From Marsupella aquatica (lineage: Eukaryota; Plantae; Marchantiophyta): a stretch of DNA of 64,000 bases. Under the pieces are notes generated by a model, which did not search any database, was not told where the DNA came from, and saw only the letters and a list, made by a program, of their open reading frames with translations. Each line of letters begins with the position of its first letter. Position 1 is the stretch's first letter. The stretch is taken from positions 13,575,270 through 13,639,269 of the forward strand of contig OZ316892.1 of NCBI GenBank assembly GCA_973895155.1, given 5' to 3'. A program made the translations under genes and the position numbers. This document shows positions 1 to 64,000 of the stretch, piece by piece.

Positions 1-1066
1 TCCGGTCAAGCTTTTACTCTCCAGAACTCCTCCACAGCGCCCTAGCCTAAGTATTTCTAAGAGGGCGACTCCCAGTAGATAAGTTGCTTTGACACCTAAA
101 CTTCCATAATAACAATAGTTGACAGTATATCAGGATCACAAAATCATCTTCAATTGCAGTGAAGGACTAGACGTTCTTAAAAGGTAAAGCTCAAGTACTA
201 CCCTTGGTGGTCAAATTAAGACTTAGGCCAGATGATTCTAACCACTACAAAAGCCCTAATGATTCAGCGAATCACGCAAAAATTGAAATACCCACGGGCT
301 ATACACAACACAAGTCGCTCGTAAAAGCTCATCTACAAACTTTACTATTTATAGCTCAAAACCGATGACTTACAACATTTGTTAAATCCAAAGAATTGAT
401 TTTAGGTATTTTCCAAGGACTTAAGTAAATCAGAATTGCATTGAAGGTGCGAACGGTATAATTGCTTAACGAAAACAACCAATTCCGAGGGTGAACATAT
501 AAAACTACAACCGATGCAAACCAGATAATCAGTACGCATCCCAACAAAAAAAGCCATCTACCACTCAATCCTGTCTCTCTCCCAAACCCACCCATGCCAC
601 AAAGGCAATAAACAAATGACTGAGACACGAAAAGCAACCAAGCAATATATTTTTTACTCACTACGCAATTTGACATATTAAAATACAGAACTTCATAAGG
701 AAATTTAAACCCGCCAATCGATCGGTAGAGACCTGGGAATCGAGATCCTACAGTTAAAGCCACCCCATTCCCAAGTACCTGCACTATACAAATGTTCCTG
801 CACTACGAAGTCTTGATAAGAAGGCGACATGATAAAGAGACGACGGCTGCTTCAAGAATATTCAATAAGACGATCCAAAATGGATTTGCATCAATTCACC
901 AAGGATTTGCACCACGTCAGAAGGATTGTGTTCATTTATTTGACGGTAAGTTGAAAGCTAATGTTTGGGGAAAGAGAAGCTCAGAATAAACGATAGTACT
1001 TCATCAAGCATAGCTGCACGGTACATTGGTGAAGTTTTTATGAAGCTTGCAGCCTTGTTATATCAC

Positions 1067-4000
1067 CTGAAATTGAATTCAAAGCGGAGACTTCAATTGC
1101 TCCTCCAATTGCGACTGAAAAAGCTGTTCGTTGGGTGAGGACAGCTTTGTCATTTGTAATTTCTCTACGACTGCCAGGGTTGTGAAGAGCTTTGAGCTCT
1201 ACTTCGTCCTCCAACCATTTCAAGGCACTAACCACCTAGAGGCATACCAAAGGGTCAGCTCCATGCAGAACACAAGGATATCCAACTACACCAATCATCT
1301 CTATAGAGATCAAACGTCCACATTTAATCGGTTAGAACTGTCTACAACGGAATCCCATATTAACTTTTGACGAGGGAGTGACAATCCTCGAAACGAGGTG
1401 ACATTCACCACATACACCAGAATCTAGAAATGACGAAACCTTCATGATGAATCTTACCAATGGGGGTGTCCCTTTTGTGATCTCTATAACAGCTGCTGAC
1501 CATTGCAAATTCCACCAGGATGGTCCTCTAGCAGCTTGCAATGCAATATTCCCTGCCAAAGTTGAGTTTGCATTTCCTGACAAGCTCGACGATTGGCTTG
1601 AGGGTAATTGTCCATTTTGGACAGCTGGAGCTAAGCCAAAGAGTGCAACATAAAACCACAAATTTCGGAACAGCTTCAACAAAGAGGTTTCCACATCTTG
1701 CGTTGGGTCGAAATCGGAACAGATCTCGGCAATGGCGGGGAGCAGCGGGCCAAAAACTTTGGCTCCAGCTCTACAGGTCAGATGGCGAGTTAGTGCAGAA
1801 AAGTAATAGTCGTCACCTACTGCATTTATTGTTATCTAAAACACAACAGTCTAATAACAACGAATCTTGAACAGAGCTGAGACAGGAATCACACTCCTGA
1901 TTGATGAAGTCTCCAACGCAACAAACTTTCATCCAATTACGACACTAATAGAGCAGGTCAATTATAGGATTAACATTTGCAGCGACAACAAAGATGATGT
2001 GGGATAATGTCATGATTTGCAGGAGAGACATTAGTCTAATTACAAAAGGTGAGGCATACGGACCTGCCATTTTTGGCCTCTGCAACAAGACCCACATTTG
2101 AGCACAGAGTAAGCAATCTTTCTCGAAGATCTGATCTTAGCTTTGGCTGACGCAGTCCACGGGCGAGCTGGAGAAGAGCATTTGTGAGAGTCTGCTCGAA
2201 ATAACACAGTACAAACGAACCAACAAAACGTCACTTATTTGTGTTATGGTATTACAGAAATGTCTTTGTCCCCGAAAACGCCCCAATGAATTTCTGGCAC
2301 TTATATGATACTGATTCAACACGGGAACATCGAGGTTTGCAAATTCTGAAGCTAAACCTGTATCTGCATGGACATTGGGAGTTATCTGACCTCACTGCAC
2401 TTATCGATCGATCCCATTAAAAAATAAGTAAGTACTGTGTTTGAGCAAGGGTCGGATCCTCAGCAGACTTTTCTGACTCATCTAAAGCGAACAACCAAAG
2501 AATATGTCGACTATGAATGCCTGATTCTTATCATTGCTGCCAGTGCCAGTAATGCAAGAGTAATATGTCAGGTTTAAAACCAAATGAGCCCGTTGATACT
2601 TGTTTTCCTCTTTAAATTTTCATGCTTTTCGTGTTTTCATGCTTTATCTGGTTTACTAGACATCACTGTTGGCACCGAAGCTAGCATCAATGTAATGAAA
2701 ATAGAAGCAAGCACGTCTTTTTTTTAATGTCAGAAGAGAATGAGCTTACATCCAGATGCTCTGACAAACTATCTGAAGACGATCCTCCATCGTATGCTGA
2801 ACGATCAGAAGAAACAACATCTAGGTACTCTCGAGTCAGCAACACAACAACTTCTCTGTATGACTTCTCAGTGCCCAAGCTGCCAAGCAGAGCTAATGCT
2901 TCCATCAGCTGTCACCCGACACAACCAACAGGCAGTAGATCAGAGGGCATGCGAAGGTCATCCTTCGTGGTTCCTCATCAGTTTAGTCAAACCTTCCAGT
3001 CGGGACTCGCATCAAATTCAAAGGGGTAACTCATAGCTATGTAATTAAAGCAGACAGTGAAAAGCCAGGTACCAACCTTGAGGCGCAATAGGTTAGGTAC
3101 CGAGATGTCGCTCTGCTCAAAACTTTCGATGAATTGTGGCAGCATGATCTCCACAATCTCACATTTGCTCAATTTCTTAGCTATGTCCGAAAGAAATGAA
3201 ACAAGATTTGTTTGGACAAAGACAACATGCCGTTCCTGTTCACCCTGTCCAGAAAACAAGACAGGTCAAACGAGCAGACAAAGAAATGTCTCTTGTCCCC
3301 GATGAGGTTCTATACCAACTATGTCTGCAAGAACCTTTCCCAACAAGCCAGAGAATATGATCAAACGTCGTTCACGTATATAGGCAAACACATGCTACTT
3401 AAAACCCTTGACCAACTCACAGAACCGAACAGTGACAGCTTTACCTGATTCCATTCGAGAAGAAGGAACGATGTTACCTTAACTTACAGGATTTGGACTA
3501 TTCTAACACAAAGCCTAATCTCCATGTTCCCTAGTCAATAATCTACCCCGTAGAATTTCCTCCGAAGTGTCAAATCCCAACTTGTACTTCAGCACTGAAT
3601 AAATAAGGAAACCTAACCTGCTCCACCCTCTCGTGAAGATGGGCAGCTAGTGAACTCAGGAAGGACTCAACCGAAGACTTGTCAGAACTCCAGGCAGCCT
3701 CGAGGAGGAGGCAGCTTGATGTTACGATGCTTTCATACGGGCACGCTTGTCCAGCTGTCCTCCAAACTTCGACCTGGAGTCACAAAAGATTGACGATCCG
3801 CACAACTATGAGATCAAATCATTGCCAGGCTCGAACAGTTATGCAGCTTGCCAGACTAATAGGATCAAACAAGATACAAATAAACCCGAACTTGATCTGG
3901 ACTATACGTAGAGGCTAAGCAAAATTCTTACGCGGTATGGTCTGGAAGGATGAGATCACCTGGGTGCATGCTGCCAAAACAATGGACTTGAGCCGCAGAA

Positions 4001-5850
4001 GAACTGATCTTAAAATTTGACCGCCAAGAATTGCAGCAACTTGCGCGACACTACTAAGCAGCGAACCAAACAATAGTTCGCAAGATTTCATCTTACGCCA
4101 CGGTGATACTATGCATAAATCTGCGGCATCAAATGAGAGAGGAAGACTGTCACGCAGAGAGACTCTGAACTTGGCATCTGACTCGGATAATAAAAGACAT
4201 TTGGTCTGAAGTATAGTGGCCTCCTGACCGGCTTGAAGCTTCAAGTCCAGTTTGGCCTTGAGACTTGAAGCTTCAAGCCTCACCTCTCCTCCGTCTATGG
4301 GCCAATCTTGCCTCTTCATCTGGAATGAAGAAAACAGAGAAATCGTCAGTCCGGAATAGTCGACAAAATTGAGCAAGATACACTCTGTCTACCTTCTACC
4401 AAACTACCTAGGGGGGCACAACGAATATATCAACCTGGGATGAAGTTTTCCAAAAATAGCCAGTAAATCAAAAACGCTCGTGCAAGCTCTGTGACGAACG
4501 AAAATTGAAACGTTTGTCTGACTTTCTTGATTGCCAGAAAAATGTAATTGCTCCTTGATTGAGCCGGGTGCAGAAATTTGAGATTGGAGCGAGAATTAAG
4601 GAGCTGAGAAAGCTTGCCTTGAGAAGAGGAAGGATTGATCTCAGCATGATGAAGGCTGCAGTCTTCAGCAGCTGGACATGTGCGTCACTTAGCTGTCGAC
4701 CAGCTCCAATTCTTTCAAATATTTGTATCGATAATCTGAACGCCAGTTCTTGCCTTTCAAGAATTGGCAAAGACTCTTCCTCCAAAGAACGGACCAAATG
4801 TTGTCCAACGAATTCCCTGTCACGCGGTCCCTCCGAATGAGGGGCATAAAAGTGATCGAAGCTTCTGCTTCTCGCAGGTGAGCCTTTCGTTCCATTTTGT
4901 TTCCCACACGTACTAGGCGTTACCTCGCTTTCGATCAGCCTAGAAGGTGTTGAAGTAGGAGTGAAAACTGGAGTCGTTGATGTTGTGGAATTGGGAGGGC
5001 TTCCCTCTGGTCGCGGAGAAGACTCAAACCTCGCGATCAACCCGCTAACATTGATCTGGTCATCGGATGGAAAGACAGAAAGCTGTTCCTTTACTTCTTT
5101 GTGCGAAGGGGAGTATCCATTTGATAAAGAAGTATTGTCGCCTCCACCGTTTCTTGAGACAGGTACTATAGGGGAGCACTGTTCAGAAGTAATATCGGAA
5201 GGCTCTGCAGCGACACCTCGCTGAAAGTTCAAAAACCATTGCTCCAGCAAACATTTAATGACTATCTCTGCATCTGGTGCACGCAGAGGTGGACTGTTCT
5301 GCGCTAGGGCAACGAGAAAAGATTTAATTCCTGGAGCGATTGGCGAATTACTCTCTTCTCCAGAATTAGACAGAGTAATGACCCTCGGCACAACACTGGC
5401 TATCAATTTGCTTAATTCTTCGGAAGCTGCAGGGTGCATCTCCGCTACTTTCACCACAGCGAGCAAAAGGTCCGAAAAAAAGAAACTTGCATGAGGGAAG
5501 CTGAGTGCAAATTGCTGGAATTCATCCACACAGAACTCCGGAATTGCACGTAGGAACTCCAACACAACATTCCAAAGATCTCTCCGAAGCTCTCCACCGA
5601 CTGAATGTGCGAGAAACTGCGCCACGGCCAGCATGCTATACAGTTGCCGAACATTCAGACGTGCTGCTCCTGATCTATCCAGTTGCACGGATCCTGCTGC
5701 AACGGGAGCCTGCCCAAGAATCATAACTAGCTTCTCACTCGCCATTGCCGCATTTCCGGCCAATAGGAGAGAGATTTCCCGCAATGAGGATGTCCAGCCT
5801 CCTCTCGCTATGGCAAGGGCGGGCCCCTGCTGCCCTTCTAGTCCTATCAT
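1067..5850 (-). CDS. PI4KA1: Phosphatidylinositol 4-kinase alpha, N-terminal part (gene continues beyond the left edge)
   Basis: In-frame exons 5850-4618, 4319-3960, 3773-3618, 3244-3077, 2908-2750, 2191-2064, 1770-1458, 1235-1067. Peptides such as KLRSDLRERLLTLCSNVGLVAE, GPLLPAIAEICSDFDP, LLKLFRNLWFYVALFGLAP and KWLEDEVELKALHNPGSRR match plant PI4Kalpha as I recall it. Intron 1 has a GC donor. Confidence 0.9.
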
Positions 5851-6200
5851 GTCCCTGATGTCCAGTATTCTTTCACAGTAATGTAATTTGCTACATTTAG
5901 CTCTACTTGATCCGTCTTGTCTCGATTCACACAGCGGTCCTATCGCTCTCTTTGGGATTGGATGACTTTAAACACCAATCCAATTCATTCGAATTTAGTT
6001 CGATTCGGGTTAGTAATCCTCATCTTGTGATTTTGGAGGCTTCTTCGCCCCCTCGCTGTGCGCAAGGATATGCTCACCGTATTTACACAATTTATCCAAA
6101 ACGATTCGCGCTTTCTGAGAAAGCAAATGACAGTCCTTTGCTCATGGTATAATGGATCTGGATCTGCAGCCGCTGCGAACCGGTTCTTTCACCACAGTAC

Positions 6201-6271
6201 GGGACTTCCTGTTCAAATGCTGCTAAAGAAGAGTATGGGACTTCCTGTCCAAATGCTGCTAGAGAAGAGTA
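6201..6271. repeat. Tandem duplication of ~36 bp
   Basis: gggacttcctgt(t/c)caaatgctgcta(a/g)agaagagta occurs twice in tandem. Confidence 0.85.
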
Positions 6272-9200
6272 ATCACATAAAACAGTCTGTGCAGTAGAGT
6301 ATTGTGATCCCAATGCGTATATAATGCTGAGGGAGACCCCACTTCACACCAGCTTGCCCTCCTATAAAGCTTCTGCAAATGGCTGCGTAATTATGACGAA
6401 TCAATTAGTCCTGGCACCTCAATTGGCCTGCGATAAATTCATGAAATGGAAGTCCCTCGGCTCTCAATCGCTCCGCTCCAAATCACTTTACTCGCAGACA
6501 GTCCCCTCTGCTCGAAACAGTGGCAAGACACCCAGCAGTCCCCGTGCTGGGATGGAATCAATGAAACAAAATTCACACGAAGACCGCATATTATGTAGCT
6601 TCGCTCCCCCTTCATAACTGGAGAACCGGAAGATTTCATATTTCGTCAATTCTTTCCACCGGCGGCAGGAATGAACTGATGACGGACGATCCAAACTTGC
6701 GGCACCGGCACCGGCACCGGCAGGCCACAACTCAATCCATGTTGCTCTCGTCGATTACATTGCTCAGAACGAGAATTGAAGTAGTTGTCCAGGATAGGAG
6801 GACCTTTCTCCGTCCACGAGCTAATAACTCCTGCAGTGTATGCCGGGTGATGCAACTCCCGGGACTATTGATCTCGTCGATCTACGGTTCGAGCGGGGGA
6901 CCAGATCCGTCCTCCTCGACCGCATTGCCCAGGACCGACACCAATCAATCTACGTCGTCTAGAAATTGCGAAACGCACGGCACTTGCTCTGACTTCGGAA
7001 CGATTTCCTTTCGGCCCGTACTCCAATAGATGAGAATCTGAGATGGCGTTGTCGGCAGATAAACAGAGAGACAGAGAGAGTAGATGAGAAAATACGCGAT
7101 GGCGATCCAGGCAAACAGACAGGCAGACAGAAGGGGGACAAAATCATGCAATCCAATCCAATCGAAGCGAGAAGAGGAGAGCAGACAGGAGAGCAAAAGA
7201 CGAGACTTCGAACTCATACTGATGAGAATGACTTCACTGTGTTTCGTAAGCTCTGGCTGTGATTAGCACGGTCGGCGAAAGTAAGGCAGACAACTTATTG
7301 TTGCCAGATCTGTCCTCGCCCAATTGACGTACGAAGGATGGCAGAAAAGATGCGTCGGACACGGGGTACATTCACTCTCCACCTTGAGAAATGAGAACTC
7401 TCGACGTGTTCGTGCCCCAACGAAATGCATGGACTCTGTGTGGCACATGAAGCAGAGTCAGGACTCAGGAAGTCAGGAGTCACGACTCTGGCAGTGGGGC
7501 CAGCGTAATAAAACTCGTGTGATGAGCACTCCCGGAACTTAGCTTTTCAGTAGTAGTAAGTGCACATAAAAGCAGAGCTCAAAAATGAAGAGTAAATAAA
7601 AGAGTATGCTCTCTCAGCGGTCTCAGCTACTGGTTTTTCTTGCACTTAATGCACTTTCTCTTTGTAAGTTTTCTGTGCATTCATGGAGAAAGGATGCGGA
7701 AATCAAGAGGGGTTTGATTTTCTGAGCTTGGATGGACTGTGTAGAACGTCTAGAAAGACTCCGGTAGCACCTTTCATGGCTTTGACTTTAAACCTCCACT
7801 AGCCATATAAAAAGGGGAATTGTCCACGAGATCTCACTTTTTCACTTTACTCTCATTCTTCTCATCTCCCCTTCCATACTGCTCCACAAATTCAGGAAAT
7901 GATTCTATTTCTGGTGAAACTTGGTGTAATCAGATGGTGGTTTAAATCTAGCTTGTCAAGGGGCTCCCTACCATTGGCAGCCAGTTTTATATATATCACA
8001 CCGTGATATAAGGTGTTCCTCATGCCCAAACTACTCCAGTAGTCCTTCTCGTACATTCAAGGCTCATGCCCAAACTGTTCAGAGTAAAGCATCTGGTGTC
8101 GGTTAGAATATAACATTTGACTGTTTTAATGCTGGTCGGAAATGGAACAAATGACCTCAAAAAAATCTCAAACTTCGTGAGAGAATAGGATATCAAAGTA
8201 CATGATGGCGAGAATAAACAATGATCAAAAAGTTGTCCAAATAAATACATAAAAGTTTGTCAAAACCCAAGAGTTTCAGAATTGGTTGGGGTGCCTGGGA
8301 AAACTATTTGAGTAGTCCTTAGCAAAAGTGAAGCGTAATTCCAAAAACAATAGGTCACTTTTTTCCAGGTGTGAATCGACCGATGACTTTATCGATTCTA
8401 TGTGGATGGGCAGAAGAACCCCCTCCACTCATCCTGACTTGATTTTAAGAAGAATGCACAATGAAGATTTGGCTCATTTTAAAAACTTCCCGTTCAAAAT
8501 TTTGGATCGGCTCCTACTGAAGCTTCTCCTCTACTTTTATTAAAAATACTAAAGGTACAAAATCCCTTAGACTTTAAGTGTGTGACCATCTTCATACCAT
8601 GGCATTAAGTCCTCTACCAGAGGGAGATCCATTGGCCCCACTGGTGTCGCTGGCCGGATTGAGTTTCCCTGTGTTGTGTGTCTGTCCTGGTGTAAGTGGT
8701 TGTTGCCCCCTGCCTGCTATAAAGTGCCATATTATTTTTTTAAATATATATATACCATGGCATAAAGCCGAGACACACAAGCTAAAGCCCTTGTTTTGCG
8801 GGCCATTGCGGCCCACTATGCCCTGTAACCTAAAGAGGATGTTAGTACTATACACTTATAATATTGCGTAGAGTCCATGATTGACATTTCTGATGAAAAT
8901 TGCAGTACCTCTTTTTTGTAAGCTAAGCTGTTTCCTTGCACAGCACTCAATAGCTTGGACAGGATGTCTCTATCCAAACCGTTGAAGCTCTGATGGAATC
9001 TCAATCCAAAGTTTTGAAAGCTAGATAAGATCCCAAAATACTCTTTGCATGAAAGCCAAACTTTTTTACTCTAAATCCATTTTATCCTAATTTAAACAAG
9101 TGCTTCCATGAGAGCTTGGAAATCCTATGGGGGCAAGATTTTTGGGATGAGTATGAGGATCTCAGTGGAGCTTATAGTTCATTACAAAGCATCAATTCCT

Positions 9201-10034
9201 CCAATTTTCAATCAAAATTGCACTTGCCAAGAAAAGCTTGTACTGATTGATACAGCAAGTTGGACTAGACTTTTTGCATGTTAGTCTACTGGCAGGTGAA
9301 TCTATTGAAGGCTTTAGGCCACTTATTTAAATTAAAAAACCATAGCATAGGAGCAAATCTTAGTTTTAGTTTTAGCATGAATTGCCTTCCCTAGGCCCAC
9401 ATTCCATGTAAACTAACAGAGCCAGGCACTTGAATGTGAACATACCGCCTCCCCCTATTTACCCTCTATTATTTCTCATTCACAATTTTAAATACTTTTC
9501 CATAGTTTGCACGCTCTCAGAATTCTGTAAAATGAGGGGCCAGGCTCATAACCCATGCCTTTGGCCCTGGGTTTGGTGCAGTTTTATGCGCTATCACATG
9601 TCTTGAGCATGTGTGAGGAGTTCAGTTTAAGTGATGTGCAATCTGAAATATCCCCTGTATAATAACAGTTTAACTAACATTTTATTATTAAAGCGCCAAC
9701 TCAAGTCTACTTTTAAGAGCCTAGGTCTAGAGTGAAGCCTCTAGACCGTAACTCTATGGCCATCATGTGCAATGGAGAAACTCATGACATGATGTATGTA
9801 CATACCAATTTTACTTGATAATTTCTATATGCACTATGGCCCCACCACAACATATGTGCATTAAAAAATACTCATGTGCACATAAAGGAGAAGGGTATAT
9901 TATATATGACTATTAAAATGATGAATTTTTTTTATCATTTCATTAACCTTCAAAGAATATGGATAGAAAAAATATTTTGATAATTTTTTATTGTACTCTC
10001 TGCTATTACGTTAAGAACGGGTAGTCGGGGCTAG

Positions 10035-10905
10035 TATATAGGTAAGAAAGATGTATGAGTCCAGGTAGCACATCAAAAGCCCAGTTTAGCCAACATATAT
10101 AGGTAAGAAAGATATATGAGTCCAGGTAGCACATCAAAAGCCAGATGCGGAAGGAACAACACTCAATGATAGATGAAACAATCATGTCTATTGTAGAATG
10201 GAAAATTCATCCAACCTGTGGGCACATGTCATGTGACAGAGTACACCCTACCCTAGCCTGTTGTGTTCTGAACCAAAAAGGAACATTCAAGCAAGGAACA
10301 TTCAAGGAGGATGCGTCAAGCATGGACAAATTGATATTCTCCAATGCTGATCACTCTTAATACTGTCAAATGAATAAAGTCACCACTGAGTTTAAGCTTG
10401 ATTCACAAAGATTGAATGGTTGTTTGACGTACAATAACACATCAAAGCTATTGTCGGCAACACAAGTCGCCAGTGAGTTTAAGCTTGATTCCCAAAGATT
10501 GAATGGCTGTTTGACAATAACACATCAAAGCTATTGTATTGTAGGCAACACGACCCATACCAGTCCTCTAGCTACTTGCATGCCATTGTCAGAGAAAAGG
10601 TTCAAGAACCAATACAAAGGATGTCCATTCTCTCACCAAAAAGAATTGGACAGCAAGTCTTTATGGAGTTGGCTGCCCATTATATTTGCCAAGGCACTCA
10701 TGCAGAGCATGCGGAGGGATAGACAAAGAGACATAGAGAAATAGGTTGTTAGTCAATACCTCAGTTATCTTCTTTGAGTGCAGATGCCCATTCTCATAGC
10801 ACAAAAAATGCAAGATTGGTCAACAAGCTTGACAACAGACCTTAGTAGGCCTCTTCTAATGTGGATGCCCATTTCTCACCACAACAAATGCAAGATTGGA
10901 CAACA
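10035..10905. repeat. Cluster of short local duplications, probably an old TE remnant
   Basis: Duplicated blocks: tatataggtaagaaagat..cacatcaaaagcc (x2), tgagtttaagcttgattc..cacatcaaagctattgt (x2), gatgcccatt..aaatgcaagattgg (x2). Confidence 0.7.
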
Positions 10906-11876
10906 GAGGCTGTTAGTGGAATGGGGTGTTTGACCTCCACTGGTTAACACATGTCAACATTGCCTGTCTACTAAAGTGACTAGATTGATACCCTCAAAAA
11001 AATAGGAAAATGGGACCCAATGCCTGTCATTAATATTAGCCCCGGGGGCAAACCAACTCAAGGGAAACCAAAACTAGTCTGGCCATGAGATTTGGGACAG
11101 CCACCTGATAGTGGCCAGCTCAAGTTCCCAGCTAAATTGATACCTTACTTCTGGGATTTACTAAATTGACATTCTTTTGTTGCATAATACTTACTTGCCC
11201 CTGATTTCTTTCTATTTAGCACAATGTTATTTTTTGCATTCATGGGTTTTTTCATTCATGTCCAATGGTTGTTATTGGATCTAGTGGCGCAATTGTACAC
11301 ACCAGTCTCCCTCAAGGTGACTTGACTATGTTGAGCATCGACGACAATCGCAGCAAGATGGTTCGTTGGCAAGCCCATGAACCATCCAACGCACAAGAGT
11401 CGACACAGAGAGATACGTGGTTCACCTCCACATGAGGCTACGTCCACGGGAACACACAAGAGCTTTACTGCATTCTAGGCCGACCGGCCATACCAAGCAT
11501 CCACAGCACAAGCTCTCTCTATCTCTCAACTAGCTCCGTAAGAATGAGCCTGAGTTCCACCTCTCCAAGCAAACACCACTTGGTTATAGAGTGTGCATAG
11601 CATGACTAACCTAACCAAGTCTGCAACTAAGGTTAGCCTTAACTACGATACAGTCGTAACTCTAGACCTAAGAGTAAATCCTAACAATCTCCCCCTTGAC
11701 TCTGGTCTAGGGAGGGTAAAGATTGCACCCTATATGATTGCTCAGCGGGAAGTTCTGGAAAGAAAAACCAAACTGGTTTTTCCCTCTTTATACGAGAGTA
11801 GACCATAACTAAGCCGTAGCCTATACAAGGAATGAGCAAGAGCATATCTCAGTATCTACACAAATGTTAAGTAACC

Positions 11877-13887
11877 CTACTTGTGAGGCAATTGCAAAAC
11901 CTGCAACACATCACGGTGTCTAGAAAAACTCTCCAAAGGAATCACTTTGGTAAAAGCGTCAGCCGGGTTGAGTTTACCGTCAATCTTGACTAGCTCAGAC
12001 TGATTATCAGACACAGCCTGCCTGATAAAATGGTACCTGACATCGATGTGCTTCACTCTGTTGTCCATTACCTGGTTCACAGCAAGATGGAGCGCACTCT
12101 GACTATCACAATGGAGCTTCACATTCCCCTATGGCAATCTCATCTCAGTGATAAGTCTATCCAACCAAATCGCTTCCTTTGCTGCTTCTGCTGCTGCTTC
12201 CGTTGCTGCAACATACTCTGATTCTGTAGTAGACTGAGCAATACACTTCTGCAGAGTAGACCTCCAACTTATGCATCCACCTCCTAATGTGAACACATAA
12301 CCTGTTGTTGACCTCCTCCAATCTAGATCCTGTGCATAGTCAGCATCTACATAGCCCATCAATGATCTAGCATTATCAGCATGTGCATCAAACAATAGAC
12401 CATGATCCACGGTACCCTTCAAGTACCAAATAATCCACTTCACTGCTTCCCAGTGTACCTTCCCTGGATTCGACATGTACCTGCTCACCTTGCCCATAGC
12501 CATGGCAAGATCAGGTCTAGTGCAAGTCATCAAATACATGAGACTCCCCACTGCCTTGTCATAAGGAACCTTTGACATCAGCCCCTTCTCTATCTCATCC
12601 GTAGGACAGAAAGCTGATGACAACTTGAAGTGTGGAGCCAACAGGGTACTCACTGGCTTACTATCCCCCATGTTGAACCTTGCAATTACCTTCTTTGCAT
12701 AACTGTTCTGCGTCAACCATAGCTTGCCAGCCTCCAAGTCCCTAGTGATCTCCACACCCAAAATCCTCTTAGCTGGCCCTAAGTCCTTCATCTTAAACTC
12801 TGCACTTAGCAGTGCCTTGAGCTTAACAATCTCAGACCTATCCTTGGCCGCAATAAGCATGTCATCCACATAAAGTACTAAAACAATGAACCCAAATACA
12901 ACATTTTTCACCCGTTTAAGATACACACATGGGTCAAACACACTCCTGTGAAAGCCTTGTGCATGAATCCAATCATCAAATCGCTTATTCCACTGTCTTG
13001 GTGACTGCTTCAACCCGTACAAGGATCTCAGCAATTTGCAAACCAAATCTTCTTGCCCTCTCTTCACAAAACCTAGCGGCTGTCTCATGAAGATCACCTC
13101 TTCCAAGGTGCCATAGAGGAAGGCTGTGACAACATCCATCTGATCTAGCAGCAGACCAAACATTACAACAAGCACACACAATAGCCGTATTGTTGAGTAC
13201 TTAGCAACTGGTGAAAAGACCTCATTATAATCCACACCTTTTTCCTATGTGAATCCTTTGGCTACCAACCTAGCCTTGTAGACCTTCGATCCACCTCCTG
13301 TGGACTGATCCTTTAGCTTGTATATCCACTTGCTGTCCCTCAGGCAGCTTGACAAGCTCCCAAGTTTTGTTGTCCTTCAGTGACTGCATCTCCGTTTGCA
13401 TTGCTACAGTCCACTCCTGCTTCTCCTTAGAAGCACTTGCCTCATGAAATGAAGAAGGTTCCCATTCTTCTAGTATCAACGCATCACCCTCATCTTCAGT
13501 AACAAAATCCTTCTCTTGCAACTGAGATGAATCAACCCACTGTCCATACCTTGGTGGAGCGCGTACAGTGCAACCAGATGTTCTTCTAGCCGATGACTCC
13601 GGTTGATCTGCGTTAGCTGGTGCAATTTGAAGCTCAACAGCATCCACTTGCTGCTCACCAGCATCAACAAACTCCTCTGGTTCCTCTGGCACAGGAACCA
13701 GCTCCATAATTGGAACAACTCTTTCTCTCCGGTCATGCACCTCATGACCAATCTCCTCCTCAACAAGATCCGTAATAGGAGATTTTCCTTTGTCTGTATG
13801 GGAGACCTCAGTATTCTTCCCCTCCTTCAATAATCTGGATTCATTAAAGGAAACATCCCTACTGACAATGAGCTTACAGGCAATAGG
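11877..13887 (-). pseudogene. Element A pol: INT C-terminus, RT (YVDD) and RNase H, disrupted
   Basis: Motifs QMDVVTAFLYG, LYGLKQSPRQW, LYVDDML and CDSQSALHL..KHIDVRYHF; in-frame stops and a 14-bp deletion. Confidence 0.95.
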
Positions 13888-16800
13888 TGTGGGGAGAAAT
13901 TAGATCAGGAAAAACACTCCAAACATACACGTGCTCAATAGTTACGTGGTTCACCTCAAGGTTGGCTACGTCCACGGGAAAACCAAGCTTTATTAACGAT
14001 TATGTGTCTACTCAAGCATCACCATAGCTCTCATCTCTTCAAGCTCTCATCTCTTGCTATATCACTGTGTTCTCTCTTGAGAACTCTCTTGTGTGTTCTC
14101 ACACCACATAGAAGTTGAAGAGATAAGGACCAACTCTTCAACTAGGGTTTACTCTAACCCTAGTTAACATACTAACCATAGTTCAACCCAAGACTGAGTT
14201 AACCTCTATAAACTCCTCCTTGACTCACGTCTTGGGAGGGTTCATAACATTGTCTTTTCCTTACAAGTCCCTCCGCGGGAAGTTCAAGACAGTAGGGCCA
14301 AAAGACCCTCCCCCTAATGCAAGGGTTAACTAGAACTAAGCCGTAGCCGATAAGCCATCGGATGAAGTACTCATATAGAGACATTTTCTTGGTTAACTCT
14401 ATATTTACAATATTTGTAAATAATTACAATGCCTTGAAAAACTATTGGAGTCTAATACTTTGGTAAAAGCATCCGCTGGATTAAGCTTTCCATCAATCTT
14501 GACAAGCTCAAATTCATCATCCGATAATGCCTGTCGGATGAAATGATAGCGGACATCAATGTGCTTTACCCTGCCATCCATCACCTGATTCTTGGCAGTG
14601 TAAATTGCACTTTGACTGTCACAATGAAGATATACACACTCTTGTGATAAACCCATTTCCGTGACAAGCTTTTTCAACCAAATGGTCTCTGATGCTGCTT
14701 CTACTGCTGCTACATACTCGGCATCCATAGTAGACTTTGCAACACACTTTTGGAGAGTAGACTTCCAACTAATGCATCCACCAGCAAGTGTAAATACATA
14801 TCTAGTTGTCGATCTCCTCTTATCCAGATCACCTGCGTAGTCTACATCCACGTAACCTTGAAGCACTTTCATATTGTTTGAGCTTGCATCAAACAATAAA
14901 CCCTTCTTAGTGGAACCTCTGATGTAGCGCAAAATCCATTTCACTGCTTCCCAATGAACTTTTCCTGGATTTGCCATGTATCTGCTTACCTTGCTAACGG
15001 CATAAGCTATGTCTGGTCGGTGCATACCATGAGATACATTAAACTACCCTCAGCACTTTCATAAGGAACTTTGGACATCAAACTTTATTCTGTCGCATCC
15101 GATGGACAAAATGCTGCAGAAATATTGAAATGCCTTACCAAAGGAACACTCACAGCCTTAGCATCTGCCATGTTGAATTTTGAGAGTACCTTCTCTGCAT
15201 ATCTTTTCTGCATCAGCCAAAGTTTGGCTTTGTTAACATCCCTGACAATCTCCATGCCTAGGATCCTCTTGCTGTGCCCAAATCTTTCATCTTAAACTCA
15301 GAACTGAGTTGGGCCTTAAGCTTATCAACTTTGCCCCTATCCTGTGCTGCAATGAGCATGTCATCCACATAAAGTACAAGGATGACAAGCTTAAAACCTG
15401 TGTTGTTCACACGCCTTATGTAAACACATGGATCGTACACACTTCGCACAAATCCAAACCATTTTAAAAATTCATCAAAACGCTTGTTCCACTGCCTTGG
15501 GCTCTACTTTAATCCATACAAGGATTTTAGCAACCTGCATACCAAATTTTCCTTGCCCTTTTGCACAAAACCCTCTGGTTGCCTCATGTAAATCACCTCA
15601 TCCAACGATCCATATAAGAATGTCGTGACAACATCCATTTGATCTAAAACCAGATCAAATAAAACTACAAGAGCACATAGCAAACGTATTGTTGAATACT
15701 TTGCTACAGGTGAAAAAACCTCATTGTAGTCTATACCTTTTTGTTGAGTAAAACCCTTGGCTACCAACCGAGCCTTAAATATCTTCTCAGCATCCTCCGT
15801 GGGTCCATCTTTCTTCCTATACACCCACTTGCTGTCAACAGCCTGCTTGTCACTAGGTAGACTTGTGAGTTCCCAAGTCTTGTTATCATGAAGTGATTTC
15901 ATTTCCATGCGCATCGCCGCCTGCCACTGTTGCTTCTCCATAGAAGCTAGGACCTCTCGAAATGAGGATGGATCTCCATCTTCTGTCACCAATGCATCAA
16001 TAGATTCTTCATCCAAATCCACTTGATCAGAAGGAAGCCAAGTACCATACCTTTCCCAGGCTTGACGTTTGCGAGTTCCTCTTTGCACTGAAGACTCTGG
16101 CTGATCTGATTATAGTGCGCTTTGCCTTATAGTAGTGTCAACATATTCTTCATTTGACACATCCTCTCCCCTTAAATCCTCTAGAGGAGGAGATTGCTCG
16201 CTGTTAGTAGTAGGGAATTGACCTATCTCTCCCTCCTTCAATGATTTGTCTTCATTGAAGGATACATCCCGACTAACAAGTAACTTGCAATCAACTGGAT
16301 CCCACAATCGATATCCTTTAACGTCACGCTGATAACCAAGAAAAATGCATTTTTGGGCTCTAGGATCTAGCTTAGTCCTATTGTTGCTAGGAACATGTGC
16401 ATATGCTTCACAGACAAAAACCTTAAGCTTTGAATAATCAGCAGGTCGATTGTGCCATAGCTCAAAGGGGGTTTTGTAAGTAATTGCCCGACTAGGAGAG
16501 AGATTTACTAGATAAGCAGCTATGTTGACAGCTTCTGCCCAAAAGATTTGTGGCAATTTAGAGTGGCTCAACATGCTCCTTGCTCGCTCCAACAATGTGC
16601 GGTTGAGTCGCTCAGCAACACCATTTTGCTCAGGAGTGTACACAATTGTGAGATGGTGAGTAATTCCCTTATTTGCACAATACGTGTTGAACTCGCCAGA
16701 GGTGTATTCACCACCATTATCTGATCGTAGATATCTCACATTCTTTGCAATCTGTGTCTCAACTTGAGCTACCATTGTTTGAAGATGGAAAGCACTTCAA

Positions 16801-19800
16801 ACTTATGGGCAATGAAATAAATCCAAACAAACCTTGAGTAATCATCGATAAACGATACATAGTATTGTTTGCCTGAATGTGAGGAAACCGGAGCAGGACC
16901 CCACACATCGGAATGAATATACTCAAGTACAACTTTAGAATGATGAATGGCAGTCGAAAATGGAGTTCTTGTTTTCTTGCCGACAATGCAATGATCACAA
17001 AAACTCAACTTGCATGCTTGCAATCCTGGTAGGAGATGTCACTTGTGTAGGATTTCCAAACTTTTTTCACTCATGTGACCAAGCCAAGCATGCCATAAAT
17101 TGATTTTCTCCTCTTGAGATGTGACCAAATTGACTTCAGCAAGAAGTGTGGTGCCTTCCAAGACATAGATGTTTCTTTTCCTCTTGCCAATAAGAACTTC
17201 AGTTGATCCATGCGTGACTGTTAACACCCCATCAGTTGCACTCCATTGATAACCCTTCGCATCCAAGTAGCCAAGAGAAATCAAATTCTTACACATTTCT
17301 GGAATGTGTCTGACATTTGATAGAGTACAGTACTTGCCACCGGGTAGTTGAATCTTTACGGATCCAATCCCTAAAACTTTGCAAGAATGATTATTTTTCA
17401 TCAAAACAGATCCGTTGATAGGAGTGTAGGATGAGAAAAGTTCACGCATATAGCACATGTGATACGAGCAAGCGGAATCCAAGATCCATTGACAATCCTC
17501 AACTTGGGAAGTGGTACACAATGCAAATCCTTCACTATCCTCTTCTCGAACAACTACTTGGACTGAAGAACTGACAACTTCCTTGAATGTGTCTTTGACG
17601 CGACAATCCTTCTTCATGTGGCCCACTTTGTCACACTTCCAACACTTTATCTCACGAGTAGACTTGGATGGTGATTTGGATCGAGATCTAGACCTGGATC
17701 TAAACCTCCTTCTACCAAAAGATCGGTTGTGGAACCTTCCTCGCTCCATGGGAAGTGGGTTGAACCTTTTATTTTCATGAGATGGCTCCCTTGATTTGCC
17801 TCTTTCTACCAACAGTGCTATTGATGATGAGGTTGAGGTAGGATGAGCTGAAGAAACCAGCTTAGACTGCATGTCATCGGTCAACAGGGCACTCACCACA
17901 TCATTGTAGGATATAGTTGTCTTATCACGGAATAGAAGAACTCGAGACAAAGATTGGTACGAAGGTGGTAGTGAGCTCAAGAGTTGTAAGGCTTTCTTTT
18001 CTTCGCTCAAATGCTCCCCCAAATTCTCTAGGTCAACCACAAGATCATTGAACTGATCGATATGATCTTGAATCTTGACTCCATTAGCCATTTTGAATTG
18101 CATGAGCTTCAGACTTGCATACATTCGGTTTGACATCTCCTTCTTGTAGTACTTGTTGCGCAATGCTTGAAACAAGTCCGTCATCGTTTGTGTTGTTTTT
18201 TCCTCGAACTGCTTCTTCACATTGTTTTTCAGGTACATGCCAACAATACTTACCGCTTGATCCTAGAGATCATGCCAATCATCATCTTCCATCTCCTTGG
18301 GTTGAGATCTTAGTAACTTGCCTAGGCCCATCGCCCTAAGTGCATCCCTCACGTTACGTTCCCATATTGTATAGTCCATCCGACCATCAAATTTTTCCAC
18401 CTCAAACCTTTGACCTCCAATCCTAGTAGTCGCCATCGTTGGAATACCAAATGTAGTGTGGAGTCACCTTTCGACAAGAAATAAACGTCGAATGCTCAGA
18501 TATGGGGTGTGAAAATAAGGCCAAAAATGAAAGTTGGTGAATTTTGAAATTGATCACTCCTACGTGTAGCCCACAAGGTAATGCTCCAAATTCTGAAAAC
18601 GGTTTGTCAAATGGACTCTTGAGTGCCGAGAATTTTTACTCCGACCGGAGGGGGGTAAAAGATGAAATAATTACCCCTCGAGGGAATCTCTTATGCCAAA
18701 GATTCCACTAGTGTACTTTTTCAGAATCGAACGCACCAATACTTGCCTAGCTTCCCCAAGTACGCCTCTCCAAAAGTTGAAGTTGATCCGATTTTATTTG
18801 CCGCTCGGAATCTTTGACCTTCGGTAAAAATTTAAGCCTCTAGAAAAGAATCTTTTCGAGAAATTCCGTCCGCCCTTGTACAGCCCCTGCGGGGGACTTC
18901 ATAGGGGGCACTTCCCCCTGCCCGAGCCCTGTCGAGCCCTAAAAGGCCTCCTCGAAGTTTTCGACCTCCTCGCGCGTCCGCGGAAGTCGCGACTACTCGT
19001 GGTAGACAGTACCCCTCGGCGGATTCACTCAAATTCCTGTCTCAGTTTTTGACGAAATCCAATTCTGATTTCAGATTCATAAACTAGACTTTGAGAGCAT
19101 CAAGATTGATATAAAGAACTCGCAAAACGATGGAGTAATGAGGGAGAAACAATTCGGTGAAAGTGACTAATATTAAGTTATCCGCCATAGCCAAAATTTC
19201 GAGTTCAAAAAACGAGAATTGAAATTAAGATTGCTTCTCAACTGTTTGACGGAATTCAACGATGTTGATATCGAAATGTCTAGAAAGACAAGGCGTTCAA
19301 GCGTATCTCAGTTTCAAGTCCCGATAGAACAATCAAAAAGACTGATCTGAGAAATTGACCTTATCTCTTGCCCGATAACGTAAATTGAAAACCGTCACTT
19401 ACAATTGTTTCCGCTTCTGACCTCAGACCTTCATTGCTTCACTGAAATGAGCCCCTGGTTGTGTGCTCCACACTTGTGAGAAGATTGAGTCCGATCTTCT
19501 TTCAATAGCTCCGCTTCGAAGAGGAAATCATCCGCTGTTCGCTTTGCTTGAAGCAAGTTCTATGGAGTTCCTAATCGACTGAAAAAATCTGAGCTCTAAT
19601 ACCAATTGTGGGGAGAAATCAGATCAGGAAAAACACTCCAAACATACACGTGCTCAATAGTTACGTGGTTCGCCTCAAGGTTGGCTACGTCCACGGGAAG
19701 ACCAAGCTTTATTAATGGTTATGTGTCTACTCAAGCATCACCATAGCTCTCATCTCTTCAAGCTCTCATCTCTTGCTATATCACTGTGTTCTCTCTTGAG

Positions 19801-19929
19801 AACTCTCTTGTATGTTCTCACACCACATAGAAGTTGAAGAGATAAGGACCAACTCTTCAACTAGGGTTTACTCTAACCCTAGTTAACATACTAACCACAG
19901 TTCAATCCAAGACTGAGTTAACCTCTACA
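13888..19929 (-). mobile_element. Ty1/copia LTR retrotransposon B, nested in the integrase of A
   Basis: 323-bp LTRs at 13888-14210 (ends TA) and 19607-19929, TSD ATAGG, PBS gctctaatacca. Removing B restores WDPIACKLIVSRDVSFNE in A. gag-pol 14405-~18436 is broken by stops and frameshifts. Confidence 0.97.
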
Positions 19930-22216
19930 ATAGGATCCCATAGCTTTCACACCACTCTGGTACCCAAGAAAAACACATTTTTTGGATGTAGGATCCAACT
20001 TGGTCCTATTCTGCTTTGGTGTGAGAGCATATGCATCACTTCCAAAAACTACCAAGCCATGATAGTCTGCTTGCCGCTTATAGCGCATCTCAAACGACGT
20101 TTTGAAATTGATAGCACTAGAAGGAGAAAGATTTACCAAATAAGCTGCGGTATTGACAGCTTCTGCCCAAAATTCCTGTGGTAAACTTGATTAGCTCAAC
20201 ATACTCCGTGACCGCTCCAACAGTGTCCGATTGAGCCTCTTAGCGACACCATTTTGCTGTGGAGTATAAACTGTGGTGAGATGGCAAGTTATCCCCTGTT
20301 CTGAACAGTACTCTTCAAATTCCACTGAAGTGTACTCCCCGCCATTGTTTCACCTCAGACTTTTCACCCTTGTATCCAAACACTTGACCGTGTTTCCAGT
20401 CTGATTCTCCACCTGGGCCTTCCAATTCTTAAAAATGGACAAGACATCAAACTTATGCGTCATGAAATAAATTCATATAAATCTTGAGTAATCGTCAATA
20501 AATGATACATAGTACAACTTTCCAGAGTGTGAGGGAGTTGGAGATGGACCCCACACGTCACTATGTATGTACTCAAGAACCGTCTTGGAACGATGTGTTC
20601 CAACACCGAAAGCACGACGATACTGCTTTCCAAGAATGCAATGCTTACAGAACTCTAATTTACTAGATTGCAAATTAGAAATGAGTCCATTCTTCCGTAA
20701 GATAGCCAAACCCTTCTCACTCATGTGGCCTAGCCGTGAATGCCACAGATGAGTCATCTCCTTGTGAGACTTGGTTACATTGGCCTTTCCACATACAGTA
20801 TTGTCCTGCAACACATACAAATTCTTCTGTCTGCTCCCCTTCAAGATCATTGTCTCTCCCGACCTAACTTGAAGTTCACCATCAATAACGCTCCATTGAT
20901 GACCATTTGAATCCAACACACCCAGTGAAATCAGATTCTTACGCATGCCAGGTACATACCTGACTCCGGACACTGTGCGCACAGTGCCATCAAACATTTG
21001 AATCTTCACAGACCCAATACCCTCAATTTGACAGGAGTGATCATTTCCCATCAGAACTGAACCGTTTGAAATAGAGTAAGAACTGAAAAACTCTCAAATG
21101 TAACAAATGTGAAAAGAGCAAGCACAGTCAAGAATCCACACATCATCTGCTCTCCTAGATGACATGCACAAGGCATACCCCTGGCTTCATAATACATACT
21201 CATCATTGAGTAAATTAGCATCTCCATTAGCCCTAGCCACATTTGCCGATGAAGATTCAACTGCCTTTCCCTTACAGTCTCACTTGAAGTGTCCAACCTG
21301 GTTGCACTTCCAACATGTCACCTGCCTTCTCTGAGGGGATTTGCCTCTGGATTTAGATCTAAACTGGGTTCTATGCTCCCCAGTTGGTCGTTGCATACTC
21401 CTCCCACGGTTAACAGTGAGGGCAGCACCAGAGGGATGAAGGTTGTGACGTGATGTGCATCTTCTGCTGAAGATCATCACTAAGCAGAGAACTTACCACG
21501 TCATTGTATGAAATGGTATCCCTATCACGATGCAACAACACCCGTGATAGGGATTGGTAAGATGGAGGCAATGAACTGAGAAGCTGTAGAGCCTTCGTCT
21601 CATCATTCAAAGTCTCCCCAAGGTTTTCCAAGTCAACGACTATCTCGTTGAAAGCATCCACATGGTCCTGCAACTTCGTACCGGATTCCTTCATCTTGAA
21701 ACTCATCAGTTTGTATGAAGTATAGAGCCAGTTCGACAACTCCTTGCAGTGATACTTGCTCTACAATTCCGCAAATAAGGACATGCAGTCCTTATGTGCA
21801 CCCAACTGCTTGATGATGGGAGGCATGAGATAGAGTGTAACACACCACGCTCCCTGCTCCTGCATGCGGTCTCATTGTCTCTCATCAACATCGTCTTCAC
21901 GAGGGCACAACAATTGGCCCATCCCTGACGCATAGAGCACTCCCTTCACCTGCTTCTCCCAGAGCAAGTAGTCAGAGCACCCATCATACTTTGTCACTTC
22001 ATACTTGGGTCCCCCAAGCTTGAACGTACCCATCTTCTTCTTTGGCACTACCTTGAGCTCCGGTAGTAGAACAGCTTCCTCCACCACTCGTCGCACCGGT
22101 GATGGTACCGGTGTCACATGCTCTTCCTCCTGCTCCTCTCTCTCCATCACAAACCGCCACGGTGATCCTCGTGCTTCAAGTTCCACGTCTTCAAAAATCT
22201 CCTCTAAATCACTCAT
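19930..22216 (-). pseudogene. Element A gag, protease and integrase, disrupted
   Basis: KYDG..DYLLWEKQV, CWKCNQVGH zinc knuckle, WILDCAC protease, LWHSRLGH..CKHC and HSDVWGP integrase motifs. Confidence 0.93.
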
Positions 22217-24129
22217 ATGAGAAAATCACGAAAAAATGACATTTTTCACAACTTCTCAAAAAACTCAAAACTAATCATCGCGGCGTAGCCCACGAGGCTA
22301 GGAGTCCACGAGGCTCCCCCTGGTCACTCCGGGCCGCCCTTGGAGCGAGGCGCCCTCGGGTCGCTCTTGGAGTGAGGCTCCCTCGGGTCACTCCGGGTCT
22401 CCCTAGAAACCCTGTTGCTACGAAAATCCCGCCGCAATTCCCGGACAAAGTTACTGTTCACTAGCTTTGTCATTTTCCTTGTGCCCTAGGTCGCCGCCGC
22501 ACCTCACCTCTCCGCGATGCACTAAATTGCCGTAGGAAACACAATTTGCCAACATCCAACGTTGCTTGCTGCCGCCAATTCCACGAGTAAAAATGATGAC
22601 CGCCGACGGGGAAATGTTGTTGAATTGCACAGGCACAATCTGCAAGCTCAGCAGAGAAAAAATCTTTCGTCGTGTCACACTCACTCCGCGTCAAGTGCCA
22701 ATCCCGGACTCAAAATGACCGTCTTGACGCGATCAAAACATTGAGCCATAGCACTTTGCATTTCTTCCTCCAAGATGGATGTGACGACGAGTAACCCGGT
22801 TCAGATGAGAACAAGCTCCATAGTCTGTGAAAAAATCTGAACGTCTCCTTCACTCGTCATGACGCACTCGGTAACCATTTGACAGCAACTCAACTACCAA
22901 AATGAACAGCTCGCTTTAACCTCCAACATGAGCTATAACATGCGATGCCTCCCGCACCGCACAACTCAAACCGTTGAAAAAATGATCTCTGGTTTCTCCC
23001 CCGAAATATCGTCGAACACGAAAAAACTCCAGATCGACGCAAACTTTGATTCCTCCGCACCACGGATACCGATCAGCGAGTTCTAATCACCGTTAGAAAG
23101 CCCTCTCACTATTCTATCCGTTCAGCCACACACATTCAAGTTTCATGCGACGAAACTCTGAATGTAACACCGACAATGAACGCTAGAAAACCGTCACAAA
23201 AAAGACCTCGTCACCTCCCAGGCATGCTCTGATACCAATTGTTGAGCATCGACAACAATCGCAATGGCAAGCCCATGAACCATCCAACGCACAAAAGTCG
23301 ACACAGAGAGATACGTGGTTCACCTCCACATGAGGCTACGTCCACGGGAACACACAAGAGCTTTACTGCACTCTAGGCCGACCGGCCATATCAAGCATCC
23401 ACAGCACAAGCTCTCTCTATCTCTCAACTAGCTCCGTAAGAATGAGCCTGAGTTCCACCTCTCCAAGCAAACACCACTTGGTTACAGAGTGTGCATAGCA
23501 TGACTAACCTAACCAAGTCTGCAACTAAGGTTAGCCTTAACTACGGTACAGTCGTAACTCTAGACCTAAGAGTAAATCCTAACAGACTACCCTTGGGTCA
23601 ACTGACTGAGAAGTAGGTTGGCTGGCCTCCTTACCATTCTCCTATGTATAGCCTCTGTGCAGGCAAACGGCTTCTCCGCGTCCAGAGAATCAGAGGCCGT
23701 GCTTGATGGTGGTCAAAGTCACCTTCAGGTACACTGGAACAGTATTATCATGACTCCGGATGCAATGACAACCATTGGATGTAAAGGAGATGACCTGAGC
23801 TAATTTTCTTAACCCATGAATGAAAACAATGACATGATTGTGATAAATAGGAGAAAAATCAATAACTGTTAAGATACATGCTAGTTTACTTGACTATAAG
23901 TTAACCTAACCATGATTAGGACCATATAACTCTTGTTCCTAACACCTATTAATACCAACCACACAGGAGAAGACATTGACAGTTGGAGATTTAATGTGGC
24001 ATCCTCTCGATTCTCATGGCAATGCCTTCCACATCTTCGAACAATAACAAGGTAAGTTTGCCACAAAAGAGTGGTAATCCAGAGACCCGGTACTTATTTA
24101 TGTGACAAGCTATTTTGTTATTATTTTAG

Positions 24130-24500
24130 ACTACCATCTTCCCCCGAACATAGCGCCCGGGCCTTGTGTTTAAAAATGGTTTTTTTGAGGTCTCCATATA
24201 TTAAAAAAGTATTTTTTCTTCAATACACAACGCCGTTTTAACTCAGCGCCCTCTGTTCAAAATTTGACCCTAAACTGTTCTACATTGAGCAAAAACACTA
24301 AAAAATTCAAGAATCATATGTCAATGTCAATATTCAAACACAACGCTTATTTTCAAACACAATGCCCTGTAAATATAAAAAATGAAAACACAAAGTCAAA
24401 ACTCAAATACAATGCCCTTGGCACACTATTCGAATAAAGCCTCCCATGGCCCACTATTTGAATACAAGGCCATGGCATTGTGTTTGGGGAAGGCCATAGT
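24130..24500. mobile_element. Degenerate MITE-like element
   Basis: Imperfect ~45-bp inverted ends (actaccatcttcccccgaaca..gccttgtgtttaaa versus ttgaatacaaggcc..tgtttggggaaggccatagt) and a recurring internal acacaa(c/t)gcc motif. Confidence 0.4.
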
Positions 24501-25082
24501 ACTAGTATGAAAGCAAGAGTTTTACTTATAAATTATAAATGTTGCTTATTATTAGGGAGTGTCAAAGTACAGCCATAAGAAAAGTCTTATTGCTGAGAAC
24601 TTTTGGGACATAAGATTCTTATAGAGTGTGTATTTAGGTTGCCAGTAAAGAGTTATGTCCTGGCCATAAAAGTGTTTATGTCCTTGCCCATACCTCCTTT
24701 ATGGAGCTGTTTTGACATGCCCTATTGTGTTATCATTTCCACCCCTACCTGCAGCTGTCCCCCATAATCAGAGTTCACAGGTTTCACTCTAGACCGGCCC
24801 CACCCTCGCTTAGACTTGTGCCCTCATTAGTCAGAGTTCACAAGCTTCATTCTAGATCATAGGCCCTTATCTTAGTTTTCAATATTGCACTTTATTTGTT
24901 TTCCTTAGGGCTCTTTATAGATTACTTTTCGATAGCAGGCTTTATTAGATAGATTCGGCTTTAGTAGAGTCGTTGTTTCTTTCTCAAAGATATATATCAC
25001 ATTGCAAAAGAAAGAACAAGAGTCACCGAAACTGAAGCATGGTCCCACAGGCAAAAGGTTAGTAGAGTTTTTGTTTCTTTCT

Positions 25083-25086
<4 letters not shown>

Positions 25087-25119
<33 letters not shown>
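25087..25119. repeat. (TA)n microsatellite inside a local duplication
   Basis: TA run, with duplicated tttctttctcaaa and ggtcccacaggcaaaagg nearby. Confidence 0.9.
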
Positions 25120-25123
<4 letters not shown>

Positions 25124-26546
25124 GTCCCACAGGCAAAAGGCCCAGTGAAGCGGAGGCCAGCAAGAAACCAACAAAGGAAAAAGGACGAGCAATAAAGATG
25201 AGCTGATTCGGGGAACAAAGGGTCAAGGGGAGCAAACGGGTCACGAGTGAGGATATTATTATCACTGGTCTGTCGAGGCCCGATTGTTTCCAGTACCGAC
25301 CGTCGGCTGCTGCACACGTGACACGACAAGATTATCACCTTGCCACCTACTGGGCACTCAGTTGAACTCCTATCTATTGCTCACATAAAGCATACCTTTC
25401 AGATTTTCATCGCCCAAGCATCGCGACATTCTCTTCCAATGATCTAAGCTACTGTACTGTGGTCACGAGCATCATTCTTCAGTCGTGGGTACGAGTGTGG
25501 ACGAGGCTACTTCTACTGACTGTCAGAGAAAGAAATCAGGTGTGAAAAGCGTAAATTTGGATTCTCCTCACTGAGTGTTCATTTCTTCGTGTTTGAATTC
25601 GTTGGCAATCCCATCAGTTCAGGAAAGTGTGTCTCTCTCAATTGCGGTACTGCACTCTCCTAGTGGCATTTTGTGAATGATTGTTTGGGCAATGTTTTAC
25701 GGGGCCCTAGAACTCCTGACGGTTTGAATTGCGCAGCTCGCTACTGTATAGTGCGGCTCAATTCCGCTAGAGCAGTGATAGATTACTCCCGCAATTAATT
25801 CGTCTATTGCTCACCTTTTCTTTCAAATTGCACCCATTGATATTGAAATAGGTTTCATCGAGAAACGTTACCCCGCAGGCTAACCTTCAGTATGTTCGCC
25901 AGGGTTCGTAGCTCCTTTCGTATTCTAGAGAGCAAGTCCTGCAACCCGGACATACGTTTAGTGTTTCTGTGGATGTGTTGAGAATAGACTGTATTTAGAA
26001 ACACGAAAGGCAGTCGGCGGGAAAGGAGTTGTCTCGAGTTGAGTCCATCCCGTAGGCAGAAACGGTGTCATGCCGAAGTTTCTGCTGCAAATTTCCGAAA
26101 TTCTGAAGACTATTTGTGTTAGTGAGTTAGCTGTGTATTGTAGCAAGTATGCTCGTATTTCGTAAAATGGAAATGTTCCTCTCCTCAGGTCAGCTTGCAC
26201 CTGTAGGTTCTGGATTACTAACTACTGTGTATCCCTGTCTGCGTTGTCCGTAAATGAAGTCTTTTTAATGGGTAAGTCAAAAGACTCAGCTGATGTTCAA
26301 TGCTCGCCGTCCAAACTGTACAATGTTTTAGTTTCCAGTTCTTTGCAGTGCAGGAAGGAAGGTCTGCCTAAGGGGAGCTCTGCGCTGAATGGTGGGCATG
26401 CACTTGACAAATTGACAAGTGAGGTCAAAAGATTCCTCGGTGGAGATTGTTCTGTTCGCTGGGTGGGATCTACATAAACTGCAATATCATTTCCGCCCGC
26501 GGACGTCTCAAGTGCCTGTAACTAATTATTTGAAGGGTTGGGTCCA

Positions 26547-29500
26547 ATGCTGGATTGTCCAGTTGATGGGGAATGTCTGGAATGGGTGCACAAGTACCTG
26601 AGGGACTGTGTGTGCGATTTCCGAGACAAGATTTCCCTGTCCCTCGGACTTCTGAGCGTTTTCAGCTGGGGTGTGGCTGAGGTGCCCCAGATTATCACCA
26701 ATTTCAAAGAGAAGAGTACTGAAGGAGTCTCGCTTGCATTTTTGATGACCTGGGTTGTGGGGTGAGTATGTCTGTCTCAAATCTTTTCCCCGCCTCATCT
26801 GCTGTGACTCATGTGGTGAACAGTCTGGCGTGGACTAACCAGGCAGGCTCGTATCCGATTCTTCCCATGCGAGCTTTCTACCCTTTCCAGATATGCTTTA
26901 CCGCATCGATATCTTTTGAATCAGTCTTGCTATGGTGCGATTTTACCGGCATTGAAAGTTTTCGAATCCGTTTCGGTGGTATAGAATCTTCACATTGTCC
27001 TGGGTAGGCCTTCTATGACGGTCTTGCGCGAGAAAAGCGTGTCCAGCCCAATCAAGTATTTGAGAAAAGTAACGCCTACAAGGAAGACAATGTCTAGTAC
27101 ACATTTGAACAGTCCACTCTTTCGAGAAAATTAAGCACAGAACGTTTTTAATGCTGTGCAGTTCAGTGACTATCAACTAAAGAGAGTGAGTGCCTAGTAC
27201 TAGCGTGTACAGTACAGTTCATTCCTGCCGGGTACGAACCAGATCAAAGAGAAACGGGGAATCGAGAGAGCTCTAAGTCAGCATTTTAATCTAATCTCGA
27301 GAAATCATATTTCGGTCGTTCACCTCTGGTCGTTTCAGCCTGTGCTGTATTCGAAATGAAGGAAGTCGAGTGTGAACGACAGGTTTGTGCTTCCCTCTCA
27401 CAGAAAAACGGTGCATCGCGTTTAGGCCACTGAACGACGATGAGGAGTTGCTGGGAAGATGCACAATGTGTGCGGGCCGGGCCGAGACGGGCATCGTAAG
27501 GGACCCAGGATGAGTTAGAGTTAGAGTTAGTGTGAGAGCTTGTGAGTTGGAATTTGTAAGCGTCAGAAGGATAGGTCTCCGAGAACGGTCGACGTGACGG
27601 TGACTCCTCTGCTACTTTCTCCTGGAGGATATTAACCCCGTGCTTTGTACCGTAGACGAAGGGGGAAAGGCTTCCCCAGTTGAACCCGAAATCCGCCTTA
27701 ATTGGATTGCTTTCCACCTCGAAAGTTCTGTTTTATTGAACAGCAAAAAAACACAGACAGAGCGCACAAGGCACCCAATAGCTCCCCGCACGGGGAAATT
27801 GGATACCTTTCTACTTGACCTCGTGATATGCAACAGTCCACTGGCAGCTTTGTAGTTATTGATGATACTGAATCATAATTTTTTTCGGCGCAGGGATGTC
27901 TTTAATCTCGCTGGCTGTTACTTGGAGCCAGCCACTGTAAGTTTCAGCCACTCCGTAAACCAGTCAGTCTCCTGCCAACGTTGCACAACGCGAGATGTAG
28001 ATGTTTCTGACACACGAGAATTTGACATTGATGCGCCTGCTTTCTCATTGTTACATTGTGTTTTGTGAAACTGATGTACTTGCGTGCTGTGCGTTTGCCA
28101 TCTGTGCCATGCGTGATCAATTCTTGCTCTCACGCACAATAATGCAGCTCCCCACACAACTCTACATGGCTCTGGTAAGTCCTCTGGGTCAATCTTTAAT
28201 CAAGGGCTTGCATCCGCTATTCTTAGTCTCTACAACATGGATCGGAAATTGTAAGTGTATTCATCTCACCTACTATCGTCGGGTGATGTGCTTCATTTCC
28301 TTAGCCTGATTGTTGCCGTCACTCATCCTCTGTGATTTTGTCTTGGCCGTACTACCGTGGTTAGTGGAGTTGTAGTATTACGCAGACAAGTTTTATTTGG
28401 TGAGACTTTGCTTCCCTCAGATTATAATAGCACCTTGGATGACTGCAGCTGTATACAGCGACGACAATCATCCTAGTCCTTCAAACAATTTATTACGACT
28501 ACCTGCGCTTATACTTCTTCCCACAGTTAGAGCAAAAGCCTGGCGAAGAACCTGAGGTGAGTTTCATGATTGTACACTTTAGTGACTTACTGCTGACCTG
28601 CTGAGACCGGACAACGTACTCATTTGCTACAGTTGTCGCTGTAAGTTTCTTTTGCGATCGGAGTCTGATATTTTGTCTTACTCAGAGTTTATTAGACGGG
28701 ACGTATGGAAGAACTGAGGCTTGCATTGGGTTTCACCAAGTGTTGATCTAGACCTAATTCACATATTGCTTTCTCGTGTCAATTGACTGGGTTGCGTGTA
28801 GAAAGTGGCAAAGTTTGATGAGGAAACCATAAGTATTCCCGGGGCAGGTAGCTCCTCACCTGAACTCGACGGCACGCCGCCCTCCTCCACCATCAATGTT
28901 CCCCGCGCTCGCAGAACTTCCAGCAGAGATCTGTACTACATGTAGGGCTGCTCTTCTTAATCTTTCTTCCACCTAGATCTCTTTTTCATTCCTTCGAAAG
29001 TGGCTTCGTCGTGGAGTCAAGTTTTCCAGGTGAGAATTGTCGCTACTGCCAAAATTAAGAGGAAGCTGGTAAAAGTGCACCTGTGAGAGTCTCATCTGCT
29101 TAACTTTCATTTCCGGGTAGAAGGAGTTCTCCTCGGGATCATTTTCCAGGCGGCCGGTGCTACGGACTTGTACATACACACTGGTGGACTTGTTTCTTAG
29201 ATCAATTCTTACAGTATGCAGTGGAAAGGAGAATCTGGTTGGGACTTTCGGAAAGTTTAAACGCCGAAGACCTTTGTGGATATTGGTGGATGTGAAATTA
29301 TATTCTACTGGTAAAGTCACGTCATGAAAGGAACCGGCATATCAGTGGAGCCAGGGGACACTTCATGTCATGTGAACAAGGCAAACCCAGAACATTTGTT
29401 ACCACATATATCTGGCCACATATATAATGTTGCGGCTCGTGTGGTGATCAATCTGCGGGTCACCGAGACAGCTGCACTTTTCTTCGGAAACTCAATGCTG

Positions 29501-31725
29501 AGAAGATTGCAGGCCAAGAACAAATTGAGTTACTGCGGATAATATATCAAGCAAGCCGCGACATGAATTGAGGGGCAGGAAGGTTGTGATAGTCTCCGTC
29601 TCTAAAATGTGTAATTGATGAATCTTGCAGGTCGGCAAGATCTCTGGCGAGTAGCTACACACCAACAGTAGGCTCTTACTTCGTGGGTTCTCGGGAATCT
29701 GCGGGGCAGACTCAAGGCTTTTTGCGACCTTCACACGGTTCCGTAGCAGCGCAGGAATATCCAGCTCATGGCTCTGTTTCTCGTGGTAATTCTGTATCAA
29801 GCACCTCAGCAGGATCCTTGGCACGGACTGTAAGCGCTTTTTTGCTGCTGTTCTTCGACTCCTTCTCTGCAGGCTATCTATCTGTTAACGTCAATTTGGA
29901 TTCGCTTAGAAGTGTTTAGTGCCTCGTAATTCCTCTTTTTCAATTTTGAATGATGCCACGACCCTAACGGACACCGGAATATCTAAAATCGCTGCATGCT
30001 CTTCTTATTTCATCTATGTGCAGGCTGCAGCGAGTGTCTTACTCGTGGGGACAATTGGATTGAGCTCCAACTTCCTGTCAGGTGGGTCGCCGTATCAAGC
30101 CGGCAGACGAGTTCTTCATTCAGGCAGAAGCTCATTGCAGGTGAACCTTGCGCTGGTCTTCAATTGTACTTATGGGAAGGGCGGGGGTAGCTGGGGGGTA
30201 AGATTGGGGTGTGTGAGGATGTCCCTGATTTTCTCTGACTCGAGCAATGGTTGGGGAGTCTATTGGGACTCAATCCGTCAGAGGTAATAAGAACAAAAGG
30301 AGAGCATGTACTGACGTGTTGAGATTAGCACCTGCAAGAAACCGAATTTCTCCGGTCAAAGTCTTACGCCTGTTTCCATTTCTCTAATTATCTCGTAATC
30401 ACTTCACCCTGTGCTTCAACAATGTATTAGTACCTCGTATACAATTATTGGAAGTTAAGAATTTGTTCTACGCGTGTCGAAGCAGACAAGTGGGTCCAGC
30501 GTTAACATCATCGCCAATTATCTGAAAGAAGCGCAACCGAACTCTCCGTGGGGAGAAATTTTTGGATGGTGCATGGCTGCCATTTATATGGGTGGTCGAT
30601 TACCTCAAATTCTGCTCAACGTGGGTGCCATCTGACCTTAGTACCATGCATCATTCGAATCCTGTGAGATCTATTATTGTGTATTTGATTAGCGTCTCCT
30701 TCCACAGTACGCCCCTTGGAATCGTCCAAGACTGAACTGAAATATAAATGTTGTGTTACTTTGTTTCAAATGTTCGAACACAAGTATCTTTACTAACTAT
30801 TTGTTTTCAATCTGTTCTTGTTGTCCTATGACCATCATTTAGATCAAGAGGGGAACGGTGGAGGTCAGTGATATACATCCGAGACCCGTTTGGCTTGGTT
30901 TTTGTGGTTTTGCTTTACTACGGTTTTGAAATTGCGGGTGGGATTAGACTACAGTGGTGGGTCCATTCCTCGAAACTTTAAGTCCCGTAGGCTGGTGACA
31001 CTTATTCACCCGCAATGGTTCATTTCTTTGCAAAATCTAACGTCACTGATGTTCCAATGCAGGGTCTCAATCCACTCATGTTCATATTTGCGCTCGTGGG
31101 TAACGCCACTTACGTTGGCAGGTATGATGTCAGGCGCCAGTCATAATATTTAATTCCATGTTAGGATTAGTAGTATTTTTATGGCTATTCCAACACTAAA
31201 CAGAAATGCGCCTTCATGATCGTCAAGGTTTATCTTTTTTGCTTTGGCATGTGTGCAGCATCGTTGTGAGGACCTTGGAGTGGACGAAGATTAAACCAAA
31301 TATGCCCTGGCTAGTGGACGCTGGAGTTTGTGTTTGCCTTGATTTCTTCGTATCCTTTCTTCAGATTGCTTTCATTCTTCACTTTCCTTCGTGCGTTTAT
31401 GACCTTGAAGGTAGCCTATCTGCTTTGGGTTGTTAGAGTCCTGAATTCCACTCCAGTTTGATTGTATACCCTTTGAGCAGATTCTTGATTGGATGTGTCC
31501 AAAGTAACCTTGCCGATCTGCTAAGCAAGAGTTGTTACGAAAAGTAGATAGATAGTGAGTGCTTGATGTTTCTTGGGGAAAATCTAAAGCTTTCGGCTCT
31601 TGTTCTGTCCTTGACCAAACTCACGTCAGATCATCTGCCAGTTTGTATACTATGCGACCCGAGCAAAACGGGAAGACTCAGAGGAGGAAGAGGACACGAA
31701 GGGAAGCTACGAGTTAGTTAGGTAG
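26547..31725 (+). CDS. PQ-loop repeat vacuolar/lysosomal cationic amino-acid transporter (PQL/YPQ/PQLC2 family)
   Basis: In-frame exons 26547-26761, 27894-27936, 28148-28174, 28449-28556, 28802-28941, 29631-29829, 30024-30140, 30486-30620, 30843-30863, 31063-31121, 31259-31349, 31630-31725. PQ motifs WGVAEVPQIITNF..EGVS and YMGGRLPQILLNIKRGTVEGLNPLMF. Confidence 0.93.
31350..31629 (+). other. U12-type (minor spliceosome) GT-AG intron
   Basis: 5' splice site GTATCCTTT; branch site TCCTTGAC at 31608-31615, close to the AG; no polypyrimidine tract. Confidence 0.9.
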
Positions 31726-33323
31726 CCATAATGTCCATATCATATCAAAGAAGTCTGATGTATTCATGCAATTTGTGGAAATGTGAACCAATTGTGATCT
31801 TGCAACCTGTTCTACCCCGTGCTAGCAGTTTACACTGTGGAGGGGTGTTTCTCATACTTTACATAAGTGATTGCTCTCATATCGAGATCATGTTATGGAC
31901 CCATGACAAGTTCTTTCCAAAACTCCTGGCCAGCTTTGACAAACAAACATGATTATTTGTGTTTGTTGTGATATCAGCAAAAATAGTTTAACCTGGAAAT
32001 GGTACAAAGTCAAGAAATTGATAATAAAATATATAATACGAAGCCAACAGGAAGAAATGATCTATTGGAAATGTTTTATTTATTTTTTGAATTATATTTC
32101 ACTTTTTTGCTTAAATTTAATTCTTTTACTCAAACAATAATTACCTGATGACGAGTTAATTTGTGACACATTTGATCACTAAGAAAGAGGACAATGATAC
32201 ACAGTGGTCATGAGAAAAGATGTCATTTGGTTTTTTATTGATAAATGAAATCAAATGTTGATCGCATCTAAGCAATCAACTGAAGAAATTGAGAAAAACT
32301 CAAAAGAAAACCATGAGTTTGGATTTGTGGTACAAAATAAAGAAAAAATGGGTGAGATAGGGGTGGGCAAGGGGGGGAAATGAATTTGGGTTGCAAGTCT
32401 TCATTTAGTTGAACTAATTGAGTTGAGCTTTAGTTTAGGGTCAGCCAGTAATTATTGAAATTTGATATATTCATTTATCAAATGGATCAAATCCTAGTAG
32501 TGAGGCAATGTGGTAGGTTTTTCTGTTTGCATGAATTGCAATGAAAATCCAACAAGGGGGATTGGCAGCAGAAAATACAAAGGATGTAACCATTCATTCA
32601 ATCTTCATGTGTCACAACATGCTAAGGTTTTGGAAATTATGTATATTCTATTCCTTGGGACACCTTGTTGACATTGTCAAAGCATCCATAGCATGTATCA
32701 TGTGTCATACATCATCCAAAGCATTATTCGTAAATTAGTTTGATGACCCCTTGTTTATGTAAGCTTGTTTTATTGATCTATTTGGAACACAGAAGAGTTG
32801 CACATTGGAATAGATAAATAGATGAGAGTACCAAGATTAAATGGAGGATTCTAAATGAAGTGAGTTTTACAGGTAGTTGGAACAATTTCATTGAAGACAA
32901 ATATGAAAATATTCATGGTAATATGGAGGGTAATACTTCATGCAAAATGTTTCCCTTGGTACCTCTAAGTCTATACACTATATGGAACATTCCATACACT
33001 TCATGCAAGATATTATTTTGTCCATAGTAGTTGAAGGGTCTTAGAGTCCCTTGGTATTTGTATGCCCATAGAGTTATGGAATTTCTTATGTTTGCTAGTT
33101 ACTCCTCTATCCAGAGTATCCAAAGGATTTCCTAAGTTAACTTGGTAAATGTTAGAGAAGTTAAAAAGTTTCTTGTGTTTTTACTTTACCTTGGTAAATG
33201 TTAGAGTAGCTGAAGAGCTTTCTATTCATCATTACTTTAAAAAATTATATACTAAATAGAAAATCCAAAGAGGTTACCAAAAATCACTGATATATCAATC
33301 ACAACTCATTCAAAGGTTATTTT

Positions 33324-33826
33324 CTTTCACCCCCATTTTACCCATTTCTTTGTTTATTTGAAATGTTACTTTGCACTATTCCATTGTTTTTACACTTACG
33401 AGGTCTAACTGTTTTTATTTGACTTGTCTCAAACACAAATAGTCAAATTTGGTTCTTCTTGCATAACTAACCGTGTTTGTTTGTGGCCAATATTGTTGAT
33501 GTGGCTACACATGCATCCAAGAATTTTGGAAGGAGGTTCCCATGGAGGTTTGTAATTACAAAGTAGCAAAAATACGAGAGCATGTATTAGTTTCTTCACT
33601 GACCCAAATGGAAGTTCCTTCCAAAATCCCTAGAAGCATGTGCAATCACATCAACATTAGTGGTCACAAACAAGAACTATTCAGTAGGCAAGAAGAACTA
33701 AATCTGACTATTTGTGTTTGAAGCAAGCCAAAGAAAAACAGTTAAACTAGGTAACTCTAAAAACAATGGAAATTTTTTAAAATAACACTTTAAATAAACA
33801 AAGAAATGGTTGAAAAGGGGGGAAAG
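33324..33826. repeat. Long imperfect inverted repeat (foldback/MITE-like), ~220-bp arms and ~60-bp spacer
   Basis: Reverse-complement pairs include ccatttctttgtttattt/aaataaacaaagaaatgg, caaacacaaatagtca/tgactatttgtgtttg and attttggaagga/tccttccaaaat. Confidence 0.85.
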
Positions 33827-34558
33827 ACAATACCTTTGCCTCAGCCTGTGCTTTTGCCCTTGCTAAGGGCTGTCTTGCATGTGATGGTCCTTGGAATTTT
33901 AGCCCTCTACATTCCCAAACATGCAGGGAAAAGGTAGATTTTGTTTGTCCACAAGATCTTTGTAATATTGTGTGGGATTTGTTCTTGTAAAGTAAAATAA
34001 TTTGTTTGTCTTGAAGGAAAGGGTTGGAATCGTTGCAGCCCTTGCCCTTAGATTTCTTCAAATGCTGTTGTCAGGCCTACCTAGGGAAATGAGACAGCCA
34101 TGAAACATTAGCTCAATGATAAGATGACATGAGTGAATGAAAGGGCCATTTTTCAAGGACCGTGCACATGCAAGACGGCCCAAAGTGATGCTGATCCAAA
34201 TTGGACAGGTGTGGCACTTCACCAGAAAAGAAAAACATGAATCATGCTTCTTTCCATTTCTGTTTGTACTCAATTTTTGTCACTGCACCCAAAAGTTTTA
34301 GTAGATGTTCCTCCATCCACTCTTTCCCCATTTTACAGGTTGTTTGCGCAAGGCTGATTGGGGTCGCAAGAGGTTGACCAGGGGCCAAAACTCTCTTATG
34401 CCGCCCTCGTGAGGCCCCGAGTTGTGCACACTAGCAAACCATGCTAGTCTCAGTCCAACCCTTGGACCTGTACTAGCAAAATGCATAGATTGAACTAGGT
34501 GTGGTCTTTAGGTGTGTTCATTGTAGATATAGGCATCAAGCTCTTGCTACCATTTGAG

Positions 34559-36891
34559 TGTTGAGCATAGACGACAATCGTAACGGCAAGCCCATGAACC
34601 ATCCAACGCACAAGAGTCGACATAGAGAGATACGTAGTTCACCTCCACATGAGGCTACGTCCAAGGGAACACACATGAGCTTTACTGCACTCTAGACCGA
34701 CCGGCCATACCAAGCATCCACAACGCAAGCTCTCTCTATCTCTCAACTAACTCCGTAACAATGAGCCTGAGTTCCCCCTCTCCAAGCAAACACCGCTTGG
34801 TTATAGAGTGTGCACAACATGACTAACCTAACCAAGTCTGCGACTAAGGTTAGCCTTAACTACGATATATTCATAACTCTAGACCTAAGAGTAAATCCTA
34901 ACAATCTCCCCCTTGACTCTGGTCTAGGGGAGGGTAAAGACTGCTACCAATATGACTGCTCAATGGGAAGTTCTGGAAAGAAAAACCAAACCGGTTTTTC
35001 CCTCTTTATACGAGAGTAGACCAGAACTAAGCCGTAGCCTATACAAGGAATGAGCAAGAGCATATCTCAGTATCTACACAAATGTTAAGTAACCCTACTT
35101 GTGAGGCAATTGCAAAACCTGCAACGCATCACGGTGTCTAGAAAAACTCTCCAAAGGAATCACTTTGGTAAAAGCGTCAGCCAGGTTGAGTTTACCGTCA
35201 ATCTTGACTAGCTCAAACATATTATCAGACACAGCCTGCCTGATAAAATGGTACCTGACGTCGATGTGCTTCACTCTACTGTCCATCACCTGGTTCACAG
35301 CAAGGTGGAGTGCACTTTGACTATCACAATGGAGCTTCACATTCCCCTATGGCAATCTCATCTCAGTGATAAGTCTATCCAACCAAATCGCTTCCTTTGT
35401 TGCTTCCGCTGCTACAACATACCCGCTTCTGTAGTAGACTGAGCAATATACTTTTGCAAAGTAGACCTCCAACTTATGCATCCACCTCCAAGTGTGAACA
35501 CATAACCTGTTGTTGACCTCCTCCGATCCAGATCCTGTGCATAGTCAGCATCTACATAGCCCATCAATGATCTAGCATTATCAGCATGTGCATCAAACAA
35601 TAGACCATGATCCACGGTACCATTCAAATACCAAATAATCCACTTCACTGCTTCCCAGTGTACCTTCCCTGGATTCGACATGTACCTGCTCACCTTGCCC
35701 ATAGCCATGGCAAGATCAGGTCTAGTGCAAGTCATCAAATACATGAGACTCCCCACTGCCTTGTCATACGGAACCTTTGACATCAACCCCTTCTCTGTCT
35801 CATCCGTAGGATAGAAAGCTGATGACAACTTGAAGTGTGGAGCCAACGGGGTATTTACTGGCTTGCTATCCCCCATGTTGAACCTTGCAATTACCTTCCT
35901 CGCATAACTGCTCTGCGTCAACCATAGCTTACCAACCTTCAAGTCCCTAGTGATCTCCATACCCAAAATTCTCTTAGCTAGCCCTAAGTCCTTCATCTTA
36001 AACTCTGCACTAAGCAGTGCCTTGAGCTTAACAATATCAGACCTATCATTGGCCGCAATAAGCATGTCATCCACATAAAGTACTAAAACAATGAACCCAA
36101 AAACAACATTCTTCACCGATTTAAGATACACACATGGGTCAAACACACTCCTGTGAAAGCCTTGTGCATGGATCCAATCATCAAACCGCTTATTCCACTG
36201 TCTTGGTGACTACTTCAACCCGTACAAGGATCTCACCAATCTGCAAACCAAATCCTCTTGCCCTTTCTTCACAAAACCTAGCAGTTGTCTCATGAAGATC
36301 ACCTCTTCCAAGATGCCATAGAGGAAGGCTGTGACAACATCCATCTGATCTAGCAGCAGACCAAACATAACAACAAGCACACACAATAGCCGTATTGTTG
36401 AGTACTTAGCAACTGGTGAGAAGACCTCATTGTAATCCACACCTTTTTCCTGTGTGAATCCCTTGGCTACCAACCTAGCTTTGTAGACCTTCGATCCACC
36501 TCCTATGGATTGATCCTTCAGCTTGTATATCCACTTGCTGTCCCTCAGGCAGCTTGACAAGCTCCCAAGTTTTGTTGTCCTTCAGTGACTGCATTTCCAT
36601 TTTCATTGCTACAGCCCACTCTTGCTTCTCCTTTGAAGCACTTGCTTCATGAAATGAAGAAGGTTCCCCTTCTTCCAAAATCAACGCGTCACCCTCATCA
36701 TCAGTAACAAAGTCCTCTTGCAATTGAGATGAATCAACCCACTGTCCATACCTTGGTGGAGCGCGTATAGTGCGACCAGATGCTCTTCTAGCCGATGACT
36801 CCGGTTGATCTGCGTGTGCTCGTACAATTTGAAGCTCAGCAGCATCCACTTGCTACTCACCAACATCAACAAACTCCTCTGGTTTCTCTGG
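34559..36891 (-). mobile_element. Truncated Ty1/copia element C, same family as A: 3' LTR, RNase H, RT and part of the INT linker
   Basis: 345-bp LTR at 34559-34903 nearly identical to the A LTRs, PPT present, pol near-identical to A 11877-13700. Ends abruptly at the TIR of element D and does not resume. Confidence 0.95.
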
Positions 36892-37356
36892 CACCTCGGG
36901 GGTCTCACTATATGGAGGACCCCCCCATCACCTGCGACGTTTTCATGCCTAGACCCCCATACTTATTAAGTTGAAAATTTTTTTTCCTCCCTCTTTCTTT
37001 CTTCTAAGAGTCTAAAATCCAAATTGTATTGCCCCTATAATTTGTGAAGTAAAGTGTCACATATCAATATAAAATGCCTAGAAAGAAAAGATAAGTCTAT
37101 GTCAGTACCTTGTGAAGTCGTATGTCAGACATGGCACGCCCTGCAACAGTTCTTGCACCTTTGTCGACCTTAAACTTTGATCATTTCAATGCATCATTTA
37201 TATTGTGTACCTAAAAGGTCATCCCAATATAAATCTTACGTGCATAAGTGGGATGGCCTTTAAGGTCACAACATAAATAATCCATTCCACCCATTGATCA
37301 CCAATCCCATGCTCCATCCATACTCCATTTAAAACTTATGTTGAGAGATGTAACAT

Positions 37357-37415
37357 GTGACGGAGGGGAATTGAACCCCTAATTGAGAAAGGATCTCAAG
37401 TTGCCAATCCGTCAC
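37357..37415 (-). ncRNA. D-armless tRNA-like structure with B-box; possible A-box at 37428-37440
   Basis: Minus strand reads GTGACGG ATTGGCAAC TTGAG-ATCCTTT-CTCAA TT AGGGG-TTCAATT-CCCCT CCGTCAC: perfect 7-bp acceptor stem, 5+7 anticodon-like arm and canonical T arm. Confidence 0.6.
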
Positions 37416-37450
37416 CCCCTATCCTATCCCACTACACCCACTAATATTAA

Positions 37451-37529
37451 CAAAATAAAATATATATACAGACTCTCAAAAACTAAACAACAAAATAAAA
37501 CATATATACAGACTCTCAAAAACTAAACA
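37451..37529. repeat. 40-bp tandem duplication in the transposase 3' region
   Basis: caaaataaaa(t/c)atatatacagactctcaaaaactaaaca occurs twice. Confidence 0.9.
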
Positions 37530-37541
37530 GTAACATGATAT

Positions 37542-40500
37542 TCATACCATTGTTTGAAGATACTGATCCAAAGCACGTCTATCTATTGGATCCAACACAT
37601 AGATACGATCCATAACCCCTTCTTTCATGGTTAAACTAACACTAGCAATGACCATTTCAATATCCATCCATTTCAAATCAGTGGTATCATATCTGAATTC
37701 ACTTTTGCTCTTACCAATAGGACTATACCAATTTAACAACAGTTCACAAATGTTACCTGATTGCCCTGCAAGTGGAGTTGGCCTATCCATCAAATCAATT
37801 GGTGACCGACAATTGCCCCACCTACTGCCATACTTCTGTCTCATTTGGACAATCCGACCCAACCAAAAATATTTCTTACCTGCTGAGATTGCCTCCACCA
37901 CAACCTTATTCTTTCCTCCCTTTCTTTTTCCAGATCTAGTACTTGGAGCAAGACTATCATCAGACTCAAATGCAATTGCACAATCAGTGCCAACATCAAC
38001 AAAACATGAGTTAGGATTGACTTCTTGCACTTTTCTCTTGCCAGTACTATAGTATAGCACTTGTTTCACCCTTGTCAGCCTATCTTTTGACAAATGCGGA
38101 TTTCCTACCAACTGGCTTACCAGAGTGGATTTGTAAATCACCTTGCCTTCATAAGTAACAGTAGGCACTACCTTGGTACGATTCTGTACATTAGTTACAG
38201 CATGGACAACTGATCCAAACACATGCCGAACTTCATGACCTAATGTCTCAAGCTCATCTGAGGGGTCTACATCAAACTGTATATCATCTCTGTGTACATC
38301 ATCTGAATGCATCTCAGGAACAACAATGGGATCTGGTTCTGTTAACCATGCATCTATTCTATTCAGATCATCCTCAGGATCTTCCAATTCATGAAAATCT
38401 CCAGTTGGGCGAGGACCTATGTCTGGTGGTTGGTGCTCTACTTGCTCCTCAGAATCATTGCAAACAATTGCTTCCTTCAGAACCACCTCTAGTGGCCAGG
38501 TCTCACTTTCCACAACCCAAGGACATGTCCACCATCTCTTTCTAGCTGCTGGTAAGGAACTTCGTGGAGACATCTGCAATTGATGCATAAGATCCTTAGC
38601 AGCAACAAAACCTTCTTTAAGGGCTGCAACCACTAATTCATTAGTCTCAATGAGAGAATAGTCAAGTAGATTTGGTGCTTCCTCCCCTTCCCCTATAGGA
38701 TGAATCTTCCCCCATACATGATCTTGTTTCTTATGTGAACGACCTATCTTCAAGCCTTCTGGTCCATATTCTAGGGCAGCAAGCCGGTTCAGTCCAACAG
38801 CACTATCCAATAGAGAGCCAAAATCATAATTCCGCTCATGGCCACTCATGCCTCCTACCTTGCTGAAGAAAATCTCACAACAATCTGAACCTAGCAAGTG
38901 GAAGGGAACACCTAGATGTGGGAACTTATCTCGAAAGGCACAAATTAACAGCACAATGAAATGACATGACATGTTAACATCATGAAAAGCCTGAATAGAC
39001 ATCATGTCTTTCTCAGTGTGTGCTGCAAAGTTCCCACCCACTGAATGGTCACCAAACCTCAACCACAATCTCCACAAACGTAGAAAGAATGAAACCTTGG
39101 ATGCTAACACAATACGGGACCTCAAATCATGAACTGGAGAAAAGAAAATATCTAAGTAATCTGCACAAATCTCCAAGTACAACTGAGTTCCTAAACTTCG
39201 TTCATGTTGTACATCTCTCCTCTCATACATATCTTTCAGACATTGCTGCACTCTTCTTGCTGCTATTCGTTGTGGACCTGCCCAATTCTGCCGGTCAGTC
39301 CTATTCACATCATCCCAAGCCATGCCATGTTCATGAATTGGATAATGATTGTAGACATTAGCTACATAAGATAAAGATGCATGTTGATCTCCTAGCACCA
39401 GTAAAGAAGACACTCTGTCTAAGGGGTTTATCATCTTTTTCCCATTATGAGGTTGGTCTTGGTCACCAAAGCCATACAAATCTCCATTTGGTAGAATTGA
39501 AACAGAGTATGTCCACCCTTCCCACCCAACTCCGTACCTTGGGTATGATCCATTCTGCCCTCTGTAATCTTCCAGCATCAGCTTTCGGCGACGTGCATCA
39601 CCATCACTAGCATGTCCAAGCAAAGGGCCTACCATAGCTCTACAATATTCATCCCAAAAAGCCTTTAACTGGACCCAATGCTCTCGTACCCAAGAAGCTG
39701 TGAACTTATTACAAGTTGGAAGTGCACACACAGCCAATTTAGGTAAGGACTCATGCAGAGGATTCACAATCACAACTCGGGCATACATGCACTTGGGGCA
39801 TTGTTCAAATGTACTTACAATTTTATCATACCCCTCATCACCTTCACCAACTAGAATTTCCAAACCATAGGAGCATACATGCTGCTCTGAAGGTCCACAG
39901 AAACCAATGAGAGTATCATACTTTGCCTCCCACCTGAAACACAGACATGCAATTTTTCAATATCACAGCAATTCCAGCCAAGTGCTACTTGTAAAGTCAT
40001 TAAAAAAACAATTGGAAAAATGTCCAGTTCCAATTACCTAGGGCGTTCTTTGATCCTTGTTTCATCCTCAGCAAAGATAACAGGCACATCCCCCTCAATG
40101 CCCAATGAGTGCTTTGCAGCAGACAACACTCTAGCAATCTCCTGAAAGGTTTCCTTCCGTAACCCGGTTCGAAAAGGTGTGAGTTTTGCTCTATCACGTT
40201 TTAGGGTCACAAGGCTAGGGGCTGTCAAGTTTCGTGCAAAACAATGAGCAACTTGACGGCCCCCAAATTGGAACATAGCCTGAGCAATAGCTCGAGTCCT
40301 ATTACTGTAACGATTACCTTTTGGCTTCCTGCCTAAATTGCGAGCTACATCCTTCAAGAAATCCCACAAACCCTCCTTACCACCAAATGCACCATTCCTG
40401 TGTCCATTCAAAATACTCCTAAGAAACAATCTCAAATCCTTCCTGTCTGCTGCAACTCCTAACAACTCCTCTAGTTTTCGTTTCCTGGTGCTCAAGGCAC

Positions 40501-42118
40501 ATACTTTCTGAGCCTGCAAAGCTAACAACCAACGCTCTTTTCGTCGCACAGAGTTCAGGTTGTGCACTTGATCTCTTAACTCTGTGTTGGTCAAATAATC
40601 CAAACGTATACCACCAGCAGTGGTTCGGCTCCCTCTGTGGACTACTGCTTCCGCTTCCCTGTGCACCCGTCCACGAAAATCATCTTCTAGTGTTATAGAA
40701 TCACATTCACTACAAGTTAGATTTTCAAATCCTCCTCCATTCTGTGATAACCTCAAGCAATCCTTGTGTCTAAAACAGCCTGCTATACTCACAACACTCT
40801 CTCTACTTGGATGGAAAACATCCAAGCAACAACTTGGCTCACAATGCCATGTAATTCCCCCAGACTGATCATCTAAAATGCCAGAAATATCATAAGATAT
40901 ACCCTTCCATAACAGTCGAGGCACACCTCTCTCTACCCATAATCCCCAGCAAAGCAAACTCAGACCAAGATCAACAGATTCACACACACCTGAACCTGAA
41001 CCTGAACTGCTGCCTGTCCGGGACCCATCATCTTTAAAGAACTTCAAAATCCCGCTCTGACCAGGATGTAGGTCCCTAGAATCAGTCCTCTTTGGCCTGC
41101 CCCTCTTCCCAGACCTCAAGGCAAGCATTTTTGTGTCATGCCTAGTCTCCAATGCATCCAAGTGATCTCGACTCACTAAGTGTGTCCTCAAATTGGGCTC
41201 CAAGGTAAGCTTCTTGGGGCACAAGTCAGTGTGAAGCATTCCACAGACAGTACATCGAACCTTAAACAGGAAAGACCTGTTTACATACTCAGGAGTACTG
41301 GGATCAGGAACAATAGAGAATAGTTTGCCATCATCCCCAAGCTCAGCATTCAATCGTTGAACTATCTCAACACCTACTTTGATGGCGTCTGCATGATCAT
41401 ATTCTGGCTTCTCAGAGATGTCTGCTACCTGAACCAAAGTAGAAGGAATGCCCCTTCTCCGACAATAGTTATCCTTGTGCTTATTGAAGACCAAGTGTTT
41501 GGTCTTAAAATTACTAAAGCAATTGGAGATGGATTTAGGGTTCTGAGAGTTGTCTGCATTGCCATAAGTTTCCCTACATTCAAGACACTCCAGATGCCCT
41601 CGAACATCTGTCCCCTCATCCCAGGTACGAATTCTCCAATTGTGATCACCATAACCCTTCTTATGTACCCATTTCTCTAACCTCATCCACTCATCTTTCC
41701 ATAGCTTTGATGGGACATCTCCCATCAATTGTGACTCAAAAGAAGCCCTTACAGGGGAGGGTGCTAGTGCCGTTGGCCCCAGTTGTGGTGTCCCAGTATT
41801 TGGACCCAATGATGCAGGAGTGCAAGGATGACAGGGTACTGGTGGGATCCTCCCACCATCTCCAAGTTCTTGTTGTACAACAATAACTCTTCCATCCAGC
41901 TCAGACAGATCAATTAATTTCTCATGTACAAGTTTCACTCGACCAGGAAGTCTCTCATCCCAAAAATCAAAGTCAAAGTCTAGAGTAGAGGCAATACGAG
42001 CCCTAAAATCATGTAGGGTGTGTCCTTCTTTGAATGACAAAACACAAATTGGTAAATCAGCCTTGTCATCCCCAACTTTGCGTATTAATTTAACAGAGTT
42101 GGGTTTAGGGGCTGCCAT
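37542..42118 (-). CDS. P-element-like DDE transposase, ~1490 aa, two exons (42118-40038, 39933-37542)
   Basis: A 104-nt intron (AG|GTAATT..TTTCAG|G) joins the 694-aa and 773-aa ORFs in frame to give IFAEDETRIKERPRWEAKYDTLIGFCG. Further motifs: HASDGD, DQPHNGKK (DxxH), DRQN, GTQLYL..YLDIFF, LGSDCCEIFFS. No internal stops. Confidence 0.85.
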
Positions 42119-42613
42119 TGCAATACAAATCTAGAACATGCATAGCACCATTGCTTTTGGAGTTGATAACAGAAAGACCTGCACAAATACATTTGAAATA
42201 CACACAAGGGAAACACATTAGGATCTTCAAGAGATGCAATGACAACATACACATTCTCATGTAATGTACATAATGTCAGCATACATTTAACAATAGAAGT
42301 GCTAATAGGCCAAAACACTTTATAATGCAATCCATCATACATGCAAATGTATTCAGTGAAAATCATGATATACCGCTAAAGTTGGATAAAATATCTTTGG
42401 ACAAAATATCCTTTTCGCCTGCTTTTCTAACAATTCCCGAAGTTTAGTGCTTCTGCTCATCAAAATGCAGCACTATTAGTGACCTTAATTATGACAAAAT
42501 GTCAACACTAATAAAATTGGGTACTACCACCCATGATGCACCTTAAGTATGTGCCTTGCTCATACCCCACTAAGACGTTGAAACCTAAGTAATAGGTTTG
42601 TTCATTATTCAGA

Positions 42614-43288
42614 TCATTGGAGCCATGAAATGTGGTCCCTGATTGGAGTCTTGAGGTGTGGATCAATAGGATGACGGGGGCAATAAAACATCTGTCGCTG
42701 TTGTCCATGTGCTTCATGGTCCCAGATGTCCCTATCATGAGCGAACCCTTTGCTTTTGATCATCTGGAGACAATCTGTATGCCAGGCATTTGGACATCGT
42801 AGACATTGTACCATGTTCTTGACCATCTGACCCTCAAGACTCTGATAACATGTCACACATGTATGCAGTGGGCAGGACTTTGCATCAGCTACCAAACACC
42901 CAAAGCAATAAAATCGTACACAAAAACGATCAGAGCATTTTCGCACAATTGTAGGTGACGGTCCCACAGTGCGGCACCCATAACACATGGCCTGGTCCTG
43001 GTTACAATTTGGGCAAAACCATGGCTTCCCTCCATGATGGAGGGGAAGGACTACACAGGGGCAAGAGTCATTAGGGGCTTCATCTCCAACCACATAATGA
43101 AATTGCCTGTGACATGGCCCATCACAAATTACCAACTTCCCACCATGCTCACAAATTGCACAAACATGAGGGCTAGTTTGTAGAATCTCTTGCTCAGAGA
43201 ACAACGGAATACGCAATACCTCTTCCAAAGAGGCTCCTCTGTCAGAGGACTGTGTTGCTTTCTTTATGTTTGAAGTCCTTGTCGGCAT
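42614..43288 (-). CDS. EDM2-like composite PHD-finger protein (transposon cargo)
   Basis: CAICEHGGKLVICDGPCHRQFH..WFCPNC..CYGC..CSDRFCVRFY..CPLHTCVTC..QCLRCPNAWHTDCL..FYCPRHPIDPHLKTPIRDH. The Cys/His spacing and the YCxxHxIDxxLxTPxRDH ending recall the EDM2 PHD cassette. The true 5' end is uncertain. Confidence 0.8.
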   Translation of the reverse strand: MPTRTSNIKKATQSSDRGASLEEVLRIPLFSEQEILQTSPHVCAICEHGGKLVICDGPCHRQFHYVVGDEAPNDSCPCVVLPLHHGGKPWFCPNCNQDQAMCYGCRTVGPSPTIVRKCSDRFCVRFYCFGCLVADAKSCPLHTCVTCYQSLEGQMVKNMVQCLRCPNAWHTDCLQMIKSKGFAHDRDIWDHEAHGQQRQMFYCPRHPIDPHLKTPIRDHISWLQ

Positions 43289-43604
43289 GGTTCAACTGCA
43301 ATCATCACAAAGCACATCACATATGAGGGGGACATGATGATAGTGAGCAATCCATAGACAAAGATAAGGTTAATCATAGCACCTGCTCCAATGATCTGCA
43401 AACCTCCCTCCCAGATGAAGTCAACTACACAGTGCAACCTGAACACCCACCAACCAAGACATACATAAATACAATGCCAGCTTGCAAAACTTTGCCACAT
43501 AATGGGAATGAAAAATATTCTCATATATCATGGATGGTACAATTGCAGCCTTGCAAACAAAGGCCTAGTCATATATGAACAACGCATCCATGTACTATCA
43601 AGGA

Positions 43605-44003
43605 CTACAATGTCAAGCATCCATGGGTTGTAACCTTAGCTTGATCTGATATACTATCTGGGGCTACAATATCAAGCTCAGTTGAATGTGGAATACTATC
43701 AGGGACTACAATGTCAAGCGTGTCCGGGATGACAATCTTGCGTAAAAGACACTCATTTTGAGGCCAAATGGTTGGCCTTATACAAGAGCACTTCCAACGA
43801 CGTGTGACAACTTTGCCATGCTTTCCCATGTATGTCCTAGTAACAAGCCTTCCACGCATTTTCAAGCAGAAGCAATGGAACCATTCAAAATTCCCATCAC
43901 CAACCCTGCACTTGACACAAGGTTCACACCAGCAACATTCATCTGGATGCTGCAGAAGGAGCTTCTCATAATTCGCTTCTAATGTAATGCCCAATATAGC
44001 CAT
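43605..44003 (-). CDS. Small Cys-rich PHD-like ORF or exon (cargo)
   Basis: CCWCEPCVKC..EWFHCFCL..WKCSC; good start context (gccATGg); possible donor after 43635; DIV(V/A)PDSI repeats. Confidence 0.5.
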   Translation of the reverse strand: MAILGITLEANYEKLLLQHPDECCWCEPCVKCRVGDGNFEWFHCFCLKMRGRLVTRTYMGKHGKVVTRRWKCSCIRPTIWPQNECLLRKIVIPDTLDIVVPDSIPHSTELDIVAPDSISDQAKVTTHGCLTL

Positions 44004-45242
44004 GGCACTATTTTTTTATACTCGGTGAATGGCCAGACGATTAGACGTGCAATGACAGGCAACTTACAATTCACTAGGTACACTATGTGTTCTAGCAAAC
44101 TGCTTCACCGCAAGTGTTGGTGCTCACTGCTGCAAGCGCTGATGACAACCTCTACAATTCCTTTTGCAACCTGTGAACAAAATTGAAACCACCATTCAAT
44201 TTCTAAGTTTCAAAAACTTCCCATTACATGAAGACAACCAATTGGCCATGCATGTTACTACAGCAATAAAATAATAACCCAATCGCTCAACAGACCTGAA
44301 TAGCTAACCTGAATAGGATCAAGTTCAGAATCCAGAATGGTAATGCCCTTGCCCAGAAGCTTGAGAAACAAAAGAGAATTTAAAATCAAGCACGAGCGTC
44401 ATCCACGTCTTGACCAGGCCCGCCACCCAGTATGGCTGGAGGCTGTGGTCCCCCCTGGCTGAGTAAACACTTAAAGAAGTCTTCTCTTCTAGATGACTTA
44501 AAGAAAATTGCAGGAACCAGCCAACGGGACACCAAGGCATGTAATAGAGAACCAGATTTGTGCGGGTGTGTGGGGGACGACAGAAGTCAAGTTACATGAT
44601 TTTTTTCCTGGGGTCCAGCCCATGGATGGAGATCATGTAAGGTGGTCAATCATGGCAAGTGCAATCATTGGAGACCTGTACTCGCGGTTACTCTAACGAT
44701 GCATCCAAAAAACATGTGCGTCAAGTCGTCGATGCGGACACAGAAGGAGAGATGAGTATGGACAACGTCGAGACAAATGACGACAATACTGAGCTAGTAT
44801 TCGGCTGGGAAGTTGGAGCTGGATCTCAGCAGTGGCTCCAAACCTTATCTGCGAGGGCATGGCGAGCTCTGGAGGACAAAATACTCAAAGAGCTTATCGC
44901 CATTCACGGAGCTCAGAACAGGAATTTTATAGTTGAAAAGCTAAACGGGCAGATCAGGTGCTTCCTCGTCTATGACCGCTACCAGATCGACTCTAGGTGT
45001 GCCATGCGTGATAGATTTGGGCGTCAAATAGTAGCAAGCAAGCAAGTACGATCGTCAAAGTAGGCAGCGCCTACCTCCCGATTGAGCAACGCAGCAATGC
45101 AGCTCCAATCCTGGCACTCCGGTTTGAGATATCGCAACACTCCCTGCAGTAGCCACCTCCCGTTTCAGCAAGCTAGCAGCTCCCATTTTAGAAAGCAGCA
45201 ATGCAACACTCTCGACACCCACCTCCCGGAGCGCAACACTCT

Positions 45243-46090
45243 TGCTCGATCCTTCACTCCCGGGTTCACTTCAAGCAGCAGCGCAGCTACAAAGTCTCGC
45301 TCTCCCCTTCACTCCCGGGTTCACTTCAAGCAGCAGCGCAGCTGCAAAGTGTCGCTCTCCCCTTCACTCTAATCAGCACACGCAACTGAGAAGTCTCGCT
45401 CTCTCCTTCACTCTAATCAGCGCACGCAACTGAGAAGTCTCGCTCTCCCCTTCACTCTAAGCAGCAGCGCAGCTGAGATGTCTCGCTCTCCCCTTCACTC
45501 TAAACAGCAGCGCAGCCAGGAACTCTTGGTCGATCCTTCACTTCAAGCAGCAACGGCAACAGCACAGCCGAGAGCGCAACACTCTCGCTCTCCCCTTCAC
45601 TCCAAGTAGCAGCGCTTCACTCGATCCTTCGCTCGATCCTTCGCCGAGAACTCTCGCTCTCCCCTTCACTCTCGCTCTCCCCTTCACTCCTTCGCTCGAT
45701 CCTTCGCCGAGAACTCTTGCTTGATCTTTCACTCCAGCCGCAGCAGCAACGCAGCTCGATCCTTCTCCGAGAAATCTTGCTTGATCCTTCACTCCAGCCG
45801 CAGCAGCAACGCAGCTCGATCCTTCACTCCAGCCGCAGCTCGATCCTTCACTCCAGCCGCAGCTCGATCCTTCACTCCAGCCGCAGCTCGATCCTTCACT
45901 CCAGCCGCAGCAGCAACGCAGCTCGATCCTTCACTCCAGCCGCAGCAGCAGTGCAGTCGAGAGCACAACAGGAGTCGATCCTTCACTCCAGCAACAGTGT
46001 AGTCGAGAGCACACTCTCGCTCGATCCGACCTTCACTCCAAGTGCAGTCGAGAGCACACTCTCGCTCGATCCGACCTTCACTCCAAGCAG
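45243..46090. repeat. Complex tandem array inside D with 24-, ~45- and ~55-bp units sharing a CCTTCACTC core
   Basis: cgatccttcactccagccgcagct repeats at 45817-45910; ccttcactctaatcagc..tctcgctct units at 45361-45510; about twenty core copies by eye. Confidence 0.9.
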
Positions 46091-48734
46091 GAGCACAACT
46101 GGTTTAGACCCCGTTTAGGCCATTTGCTGCAAGGTACAAACAAAAGAGACTCTGTTGAGGCAAAGAGCGGGTGGGGCCAAAGGGATAGTGGAGGGAAACG
46201 ACACGGGAGGGACTGACAAGGGCCAATTGAGGTAAACGAGACACGTTAAACAGAAAAATTTCAAACTTAATCCCGGTCAAACCCTAAACGTGAGTCCCCA
46301 TAAAACCAGATCATTCTCAAATTCTTGCCATGTTAACATATTAGAAAAATTAGGAAAATATATTGGGAATGTTATGTGTGCCACGTGTACCAATGACATA
46401 GTGACATGTGTACTTTACATAGTCCGACACAAAGACCCCCTAACTTCTTTGTATGCCTTCCATCTACAAAGTCAAAAATATTAATATCCCTATTATTCTT
46501 ACAAGTTGTCCAACATATAAAGTTGGCCCTATTGTTCTTACACAAATCTTCTTAAGTCTTCCGAGAAACCCAATTAACGGACCCTATACTTCGTCGCACG
46601 TGATATGAGATTTTCGCGGAGTGAGACCCCCGAGATGGTGACGGGGTCACTGTTTGCCAGAACCATATCGTAACTTAGCGTTGGATTATAATTGTGTATA
46701 TAAACTGAAAGACAAATCATTTGTCGTGTAAATCATTTGATATCTGACATTATACAAGGAGAACTTTGCTCTAAACCGCCTCCGCATGACTCATTGATCA
46801 TGTAATCACCATACCTAGTAACGAAGGTAGAGCCTGACCGCTGTCTTCAATGTGGAAACTGTCTCTGTAGTTATCAAACACTCAGCACCTTCCTCACATG
46901 TTAAGTAGATATTGAATGGCAAATGACAAAGTTCATAAACTTTCTGGCCTTTGGCAACCCAAACTTTTAAAATCAAATAAAACAATGAAGCCGGGCAACT
47001 AAGCCTTGCCCAACTCATATATAGGCAGCACCATAGATTGACCCAATCCATTGCTCAGGGCTTTCCCCGGCAGTTTGGGGAGGCATAAACTGCCACTCTC
47101 CCCATAGCAAAACCTGGTGAATCCACAGTACTAAAATAAGTCAATAATATTCTCAAGAAATTTAAAAAGTGCACCATTTTGTCCTCCCTGAAGCTAGTGG
47201 ACAGTGGAGGTTTAAGCACCTGTTACATGCAACAGAGCCCTTATCATACTCTACAAGCAGGTCTACAAGCCCCTCCACGTGGCAGGGAATTTGGCAGGTA
47301 ATTTGGCAGGTAATTGAACCTTACACCTTTAGATCCTTGAGTCAATCTTCTTCTTAGCTCAACAAGTCTCACTCAAGTTTTACTTTTACATCCCAACTAA
47401 AATGCAAGATAGAAACTAGAAAAGTAGCTGGCTTTGATTAGTTGGCTAGGGAATTAGCCTGGAACCGAGAGGTCCCAGATACAACCCCCCTCCACACGCA
47501 AGGGATGTAAAGGCAGTGTGGAGATGTGCAATGGTGGGAGTATTGGTTTCTCCTTGTTAAGAATTGCTCTTAGTCTTGTGACTCATAGGTTATGGCACTT
47601 AGGCTAACCACAGTTAGGATCTTAGCTGAGGTTAGGTTAGTCGTGTGTGACCTTGTATATACCAGGGCTAGTGTAAGCCGCTGGTGTGGTGTGCTTACGG
47701 ATTGTAACGGAGAAACTTGAGGAAGAGGGAGAGCATGTGTGTTCGTTTACTCTTGAAGTAAAGCTTGAGTGTTCGTGTGGACGTAACCTTGGAGAAGAGG
47801 TGAACCACGTAGAGATTGTGTCAACTACGTGTGCATGGAATGAGTCATGGTTGTATGGTCGTTGCAAATGACATCTTAGTTCAACAATTGGTATCAGAGC
47901 AAGCCTGGGAGGTGACGTTGAGGTGATCAAATTTTTGTGACGTGTTGGCGACGGTTTTTCCAGCAGTTAGAGTTGGTGGATTTCACGGAGATCTATTGCA
48001 TGGAACTTGGAGGTGTTGGGCTCAACAGATAGATCGGGGCAAGGGCTTTCCGACGGTGCAAAGAAATCTCTGAACAGAGTTCGTGGTGCGGAGGAATTCA
48101 TGTTTCCGTCGTTCTGGATTTTTTGTGATTCGTGTTCGACGGTTCTTTGGGGGGGGGAACTGAGATCGTTTTCCCGACGGTGTGAGCTTTGTGGTGCACG
48201 AGGCGTCACAATCTTTAGCTCAAATCGTAGATCGGGCAAAGCTGATCATTTCGGTAGCTGGTTTGCTATCGAGGGTGTAGTAGTGCGATGTACCAAGCAA
48301 AAGAGCCGTTCTGAGTTTCTGACTGGCTATGGAGTCTTCTTTTGACTGAAGCGCGGTTTCTTGTCGTTGCGTTCGACTCAAAGGAAGAAACGGGAAGTGC
48401 AACGGCTCAACGGAGAGATCGCGATGCAGTGGTCATTTTGAGTCCAAGATTGACACTTGACGCGGAGTGAAGGAGTCGTGACGGGAATTTTTTACTCTGC
48501 TAGAGTTGCAAACGGTGCCGGTGCAATTCGGTAACATTTCCCGTCGACAACTAGTCTTTATCTGGTGTAAAGTGATAACGGCAGTGTGAGTAACCCAACA
48601 AATTTATTTTTTGTGCACATTTTGCCTTAGAATAGGGCCTTTTTGGTGGTGTGTATACACACCCTCCCGACCCTTGCACCCCTGTCAATACCCCGTTGGC
48701 AACCCCCTCCTCCTCCTCGCTAATACTCCCATCG

Positions 48735-48890
48735 CGGACGTCCCGGCCGTCCCAGACGTCGCAACCGGCACAGACGTCCCAGACGTCACGGCCGGCGAGG
48801 ACGTCGCGGCCGTACCGGACGTCGCAGCCGGCACGGACGTCCCAGACGACCTGACTGTCGCAGGCGTCTCGGACGTCCCGGCCGTCGCAG
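48735..48890. repeat. GC-rich degenerate ~18-bp repeats in the leader of E
   Basis: Recurring gacgtcccagacgtcgc and ggacgtcccggccgtc units. Confidence 0.75.
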
Positions 48891-49605
48891 CTCCATCCCT
48901 ACCTATTTTGACTTGGTTTTTTACTCCACGGCCCCCTATGCACTGCCTGGCCCGTCACGCGTCGCCTATACGCGGATGCACCTTTTTTAAGACAGTATTT
49001 TTGTGTTAAGGGGCTTAAACCCCCTTAGGCCCGGTTTTTTAATCCTTTCCAGGCTTCTCATTCGTTAAACGGCATCTTGGGCCCGGTGACCCACCAAATT
49101 AACCGCTTGGACAGGGGGAACGACCCCCTGTGAGACCTGTTGCACAGTCCAAGGAATATTCCGAAAAAAACAGAGAGCTGTTTTTCGGCCTTTAGTCAAA
49201 GATTCCAAGGTCCGAACAGTAACTTTTTTTAGATCTTTTTTGGCGAGAACGTAGCCACTGAAGCTAGCAACTCGGTGCACCACTCGATTTGAAGTTCTGA
49301 CGACGGGTGGTACTTGGAATTTTTCTTATTCCCCAAGGTGGTCAAAACGGGGAAGAATTTTTGAGTTTTACCCACCCCGACCAAACGTGAAAAAGTTTTT
49401 CGTCGGAACTCGATTTCAATTTTGGATTTCAGCGTTGGCTTGCTAGGTTGGTGGGCTAAGTGGCGGTGATAAGTTTCAAGTTTTTTGGAAAGTTGCGAAA
49501 AATGACATTTTTTCGTGATTTGGATTTGAGTCAACGAGAAGGAAGGAAGGAAAAAGCATATAAGGAGTAGCACAGCAATAGCACGTGGAGAACATTGGGA
49601 GGATA

Positions 49606-52600
49606 ATGATGGCATCTAAGTTTGGAGGTGTCAAGTTTGAGGTGGAAAAATATGATGGGCGCACAGATTATTTGCTATGGGAGAAGCAGGTTAAGGGAAT
49701 TCTTCGTGCTATGGGCCTAGATTATCTGCTATCGACTCAGGAGGAGTCTAGCAGTGAGGAGGAGATTCCGTTGAGGAAATGGAGGCAAGAGCAAGTGATT
49801 GCTGTGAATGTGGTTATGCTGTATCTGAAGCCGCATATCATTAAGAAGCTGGACGACTACGAGGATTGCATATCCTTATTCAAGGCCCTCAGAGAGAAGT
49901 ACTACCGAGAGGATGCCTCAGATCGGTTGTACAAGAAGTCTCTCTTGATGAGCTTGAGGCTAAAAGAAGGAGGCAAGCTTCGAGATCACTTGGATGAATT
50001 CGACAGCCTAGCTGTAGATTTGTCAAATCTTGGCAAGGGAGTGGAAGATGAAGATAAGGCATTGCTTCTTCTCAGTTCCTTACCCCCTCGTATCAAAGTT
50101 TGAAGCAGGTTCTCTTGTATAGAGATCTCAAAACCATTTTATATGATGAGGTGGTAAGCTCTTTGTTGTCAGATGATGCACAGAAGAAACTGGGTCATGC
50201 CCAAACACCATCTTCATCTGGCAGTGCATTGAATGTAAATCGCGGGAGGACTCAACAACGGATGACTGGTGAAAACAGGTCCTTTTCACAAACGTACCCC
50301 TCACGGAATAGAGGCAAGGAGAAGGCTCACTCTAAGTCTAGATCCAGGTCTAGAGAGAAATCTCTAGAAAGGAAACCAATTATATGCTGGAAATGTAACA
50401 AGCCTGGCCACATGAAACGAGACTGTCGAGTCAAGCAGACTCATCAACCATCAGCGAACGCAACCACTGATGTTGATATGATTGACTTGCTTGATGATGA
50501 AATCTTGTGAAGTCCAGATGTTGCCCTTTGCATTTCATCCAGTAACAATGGTGATGAATGGATTTTAGATTGTGCCTGTACCTATCATATTTGTTGTATG
50601 AAAGAGTTTTTTACTTCTTACTCAGTATCAACCGGTTCCGTGTTGATGGGGAATGATCATCCTTGTCAAATTGTTGGAATTGGATCCATGAAAATTCGGA
50701 TGTTTGATGGAGCTGTCCGAACAGTGAGTAATGTCAGACACATACCTGACATGAAAAAGAACTTGATTTCTCTTGGAATGTTGGAAGCAAATGGATGTCA
50801 GTGGAGTCTGCTGATGGTATTCTTCAAGTGTCAACCGGAGGCAAGGTTGTCATGAAGGGTAAGCGGCACAGGAATCTATATTTGTTGGAGGGCAACGTGA
50901 TTTGTGAAGAAGCCAATGTAACTAGATCTCAAGGCGAGATGACTCAGTTATGGCACTGCAGATTGGGACACATGAGTGAAAAAGGTTTTGCGGTACTTCG
51001 CAGGAAAGGACTTCTTTCTAATTTGGAATCTACTAAGCTAGATTTTTGTGAACACTGTGTGCTTGGGAAGCAGCACAAGAGAACCTTTGGTGTTGGAACT
51101 CACAATACCAAAGCTATACTTGAGTATGTACATAGTGATGTGTGGGGTCCAGCCCCAACTCCCTCACTTTTTGGAAAATTGTACTATGTCACGTTCATTG
51201 ATGATTACTCACGGTATGTGTGGATCACATTTCTACACGCCAAGTCTGAAGTTTTTGGCACTTTTAAGAAGTGGAAAGCCCAAATTGAGAATCAAACTGG
51301 ATCCAAGGTGAGATATCTGCGATCAGATAACGGCGGGGAGTACAGTTCAAGTGAGTTTGAACTATATTGTGTAGAGCAAGGGATTACTCGTCATCTCACG
51401 ACAGTTTATACTCCTCAACAGAATGATGTTTGTGAGCGGCTAAACCGAACACTATTGGAGCGATCGAGGAGTATGTTGAGCCAATCAGGTTTACCACATG
51501 AATTTTGGGCTGAAGCTATAAATACAGCAGCTTATTTGGTAAATCTTTCTCCTTCAAGTGCAATCAATTTCAAGACGCCGTTTGAAATGAGATATGGACG
51601 GCACGCAGACTATCAGGTTTTGAGAGTCTTTGGAAGTGATGCATATGCTCTCACACCTAAGCATAATCGATCTAAACTAGATTCTACTTCCAAGAAGTGT
51701 CTTTTTCTTGGTTATCAACCAGGTGTGAAAGGTTATAGGCTATGGGATCCAGAAGCTTGTACGTTGCTTGTCAGTAGAGATGTATCCTTTAATGAATCCA
51801 GATCATCAAAGGAGGGGGAGAATGCTCAGGCTTCCCGTACTGACAAAGGTAAATCTCCTATCCTGGACCATGTTGTGGGGGAGATTGGTCATGAGAGTTT
51901 TCATGACATAAATGAAGGAGGTGCTCCGAGAATGGATCTGGTTCCGGTATTGGAACAAGAGGAGCAAGTTGTTGTTGGAATACCTCAAATTCAACCAACA
52001 GAACAAGATCAACCAGAATCATCAGCTAGAAAATCAAGACGTACTACTCAAGCTCCTACAAGGTATGGACAATGGACAGATTCATCAAGGTTAGATGATG
52101 TTGACATTGCACCTGAAGATGATGACAGAGCACTGATCTTGGAAGAAGGAGAACCTTCTCCTTATCATGAGGCGTGCATTTCAGACGAGAAAGATGAATG
52201 GAATGCAGCGATGCAGAGGGAGTTGCAATCTTTAAGTGACAACAGAACATGAGAGCTGGTGCAACTGCCAAGTGATCAACAAGTGGTGGATAGCAAATGG
52301 ATTTACAAGCTGAAGGACAACTCTTCAGATGGAGGAGACAAGATATACAAGGCAAGGCTTGTTGCCAAGGGATTCACTCAAGAGAAGGGAGTGGATTACA
52401 ATGAGGTCTTCTCTCCAGTTGCCAAGTATTTCACGATACGAATTTTGTGTCAACTTGTTATGTTTTTTGATCGATCTGGTGTTAGATCAAATGGATGTTG
52501 TTACTGCTTTTCTCTATGGCACCTTGGAAGAACAAATTTTCATGAGGCAACCACTGGGCTTTGTGAAGAAGGGCCAAGAGAGTTTAGTTTGCAGGTTGCT

Positions 52601-53741
52601 TAAGTCCTTGTATGGATTGAAGCAAGCTCCTCGACAATGGAACAAACGGTTTGATGATTTCATGCTTGCACAAGGATTCACTAGGATGGTGTATGACCCT
52701 TGTGTGTATACAAAATCAGTCAAGAATGGTGTGTTTGGTTTGCTCATTCTGGTGCTCTATGTGGATGACATGTTGATTGCGGCTAAGGATCAAACTGAGG
52801 TTGACAAACTCAAAGCAAAATTGAGTTCTGAATTCCGAATGAAGGATCTTGGGAAAGCCAAGAAGATCTTAGGTATGGAGATTACGAGGAACTTTGAAAC
52901 TGGACAATTGTGGCTGAATCAAGGCAAGTATGCTGAAAAGGTACTTGCAAGATTCAACATGGAAAATTGTAAGCCAGTAAGTATTCCTTTGGCTCCACAT
53001 TTCAAGTTATCATCGGCTTTCTGCCCCACGGATCCAGTGGAGAGAGGCTTGATGACTAAGGTTCCTTATGAGAAGGCAGTGGGCAGTCTAATGTATTTGA
53101 TGACATGTACCAGGCCTGATCTAGCCCTAGCAATGGGCAAAGTGAGTAGATTCATGTCAAATCCAGGGAAGGTACATTGGGAGGCTGTGAAATGGATTCT
53201 CAGGTATCTTAAGGGCACAATAGACTATGGTCTGTTATTTGATAGTAGATCAAACAAAACCAAATCTTTGGTTGGCTATGTAGATTCTGACTACGGAGGC
53301 TGTCTGGAAACAAGGAGGTCAACGACTGGGTATGTGTTTACTCTTGGAAGAGGATGCATAAGTTGGAGATCTACCTTGCAGAAGTGTGTATCTCAGTCTA
53401 CTACAGAAGCAGAATATGTTGCAGCAGCAGAAGCAGCAAAGGAAGCAATTTGGTTGGATAAGCTGGCCACTGAGATGGGATTGGAGCATGGAAAAATGAC
53501 TCTTCATTGTGACAGCCAAAGTGCGCTTCACCTAGCTATAAACCAGGTTATGGATAGCAGGGTGAAACACATTGACATCAGGTACCATTTTATTAGGCAA
53601 GCAATGTCTGATAAAATGTTTGAGCTAGTCAAGATTGATGGAAAGCTCAACCCGGCTGATGCTTTTACCAAAGTGATTCCTTTGGAGAGTTACTCAAGAC
53701 ATCGTGCTACTTTGCAAGTTTTGCATTTGCAGCACAAGTAG
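49606..53741 (+). pseudogene. Element E gag-pol with frameshifts and stops
   Basis: EKYDG..DYLLW, CWKCNKPGH, WILDCAC, HSDVWGP, RSDNGGEY, YVDDML and KHIDIRYHF motifs; lesions near 50090, 50810, 52250 and 52470. Confidence 0.95.
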
Positions 53742-54359
53742 AGTAACTTAATAATATGTAATTTTTGTATATGGGTTACTCAATCCTGTTATGGCTACGG
53801 CTTAATTCTAGTTAACCCTTAGTTAACCTTAAATGGTTTTTAGGGGGACACCTATGGTTTTAGGTGATTGTCTAGAATTTCCCGTTGAGTATCTCATATG
53901 GATAGCAGAAATTGCAGTCTCCAAGACTAGAGTCAAGGGGGAGTTTGTTAAGAATTGCTCTTAGTCTTGTGACTCATAGGTTACGGCACTTAGGCTAACC
54001 AAAGTTAGGATCTTAGCTGAGGTTAGGTTAGTCGTGTGTGACTTTGTATATACCAGGGCTAGTGTAAGCCGCTGGTGTGGTGTGCTTACTGATTGTAACG
54101 GAGCAACTTGAGGAAGAGGGAGAGCATGTGTGTTCGTTTACTCTTGAAGTAAAGCTTGAGTGTTCGTGTGGATGTAGCCTTGGAGAAGAGGTGAACCACG
54201 TAGAGATTGTGTCGACTACGTGTGCATGGAATGAGTCATGGTTGTATGGTCATTGCGAATGACATCTTAGTTCAACACTCCTCAGCCTCTAGCTGGTCAC
54301 TTTGGGGCCCTAGTCCAACTCTCTCTCCTTCCTAGTATGGGTAGTGTTGGATCCCTGAC

Positions 54360-54645
54360 TATTCTCCCCCCTTGTGGGTTACCCCTTTGTTCTTCAGGTG
54401 GTGCTTTCTCCAAAGTACAATGTTGTTCTGTGTGTGGGTATTGTTCCCCCTTGTGGGTTACCCTAAGGTGGTGTGGGTATTGTTCCCCCTTGTGGGTTAC
54501 CCTAAGGTGGTGCATTCTCCAAAGTAGAATGTTGTTATGTTTGTGAGTGGTCTGCTTTTAGGAGAATTGTCTCCCCTTGTGGGTTACCCTAGAGTGATGC
54601 ATTCTCCAAAGTAGGAGGTGCATTCTCCAAAGTAGAATATTGTTG
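54360..54645. repeat. Minisatellite-like cluster
   Basis: Several copies each of ccccttgtgggttaccct and gtgcattctccaaagta. Confidence 0.85.
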
Positions 54646-55210
54646 TGTAGATGGGTCTAGGAAGGAAGGGTTTAGGATGGGTTTCAAGGCCCCCCAAAAA
54701 AGAAATTTCGGTTTCAAGGCAAAAAGAAATACAGTAGAATTGAGAAACTACGTTTGAACGAAGGGCGGGGCAAGGCGGGGCGAGGCCGGGCGAGGCGAGG
54801 CGGGGCGGCAAGAATCGAGAAACAAGCCTTTCGAGGCCCGACGAGAAGTTGACGCAAAGCAGGGAAGTACAGGTTCCGAAGCGGCAGGAGGCCTCGGAGG
54901 ATTTACGGCGAGGTGCGGCGTCGTCGAATGCGCAATTCCCGTCGACAGTCGTCAAACAAAGCTGGTGTAGAACAGTAGAGTGGGTTTAATTTTCCAGCTA
55001 TTCTTTCGTTCTCCTCCATCGCAGTCCCAGGGCCCTGCGCACGCCCTCGCAAGCAAAGTGCAAAGTCCTCCTAGAGGTGCTGCTGTCTACCCTCGGCAAT
55101 CTCTTAATTGCTCGGCCAGCGTATGTGGCCTGCCCGCTGCAGCAGAATGGAGGTTCCTGCGAGGTTTTGATTTTTCCCATATTGTACCAGTCCGGGAGGG
55201 TTTTGCAGCA

Positions 55211-58200
55211 ATGACCTCGAGCTGGCATTCCTTGCTGGTCAGGATCGGCGAAAGATGTGCTCAGTACGGTGGACACGCAGATGCCGAAGACCACATTGTA
55301 TTTCTTCTTCTTCTTCTTCTTCTTCTTCTTCTTCTTCTTCTTCTTCTGTTTGTCTTGTTGTTTCGTTCCCTCTCTTAATTCTCCAATTTTTCTCACTCGA
55401 CGATGTGTTAAAGTGTGTATGGCCGGGCTTAGTCTGGCTTCGCTATCTCGAAAGACTGGTGCAATAGAGAGACAGAGTCTTTGCAACTGGTGAATGTTTT
55501 ATCAGGAATGCCGAAAAACTTTATGACGCTCCGAGAGCACAGCTGACTATCGTCGCCTTGCTCTTTGATTTTCATTTTGCTTGGGCAGGAGACCTGCTTG
55601 GGGTCTCTGACAAGGGATATCCCACAACATGGCGAGGAAATTTTGTCGGTAAGATTTTTTGAATTCAGTTCTTTGGTTGGCTCAATCAAGCTGTATGTAG
55701 GGTGACATTAGCTGCCAATTCTATTCCCAAACACACCGACCGTCAACTGATACTGAAAGCCATTTGTGCTTGTCACTTGTTTGGTCTCAGCTGCTGATGC
55801 AATGTGTGGAGGAGCTGCCTCACAAAGACCCTTTGTACGGAACTCTGGTATGTCTATTTTTCAAAGCTGTTCTGAAAGGTCATATCATTGAGTTTTAAGT
55901 GTAGATGATCAGGGGAGGAGTTAGTACAGTGCGCTCGTGGATTCAAACTCAAGATCGAAAGTAATACAGTAAAATACTGATATTTTCCAGAAAGTTTGTT
56001 AACGTTACAATCGGACGGTCATGTTGGCTCAATGAATTAAAACAGGTGGGCTTGATAAATCTTGAAAACACCGACTTTGTGGCGAAAATTGTCGCTCAAA
56101 CACACGATGGCCTTCAGGTATGACTCAGCGTACTCCAGCACATAGCTTACTCGGTTTGATTGTCGGCAGTTTCAGGTCTTTCTGGCCTAGACCTTTGTGG
56201 GATTAATGTAAGTCTGTCAGCATCCTCCTCTTCAACCCTTAAACATCCAAACGGTAGCTCCGTATGGCGCAAGCCTCCAGGTCTAGAACGTGATACCGGG
56301 AAATCCAAAACCACTTCGTTCTGGAGGCCCTGTCTTGAAACAGTAACTCAGTAAACTGCACATGAAAAGCAACTTTATGTTCGTCAACAAGATCCAAGCG
56401 TTAAAGCTAATTTCACCTCACCCAGCGTATACGACTGAAACACGCTGCGGGAAATCTATTAAACAGGAGAGTTTCAAGCACTAGCGTCAGTCGTTTGTGC
56501 AGAGGGAATTTTTCTGTGCAGCTGACACCATCCCGTTTTGCAGGCTGCATTGGATTCAGGGAATTGTAACAAGATGCGCACGTTGATGCGTTTTTTAACG
56601 GCTTTGGTGTGTAGAATGAACCTTCCAAGCCCTGATTTCGAAATGCATTTTTGGAGACAGATATGCTTGTTGTGAAATGCTCTGGCTTCTGTATCGTCTG
56701 AATGTTTCTAGGTCAGTATCCCAATCTACGATAAGTCCCCGCAGCTCATTTGACTGTAATTTGAATTTAAAAGTCACACAACTTTCAGAGCAAGAAGCTC
56801 TGTCAAGGACTCGTCTCTGTGGACCATGAATTAGTGAGATGATCATTTGTGTCCAAGTTCTCTTTGCAATGCTAGAAACCCCGGTTCTGGATGGCAGGCA
56901 TTTCTCACATTCATCCTCAGTAGCGGCTTTGATCGCTGAGCCGTTGAGCTTTTAAAGGTCACTAATGTTGGTCTCGTTTGGTCAGATGAGCAGTAATGTG
57001 ATTCCCTCAACTGCTCTCATAGAAGTATTTGAAACGTTGGTATCATCAGCTGCCACAACGATTGATGAGGATGGGGGCAACCCTTCATGGCAACCTCGTG
57101 CCGACTTCTACGTGTTCTGCATCTTAGCCTCGCTTCCTTGGGGTGGACTTGAGCTTGCGGAGGTGGAGAGTTCTTCACACAGTTTTTTCTGCTTTTTCCT
57201 CCCCTGTTTGATGTGGATAACGATGATGCTTGTGGTCCAGAATTAACATAGTCCCTTACCCTGCCAGCGAGTACCAGATGATTTGGAGCGGGTGTTAGCT
57301 GGAGTAGAGGCATATCTGACTCTGCGCAAACAGTGCTCAGAACCATCTCTTTCAGTATTCAACACTGTTGGGACCGGGACTGACCAGACAACCGAGCAAG
57401 AGGTATGCAAAATATTCTTTGGAATCTGATCTATTTAAGGGCAACAGTTGTCATATTATTACGACCTGAGGAGTTGGATACGGGCTTTCCAAGAGAGCTA
57501 ATAGATTGCTGACCAGAAACGCGGAAAGAATGGCGTGCCTCACATTACAGCTCGGCCTTAAAATGACATGCTGCCTGCTTCACGTCCTACCCACCGAAAG
57601 CATGAGAAGCTGTGATGCCAAATATTGACAAGAAATGACTACTTTTTCAAGCTTCTCAGTTGAATAAAAAATTCCTATGCATACCTTTAATTATAGGATC
57701 TGCTTGCAGCCTGTTTGTTCATGTGGAGAGCTTAATGTGATGACAATGCTTTGTTAACCGTCGGGTCTGAGTAATAGTTTGCGTTGAATATTGTGTTGCA
57801 CGAGTCGAGGAAGACTTATGAAACCTCTGTGCAGGACTTTCTGGAAGATCTATGGTCCGTCATTCAGGGTTTGGTGGAAAGTGGCTGGAAGATTGAAAGT
57901 GGTAAGGGGTTTCAGTGTTTCTTCAATACTCTTTTGTGGCTCTTTGGCATATATTTGAATTGTGTTGGGACGTATTTGAATTGTGTTGGGACGTCTCACC
58001 TTGCTCGTATTACGCGTTAGTAAACTCTTTGTAACTGGTTACTTCCCTACTACCTGACCGAAGTTCTCTTACTTGTGACTGGCAGTCCCAAGACCACATC
58101 TAGCGTTTGAGTCTCGACTAGTGACAGGTCCAAGCCATGAGTTTTTACCCTTGTCCTGCCCCGACGCCCCGAAACTGCCACCCAATCCATCAGATATAAT

Positions 58201-61200
58201 CATGGGTAAACATCGGCTGGAGGCGGAGCTGTTGTACCCTCGAAGGATCGGTCGACTTCGTATATTTCCAGGCTCCAAGACAGATGAAGTGTGTACGCTA
58301 TCTTACGTCGGTGAAGTCTATATATTTACGGAAGTTCTTTATCGCAAGATTTATCGGAATTTGTGTTTTGAAGTACTCCTGCTGCGAGGTGACTAAATCA
58401 ACCATAACTCAAATCCTTTGTTGGTGGATACAGAAAATTGCACCAGTTGATCGGTTCGTTGTGGCAGAGTATCTCCTGGATGTCCTTTTTTATCTGAATG
58501 GCTGGTGAGATCAATGTGTCTTCATAGAAAGTCGTCAAATTCAAAATCTCTCCTTGTGAATTCAGTTTTTGCTTATTTTTCTTCAGACAGTTAGCTTTAG
58601 TGTCGAATGTATGGCTTGAAGAAATAGTGCTGGCTTGAAGATGCCCTAGAGTAATGAATACCCTCGATGTTAAGCTGCCTGCGATCAATCTTCCCGGAGA
58701 CGACTATTAGTCATTCTGCCTGGTTTGGCATTATACCCAACCTTATCACGGGAACTTGTTATTAACGAAGTTGTTTTCCTTGTAGTCGCAAAGAGTGTGC
58801 AGCATACATGGTGGGCCTTCCTGTGCCATTCCGTTATGAGTATCTCATGGCTGAGATAGTTTTTTCACAGGTCTTCGATCTCGCCTGACTAATCTTTTCC
58901 AAAAAGAAATCCGTTTAATTAGGAAAAGAGTTTTGTCTTTGAATAGCCATTCAAACTGAAAGACCTGACTTTAGAAAGGAACCGTATTGGCTGTTTCAAT
59001 TCTGGAGGCGAAACGTGTAAGGTTGCTAGCGTAGTATATGTTTCCTGCACAAACTCTAGTTGAGTAGCTACTTGACTTAAACTGTGCTGTACATAATCAG
59101 AAAAGAATGTCTTGAGTAAAGCAGTCCTAATTTAGCTCAAAAGTTGCAGCTCCGTTTCGTTATTGACGATTTCCTGTTTGACGTGCCGACAGCTCCTCCT
59201 ACTTCCAGCACCTCCATTCCGACTGATCTACTATACAGTTGTCATGGTGGATCTCTGCAAGGTGGCTTCTTTGTTCTGCACATTCAGAAACCAATAAATC
59301 TGACTCACTAGTTGTGCAAGCCCTCTGGATTGAAGCTGAACAGTACCAGTTTAAGTAGACATGCTTCCGCTAGATAAAAGTACGGCATACATTGGCTGAA
59401 CTAGATTTCTTTTAGAGAAATATCTTTGTTTGCTAAATGTTAGGATTTTCTGGGAGATGTAGCTTAGAAGGTCTGAAGGCTTGATTGGTTGGGACTTCCA
59501 GGCACTCCCTGGGGCTTTTCCAGCTGTCGTAGCTGGTGCTGTTCGGATCCTCTTCGAAAAAGTTGGGGATATGGATGTGGAGTGCCGGATCCGGCTAGTG
59601 CAATGGCTCTCACATCATTTGTATGTCTCAATATGTTCCCCCTGTAAGATAGACATTGTAGTTTGACTTCAAGGTACAGTTTTCGTCTAGTGTACTAGAT
59701 ATCGAAGTGCGATCGTAGCCTTGATACAGAAGCACGTTTGTCATCTATTCCACTGCTTCCCACCGTGTTTTTCTGGTACTCGTGTATTGTAATTATGGAT
59801 TATGGGTGATGTTCTGCTGAAGCTGCTGTTTGTTTCCAGGTCAAATTTCCAGTTTGTATGGCCTTGGGAGGAATGGTGTCACGTTTTGGAGCAACCAAAA
59901 TGGTCACCACAACGGGTGTTTGCTCAGGAAGTCCTTGATAAGGAGGTGCGGTTGGCGTATTATGACAAGATAAAGGAGGTACTTGTGACAGTAACGAATG
60001 TCTATCACCACAGGCATGGACATTTTTGTTCGTTCTTGTCCAATTTAAAATTTAGATGCTTTAGATGGACTGGCAGTGTTTTTTTCCTTGTGTTTGCTTA
60101 GTCTCAGACTAATTGTAAATATTTTAGATGATCTGTCAGATTTCATAGTAGGATATTTCCCGCTGTTTTGGTAGTAGTTCGCCCTCACATCAGCCAAATT
60201 AAAACCGTGAAGCGAGTATATCCTGGAGCAGCAGAATTGCGTTTTACTGTGCACGCGGTCTTGTGGCTTACATATTTGGTCTAGGTTCCAATGTTAAAGT
60301 CAAACTACAAATTCACCTGGTCTGCTTCTGTCACATTTTTTAAGTGTTTTCTGGTGTGGTCGATATTGTGTCCAACTTGAACAGAGTTTGCAGAGCAGTC
60401 CCAGATTAATTGATCTCCTTCCGCCTCGAAGTGCGCCATATTACAAGTACGGTCCAGATCACATGGGAGAAGCGTCACAAGTAGAGGTTGCTATTGCTAC
60501 TGAGTTGATAGGAATGACGAGGGCAAAGAAATCTGCAAGGGATATTCAAGTGTTCATCGAAGAGAAAATTTTGCCAAATCAAGGGCAGAAGATGGCTATC
60601 GAAGTTTCTGTGCAAACATTTCTATACATTGGTTCGAAGAGTTTTACCCACACTGTTACCATTCTAGAAAAGTATGGTACAGTGTTGAACAAACTGACGT
60701 CATCAACTCAGGACTGGCACATCGCAATGATTGAAGCTGTGGCTGAATTTTGGAAATACTCATCTCAGATGACTGCTATTGTTATTGATCGCATGATGGG
60801 GTATCGTATTGTTTCCAATTTGGCAATTGTGGCATGGGTGTTTTCCGCGGAGAACGTGAAAAAATTTCATACCACGGACCATGTCTGGGAGGTGAGCCTG
60901 CTTTTCAAAGGGTGAATTTAGGCAAAACGCACAGGAAAGTTGTTTGAGCGGCAGTGATGAAGTGTTTTACAATAGAAGCAGGTGAAATTTTTCTATGATA
61001 TAGTTGAACAAATTAAGAGGTCTTATCTGTCATTGTATGATCTTTGAGATGGCCTTCAGTTTTGATATGCTTGATATTCTTTTGTGAAATAGCAGCTTAC
61101 AAGAGTTTTTTTTCTTTCAATATTCAGATTCTGGGCAACGCAATCAATAAAACAAATAATCGCACGGCAGATTTGCGGAAGGACTTGACTACAATTGAAA

Positions 61201-62617
61201 AAGCTGTGGCAACAGCAACTGCTGCTGTTGTAAAAACTCAGGCCAAAATGGATCTTGCACAAAGCATGTCAGAGTCGGCAGAGACTGAAGATGCGAAGCT
61301 ACAGGCCAAAGCCAAACACGACTGGGCCAATTCCGCTATGAGAAGAGCAAAGGAGGAGGAGAGCTCCTCACAGGAGTCTTTTGAAGCCAAACAGGCGCTT
61401 CTTGCTCGCGCTTTACGTGAACAAGAGGTCTAACTTCCTTTGCCATCCATTTAAAACATGGATCTAAAATACTTCTACTCTATTCTTGATATTTGCTTGC
61501 TGTGCCTCATAGCCTGACAGTAAGTTTAGCTTCTGCTGCGTCTAGCGCTCTCACTTTCCTTACCGGAAAGTTCATGCAACAAAAGCTAAACGCTCCCAAC
61601 ACTCGATGGTGGAAAGTACTGTGCGATATACAAGTATGACGGCTTACTTATCAGGTGGCCCCCTACAGGTCTTGAATCCCCAAATTCTTTGCGATTGCAA
61701 AAAGGGCAGAAGTTCTCTTGGGTTGGCTCCTGGCAGGTTGAGTAGCAGAACTTAGATTAGTTGACCACCTTCTCGGTGATTTGATTGGTTATGGTGTATT
61801 TTTGCAGGCCCTATTCATCTCCGTATTCCAAAACTTTGCCAGAGTCCTAAGTGATCGACTGTCCAACCCTTCTCATTCTGAGGGACCCACGATCCCTGCG
61901 AAAAGTGAAAATGATTTGGATACCAAGGAGGATCTGATGGTGGTAGATGGAGATGTAGTAGCAGGAGCAGAGGAGAATGTTGAAGGGGATGGTGACCGTA
62001 GTAACCAACGGTACATAACAGTTTTACTTGTTCTAGTGCTTTTGGTGCCCTCCAATGACACTTTTTTGCATACGGACCTTCTTTACTTTGTGAAGATTGT
62101 GAAAGTGATGTGTCGTTGAACTGAAGTTAGCAGTGTACTGTTTTTAAGGTAACTTGGGTGTTCGGGTATCTTATCATATCGCAATCTATCTATTATATGG
62201 CTTGAAAGCACTCTTGAAACGACGTTATTACAGGCACGGACTTCCAAAAAATAACGGAGCACCGCCCATGGAGGATCTAGAAGTACAGGAGGAACAACAG
62301 TGGTGTAAATGTACACTAGGACATTTACGATCTATTTCGCGGCACTATGCCACAGAGGTGATTTGCTTCGTTGCGTTTTACTCTCGTAACGACAGATTCA
62401 CAACAGGCAATGAAATCTTGAAAATCTTGGAATAGGGGTATCGATGGCTGACCTCCGTGGTCAAGTATATTTGGAGTGAAAACTCACAGCTGTTCTTGTC
62501 ATGGTGATCCTGCAGGTGTGGGCTTTGATGGAAAAATTAGATACAGAGGTTTTCACTGGCACTGTCCATCCAACTGTGTCCCTAACAGCTTTCTCAGGCT
62601 TCAGAAGACATTGGTAG
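55211..62617 (+). CDS. CBP80: Nuclear cap-binding protein subunit 1 (CBP80/ABH1/NCBP1)
   Basis: 19 GT-AG exons in frame: 55211-55297, 55589-55648, 55791-55847, 56046-56117, 56544-56606, 56986-57162, 57268-57402, 57835-57901, 58086-58288, 58434-58504, 58786-58870, 59193-59261, 59502-59620, 59840-59978, 60385-60891, 61128-61427, 61808-62010, 62234-62357, 62516-62617. Motifs GNPSWQPRADFYV..LPWGG, LSNFQFVWPWEEW and IGSKSFTH. Confidence 0.95.
55303..55348. repeat. (CTT)n microsatellite in CBP80 intron 1
   Basis: Uninterrupted CTT run just after the first donor site. Confidence 0.95.
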
Positions 62618-64000
62618 TAATAATAAGGGACGAAGAAATCTCATTAGTGAACTGCCTAATGTAAATGAGGAATAGAAACATCCAAACCTTTCTCCTGAAC
62701 CCCTAACATCTGTTCTGTTCAGTGTGGTTGGATAGAAGTTTGGAAGCGGTCTTGAGGTCCATGTGTCGGAAATTGGGTACCCCGTCCCTTCAACCTGAAG
62801 TTAAAAAAGAAGGGTTTCCAGGGCCCATTCTTAAATTTTGTTCTTCTCGTTTCAGTGTTTGAAGTTGCTTGGTTTGACGTTTAGCTTGACCAGCTGTGTC
62901 ATCCCATAACGAGATAAGTCTTCGGATTTTCTCTCATATGCATGTTTTGTAAATCTGAGCTGTACATCCTCCTGATTGAGTTTGACAGAACCATGAATTA
63001 ATCATTCGACAACTTCATTTGGGAAATCATGCAGGCTGAGATGCTCGTTTCCGTGCATTTGACTAAGTCGTTTAAGTAAGTTGTTGATAGATAGTAGTAT
63101 TTTCTTTGGCCAGAATTACCTATGGGCTCGGCATTTTGCTATGGTGCGTGAGGTTTTCCATGTGACTGTTCATGTAACTGTTTATCAAAACCACAAACCA
63201 ACCAGTACATGACTTCGACGTTAAAAGCTATATTCTCATTTAAACCATTCTCCACAAATGTTGATCGCGTTGTTCTGACGCATTCTTCAACGCCTGAATG
63301 TATTGGTTGCATCTAACATAACGTGGAAAAGTTTTTCACAGGTGAGACTTAGTTTTAATTGCTCAGATGTATAGGTTGAAAGATGAACTAATCCTTATCA
63401 GGGAACTCTGTTGTCAGGTGCAGTGTGCAACCTCTCACATTAGTTTTTGCATTCTGCTTTCAAAAGCGGTTTTCCATTCAAGCTTAGTTCACCAAAGAGA
63501 ATCCTCACAATGTAATTTGTGCGATTCTAAGAACAGGTACCGTGAAAACATTGACAGAGAAGTTTCTTAGAGGTTTTCTTGATAGGAAGGTACTGTTTTA
63601 ACAATTCGCTGATTCGCTTATTATATTACCTACCATTATTAGAGTTTCGTATCCTTGCACGATACTCTTTCCTGCCCCTGTTATATGCTCCTAGCTGCCC
63701 GCTGCATACGCTTACCGAATGATGATGATCACTTTTTCCCTCACATGGCTAGCTGGCGATCATGGGTATCTAGCATTCCTTAGCCACAACTGCAGCATCC
63801 CCATCCATAACTTGTGACGATTTGCATCATGTGTTTCTTTCGTATTATTATTACTACTAGTCTTCACCTTTTGCCCCATGCCCTTTATCTTCCCCTCGTC
63901 TCAAGCTCTATCTGGATGAGACTTGTGAGAGGATGAGGATCCTCATACTTTCAGCTCAGTAGTGCCTCCTGTCTCTCATGGCTGTTCACCGACCGCCCCT

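Follow-up and report, generated by a model that had tools for sequence, protein, structure and literature searches.

A multi-copy P-type DNA transposon with a stand-alone EDM2-type PHD gene in the liverwort Marsupella aquatica

Described systems closest to the element

The VANDAL elements of Arabidopsis, which belong to MuDR, carry an accessory gene (VANC) whose product binds DNA motifs, and have a tandem array in their non-coding DNA, as described in the portion of PMC5735166 used here. SET genes in HarbingerS and oomycete MuDR elements and TET/JBP genes in fungal DNA transposons are proposed to serve in silencing evasion (PMC12730594, in the sections drawn on). Among host proteins, EDM2, a member of the ASI1-AIPP1-EDM2 complex, binds to chromatin marked by H3K9me2 and, in transposon sequences, represses proximal polyadenylation (PMC7529245, in the part consulted). 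P elements have target site duplications (TSDs) of 8 bp and Galileo and 1360 elements have TSDs of 7 bp (PMC3698922, in part). Two plant-transposon reviews give six or seven terminal inverted repeat (TIR) superfamilies with P not among them, at least in Table 1 of PMC9033089 and the part of PMC10741241 used here.

The element described here occupies positions 36895–46634 (minus strand; 9,740 bp) of the window, the 64,000-nt stretch of Marsupella aquatica DNA that was analysed. It is a multi-copy DNA transposon of autonomous type, and its minus strand carries all three of its intact ORFs. It resembles VANDAL, likewise a DNA transposon, in combining an accessory gene with a tandem motif array in non-coding DNA, but has a transposase of another superfamily (Z-score 9.0 for MULE-related ISCth4 versus 25.4 for P), and its accessory protein is akin to a host histone reader rather than to a sequence-specific DNA binder. 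The parallel with VANC drawn in an earlier note on this DNA thus holds for the accessory gene and the tandem non-coding motifs, and is otherwise loose because a PHD protein is expected to read histones whereas VANC binds DNA. Like the SET-, TET- and JBP-carrying transposons, the element combines a DDE transposase with a host-type epigenetic gene, although its reader is non-catalytic and resides in a plant P-type element.

Termini, transposase and copies

The element is bounded by perfectly matching 15-bp TIRs (CTCGGGGGTCTCACT); in the orientation of the genes, 36895–36909 is the 3′ repeat and 46620–46634 the 5′ repeat. The earlier note had placed the ends at 36892 and 46637 and described CA...TG termini, and an inverted repeat pair is detectable at 36892–36909 and 46620–46637. 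These ends were replaced on the basis of a comparison with Copia and of unlike flanks, which join at 36895. Specifically, a Copia copy at 13.69 kb is 93% identical and runs on beyond the same CAC (36892–36894), and the flanks differ before 36895; the CAC is therefore assigned to the Copia target and CA...TG termini are rejected. At the other end, one contig of run X1 covers 46606–47584 with zero differences. A 13-bp sub-terminal motif, ATCACSTGCGACG, is present in inverted orientation ~30 nt inward of either TIR (36927–36939 and, at the 5′ end, its partner at 46592–46604), and the ends of two relatives (L001 and L004) are also near similar motifs; it is a candidate site that the transposase may bind. 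The element lacks a TSD here (TCTGGCAC versus ATGGTGAC), the two flanks are unrelated, and Copia sequence does not resume to the right of the element. The element sits inside a Copia nest, and the neighbouring retroelements are decayed as had been noted, with fragmented ORFs in all five Copia stretches examined.

The transposase is 1490 aa long and was correctly recognized as intact, since it has no internal stops once a predicted 104-nt GT-AG intron (39934–40037, minus strand) is removed to give the spliced reading frame; the position of the junction is uninterrupted in relatives. Exon 1 (40038–42118, minus strand) encodes Cys/His-rich zinc-finger-like segments, a helical region, and the first catalytic aspartate (D685) in an AEDET motif common to the relatives that cover it. 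Exon 2 (37542–39933, minus strand) encodes D804, D853-x-x-H856, E1047 and a C-terminal barrel. D853, H856 and E1047 are invariant in 29 sequences, and D804 is present in at least 90%. Exon 1 is 23–39% identical to relative loci, and the transposase of relative L002 is 42% identical to exon 2. Some copies lack a 40-bp tandem duplication that lies in the 3′ region of the transposase (37449–37529); contig joints there skip 44–46 nt.

Neither Pfam (29 members) nor a sequence search of PDB returned a transposase family, the C-terminal profile gave neither a significant PDB sequence match nor a usable atlas match, and there are no relatives in the viral and prokaryote collections scanned. Relatives occur among 'hypothetical proteins' of Riccia and Adiantum, which escape Pfam. 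The earlier designation 'P-like' is upheld by a modelled fold, which is that of the L002 transposase (pLDDT 76) and not of the window's own protein. This model matches the Drosophila P transposase (Foldseek E 2e-9; VIA-align Z 25.4, rmsd 3.8 over 408 residues) with the MULE-related ISCth4 as next best (Z 9.0); further structural matches after P include RAG1 and Transib. Residues 860–1009 of the model resemble BAH domains (Z 5.5–7.0) and chromo/Tudor folds (Z 5–6.6) with middling scores, and alignment maps this predicted BAH/chromo-like beta-barrel to residues ~1335–1479 of the window protein (37580–38012, minus strand).

DxxH is a P signature, and CA...TG termini are typical of the canonical P, Galileo and 1360 families. 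With the P superfamily (Drosophila P, Galileo, 1360; THAP9) the element shares a predicted P-type RNase H-like DDE fold, the D, D, DxxH and E residues, and short TIRs with sub-terminal inverted motifs. Relative L002 has an 8-bp TSD, the length known from P, and a 26-bp TIR whose first 8 bases are as in the window element; L001 has no TSD. We have little doubt that the element is a P-type transposon. It differs in the length of its transposase, which is about twice that of P (1490 versus 751 aa), in a predicted BAH/chromo-like C-terminal barrel, in extra ORFs and in its land-plant host; Pfam gives no THAP match for the window protein or four relatives. The termini, CTCGGGGG or CCCGGGGG, also differ, being CT...AG in the window element and L002 and CC...GG in L001. 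The P superfamily would thereby extend to a land plant, and a Repbase entry for the lineage may exist. An intact P-type element in a land plant accounts for unclassified repeats in bryophyte genomes.

The TIR pair bounds repeated copies elsewhere, as the earlier note had proposed, with many flanks joining one terminus. Distinct flanks at one terminus are present in at least 24 contigs of run X3 and 11 of run X6 (unlike-flank contigs: 24, 11 and 5; agreement 0.39–0.5). Contig depth, which is not a copy number, is 371–763 in 22 internal bins and 25–64 in two right-flank bins of run X1; element contigs have depths of 454–526 versus 3.9 for the flank contig in X1, and 1,636–2,162 versus 18.5 in X3. 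The transposase, the two accessory ORFs and the array all have ~100-fold the depth of the flank, and because no contig spans a whole copy it is on depth that the co-occurrence of parts rests. Most X1 copies are 0–2 bases per kb away from the window, and the element was likely amplified recently.

Among the variants listed (40 of 590, with 20 coding changes, so that counts are small), 9 of 12 changes in the transposase are synonymous where 4.1 are expected. The two accessory ORFs together have 7 of 8 synonymous changes where 2.6 are expected (P 0.002), with 2/2 in the EDM2-type ORF (P 0.09 alone) and 5/6 in the second ORF (P 0.015). The neutral evolution of accessory ORFs that the earlier note had named as counting against its proposal is thus not seen.

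Accessory genes and the possible role of the PHD protein

The first accessory gene (42614–43288, minus strand) is a stand-alone, 224-aa EDM2-type triple-PHD gene. It matches Pfam PHDvar_NSD (33.1 bits, cutoff 27; E 5.8e-8), in agreement with its earlier description as EDM2-like. Six homologs of 213–304 aa are 44–82% identical to it and share conserved ligands and a common C-terminal end, and the stand-alone proteins are also alike in the start region. Identity to host-type PHD pieces is 26–33%, which argues for long retention in stand-alone form. Beyond the stand-alone family, the nearest sequences belong to EDM2 proteins, among them a named EDM2 of Selaginella, and the suggested capture of a host histone-reader domain is upheld for this ORF. 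In a quick tree, 19 stand-alone sequences lie on one side of a branch apart from full-length host EDM2, with an SH-aLRT of 94, just under the 95 mark.

The ORF shares with EDM2 the atypical triple PHD module, the ligand pattern and the C-terminal motif. It differs from EDM2 in being PHD only with a short basic N-terminus, in having neither an RFD-like N-terminal nor a methyltransferase-like C-terminal domain (DNMT1-RFD is present in eight of the long relatives scanned), and in being intronless and on a repeat. The structure model of the protein is poor (pLDDT 44.6), and none of 247 proteins matched both the PHD and transposase profiles in a length-limited search for fusions. The PHD gene is present in none of 25 relative loci, the complete elements L001 and L002 included, and the lineage therefore has complete elements without it. 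The proposed co-occurrence of the accessory parts with the transposase accordingly stands for the copies, across whose parts depth is even, but does not extend to these relatives.

A second ORF (43605–44003, minus strand; 132 aa, Cys/His-rich) had also been called PHD-like. It is so by eye only and is best described as an orphan, with no Pfam match, homolog, atlas match or match to the EDM2-type profile. A decayed MYB-like fragment (44857–44943, plus strand) is a candidate captured host piece (Pfam Myb_DNA-binding E 0.1, below cutoff).

The PHD ORF is probably a selected gene of the element and, if it is, counter-silencing is somewhat favoured as its role. The whole proposal, that the stand-alone protein reads H3 marks on the element's chromatin and so counters silencing, is a tentative one to which we give slightly less than an even chance. 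The transposase would pair the ends via the TIRs and sub-terminal motifs and insert with an 8-bp duplication, and a promoter near the CpG-rich array could drive all three ORFs through alternative 3′ splice sites; there is an AG acceptor 7 nt ahead of the PHD start codon and another 12 nt ahead of that of the transposase. Because the other domains of EDM2 are absent, the PHD-only protein might serve, on chromatin bearing H3K9me2, as a decoy or adaptor that displaces or borrows host readers and so permits full-length transposase RNA.

It is also conceivable, though rather unlikely, that the PHD protein is a targeting cofactor that, with the transposase barrel, steers or licenses insertion into marked chromatin. 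The RAG2 PHD plays such a role for RAG1, as do chromodomains for some Gypsy integrases, and the likeness of the transposase C-terminus to BAH and chromo folds, the RAG1 and Transib structural matches and the nesting of the window copy in Copia all fit. For CRM elements, targeting by chromodomains has been described (PMC9033089, in the part used). However, relatives have the barrel yet no PHD gene, the barrel Z-scores are below 8, and Copia DNA is very abundant, such that insertion within Copia is expected by chance. A complex prediction for the C-terminal part of the transposase with the PHD protein (alignments not used) scored 0.00 and gave no interpretable answer.

Passive cargo of Pack type, in which the PHD ORF, the orphan ORF, and the MYB-like, tRNA-like and hairpin segments are captured or nested fragments copied in a burst, is unlikely. 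The decayed MYB-like fragment in the same interval agrees with it, as do the unequal accessory content of L001, L002 and the window element and the occurrence of the tRNA-like module in another sequence context; moreover, with most X1 copies so close to the window, even depth needs one founder only. The stronger identity of the PHD protein to stand-alone proteins than to host-type pieces and the predominance of synonymous accessory variants among those listed speak against it. The deep, conserved group formed by the stand-alone PHD proteins could alternatively be a family of host genes in non-seed plants, from which the element took up one intact member. This is very improbable, as none of 11 members looked up is named in an annotated plant genome (their largest contigs are 0.8–13 kb), in contrast to the host EDM2 relatives, which correspond to annotated genes of Marchantia, Riccia, Calypogeia and Selaginella.

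If the PHD gene is a true accessory, a host heterochromatin reader has been turned to a transposon's use, distinct from VANC, SET and TET cargo. The sister elements without the PHD gene are natural controls, and liverworts are transformable.

The tandem array and 3′ RNA modules

The tandem motif array reported inside the element is confirmed as a CpG-rich array at 45157–46087, upstream of the genes. CCTTCACTC occurs 18 times in it, against a single occurrence per strand in the rest of the window. The CpG observed/expected ratio is 0.95 in the array versus 0.24–0.38 in the element ORFs, and the array has been spared the CpG depletion that marks the ORFs. Neighbouring Copia sequences have ratios of 0.36–0.43; the ORFs are similarly depleted, which suggests that the element body has been methylated over time. 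Since the PHD protein is expected to read histone tails, host factors or the transposase are more likely to bind the array.

Downstream of the transposase gene is a 60-nt tRNA-like (mascRNA-like) module (37356–37415, minus strand; fold z −4.66, 0/200 shuffles) with a 7-bp acceptor stem, a GG-containing linker, a middle stem, and a T-arm with GUUCAAUUC. The tRNA-like element of the earlier note is borne out as a fold and rejected as a true tRNA gene: ARAGORN finds none, and Rfam scores are below gathering (mascRNA RF01684, 23.0 versus 42.5; tRNA RF00005, 20.8 versus 29). Features of mascRNA type are present, including the acceptor stem, a T-arm with a UUC loop, and an upstream GG that is retained in a diverged copy. 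Both mascRNA and menRNA are tRNA mimics of 58–60 nt that have a conserved GG besides an acceptor stem and a T-arm (PMC11693755, in part), but the element's module has no D stem, is below Rfam gathering, and has no upstream triple-helix motifs by eye. Depth peaks at the module in all four runs, and its three substitutions among the variants listed include none that is pair-breaking. It is absent from distant relatives by motif scan (0/25 loci) and ARAGORN (0/17 loci). The module is also found in a different sequence context.

The module is followed by a long miRNA-precursor-like hairpin (37188–37287, minus strand) that the earlier note had missed. The module may be an RNase P/Z processing site at the RNA 3′ end. 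A layered arrangement, in which the transposase barrel and the EDM2-derived PHD mimic both ASI1-EDM2 readers to secure full-length transcripts from heterochromatin, and the RNase P/Z-cut tRNA mimic forms the 3′ end and frees the hairpin against a host silencing gene, is quite improbable. As a way of processing RNA, the pairing of a tRNA mimic with a hairpin at the 3′ end of a transposase would be new for a DNA transposon. Rice miR820 likewise derives from a hairpin within a DNA transposon (CACTA), and targets OsDRM2 (PMC3459959, in the part used). The segment 37180–37295 folds with z −7.95 (0/200 shuffles). Among the variants listed, one hairpin arm (37190–37227) has no substitutions and one 1-nt deletion, and the other has five substitutions, three of which disrupt pairs on the minus strand.

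Ends, neighbourhood and copies of the element

The element spans 36895–46634 (9,740 bp), as delimited by flank comparison and a Copia copy. An inverted pair is present at 36892–36909/46620–46637, where the earlier note placed CA..TG terminal inverted repeats (TIRs), but its outer three bases (CAC) pair by chance and belong to Copia, and are ruled out as the element end. The left-hand Copia fragment has a 93%-identical counterpart at 11329–13692 that runs on beyond the same CAC, Copia contigs depart from the window sequence at 36894, and dissimilar flanks precede 36895 in element contigs from public sequencing runs X3, X6 and X2 (n = 24, 11 and 5; agreement 0.39–0.5). The ends are set at 36895 and 46634 because the Copia copy continues through CAC and unlike flanks join at 36895; these many flanks also bear out that the repeats delimit repeated copies.

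The element TIR is 15 bp with a perfect match between the two ends, and a 13-bp inverted motif lies ~30 nt inside each. There is no target site duplication (TSD) at the window copy and Copia is not resumed on the right side; its flanks probably derive from separate events (an adjacent deletion, inter-copy recombination or an assembly join). One complete related element (L002) has an 8-bp TSD and a 26-bp TIR with the same first eight bases, and another (L001) combines a similar TIR with the lack of a TSD. The motif 5′-RTNNNNAY tends to fit flanking 8-mers (the L002 TSD at 184–191, the window right flank at 46635–46642 and the X3/X6 flank consensus), possibly as a target preference of the element; the window left flank does not fit. 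Many contigs agree over the terminal 49–56 bases (36895–36950) before parting, with loose ends behind 36943 and 36950, and can be read as additional families or MITEs that share this end.

Neighbouring retroelements are decayed, as previously described, with broken ORFs in all five Copia stretches examined. Nested Copia at 11329–23592 and 47554–54277 have LTR pairs about 94–97% identical and broken ORFs, and a 530-bp self-inverted segment (33311–33838; 76% identity) is possibly a foldback element. The host genes flanking the transposon cluster encode a PI4-kinase N-terminal region (1335–4388, minus strand) and a MIF4G-like domain (60298–60912, plus strand).

Between 38% and 86% of the element's sampled words are present in six public runs (three organisms). 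Depth in run X1 is 371–763 in all 22 internal bins versus 25–64 in two right-flank bins, which suggests that copies other than that in the window also carry the accessory ORFs. Single X1 element contigs have depths of 454–526 with 0–2 differences per 0.4–1.1 kb, and a contig spanning the right junction has a depth of 3.9; in X3, element contigs reach 1,636–2,162 versus 18.5 for the flank. From these depths, which do not equal copy number and come from contigs each covering only part of the element, we infer ~100 near-identical recent copies carrying all of its parts. A contig joint (37130 to 46378) represents an internally deleted derivative.

Transposase and superfamily assignment

The 1490-aa transposase is intact, as first noted, with two stop-free exons. 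It has no Pfam match and no PDB sequence match, and a search gives 66 homologs, including one Adiantum protein and many 'hypothetical' ones from Riccia; in a quick-search tree (44 of 47 rows) it clusters with two Logan and five Riccia proteins (SH-aLRT 98), a placement that points to a likely liverwort host. Distant relatives (P0062, P0063, P0051, P0056) come from outside land plants or from unnamed sources, and include a Nymphon striatum protein with precomputed Pfam PF21787.

A structure model (residues about 500–1520; pLDDT 76) of the L002 protein, which is intronless and shares 42% identity with window exon 2, has its best matches in Drosophila P transposase (Foldseek E 2e-9; VIA-align Z 25.4, against 9.0 for the match that follows), in agreement with the initial P-like description. 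Residues D685, D804, D853-x-x-H856 and E1047 are found in the window transposase and likely form the catalytic set. By its catalytic fold, as modelled on L002, the element is a P superfamily member (superfamily features from PMC3698922) and is predicted to act like a P element; because of the fold, residues, ends and L002 it would transpose by cut-and-paste with an 8-bp duplication. Its termini differ from those of the canonical P, Galileo and 1360 families and no THAP domain was detected by Pfam in the window transposase or four relatives scanned, so it is probably a member of none of these. A literature search, mostly of listings, returned no land-plant P element, although Repbase, subscription papers and supplements, outside its scope, may hold the lineage; P is absent from the plant TIR lists in Table 1 of PMC9033089 and the available text of PMC10741241, and that of the Riccia sorocarpa genome paper (PMC11735767) gives no superfamily detail.

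The last 150 residues of the L002 model match BAH domains (DIM2, DNMT1, EBS, ORC1b, AIPP3, ASI1; Z 5.5–7.0) and also chromo/Tudor folds, and with VIA-align Z under 8 the BAH likeness may reflect merely a common barrel. The first ~90 transposase residues (41801–42118, minus strand) are positionally conserved among relatives, have no Pfam match and by eye resemble a small ubiquitin-type fold.

Accessory ORFs and their possible role

The 224-aa EDM2-like ORF (43288–42614) is upheld as a PHD gene: it exceeds the Pfam cutoff for PHDvar_NSD, and six homologs (213–304 aa; 44–82% identity) end at the same place and have in common a basic N-terminus and almost every zinc ligand. When 1.84 billion representatives were searched with a profile, five short stand-alone proteins came out on top, followed for the most part by host proteins of the EDM2 type, among them named Selaginella EDM2 as well as Marchantia and Riccia genes. 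In a quick-search tree built from 37 chosen host-type and 19 stand-alone rows, a single branch (SH-aLRT 94, beneath the 95 mark) separates all stand-alone rows from the others, and the stand-alone form thus appears to be old and not a fresh capture. Against an old stand-alone gene of the element, it is present in none of 25 loci of transposase relatives (most with <1.5 kb of upstream DNA; L001 and L002 complete). Its proposed co-occurrence with the transposase draws on the high depth across internal bins.

The second Cys/His-rich ORF (44003–43605), also initially read as PHD-like, is not supported as such: homolog and family searches give no match, and by eye its cysteine spacing deviates from the PHD pattern. 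It is probably coding since five of its six listed variants are synonymous (P 0.015). Among 40 variant rows listed of 590, 20 of them within the three ORFs, synonymous changes number 9/12 in the transposase (4.1 expected, P 0.004), 2/2 in the EDM2-type ORF (P 0.09) and 7/8 in both accessory ORFs combined (P 0.002), a small-sample lean against neutral evolution of the latter.

Both the transposon and its conserved PHD gene are well established; what the cargo does is a proposal. At transposon sequences, the EDM2 protein of the host binds H3K9me2 chromatin and represses early polyadenylation (PMC7529245). Of the three ORFs the transposase comes last, with splice acceptors just before two start codons, and its mRNA would therefore need read-through of 3 kb of element, along which a PHD-only protein might displace or recruit host readers. 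That the cargo serves counter-silencing in this way is the favoured but tentative reading, to which we give a little under an even chance; activation of its own copies by a transposase alone has been described (bioRxiv 10.64898/2026.08.24.746577). A role for the PHD protein as a targeting cofactor is somewhat unlikely. Passive cargo, which we consider doubtful, gains from a decayed MYB-like fragment inside the element (44857–44943, on the opposite, plus strand; Pfam E 0.1), because of which part of the cargo may be passive, but fits poorly with the apparent age of the stand-alone PHD form. It is improbable that the PHD gene was captured from an unannotated host gene family. Transposon-borne chromatin genes are already known, including VANC (PMC5735166), SET and TET/JBP (PMC12730594); a literature search, mostly at the level of listings, found neither an EDM2-type gene carried by a transposon nor a tRNA mimic inside a DNA transposon.

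Array, tRNA-like module and hairpin

The tandem array (45157–46087) seen earlier contains CCTTCACTC 18 times. Its CpG O/E is 0.95 versus 0.24–0.38 in the ORFs, which would fit a methylation-protected region or recent expansion, and a role with the transposase or promoter is more likely for it than one as a PHD target. Near its 5′ end L001 bears repeats of its own.

The 60-nt tRNA-like module (37415–37356) is located 127 nt beyond the transposase stop and comprises a 7-bp acceptor stem, a GG linker, a middle stem and a canonical T-arm (mascRNA features compared from PMC11693755). The proposed fold stands (z −4.66) with every pair kept across three listed substitutions, but scores beneath Rfam gathering. 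A T-arm-plus-acceptor scan, devised after the module had been found, gives one match across the window and 25 loci and none in 1000 random element-size sequences. Depth peaks above the module in 4 of 4 runs, each of which contains a diverged copy (37354–37401) with different flanks and, in X6, a depth similar to the element's; this copy may belong to another repeat family. Its 5′ acceptor strand and a change at 37362, if on the same molecule, would convert one G-C pair to A-U.

A near-perfect hairpin of some 100 nt (37188–37287; z −7.95) lies ~70 nt past the module and has no listed substitutions in one arm and five in the other, three of them pair-breaking. It is possibly a small-RNA precursor; transposon-borne miR820 is already known (PMC3459959). 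L001 contains a 174-codon extra ORF 3′ of its transposase (7003–7524, plus strand) that differs from the window cargo and has no Pfam match.

Follow-up and report, generated by a model that had tools for sequence, protein, structure and literature searches.

What is the tRNA-like sequence that follows the transposase gene in this stretch of DNA, and what might it do for the element that carries it? In the window, by which we mean the whole stretch of 64,000 nucleotides that was analysed, the earlier note had placed such a structure about 125 nt past the transposase stop, and had suggested that it processes the 3' end of the transposase mRNA, yields a small Pol III RNA or insulates the element. 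Our analysis indicates that the RNA element is real and conserved and that it has apparently not been described before; its mechanism can only be predicted.

The structure occupies positions 37356..37415 of the minus strand, in sense orientation to the transposase, as delimited by pattern search, Rfam and RNAfold, and measures 60 nt including A73 or 59 nt from G1 to C72. G1 (37415) is located 126 nt 3' of the transposase stop, which ends at 37542, so the position given in the earlier note is confirmed on the minus strand (37415-37357). The acceptor stem pairs 37415-37409 with 37363-37357 (C72 at 37357) in seven of seven Watson-Crick pairs. It is followed by nine unpaired nucleotides with a GG (37408-37400) that replace the D arm, by an inner 5-bp stem (37399-37395/37387-37383) around a 7-nt loop (37394-37388) that contains T33 and then CCT at 37392-37390, by a 2-nt linker, and by a 5-bp T stem (37380-37376/37368-37364) with the T loop TTCAATT. 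A73 at 37356 follows the acceptor and CCA is not genome-encoded, while a G run at 37416..37419 of the minus strand supplies a genome-encoded G at position -1 in the window sequence and in variant contigs. In the inner loop, A at position 32 and T at position 37 are non-canonical for a decoding tRNA. The sequence GGTTCAATTCC has a single occurrence in the 64-kb window, at 37377.

The tRNA-like fold is real in the window copy. Its RNAfold energy is -24.6 kcal/mol (z -4.66), none of 200 shuffles being equally stable, and the strict pattern of acceptor, T arm and inner hairpin has one match in the window and none in 300 Markov null windows. The perfect acceptor on a canonical T arm and the missing D arm described in the earlier note were all seen, and no D stem is present in the fold predicted by RNAfold. 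The minimum free energy structure moves one A-U pair (8+4 versus 7+5 bp) and narrows the loop to 5 nt; inclusion of 30 nt of the upstream flank results in an alternative fold with a z-score of -0.28. A loose version of the pattern has 19 matches in the 300 null windows. ARAGORN, one of the tools that the earlier note had proposed as a check, called no tRNA there when applied to the window, and the Rfam scores are below the gathering cut-offs for both tRNA (RF00005, 20.8 bits, cut-off 29) and mascRNA (RF01684, 23 bits, E 0.079, cut-off 42.5), the latter being the best non-miRNA Rfam match.

The host of the structure is, by its predicted gene and end anatomy, a 9.7-kb P-element-like DNA transposon at 36895-46634. 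Its 15-bp terminal inverted repeats (TIRs) match each other in inverted orientation at the 3' end (36895..36909) and the 5' end (46620..46634) of the element, and many different flanks join the element at 36895 in all four runs examined. The transposase is encoded on the minus strand by exon 1 (40038..42118), a long N-terminal part with no Pfam match, towards the end of which inspection places the first catalytic D, and by exon 2 (37542..39933), which contains the second D, the DxxH and the E of the catalytic core and ends with the stop at 37544-37542. A 104-nt GT-AG intron predicted from sequence (39934..40037, minus strand, frame kept) unites the two ORFs into about 1490 codons. Residues D120, D167-H170 and E361 are invariant across 22 transposase sequences, the first D being assigned by inspection. 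In the Atlas, the closest clusters consist of P-element transposases (0.95, 197 shared features), and the top two Foldseek matches are the Drosophila P transposase, the best one (6p5a) having a probability of 0.99 but an E-value of 0.046. Pfam and PDB sequence searches gave no match and left the transposase unclassified, and a THAP domain was not detected, the upstream ORF having no Pfam match and no Atlas hit. Named relatives of the transposase come from Riccia, Adiantum and a coral. Between the stop and the structure, the U-rich 3' UTR contains a 40-nt tandem duplication (37449..37528), at which X2 and X3 contigs skip 44 nt. A further ORF on the minus strand (42614..43291; Pfam PF23004, E 5.8e-8) encodes NSD-like variant PHD fingers, and its product is possibly a chromatin reader.

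Among related elements, one complete locus (L003) has an 8-bp target site duplication (TSD), and three loci (L002, L003 and L006) terminate in the same seven bases, CTCGGGG. The window copy has no TSD and its flanks are unmatched, a Copia retrotransposon stopping at 36894 with its 5' half not in the window and unrelated sequence beginning at 46635, which suggests a later rearrangement. The true TIRs rule out a Helitron end, and the TIRs together with the diverse flanks at 36895 rule out a Dada-type insertion into a tRNA gene. Several other features were observed in and around the element. A subterminal motif of ~13 bases with an E-box-like core is present at both ends (36927-36939 and 46590-46602), ~30 nt inside the TIRs, and is a possible transposase-binding site. 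Short tandem repeat arrays occupy 45200-46100 in the 5' part of the element. Outside it, the window has a long imperfect inverted repeat at 33330-33821 (162-nt arms, 80%, AT-rich, MITE-like) and three LTR-bounded Copia elements (11329-23592, 13888-19930 and 47554-54277), one of them nested, with LTR pairs that are 94-97% identical. An exon of a nearby cap-binding-protein gene shares 89% identity with Calypogeia fissa and 77% with Marchantia paleacea, which makes a leafy liverwort the likely host. At L033:2702 a terminus like that of L006 starts exactly where the transposase match ends, suggesting that one family member was inserted into another.

Conservation of the structure was assessed in the contigs of six of eleven runs, representing organisms A to F; runs X1, X4, X5, X10 and X11 were left out. 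The structure is covered by contigs of five of the six organisms (A to E; the window may itself come from organism A), and X9 (organism F) gave no contig over it, possibly a false negative. In two organisms the structure is an island between unalignable flanks. In X7, alignment is limited to the end of the element, the structure (37355-37417) and the coding sequence, and in X8, with 0.00 of sampled words shared, one contig matches at 37353-37387 and nowhere else. Summed depth in the bin 37358-37388 is higher than in both adjacent bins in four of four runs examined, depth not being equivalent to copy number. Translation of the 30 letters that precede the structure in X7 gives a motif similar to the C-terminal ends of related transposases, and a stop 11 nt ahead of G1; a C-terminal motif of this kind with a stop, defined post hoc, occurs in 44 of 127,940 window 30-mers. 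In one X3 contig the structure adjoins a different upstream sequence. The alignments of X3, X6, X7 and X8 run 1-3 bases past A73 (window 37353-37356) before the flanks diverge, and a short conserved trailer is therefore possible.

Within the structure, as judged from these contigs, the stems and the T loop are conserved, in contrast to free change in the loops and flanks. All three listed substitutions and the single listed deletion among variant contigs fall at unpaired positions. In a variant acceptor, G-C replaces A-U at pair 4 and A-U replaces G-C at pair 6. The two strands of this double change sit on different contigs and organisms, the 5' strand coming from loose ends of X2 and X3 and the 3' strand from one X7 contig of depth 4; they are tied by the jump that X3 cover makes at 37362, by a linker change that they have in common at 37381 and by a downstream flank found in both X3 and X7. 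The variants of X7 and X8 are altered at position 5 of the 5' acceptor strand, X8 additionally at position 7, and have two and three differences, respectively, in the 3' half; these were counted with no positions listed, and compensation in both acceptors would fit the counts. The earlier note had raised the possibilities that the structure is absent elsewhere or that its stems lack compensatory changes; copies were found in five organisms, with stems that appear to be kept or changed on both sides.

The unpaired parts behave differently. The inner 5-bp stem does not change, while the loops that it closes in the window, X7 and X8 (7, 6 and 7 nt, respectively) are unrelated and have no triplet in common. 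Since this 'anticodon' loop varies freely, the CCT triplet is without meaning, and the non-conserved loop rules out a decoding tRNA. The 5-bp/7-nt arm with T33 and CCT that had been noted earlier is thus present in the window, but its triplet is a feature of this copy. The linker that replaces the D arm varies from 9 to 12 nt among variants and keeps the GG, except in a minor X3 lineage (depth 91 of 5622) in which the first G is lost. G-1 is present in X3 and X7 variant contigs, position -1 not being visible for X8, and position 73 is G in one X7 contig. The most conserved part of the structure includes the B-box-like 11-mer. A conserved upstream G-quadruplex was ruled out by the absence of G runs from the X7 flank.

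The structure was also searched for in 80 loci of distant relatives with a best-segment identity of 26-51%, many of which stop short of the 3' UTR. A one-sequence covariance model, which finds one copy in the window, did not find it in any of the 80 loci. The pattern scan of the same loci gave two antisense matches, neither of which folds as a cloverleaf; ARAGORN found nothing in 48 of them, and Rfam gave no tRNA-like match in 8. Thirteen 3' regions of distant loci were inspected. Pattern scans of viral contigs for the structure had no matches. The structure would therefore belong to one branch of the transposon family and would not be needed for transposition in general. One distant relative that lacks it has a 34-nt inverted repeat of 91% identity in its 3' region (L003:5682-5944), so 3' hairpins may be more widespread in the family.

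Two features that the earlier note did not mention, a tRNA-His-like acceptor and a conserved hairpin further 3', bear on the origin and surroundings of the structure. A search of GTDB with a pattern of the T arm and acceptor gave three matches, all three being tRNA-His and one having the acceptor of the variant. Because this pattern fixed the last three acceptor bases, a control was run: of 81 viral matches with the same acceptor end, 61 were called as tRNA (20 uncalled) and 44 of the 61 as tRNA-His, so the acceptor end is His-enriched rather than His-specific. Among these 44 prokaryote-type His tRNAs, 42 have C73, versus A73 in the window. The window has G-1, A73 and an unpaired GG, and most variants seen keep G-1 and GG; G-1 and A73 are described as His identity bases in the available text of PMC8127992. 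The structure likely derives from a histidine tRNA.

The hairpin (37185..37290, minus strand) has a pre-miRNA-like shape and begins 65 nt downstream of A73 (z -7.69); it is more stable on the sense strand (-45.3 kcal/mol) than on the opposite one (-36.5). It is an aligned island in a diverged X2 and X3 subfamily in which its flanks do not align. No miRNA-type target was found within the window, and its Rfam miRNA matches are far under the cut-offs. On the 5' side, the A-box-like 12-mer reported in the earlier note is present at 37429..37440 of the minus strand, 13 nt before G1, but is probably a chance match: its pattern occurs 45 times in the window on both strands (0.35 per kb), an exact A-box consensus has no match in the 3' region of the element, and the motif is missing from the AT-rich upstream flank of X7 (organism D). 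The B-box-like sequence in the T arm is perfect and is kept among variants. A T4 tract is found at 37334-37331 in the window copy; some X3 copies have lost it, and the 30 letters downstream in the X3 variant, X6 and X8 contain no T4.

In the explanation that we consider best, although with somewhat less than an even chance of being right, the structure is predicted to be a mascRNA-like site for protein-only RNase P (PRORP) and RNase Z in the 3' UTR of a Pol II transcript. We arrive at this reading because the PRORP determinants are kept and the anticodon, A box and T4 are not. In the text of PMC4797305 that was available, the minimal PRORP3 substrate consists of the acceptor and T domain, both a D-less tRNA and an acceptor-T helix that carries a 9-nt bulge are cleaved at the normal site, and U54, C56, R57 and A58 matter to PRORP; D-less substrates are cleaved less efficiently (PMC4797305; PMC4919922, also in part). 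The window structure has all four of these bases and the 7+5 bp geometry. Pol II would read through the structure in the transposase transcript, the host PRORP would cut ahead of G1 or G-1, RNase Z would cut behind A73, as it does for mascRNA, and a 60-nt RNA would be released and receive CCA. PRORP1 is able to cut tRNA-His at -1 or +1 (PMC2995067), and a released mini-RNA bearing G-1 is therefore possible. By inspection, no ENE-like A tract or triple helix was found in the 126 nt upstream, which are U-rich and then G-rich, so the cut mRNA would have no evident protection. It is tempting to speculate that the cut limits or separates the mRNA more likely than it stabilises it: a fixed transcript end might keep the downstream hairpin and terminal repeat, which could otherwise feed small-RNA silencing, apart from the coding RNA, and cleavage with no triple helix might lower transposase output. 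The processing of the transposase mRNA 3' end by RNase P and RNase Z that was suggested in the earlier note finds support in the anatomy and in stems that are kept where loops vary, as far as sequence can tell.

Alternatively, RNase Z alone might cut, with CCA added and the end charged with histidine, so that the message would end like a tobamovirus RNA, be stable and be translated free of poly(A). We regard this main rival as unlikely. The tRNA-His matches in GTDB and among the viral controls fit it, as do the G-1 and A73 identity bases, and in viral tRNA-like structures of the His type (TLS-His), too, the anticodon loop is variable and an unpaired GG serves as a D-loop mimic (PMC8127992); an encoded G-1 with no GUG anticodon would also suit an RNA that has no free 5' end. 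On the other hand, the viral acceptors in that source are pseudoknots; that of the window, being a plain helix, should be cut by nuclear PRORP whatever the leader length (PMC4797305). The His likeness may reflect ancestry alone, given that the pattern fixed the acceptor end, and the X7 contig with G73 does not fit. The full version, in which the transposon captured a tRNA-His as a virus-style mRNA end with RNase Z cleavage, CCA addition, charging through G-1 and A73, poly(A)-free translation and release of the hairpin, appears distinctly unlikely; if true, it would be a cellular Pol II mRNA with a tobamovirus-like end. The relation of TLS-His to poly(A)-independent translation is reportedly the topic of a 2025 preprint. 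The charged end could further serve as a tag for cell-to-cell mobility, in the way that 3' tRNA-like tags carry Cas9 mRNA to the germ line of grafted Arabidopsis (PMC10344777, in part), but the host is probably non-vascular, and a partly available preprint (10.1101/2020.04.13.039131) describes Marchantia and Physcomitrella as having no tRNA-mRNA co-transcripts found. Since a tag that lacks the D and T loops is still mobile in the available text of PMC10344777, mobility alone would fail to explain the kept T loop.

Transcription by Pol III from an A box and a B box inside the transposon, giving a small RNA perhaps joined to the hairpin as in gammaherpesviruses, looks quite improbable. The perfect B-box-like sequence, the A-box-like 12-mer with its 3' end ~50 nt upstream, the T4 and the strong downstream hairpin conserved in one diverged subfamily would all suit such a gene, and gammaherpesvirus TMERs are indeed Pol III genes of a tRNA and hairpins cut by RNase Z (PMC4337559, in the part available). 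However, the A-box-like motif does not rise above chance and X7 lacks it, and T4 is not conserved and, where present, would stop Pol III ahead of the hairpin, for which no target was found in the window; the small Pol III RNA of the earlier note is weakened accordingly. A neutral relic, be it a captured tRNA fragment, a SINE head or a dispersed host repeat, seems improbable as well. The Rfam scores under the cut-offs, the 80 distant loci with no structure, and the unclear surroundings of the structure in one X3 contig and in X8 are in its favour; against it, the structure is kept amid unalignable flanks, the listed changes are in loops, and one variant has two paired changes. No direct repeat of at least 7 nt is present within 60 nt on both sides, nor is there a simple-repeat tail, and with TSD and tail both missing the local features speak against a tRNA-derived SINE. 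A role at the DNA level, with TFIIIC bound to the B box against heterochromatin or with the sequence as a transposase-binding part, is highly improbable, even with the B-box-like 11-mer in the most conserved part and the element lying among nested Copia retrotransposons; it does not require paired acceptor changes or a second stem that stays invariant while its loop varies, and the insulator once proposed accounts for the B box only.

By comparison with known systems, described here from the available portions of the sources, the predicted processing site is closest to mascRNA and menRNA of MALAT1 and NEAT1, which are likewise ~60 nt long with a 7-bp acceptor and a canonical T arm, no true anticodon and no encoded CCA (PMC12941219, PMC4919922), and the window structure, too, is predicted to lie inside a longer Pol II transcript. 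Those RNAs belong to vertebrate lncRNAs, whereas the window structure belongs to the protein-coding 3' UTR of a plant DNA transposon; it also differs by having no D hairpin, no upstream triple helix, a score below gathering and no sign of homology. By prediction it acts like mascRNA and is not a member of the mascRNA family. The tobamovirus-type TLS-His has, like the window copy though not like every variant, His-type identity bases and an unpaired GG, and it shares the variable anticodon loop and a location 3' of the coding region, but has a pseudoknotted acceptor and a 3' CCA (PMC8127992), in contrast to a plain helix with no encoded CCA that is internal in a nuclear DNA element. The nearest plant precedent is GUT15 of Arabidopsis, a tRNA-like RNA from a Pol II and not a Pol III transcript, which is intronic in an lncRNA rather than placed in a transposon 3' UTR (PMC6152437). 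The gammaherpesvirus TMERs have the same order of a tRNA-like module and then a hairpin; they are Pol III genes with proven miRNAs, whereas the Pol III signals of the window are not conserved (PMC4337559). The transposon itself agrees with the P superfamily in its DDE core with DxxH, short TIRs and, in L003, an 8-bp TSD (7-8 bp expected), and departs from it in having no detected THAP domain, CTC ends, a predicted ~1490 aa, an extra PHD ORF, a plant host and the tRNA-like 3' module (PMC3698922). Dada is also a DxxH-type DDE transposon linked to tRNA sequence, but it has no TIRs and inserts in small RNA genes (PMC3706591); the window element has TIRs, and its tRNA-like sequence lies inside it, at 460 nt from the end.

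Among the top literature matches, which mostly excluded subscription papers and Repbase reports, no prior description was found either of a eukaryotic transposase followed by a tRNA-like structure or of a P-element-like lineage with CTC ends. In the part of PMC12941219 available, MALAT1 and NEAT1 are the only lncRNAs described as matured by the tRNA-processing machinery. With a conserved tRNA mimic after a transposase, such maturation would reach a protein-coding transcript, a selfish element and plants in which RNase P is protein-only. It would suggest a route by which DNA transposons may shape an mRNA end and handle silencing, and it marks a P-element-like lineage with CTC ends in liverworts, a fern and cnidarians.

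Follow-up and report, generated by a model that had tools for sequence, protein, structure and literature searches.

Does a liverwort genome carry a spliced transposase of the P-element superfamily, and does this gene lie in a mobile element? The question was raised by two adjacent ORFs on the minus strand of a 64,000-nt stretch of Marsupella aquatica DNA (contig OZ316892.1; referred to as the window), which a sequence-only reading had joined into a single P-type gene. Our analysis indicates that the window contains a 9.74-kb element whose transposase, with a predicted P-element catalytic fold, very probably represents a divergent P lineage. The features are listed in Table 1.

Table 1. Features of the Marsupella aquatica element and its left flank (positions in the window)
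Feature	Position	Strand	Remarks
Copia retrotransposon, 3' part, cut by the left end of the element	34559..36894	-	RVT_2; loose ends behind 36894
Whole DNA transposon	36895..46634	-	9,740 bp; TIR pair, unlike flanks of other copies, contig depth
3' TIR, 15 bp, perfect match	36895..36909	+	Contig joining other copia sequence to 36895
Partner subterminal 13-bp repeat	36927..36939	+	32 bp from end
Transposase exon 2, aa 694-1490	37542..39933	-	D804, E1047
C-terminal beta-barrel domain, about aa 1335-1479, weakly BAH-like	37578..38012	-	Model pLDDT 62.7
Intron, 104 nt, GT-AG, phase 2	39934..40037	-	Nine codons past D685
Transposase exon 1, aa 1-694	40038..42118	-	First catalytic D685 included
Family-wide four-cysteine motif (C390, C454, C469, C472)	40703..40951	-	
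C2H2-type finger 2, C289-H319 (C289/C292/H313/H319)	41162..41254	-	
C2H2-type finger 1, C178-H214 (C178/C181/H208/H214)	41477..41587	-	
Tandem-PHD ORF, NSD-like PHD cluster, 225 codons	42614..43291	-	ATG 43288
Cys-rich ORF, 136 codons	43605..44015	-	ATG 44003; PHD-like by eye
Complex tandem-repeat array	45157..46087	.	5' part of element
Subterminal 13-bp inverted repeat, candidate transposase binding site	46592..46604	-	30 bp from end; putative role
5' TIR, 15 bp, CTCGGGGGTCTCACT	46620..46634	-	End fixed by contigs of other copies

The element is a member of a multi-copy DNA transposon family with 15-bp inverted ends, and its length is twice the span first attributed to it. Its termini read 5'-CTCGGGGG; the inverted repeat begins with CTC, and the element has the form 5'-CTC...GAG-3'. 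Contigs of other copies departed from the window sequence exactly behind 46634 and continued into unlike flanks, with 8, 5, and 13 such contigs in three runs (agreement 0.44, 0.51, and 0.39, respectively) and none among the matches listed for a fourth run. Canonical animal P elements have 5'-CA...TG-3' termini, the Drosophila end being 5'-CA, and 5'-CA had been proposed here as well; the TIR pair and the departing contigs instead set the ends at 5'-CTC, and the CA beside the left end belongs to the interrupted copia element. Contig depth was flat and high over 37002-44683, with a depth of 3.88 in the right flank (run X1). In the same run, near-identical copies were represented by two contigs, one of 1,130 bp with 0 differences and one of 1,075 bp with 2, at a depth of about 500, contig depth not being equal to copy number. 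Nine of the 12 listed coding variants were synonymous. The 13-bp subterminal pattern, which was derived from the two sites themselves, had two matches in the window versus 0.13 expected, and none of 100 shuffles reached two. The CpG observed/expected ratio was 0.28, a depletion that suggests a methylated history.

Around the element lie copia arrays as well as spliced host genes (PI4K and MIF4G-like). The copia piece at the left end showed 93% identity to positions 11329-13692, and its 5' part was absent from the right flank of the element. No target site duplication (TSD) was found around the window copy, whose flanks TCTGGCAC and ATGGTGAC differ, nor around the related locus L001. For the window copy, a recombination event involving two copies, a deletion beside the element, or a join made in assembly is the better explanation of this absence. 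Exact 8-bp TSDs were found in two complete relatives, GTTTTCAT around a 6,096-bp element with a 26-bp TIR (L003) and GTTACAGC around 7,503 bp (L030); these were the 2 of 31 loci with a credible TIR-plus-TSD pair, the other matches of the scan being rejected as short AT-rich chance pairs. As anticipated, a length of 8 bp is compatible with the P superfamily, for which a range of 7-9 bp is given (PMC3698922). Many flanks started with G or GT, a target preference that was not used as evidence because it fits P but also hAT elements.

Joining the two ORFs across the 104-nt GT-AG intron (40037-39934) gave 4473 nt encoding 1490 aa and a stop codon in one frame, colinear with intronless relatives and interrupted soon after the first catalytic residue, as had been proposed. 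The intron is presumably spliced. It is AT-rich (GC 0.34 versus 0.45 and 0.43 in the exons) and carries stops in all three frames. At the corresponding site, 25 of 35 related loci had no extra base and 30 of 35 agreed within 5 nt; L001 and L003 had unbroken intronless frames of 1517 and 1520 codons, and in L004 the same codon was interrupted, in the same phase, by an unrelated GT-AG intron of 119 nt. Other GT/GC-AG pairs keeping an open frame were rejected, as conserved residues were lost. All motifs named by the sequence-only reading occurred in its order: D685-E-T, S-D804-G, D853xxH856xxK859, D907RQN, D955IF, and S-D1044xxE1047FF. The long insertion claimed to separate the E from the second D was also present, with 243 residues from D804 to E1047 versus 228 between D303 and E531 in Drosophila P (PMC7776569). 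Exon 1 encodes an N-terminal beta-rich domain, two CxxC..H-x5-H fingers, a four-cysteine (C4) motif, and a likely coiled coil and HTH; exon 2 encodes the remainder of the RNase H fold, the P-type helical insertion (D853 onward), a CTD, an acidic linker, and a C-terminal beta domain.

A reading of the gene as a relic, dead or frameshifted, or as a host gene that was domesticated and lies outside any mobile element, is very improbable. The non-matching flanks of the window copy and the CpG depletion would fit such an origin, but the 1490-codon frame is open, the TIRs are perfect, many near-identical copies lie in unlike flanks, and the intron position is common to L004.

Assignment to the P superfamily was based on structure, profiles, and catalytic residues. 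The fold was predicted on P0003, a Riccia relative 57% identical to exon 2, and not on the spliced protein of the window. The AlphaFold model of P0003 (pLDDT 80.3) matched Drosophila P transposase structures 6PE2 and 6P5A best (Z 25.9 and 25.4; rmsd 3.4 and 3.2; 398 and 393 residues), from the HTH to the CTD; the alignment to residues 148-569 of 6PE2 included the split RNase H fold and the P-type helical insertion. Identity to P in the structural alignment was 14-15%. Among the 50 matches listed, the next superfamilies were Transib (Z 12.2), RAG1 (10.9), and Hermes (8.8), and no eukaryotic MULE or Kolobok structure appeared. Pfam and PDB searches with the single transposase sequence returned nothing, with no P-family Pfam match for either exon, and the 32 aligned relatives gave one weak P-family match. 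A 32-sequence profile missed P and a 62-sequence profile was the one to reach it, 6P5A being its only PDB match below E 0.01 (6.6e-4). The P-superfamily identification thus agrees with both the top structural and the top profile match. In the Atlas, the top cluster was P transposase (0.94), and 10 of the 10 best family matches fell in one clan. The profile alignment placed D230 of Drosophila P at the D685 column and D339xxH342xxK345 at D853xxH856xxK859; D804 and E1047 were equated to D303 and E531 by motif and position. The P signature [C/D](2)H after the second D corresponds to D339 in Drosophila (PMC8230255). In 117 cores, the triad was conserved in 110, 115, and 111, and the D and H of DxxH in 115 and 117.

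A hAT, MULE, or CMC/Transib/Lanisha element, insertion domains being found there too, is extremely unlikely. MULE and Kolobok elements have 9-bp or TTAA TSDs. hAT elements also have 8-bp TSDs, the C/D-x2-H motif is common to both superfamilies, and GT-starting targets fit those of Hermes (GTGNNCAC) and hobo (GTTTAAAC) (PMC2577343); however, the scores of Hermes (Z 8.8, rmsd 7.8) and Transib (Z 12.2) stand against 25.9 for P, and neither the window exons nor the aligned relatives had a Pfam match to hAT or MULE. Lanisha, a moss superfamily with only a brief description (PMC8245031), is of CMCT type with C(2)C/H(3-4)H motifs, ends of the form CA..TG, and TSDs of 2-5 bp (PMC12730594), whereas the conserved columns here read D-x2-H-x2-KK and the relatives have 8-bp TSDs. 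It was rejected on these published features.

The DNA-binding region differs from that of animal P transposases. No THAP domain was found by Pfam in exon 1 or by a THAP pattern in exon 1 and 47 sequences, in agreement with the earlier reading. That reading had put two C2H2-type fingers in its place; both are present, but the place of THAP is held by the C4 motif, which was kept in 44, 41, 43, and 44 of 47 sequences (C390, C454, C469, and C472, respectively) and lies directly ahead of the region aligning to the P dimerisation and HTH domains. The C4 motif is likely a THAP substitute and may bind zinc. Profiles of the N- and C-terminal regions gave nothing credible against PDB sequences. For the C-terminal domain model, the best structural match had Z 6.6, with rmsd of 2.4-3.1 over about 80 aligned residues; 9 of the top 21 structure titles name BAH, chromo barrels tie at Z 6.1, and a further 8 of the 21 are presumably BAH-bearing proteins. 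Foldseek gave no match for this domain at E<=0.001 (E>0.1).

Two accessory ORFs were found upstream of the transposase gene. The tandem-PHD ORF matched PHDvar_NSD in Pfam (E 5.8e-8) and also NSD2 (E 4.2e-6), and its top Atlas cluster (0.92) had Streptophyta as the commonest group. It resembles the NSD-type PHD cluster in its tandem arrangement, but unlike NSD it stands alone inside a transposon and has no SET domain; we also take it to resemble the composite PHD of plant EDM2. All 3 listed variants in it were synonymous. A weak search found no longer relative, and there was no tblastn match in 80 loci. The Cys-rich ORF had no Pfam match, and 5 of its 6 listed variants were synonymous.

P transposition is GTP-dependent and proceeds through a staggered cut of 17 nt. 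In Drosophila, the GTP pocket includes K385, K400, V401, S409, F443, D444, N447, and D528 (PMC7776569). On mapping by HMM alignment, with D528 placed by motif, two of the eight equivalents were identical (D955 = D444 and D1044 = D528), and the remaining positions read G, N, W, A, L, and F (K385 to G, K400 to N, and N447 to F). The D444 column varies in the 117 cores (D 29, E 25, S 19, and L 18). The odds that the window transposase uses GTP are about even.

Named relatives were found in Riccia sorocarpa, R. fluitans, Adiantum nelumboides, Calypogeia fissa, and the arthropod Nymphon. The window transposase showed 57% identity to that of Riccia, compared with about 30-35% to those relatives that do not fall in the clade of plants. 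An origin of the contig outside land plants, from an alga, an animal, or contamination, would fit the animal member in Nymphon but is very unlikely in view of this identity, the PI4K and MIF4G-like host genes, and the copia arrays. In a tree covering the lineage of the window alone, without canonical P sequences, the window grouped with Riccia at 0.988 within a clade (1.0) that holds Adiantum; the nearest named relatives are liverworts, in keeping with the land-plant lineage suggested earlier. The family comprises 923 representatives at E<=1e-30. Ends of the relatives were CTC or CCC, with a family-wide 5'-C(C/T)CGGGGG, and the divergent P lineage with these ends spans land plants and animals. 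No seed-plant name was among the named matches of the length- and word-limited searches, and no relatives were found in viral contigs or in bacterial or archaeal genomes.

Alternatively, the family could form a superfamily of its own as the sister group of P, in which the fold is retained but the ends and the module for DNA binding differ and a GTP cofactor may be absent. Such a status would fit the failure of P-family Pfam models, the low identity to 6P5A, the family-wide ends, the C4 motif in place of THAP, the changed GTP pocket, and the size of the family. However, the structural match covers the whole core with the P-specific insertion included, the P signature DxxH is aligned, the TSD is 8 bp, and weak Pfam TNP-like/Tnp_P_element matches occur in P0061, P0087, and P0097. 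We consider such a superfamily unlikely, and unless the mechanism differs, its separation from P is a matter of naming.

Placed in the P superfamily, the element resembles Drosophila P (6P5A/6PE2) and THAP9 in the order of the dimerisation region, HTH, split RNase H, helical insertion, and CTD, and in having a DDE triad, D-x2-H, a 3'-terminal G, a gene that appears to be spliced, a short TIR with subterminal repeats, and, in relatives, an 8-bp TSD. It is different in lacking THAP, in its size (about 1490 versus 751 aa), in the added N-terminal domain, two C2H2-type fingers, C4 motif, and C-terminal beta domain, in the 5'-CTC/CCC ends, in several changed GTP contacts, and in the extra PHD ORF; the D1-D2 spacing is 119 residues versus 73 in Drosophila P. 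It is similar to THAP-less P elements of Trichomonas, Allomyces, and Pucciniales in extending the superfamily outside animals (PMC3698922, PMC5751038), and to GingerRoot (Selaginella, bryophytes, and aquatic animals) in occurring in seed-free plants and aquatic invertebrates with shared termini, but the GingerRoot transposase is an unrelated, integrase-like enzyme with a 6-bp TSD (PMC6839031). Like Lanisha of Ceratodon purpureus, it is a probable cut-and-paste transposon from a bryophyte.

The transposase would likely act by cut-and-paste, excising the element and reinserting it elsewhere with a duplication of 8 bp of target. Two metals would be bound by D685, D804, and E1047. The terminal repeats and the 13-bp subterminal ones may be recognised, in place of THAP, by the zinc motifs and HTH, and the helical insertion would provide a pocket of P type beside the 3'-terminal G. 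The family was probably mobile recently and may also mobilise a short element that has similar ends and is far more abundant. A wider scenario, which we regard as doubtful, is an ancient P lineage inherited vertically in seed-free plants that replaced THAP by zinc motifs, altered its GTP pocket, gained histone readers, and is still active. The readers in this scenario would be the BAH-like tail and a PHD cassette that was captured and is kept by purifying selection, and they would steer insertion or counter silencing.

P elements are known from chlorophyte algae. In the portion consulted, PMC9940879 makes no mention of P in these algae. Plant DNA transposons are classified into six or seven superfamilies, and P is not included in the consulted parts of these listings (PMC9033089 Table 1; PMC6839031); to that extent, P, a transposon type that liverworts and a fern contain, is new to plant listings. 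Its presence in land plants rests on the named Riccia, Calypogeia, and Adiantum records, and the family accounts for many 'hypothetical proteins' missed by Pfam in these genera. With an unbroken, recently amplified P transposase that lacks THAP, it becomes possible to test whether GTP serves as cofactor throughout the superfamily and by what means the ends of P elements are recognised where THAP is missing. Should the PHD cassette or the BAH-like tail read histone marks, this would bear on transposon targeting or escape from silencing in plants, and the element might serve as a native tagging tool for bryophytes.

Single-sequence searches of Pfam and PDB gave no match for either part of the transposase. 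In the ESM Atlas, the transposase core was placed beside P transposase clusters (0.94), and a profile of 62 relatives compared with PDB sequences had a sole match under E 0.01, Drosophila P transposase (E 6.6e-4, two segments). In this alignment, D230 of the Drosophila protein shared a column with D685 of the predicted DDE triad (D685/D804/E1047), and D339-x2-H corresponded to D853-x2-H856. A Riccia protein, P0003, with 57% identity to exon 2, served as the structural stand-in; its predicted model (pLDDT 80.3) matched best to the Drosophila P transposase structure 6PE2 (Z 25.9, rmsd 3.4, 398 residues), followed by Transib (Z 12.2), RAG1 (Z 10.9), and Hermes (Z 8.8). Among 117 aligned cores, selected by coverage from 248 BLAST hits, the triad residues were conserved in 110, 115, and 111, and the D-x2-H motif had its D in 115 and its H in all 117. 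Triad, motif, and fold are P-defining features in the available text of PMC7776569 and PMC8230255. The sequence-only reading had assigned the gene to the P superfamily, which the profile match and the structural ranking bore out, and all motifs it had named were found in the order it gave. The transposon is a divergent variant within the P superfamily.

Features of the window (positions in nt)
Feature	Position	Strand	Remark
PI4-kinase alpha-type gene exons (PI4K_N)	1332-5967	-	
Copia, first family copy	11329-13692		93% identical to second copy
Other copia elements	14405-18262, 20473-23592, 47500-54277		
Copia, second family copy	34559-36894		
Element	36895-46634	-	9,740 bp
Inverted repeat	36895-36909 / 46620-46634		15 bp, perfect
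Tandem duplication	37449-37529		40 bp
Long ORFs	42130-40034, 39956-37542	-	
Transposase exons 1 and 2	40038-42118, 37542-39933	-	ATG at 42118
Intron	40037-39934	-	104 nt, GT..AG
N-terminal domain	41860-42118	-	85 residues
Tandem-PHD ORF	42614-43291	-	in element, upstream of transposase, same strand
Cys-rich ORF	43605-44015	-	in element, upstream of transposase, same strand
5′ terminal 110 bp	46520-46630		common to deeper family
MIF4G-like, cap-binding-protein-type gene exons	60298-60915	+	

Removal of the intron, which is AT-rich, indivisible by three in length, and has stops in every frame, joined the two long ORFs, as the sequence-only reading had proposed, into one of 1490 residues, and comparison with relatives indicates that this intron is real. 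The site was measured in 35 of 80 related loci with matches on either side, near-duplicates and two degenerate loci being excluded; 25 had 0 extra bases and 30 deviated by no more than 5 nt. Outliers were +51 in two loci, large negative values in two, a product of loose alignment ends, and +119 in locus L004, whose insert was a GT..AG intron at the same codon and phase, unrelated in sequence. Loci L001 and L003 had uninterrupted ORFs (1517 and 1520 codons) matching both window exons end to end. The related protein P0209 terminates at the residue where the first window ORF ends, and alignments of P0009, P0014, and P0019 start directly past that residue; the intron is thus common to part of the plant clade. 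In distant relatives (L068, L072-L074, and L080), the core was broken by approximately three gaps of 200-500 nt each, probably other introns.

A 13-bp subterminal repeat lies 32 and 30 bp inside the element ends. In three runs, contigs of other copies diverged from the window exactly past 46634, with differing flanks, and in X1, one of four read runs with contigs, depth fell there from several hundred to 3.88; the ends are therefore 5′-CTC...GAG-3′. The 5′-CA termini proposed earlier were not borne out: the CA dinucleotides are flanking DNA, the left one part of a copia copy. The two flanks of the window copy differ and the remainder of the left-flank copia is absent from the right side; this suggests that copies recombined, that adjacent DNA was deleted, or that the assembly made the join. 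In agreement with the expected TSD of 7-8 bp, L003 (50% at the amino acid level) measures 6,096 bp and has an exact 8-bp TSD and a TIR of 26 bp beginning CTCGGGGGGG, and L030 (about 32%) has 7,503 bp between exact 8-bp TSDs, with CCCGGGGGGG ends and two extra C at the left; L001 has a TIR of the L003 kind and no TSD. One end of this kind was seen in each of L002, L027, L028, and L031. Some copies lack the 40-bp tandem duplication, which lies within 3′ untranslated sequence. With the copia copies tabulated above, the region is a nest of retrotransposons.

In run X1, long contigs of depth about 500 showed 0-2 differences from the element; many young copies are suggested, contig depth not being equal to copy number. 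A family 5-20x deeper in all four runs has the 5′ terminal 110 bp in common with the element, and its terminal repeat resembles that of the element with one base changed. The deeper family likely represents abundant non-autonomous (MITE) partners.

No THAP was found in the window transposase by Pfam or in the family by a pattern test (47 sequences), in accord with the earlier statement; its absence is expected for P outside animals (available text of PMC7776569). Two C2H2-type fingers, previously placed in the position of THAP, are present and retained in close relatives, but a four-cysteine set directly before the dimerisation/HTH region is conserved family-wide (each in 41-44 of 47 sequences) and is the better candidate to stand in for THAP. 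Among eight residues of the GTP pocket, the equivalents of D444 and D528 were identical, and both lysines and the asparagine were changed. The window transposase differs from textbook (animal) P in lacking THAP and in several altered GTP-pocket residues. A conserved beta-rich domain, shared with L001, L003, L006, and Riccia P0212, occupies its first 85 residues; by eye we take this domain to be ubiquitin/PB1-like. The distant relative P0060 starts with a PB1-like acidic motif.

The C-terminal 150 residues were predicted as a barrel at low confidence (62.7). Structure comparison gave mostly BAH domains as best matches (Z 6.6 and lower), with chromo barrels tied, and Foldseek returned nothing significant for this barrel; a BAH-like fold is a lead only. 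The tandem-PHD and Cys-rich ORFs belong to the multi-copy body of the element, as indicated by flat contig depth, and were not found in the 80 related loci. Synonymous coding variants numbered 9/12 in the transposase, 3/3 in the PHD ORF, and 5/6 in the Cys-rich ORF, these being few, selected by support, and taken from 40 listed of 499 variants; the counts are in line with selection. At 43292, where the PHD frame has its 5′ edge, contigs in three runs have one additional base, adjoining a possible splice acceptor at 43296; joining of the two Cys-rich ORFs may differ in the window copy. Distant relatives P0089 and P0096 carry other C-terminal add-on domains, SAP (E 6e-10) and C1 (E 5e-6), so accessory modules are exchanged often in this lineage.

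The family had 5,556 representatives at E<=0.001 and 923 at 1e-30. Named relatives were from Riccia sorocarpa and R. fluitans (contigs 17-77 Mb) and Adiantum nelumboides; Calypogeia fissa had an exon 1 relative (51%), and Nymphon striatum a fragment with Pfam TNP-like RNase H. In a midpoint-rooted FastTree of this lineage alone, the window sequence and P0002 were sister to Riccia (0.988) within a clade (1.0) also containing Adiantum. The host is thus likely a seed-free land plant, with which the PI4K and MIF4G-like exons and the surrounding copia arrays agree.

No account of P elements in land plants was found in full-text searches of the literature, Repbase, Dfam, and subscription papers lying outside that search; in our judgement, a plant member has possibly, though not probably, already been deposited in one of these. 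As far as their available text goes, plant superfamily lists omit P (PMC9033089 Table 1; PMC6839031), which fits the earlier remark that P is poorly documented in land plants, and P is reported in animals, Trichomonas, and a few fungi (PMC3698922, PMC5751038). In similarly partial text, Lanisha is a moss superfamily (PMC8245031 and its preprint) of CMCT type (PMC12730594), and the Riccia genome paper (PMC11735767) gives no superfamily names. The P target motif was taken from the accessible part of PMC2577343.

Gene and element structure, motifs, and TSD length in relatives were observed. By analogy to P biology, spliced mRNA would yield a transposase that forms dimers or tetramers, the subterminal and terminal repeats would be bound by zinc motifs and HTH, and the DDE site would cleave both ends and join the 3′-terminal G to the two strands of the target with an 8-bp offset. 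More speculatively, the PHD product and BAH-like tail might read histone marks and thereby steer insertion or withstand silencing. The element is a genuine P-superfamily transposon that appears young and belongs to a divergent lineage without THAP, which is present in liverworts and a fern.

Follow-up and report, generated by a model that had tools for sequence, protein, structure and literature searches.

In the passages cited here, the fingers of EDM2 are described as binding H3K9me2 and the AAE complex as promoting distal polyadenylation (PMC7472560, PMC7529245, PMC4980392, PMC10241880). Arabidopsis EDM2 is also described as repressing the DNA transposon Mu1, where it supports H3K9me2/CHG, and as promoting COPIA4 transcripts (PMC3632883), and a finger pattern common to EDM2 and NSD1 has been noted (PMC3776765). 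Among transposons themselves, VANC of VANDAL is presented as an anti-silencing gene and Rehavkus transposases as carriers of a PHD finger (PMC6446971), and TET/JBP genes with an anti-silencing function are reported on fungal DNA transposons (PMC12730594). The section cited from a 2023 review gives seven TIR superfamilies in plants, with P not included (PMC10741241).

We analyzed a 64,000-nucleotide stretch of DNA (hereafter, the window) that contains a stand-alone open reading frame (ORF) with EDM2-type fingers, which we refer to as the cargo. Our results make it very likely that the cargo is an intact accessory gene in a multicopy P-like DNA transposon and that it was derived from the three-finger module of streptophyte EDM2. 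Transposon accessories that counter silencing or act on chromatin are known; an EDM2-derived accessory as a separate gene is new in the literature searched. Our literature searches on EDM2 and transposons, on PHD capture by DNA transposons, and on P elements in plants found no description of such EDM2-derived cargo. P-like families may already be catalogued in Repbase or in supplements.

The cargo protein

The cargo lies on the minus strand at 42614..43288 and translates as an unbroken, intronless frame of 224 aa from ATG to TGA; in the same frame, one stop precedes the ATG and another follows the tail. Pfam searches matched PHDvar_NSD at 33.1 bits, over the cut-off of 27, and PHD-1st_NSD, PHD_NSD, and PHD under their cut-offs, and a phmmer search against the PDB matched NSD2 (E 4e-6). 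Confirming the multi-PHD ligand pattern that the preliminary description had reported, each of the 24 zinc ligands expected of the EDM2/NSD three-finger cassette, as defined by conservation in 106 mostly seed-plant EDM2-type sequences, is a Cys or His in the cargo, and 23 of these residues are identical. The single ligand change, His to Cys at residue 128, is common to 89% of the stand-alone relatives described below. The succession of a C4HC3 unit and then C4HC2H units is that of the EDM2/ELP atypical PHD cluster.

The distinctive EDM2 tail noted previously, YCxxHxIDxxLxTPxRDH, was recovered at residues 202-219, and the protein ends 5 residues past this motif. Scored on a matrix derived from 97 tails of EDM2-type proteins, the cargo tail reached 31.2 bits, and group means were 31-42 in liverwort, moss, lycophyte, and fern-like groups, 25 in Triticeae, -23 in 9 chlorophyte-like sequences, and -29 in 7 non-EDM2 NSD-like sequences. 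These tail scores distinguish streptophyte EDM2 from proteins of the chlorophyte-like and NSD-like groups, and the cargo has the tail. The shortened loops were also evident, as the C131-C139 loop in our alignment holds 7 residues versus roughly 20-35 in EDM2 sequences, making it about 15-25 residues shorter. With a mean pLDDT of 86 and a pTM of 0.81 in its AlphaFold2 model, the 224-aa cargo is a naturally occurring and well-folding form of the EDM2 fingers, for which no structure from a plant EDM2 turned up in our PDB searches.

The N terminus of the cargo is basic. Pfam matches were to PHD families only, with no catalytic domain in the cargo, and neither a SET nor a PWWP domain was detected by Pfam, so the cargo falls outside the definition of an NSD methyltransferase. 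By the ORF and its Pfam matches, the N-terminal RFD/acidic region and the C-terminal PGR, ELP methyltransferase-like, and Pro-rich domains are all missing as well, which makes the cargo a derived module and not an EDM2. The 12 positions before finger 1 contain 2 acidic residues in the cargo and 0-2 across its family, compared to a mean of 5.0 in 103 EDM2-type sequences. Such acidic residues grip the H3 tail. Due to this reduced acidic run, unchanged H3K9me2 reading by the cargo is not to be assumed.

The carrier element and its transposase

A terminal inverted repeat, a Copia break at the left end, a transposase, and coverage establish that the cargo is transposon-borne, as had been proposed. 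The element spans approximately 36895-46634 (9.7 kb), is bounded by a 15-bp inverted repeat, and encloses the cargo. The left (36895..36909, plus strand) and right (46620..46634, minus strand) repeats are exact over 15 bp and may extend to 36892 and 46637, respectively; the extended repeats have CA ends and are identical at 17 of 18 positions (CAC versus CAT). Each strand of the whole window has a single occurrence of the 15-mer, and a subterminal motif, ATCACNTGCGACG, is common to both element ends about 30 bp inside. Similarity to the Copia sequence at 11329-13692 ends at 36894, where the left repeat starts, and contigs of runs X1 and X3 continue at this point as Copia sequence (loose ends). 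The one copy in the window (n = 1) interrupts a Copia within an LTR cluster. The element flanks do not match as a P-type target-site duplication of 7-9 bp, and the other Copia half is missing on the right; the absence of this half indicates that the copy is rearranged and the duplication unreadable.

In the surrounding window, nested and truncated Copia elements occupy 11329-23592, 34559-36894, and 47554-54277, the last of which has LTRs that are 97% identical and several stops or frameshifts. An imperfect palindrome at 33311-33838 (528 bp, 76%) is MITE- or foldback-like. The repeat cluster is flanked by host genes, one containing a PI4-kinase N-terminal region (PF19274; approximately 1300-6000, minus strand) and the other a MIF4G-like/CBP80-type gene (PF09090; approximately 59800-62100, plus strand).

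Between one TIR pair, a PHD-like ORF, the EDM2-type ORF, and the transposase follow in this order on one strand. The PHD-like ORF (43605..44003, minus strand, 132 aa), which lies upstream of the cargo, contains a Cys/His pattern (C-x-C...WFHxxC...WxCxC) and three short repeats and has a weak ING-type resemblance. The closest match, the YNG1 PHD, was not significant (E 8.2), and an Atlas search with this ORF gave no usable match; five of its six listed variants are synonymous. A GC-rich tandem-repeat array (45157..46087) is found within the right end, where it precedes the three ORFs. A crude pattern scan placed acceptor-like sites at 44171, 43439, and 42179, in each case upstream of an ORF, and detected poly(A)-like hexamers after the PHD stop.

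Exon 1 of the transposase (40038..42118, minus strand; 693 codons plus 2 nt) ends with the first catalytic-type motif, AEDET, and is joined over a predicted 104-nt GT-AG intron (39934..40037, minus strand) that keeps the frame to exon 2 (37542..39933, minus strand), which carries the GHASDGD, DxxH, and GSDCCE-FFS motifs and a beta-rich C-terminal domain. Both exons are open, the sequence across the junction is one continuous protein in transposase relatives, and the predicted product is approximately 1490 aa. Of 5833 candidates examined in a search with exon 2, 63 proved to be relatives, and many of these came from Riccia. The window transposase and its two closest relatives were sister to 14 Riccia proteins (SH-aLRT 99), a position that makes a liverwort the probable host of the element. 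Many of the Riccia members of this family are annotated as hypothetical proteins. The beta-rich C-terminal domain (37545-37900, minus strand) is conserved in Riccia and other relatives and is without a database match; it may be BAH-like.

Pfam and PDB sequence searches left the transposase unclassified, and a fold search classified a relative. The model of P0013, which is 44% identical to exon 2 (alignment A5), matched the Drosophila P transposase (PDB 6p5a) with a Foldseek E of 6.7e-9 and a VIA Z of 25.2 (rmsd 3.2, 376 aligned), with the next family at Z 10.7. On the modeled fold of P0013 and the motifs conserved in the window protein, the transposase of the element is P-type. P elements are present in Chlamydomonas. 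A THAP domain had no Pfam match on exon 1 at E 0.1, and Pfam misses the catalytic core too. Scans of viral and prokaryotic contigs for the cargo or the transposase found nothing.

Copies, selection, and origin of the cargo

The stretch was wholly or partly present in 7 of 9 listed runs from 5 studies, with run X7 (one 83-bp exact piece) not counted as support. The best of these runs may be the source sample itself. Summed contig depth in run X1 was 576-648 over the cargo and 473-779 over the transposase, values that are not copy numbers, and depth over both genes in run X6 was mostly 12-27 outside spikes. Cargo and transposase depths were of the same order in four runs, and the runs carry three organism labels. 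These depths suggest tens of near-identical element copies. None of the contig pieces listed bridged the cargo and the transposase, so that linkage of the two genes in other copies rests on depth. The main copies are nearly identical (a 554-nt record of run X3 contains one difference), and diverged cargo relatives of several versions coexist in run X1 at depth 12-25.

The variants show signs of purifying selection on the finger core, in agreement with the preliminary description of a gene kept under selection. In core residues 29-224, 11 of 20 listed variants were synonymous and 9 were nonsynonymous, with an expected synonymous share of 0.21-0.28 (p 0.0007-0.009; omega approximately 0.2-0.3), and none fell at a zinc ligand. 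Residues 1-28 contained 3 synonymous and 7 nonsynonymous variants, with the 28/29 boundary for this test chosen after the variants were seen. No stop codons occurred among the cargo variants, and the retained indels, an in-frame 15-nt deletion and a compensated pair, were both in the N-terminal part. The variant count consisted of 31 rows plus one more, minus two foreign-repeat rows (43103 and 43144) that were excluded along with run X6 indels at 43133-43148; the excluded positions stem from high-depth matches of 45-60 bp whose flanks differ and whose source is probably another repeat. Two metagenome loci with full-length cargo relatives, L001 and L002, are each disrupted and have no transposase neighbor within loci of <1.9 kb, and the relatives P0005 and P0073 each lack one ligand. 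A link to a transposase was seen for the family of the window element only.

A word search found six cargo relatives at 44-82% identity, and a word-indexed search for longer relatives returned only a CHD-like protein. A HMMER library search with the cargo gave 518 matches at E 0.001, of which the best 150 were used and served as the source of EDM2s. Among these best 150 of 518, non-family matches were overwhelmingly EDM2-type, with named matches from Selaginella, Neltuma, Marchantia, Riccia, Calypogeia, Ceratodon, and Triticeae. A single clade of 19 short sequences in the 164-sequence tree (support 97) contained at least 18 members besides the cargo, and this stand-alone clade had support of 100/100 and 100/99 in subset trees, with a stem of 0.9-1.6 changes per column and 39-82% identity among members. 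Such a separate, long-stemmed, and diverse clade supports the earlier view that the capture is old. Relatives at 43-82% identity retain the ligands, tail, length, and stop position, and C128 and FSxxE are conserved as family-specific features.

The EDM2 origin that had been claimed was upheld by the tail and by profile scores but not by the finger-core tree, in which the clade fell outside EDM2 with NSD-like outgroups. A cassette tree with a chlorophyte root placed the cargo clade inside streptophyte EDM2 (86/75). NSD-like roots, which are NSD-like cassettes with no named NSD sequence among them, placed it outside chlorophyte and streptophyte EDM2 together (92/68 and 93/87, unstarred support), also when the tail was omitted. 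Since the finger core by itself does not settle a place within EDM2, we base the EDM2 assignment on the tail and the scores. The AU test rejected a sister position to seed-plant EDM2 (p-AU 0.013) and did not reject liverwort-short (0.48), chlorophyte-like (0.475), Triticeae (0.24), or liverwort-long (0.25) placements. By these topologies, the trees leave the donor unfixed.

Among 141 non-family sequences, the best phmmer partner of P0001 was Marchantia Mp1g03210 (P0080; 100 bits). The family profile scored 132 for liverwort short, 129 for liverwort long, 106 for seed/other, and 79 for non-EDM2 proteins. Reverse scoring gave mean bits with small margins (liverwort short, 94.8; deep, 92.9; liverwort long, 92.5; non-EDM2, 80.6), and 2 of 11 stand-alone members scored best on non-EDM2 sequences. 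We infer a bryophyte-type short EDM2 paralog as the donor, with the liverwort short-paralog class as the likeliest source. In this class, 4 of 6 sequences end 23-24 residues past the last Cys and the other two 65-67 residues past it, and the cargo ends 21-23 residues past it. Because most of the short-paralog sequences end where the cargo ends, truncation of the C terminus may predate capture. The absence of the C-terminal EDM2 domains thus stands as first described, but loss may be the wrong mechanism, as the missing C terminus of the cargo may have been inherited from a short paralog; the N-terminal EDM2 part was certainly lost. Liverwort/moss-type EDM2 paralogs with an end point at the cassette or shortly beyond it include P0079, P0080, P0082, P0083, P0120, P0108, P0162, and P0192, and a full-length liverwort EDM2 (P0089) occurs alongside short paralogs. 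Short (approximately 230-340 aa) EDM2-like PHD-only proteins of Triticeae (P0085 and P0234-P0247) form an independent clade.

Possible roles of the cargo and comparison with known systems

The PHD of RAG2 directs RAG1, and chromodomains direct chromovirus integrases. We tentatively favor, at somewhat short of an even chance, a role for the cargo as an accessory chromatin reader partnering the transposase of its element. The cargo protein would be expressed and nuclear, as its basic N terminus suggests, and would bind histone H3 tails or nucleosomes with drifted specificity; lacking a catalytic domain, it would act only by binding. The reduced acidic run, the missing catalytic part, and the basic N terminus together make chromatin binding likely, with the mark read not necessarily the same, and the reduced acidic run argues against a faithful H3K9me2 mimic. 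Contact with the transposase would tether or license the transposase on nucleosomes and may give the element access to its own silenced ends and/or steer insertion into repeat-rich chromatin. Such contact would also keep the benefit with the carrying element, and long retention would be better explained by this element-specific role than by a genome-wide decoy. A wider scenario, doubtful as a whole, is that a bryophyte P-like transposon lineage captured the EDM2 reader module as a RAG2-like second subunit that, with the PHD-like ORF and possibly a reader-type transposase C-terminal domain, would read histone marks to reactivate the element and choose insertion sites.

We ranked a transposase partner above a dominant-negative decoy that would occupy EDM2 chromatin sites or titrate EDM2 partners to lift EDM2-dependent repression of the element, which we consider unlikely. 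A reader module without effector domains would suit a decoy, as would EDM2 repression of Mu1 with support of H3K9me2/CHG there, as described in part of one report (PMC3632883), and the anti-silencing genes on transposons described for VANC (PMC6446971) and TET/JBP (PMC12730594). However, the drop in acidic residues before finger 1 from a mean of 5.0 to 2 (0-2 in the family) and the cost to the host of genome-wide action argue against a decoy, and EDM2 is described as also promoting COPIA4 transcripts (PMC3632883). Quite unlikely, in our estimation, is a read-through helper that would recruit host AIPP1/ASI1 and thereby carry Pol II through the upstream ORFs as far as the distal transposase exons. 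The transposase comes last among the three same-strand ORFs, the acceptor-like sites and poly(A)-like hexamers noted above lie on its upstream side, and the AAE complex is described as promoting distal polyadenylation (PMC7472560), but these candidate splice and poly(A) sites are pattern matches and nothing in the cargo protein would be specific to its element.

Two further explanations concern whether the cargo has a function in the element at all and whether its clade belongs to transposons. The near identity of the main copies and the broken copies among distant relatives would be expected of a Pack-MULE-like captured fragment without function that is intact because the family amplified recently. 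We regard such a passenger as very improbable, considering the synonymous bias in the cargo core, the ligands, tail, length, and stop position retained by relatives at 43-82% identity, and the family-specific conservation of C128 and FSxxE. The clade might instead consist mainly of short EDM2-like host readers, one member of which was recently taken by the window element only, since Triticeae annotations include short EDM2-like genes with PHD fingers only. This is improbable as well, because informative annotation was found on 0 of 14 clade members (P0002-P0007, P0072-P0076, P0094, P0097, and P0183), whereas host EDM2 paralogs have it; run X1 contains several diverged versions side by side at low depth; and members are single ORFs that are often decayed, like TE copies. 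A transposase partner remains the reading that we favor. The accessory at this locus derives from a named host protein that reads transposon heterochromatin, and it has stayed a gene of its own throughout a diverse clade. Experiments could therefore ask here whether a transposon has put a host chromatin reader to work for itself. Its carrier is a P-like element in a land plant, and P is absent from the plant list in the cited section of PMC10741241.

Compared with EDM2/ELP as described in part in PMC7529245 and PMC7472560, and with the nearest liverwort short paralogs (Mp1g03210, Riccia R1sor_003797, and Calypogeia CAM6087769), the cargo has the same C4HC3 plus C4HC2H-type three-finger cassette and the EDM2 tail, and several of the liverwort short paralogs share its end point and a common IWxH motif before the tail. 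Unlike EDM2/ELP, to which it is approximately 28% to 33% identical, the cargo is without the N-terminal region and the DNMT1-RFD, PGR, ELP, and Pro-rich parts and has shorter loops, the His-to-Cys swap, a reduced acidic run, and a transposon location. The finger arrangement is also that of the NSD1-3 PHD cluster (PDB 29hg, 7cro, and 9gbf; Z 5.7, 74 residues, rmsd 2.4), but the cargo is without SET and PWWP domains and NSD-like sequences are without the tail. With the P superfamily (P, 1360, and Galileo, as described in part in PMC3698922), the element shares the catalytic core fold as modeled for the relative P0013, short TIRs, a subterminal motif, and an intron. It differs in its 9.7-kb length, two extra ORFs, and a transposase of approximately 1490 aa at 11-14% identity, and a THAP match and target-site duplication were not seen in the window element. 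In contrast to passive Pack-MULE capture of unselected fragments in elements that are transposase-less, both transposase exons are open and the cargo shows a synonymous bias. As with VANC, TET/JBP, and the Rehavkus PHD, a DNA transposon here keeps an extra gene or domain dealing with host chromatin. TET/JBP is a demethylase, VANC a DNA-binding anti-silencer, and the Rehavkus finger is fused to the transposase; the cargo is none of these, being a separate, noncatalytic gene from a named host heterochromatin reader.
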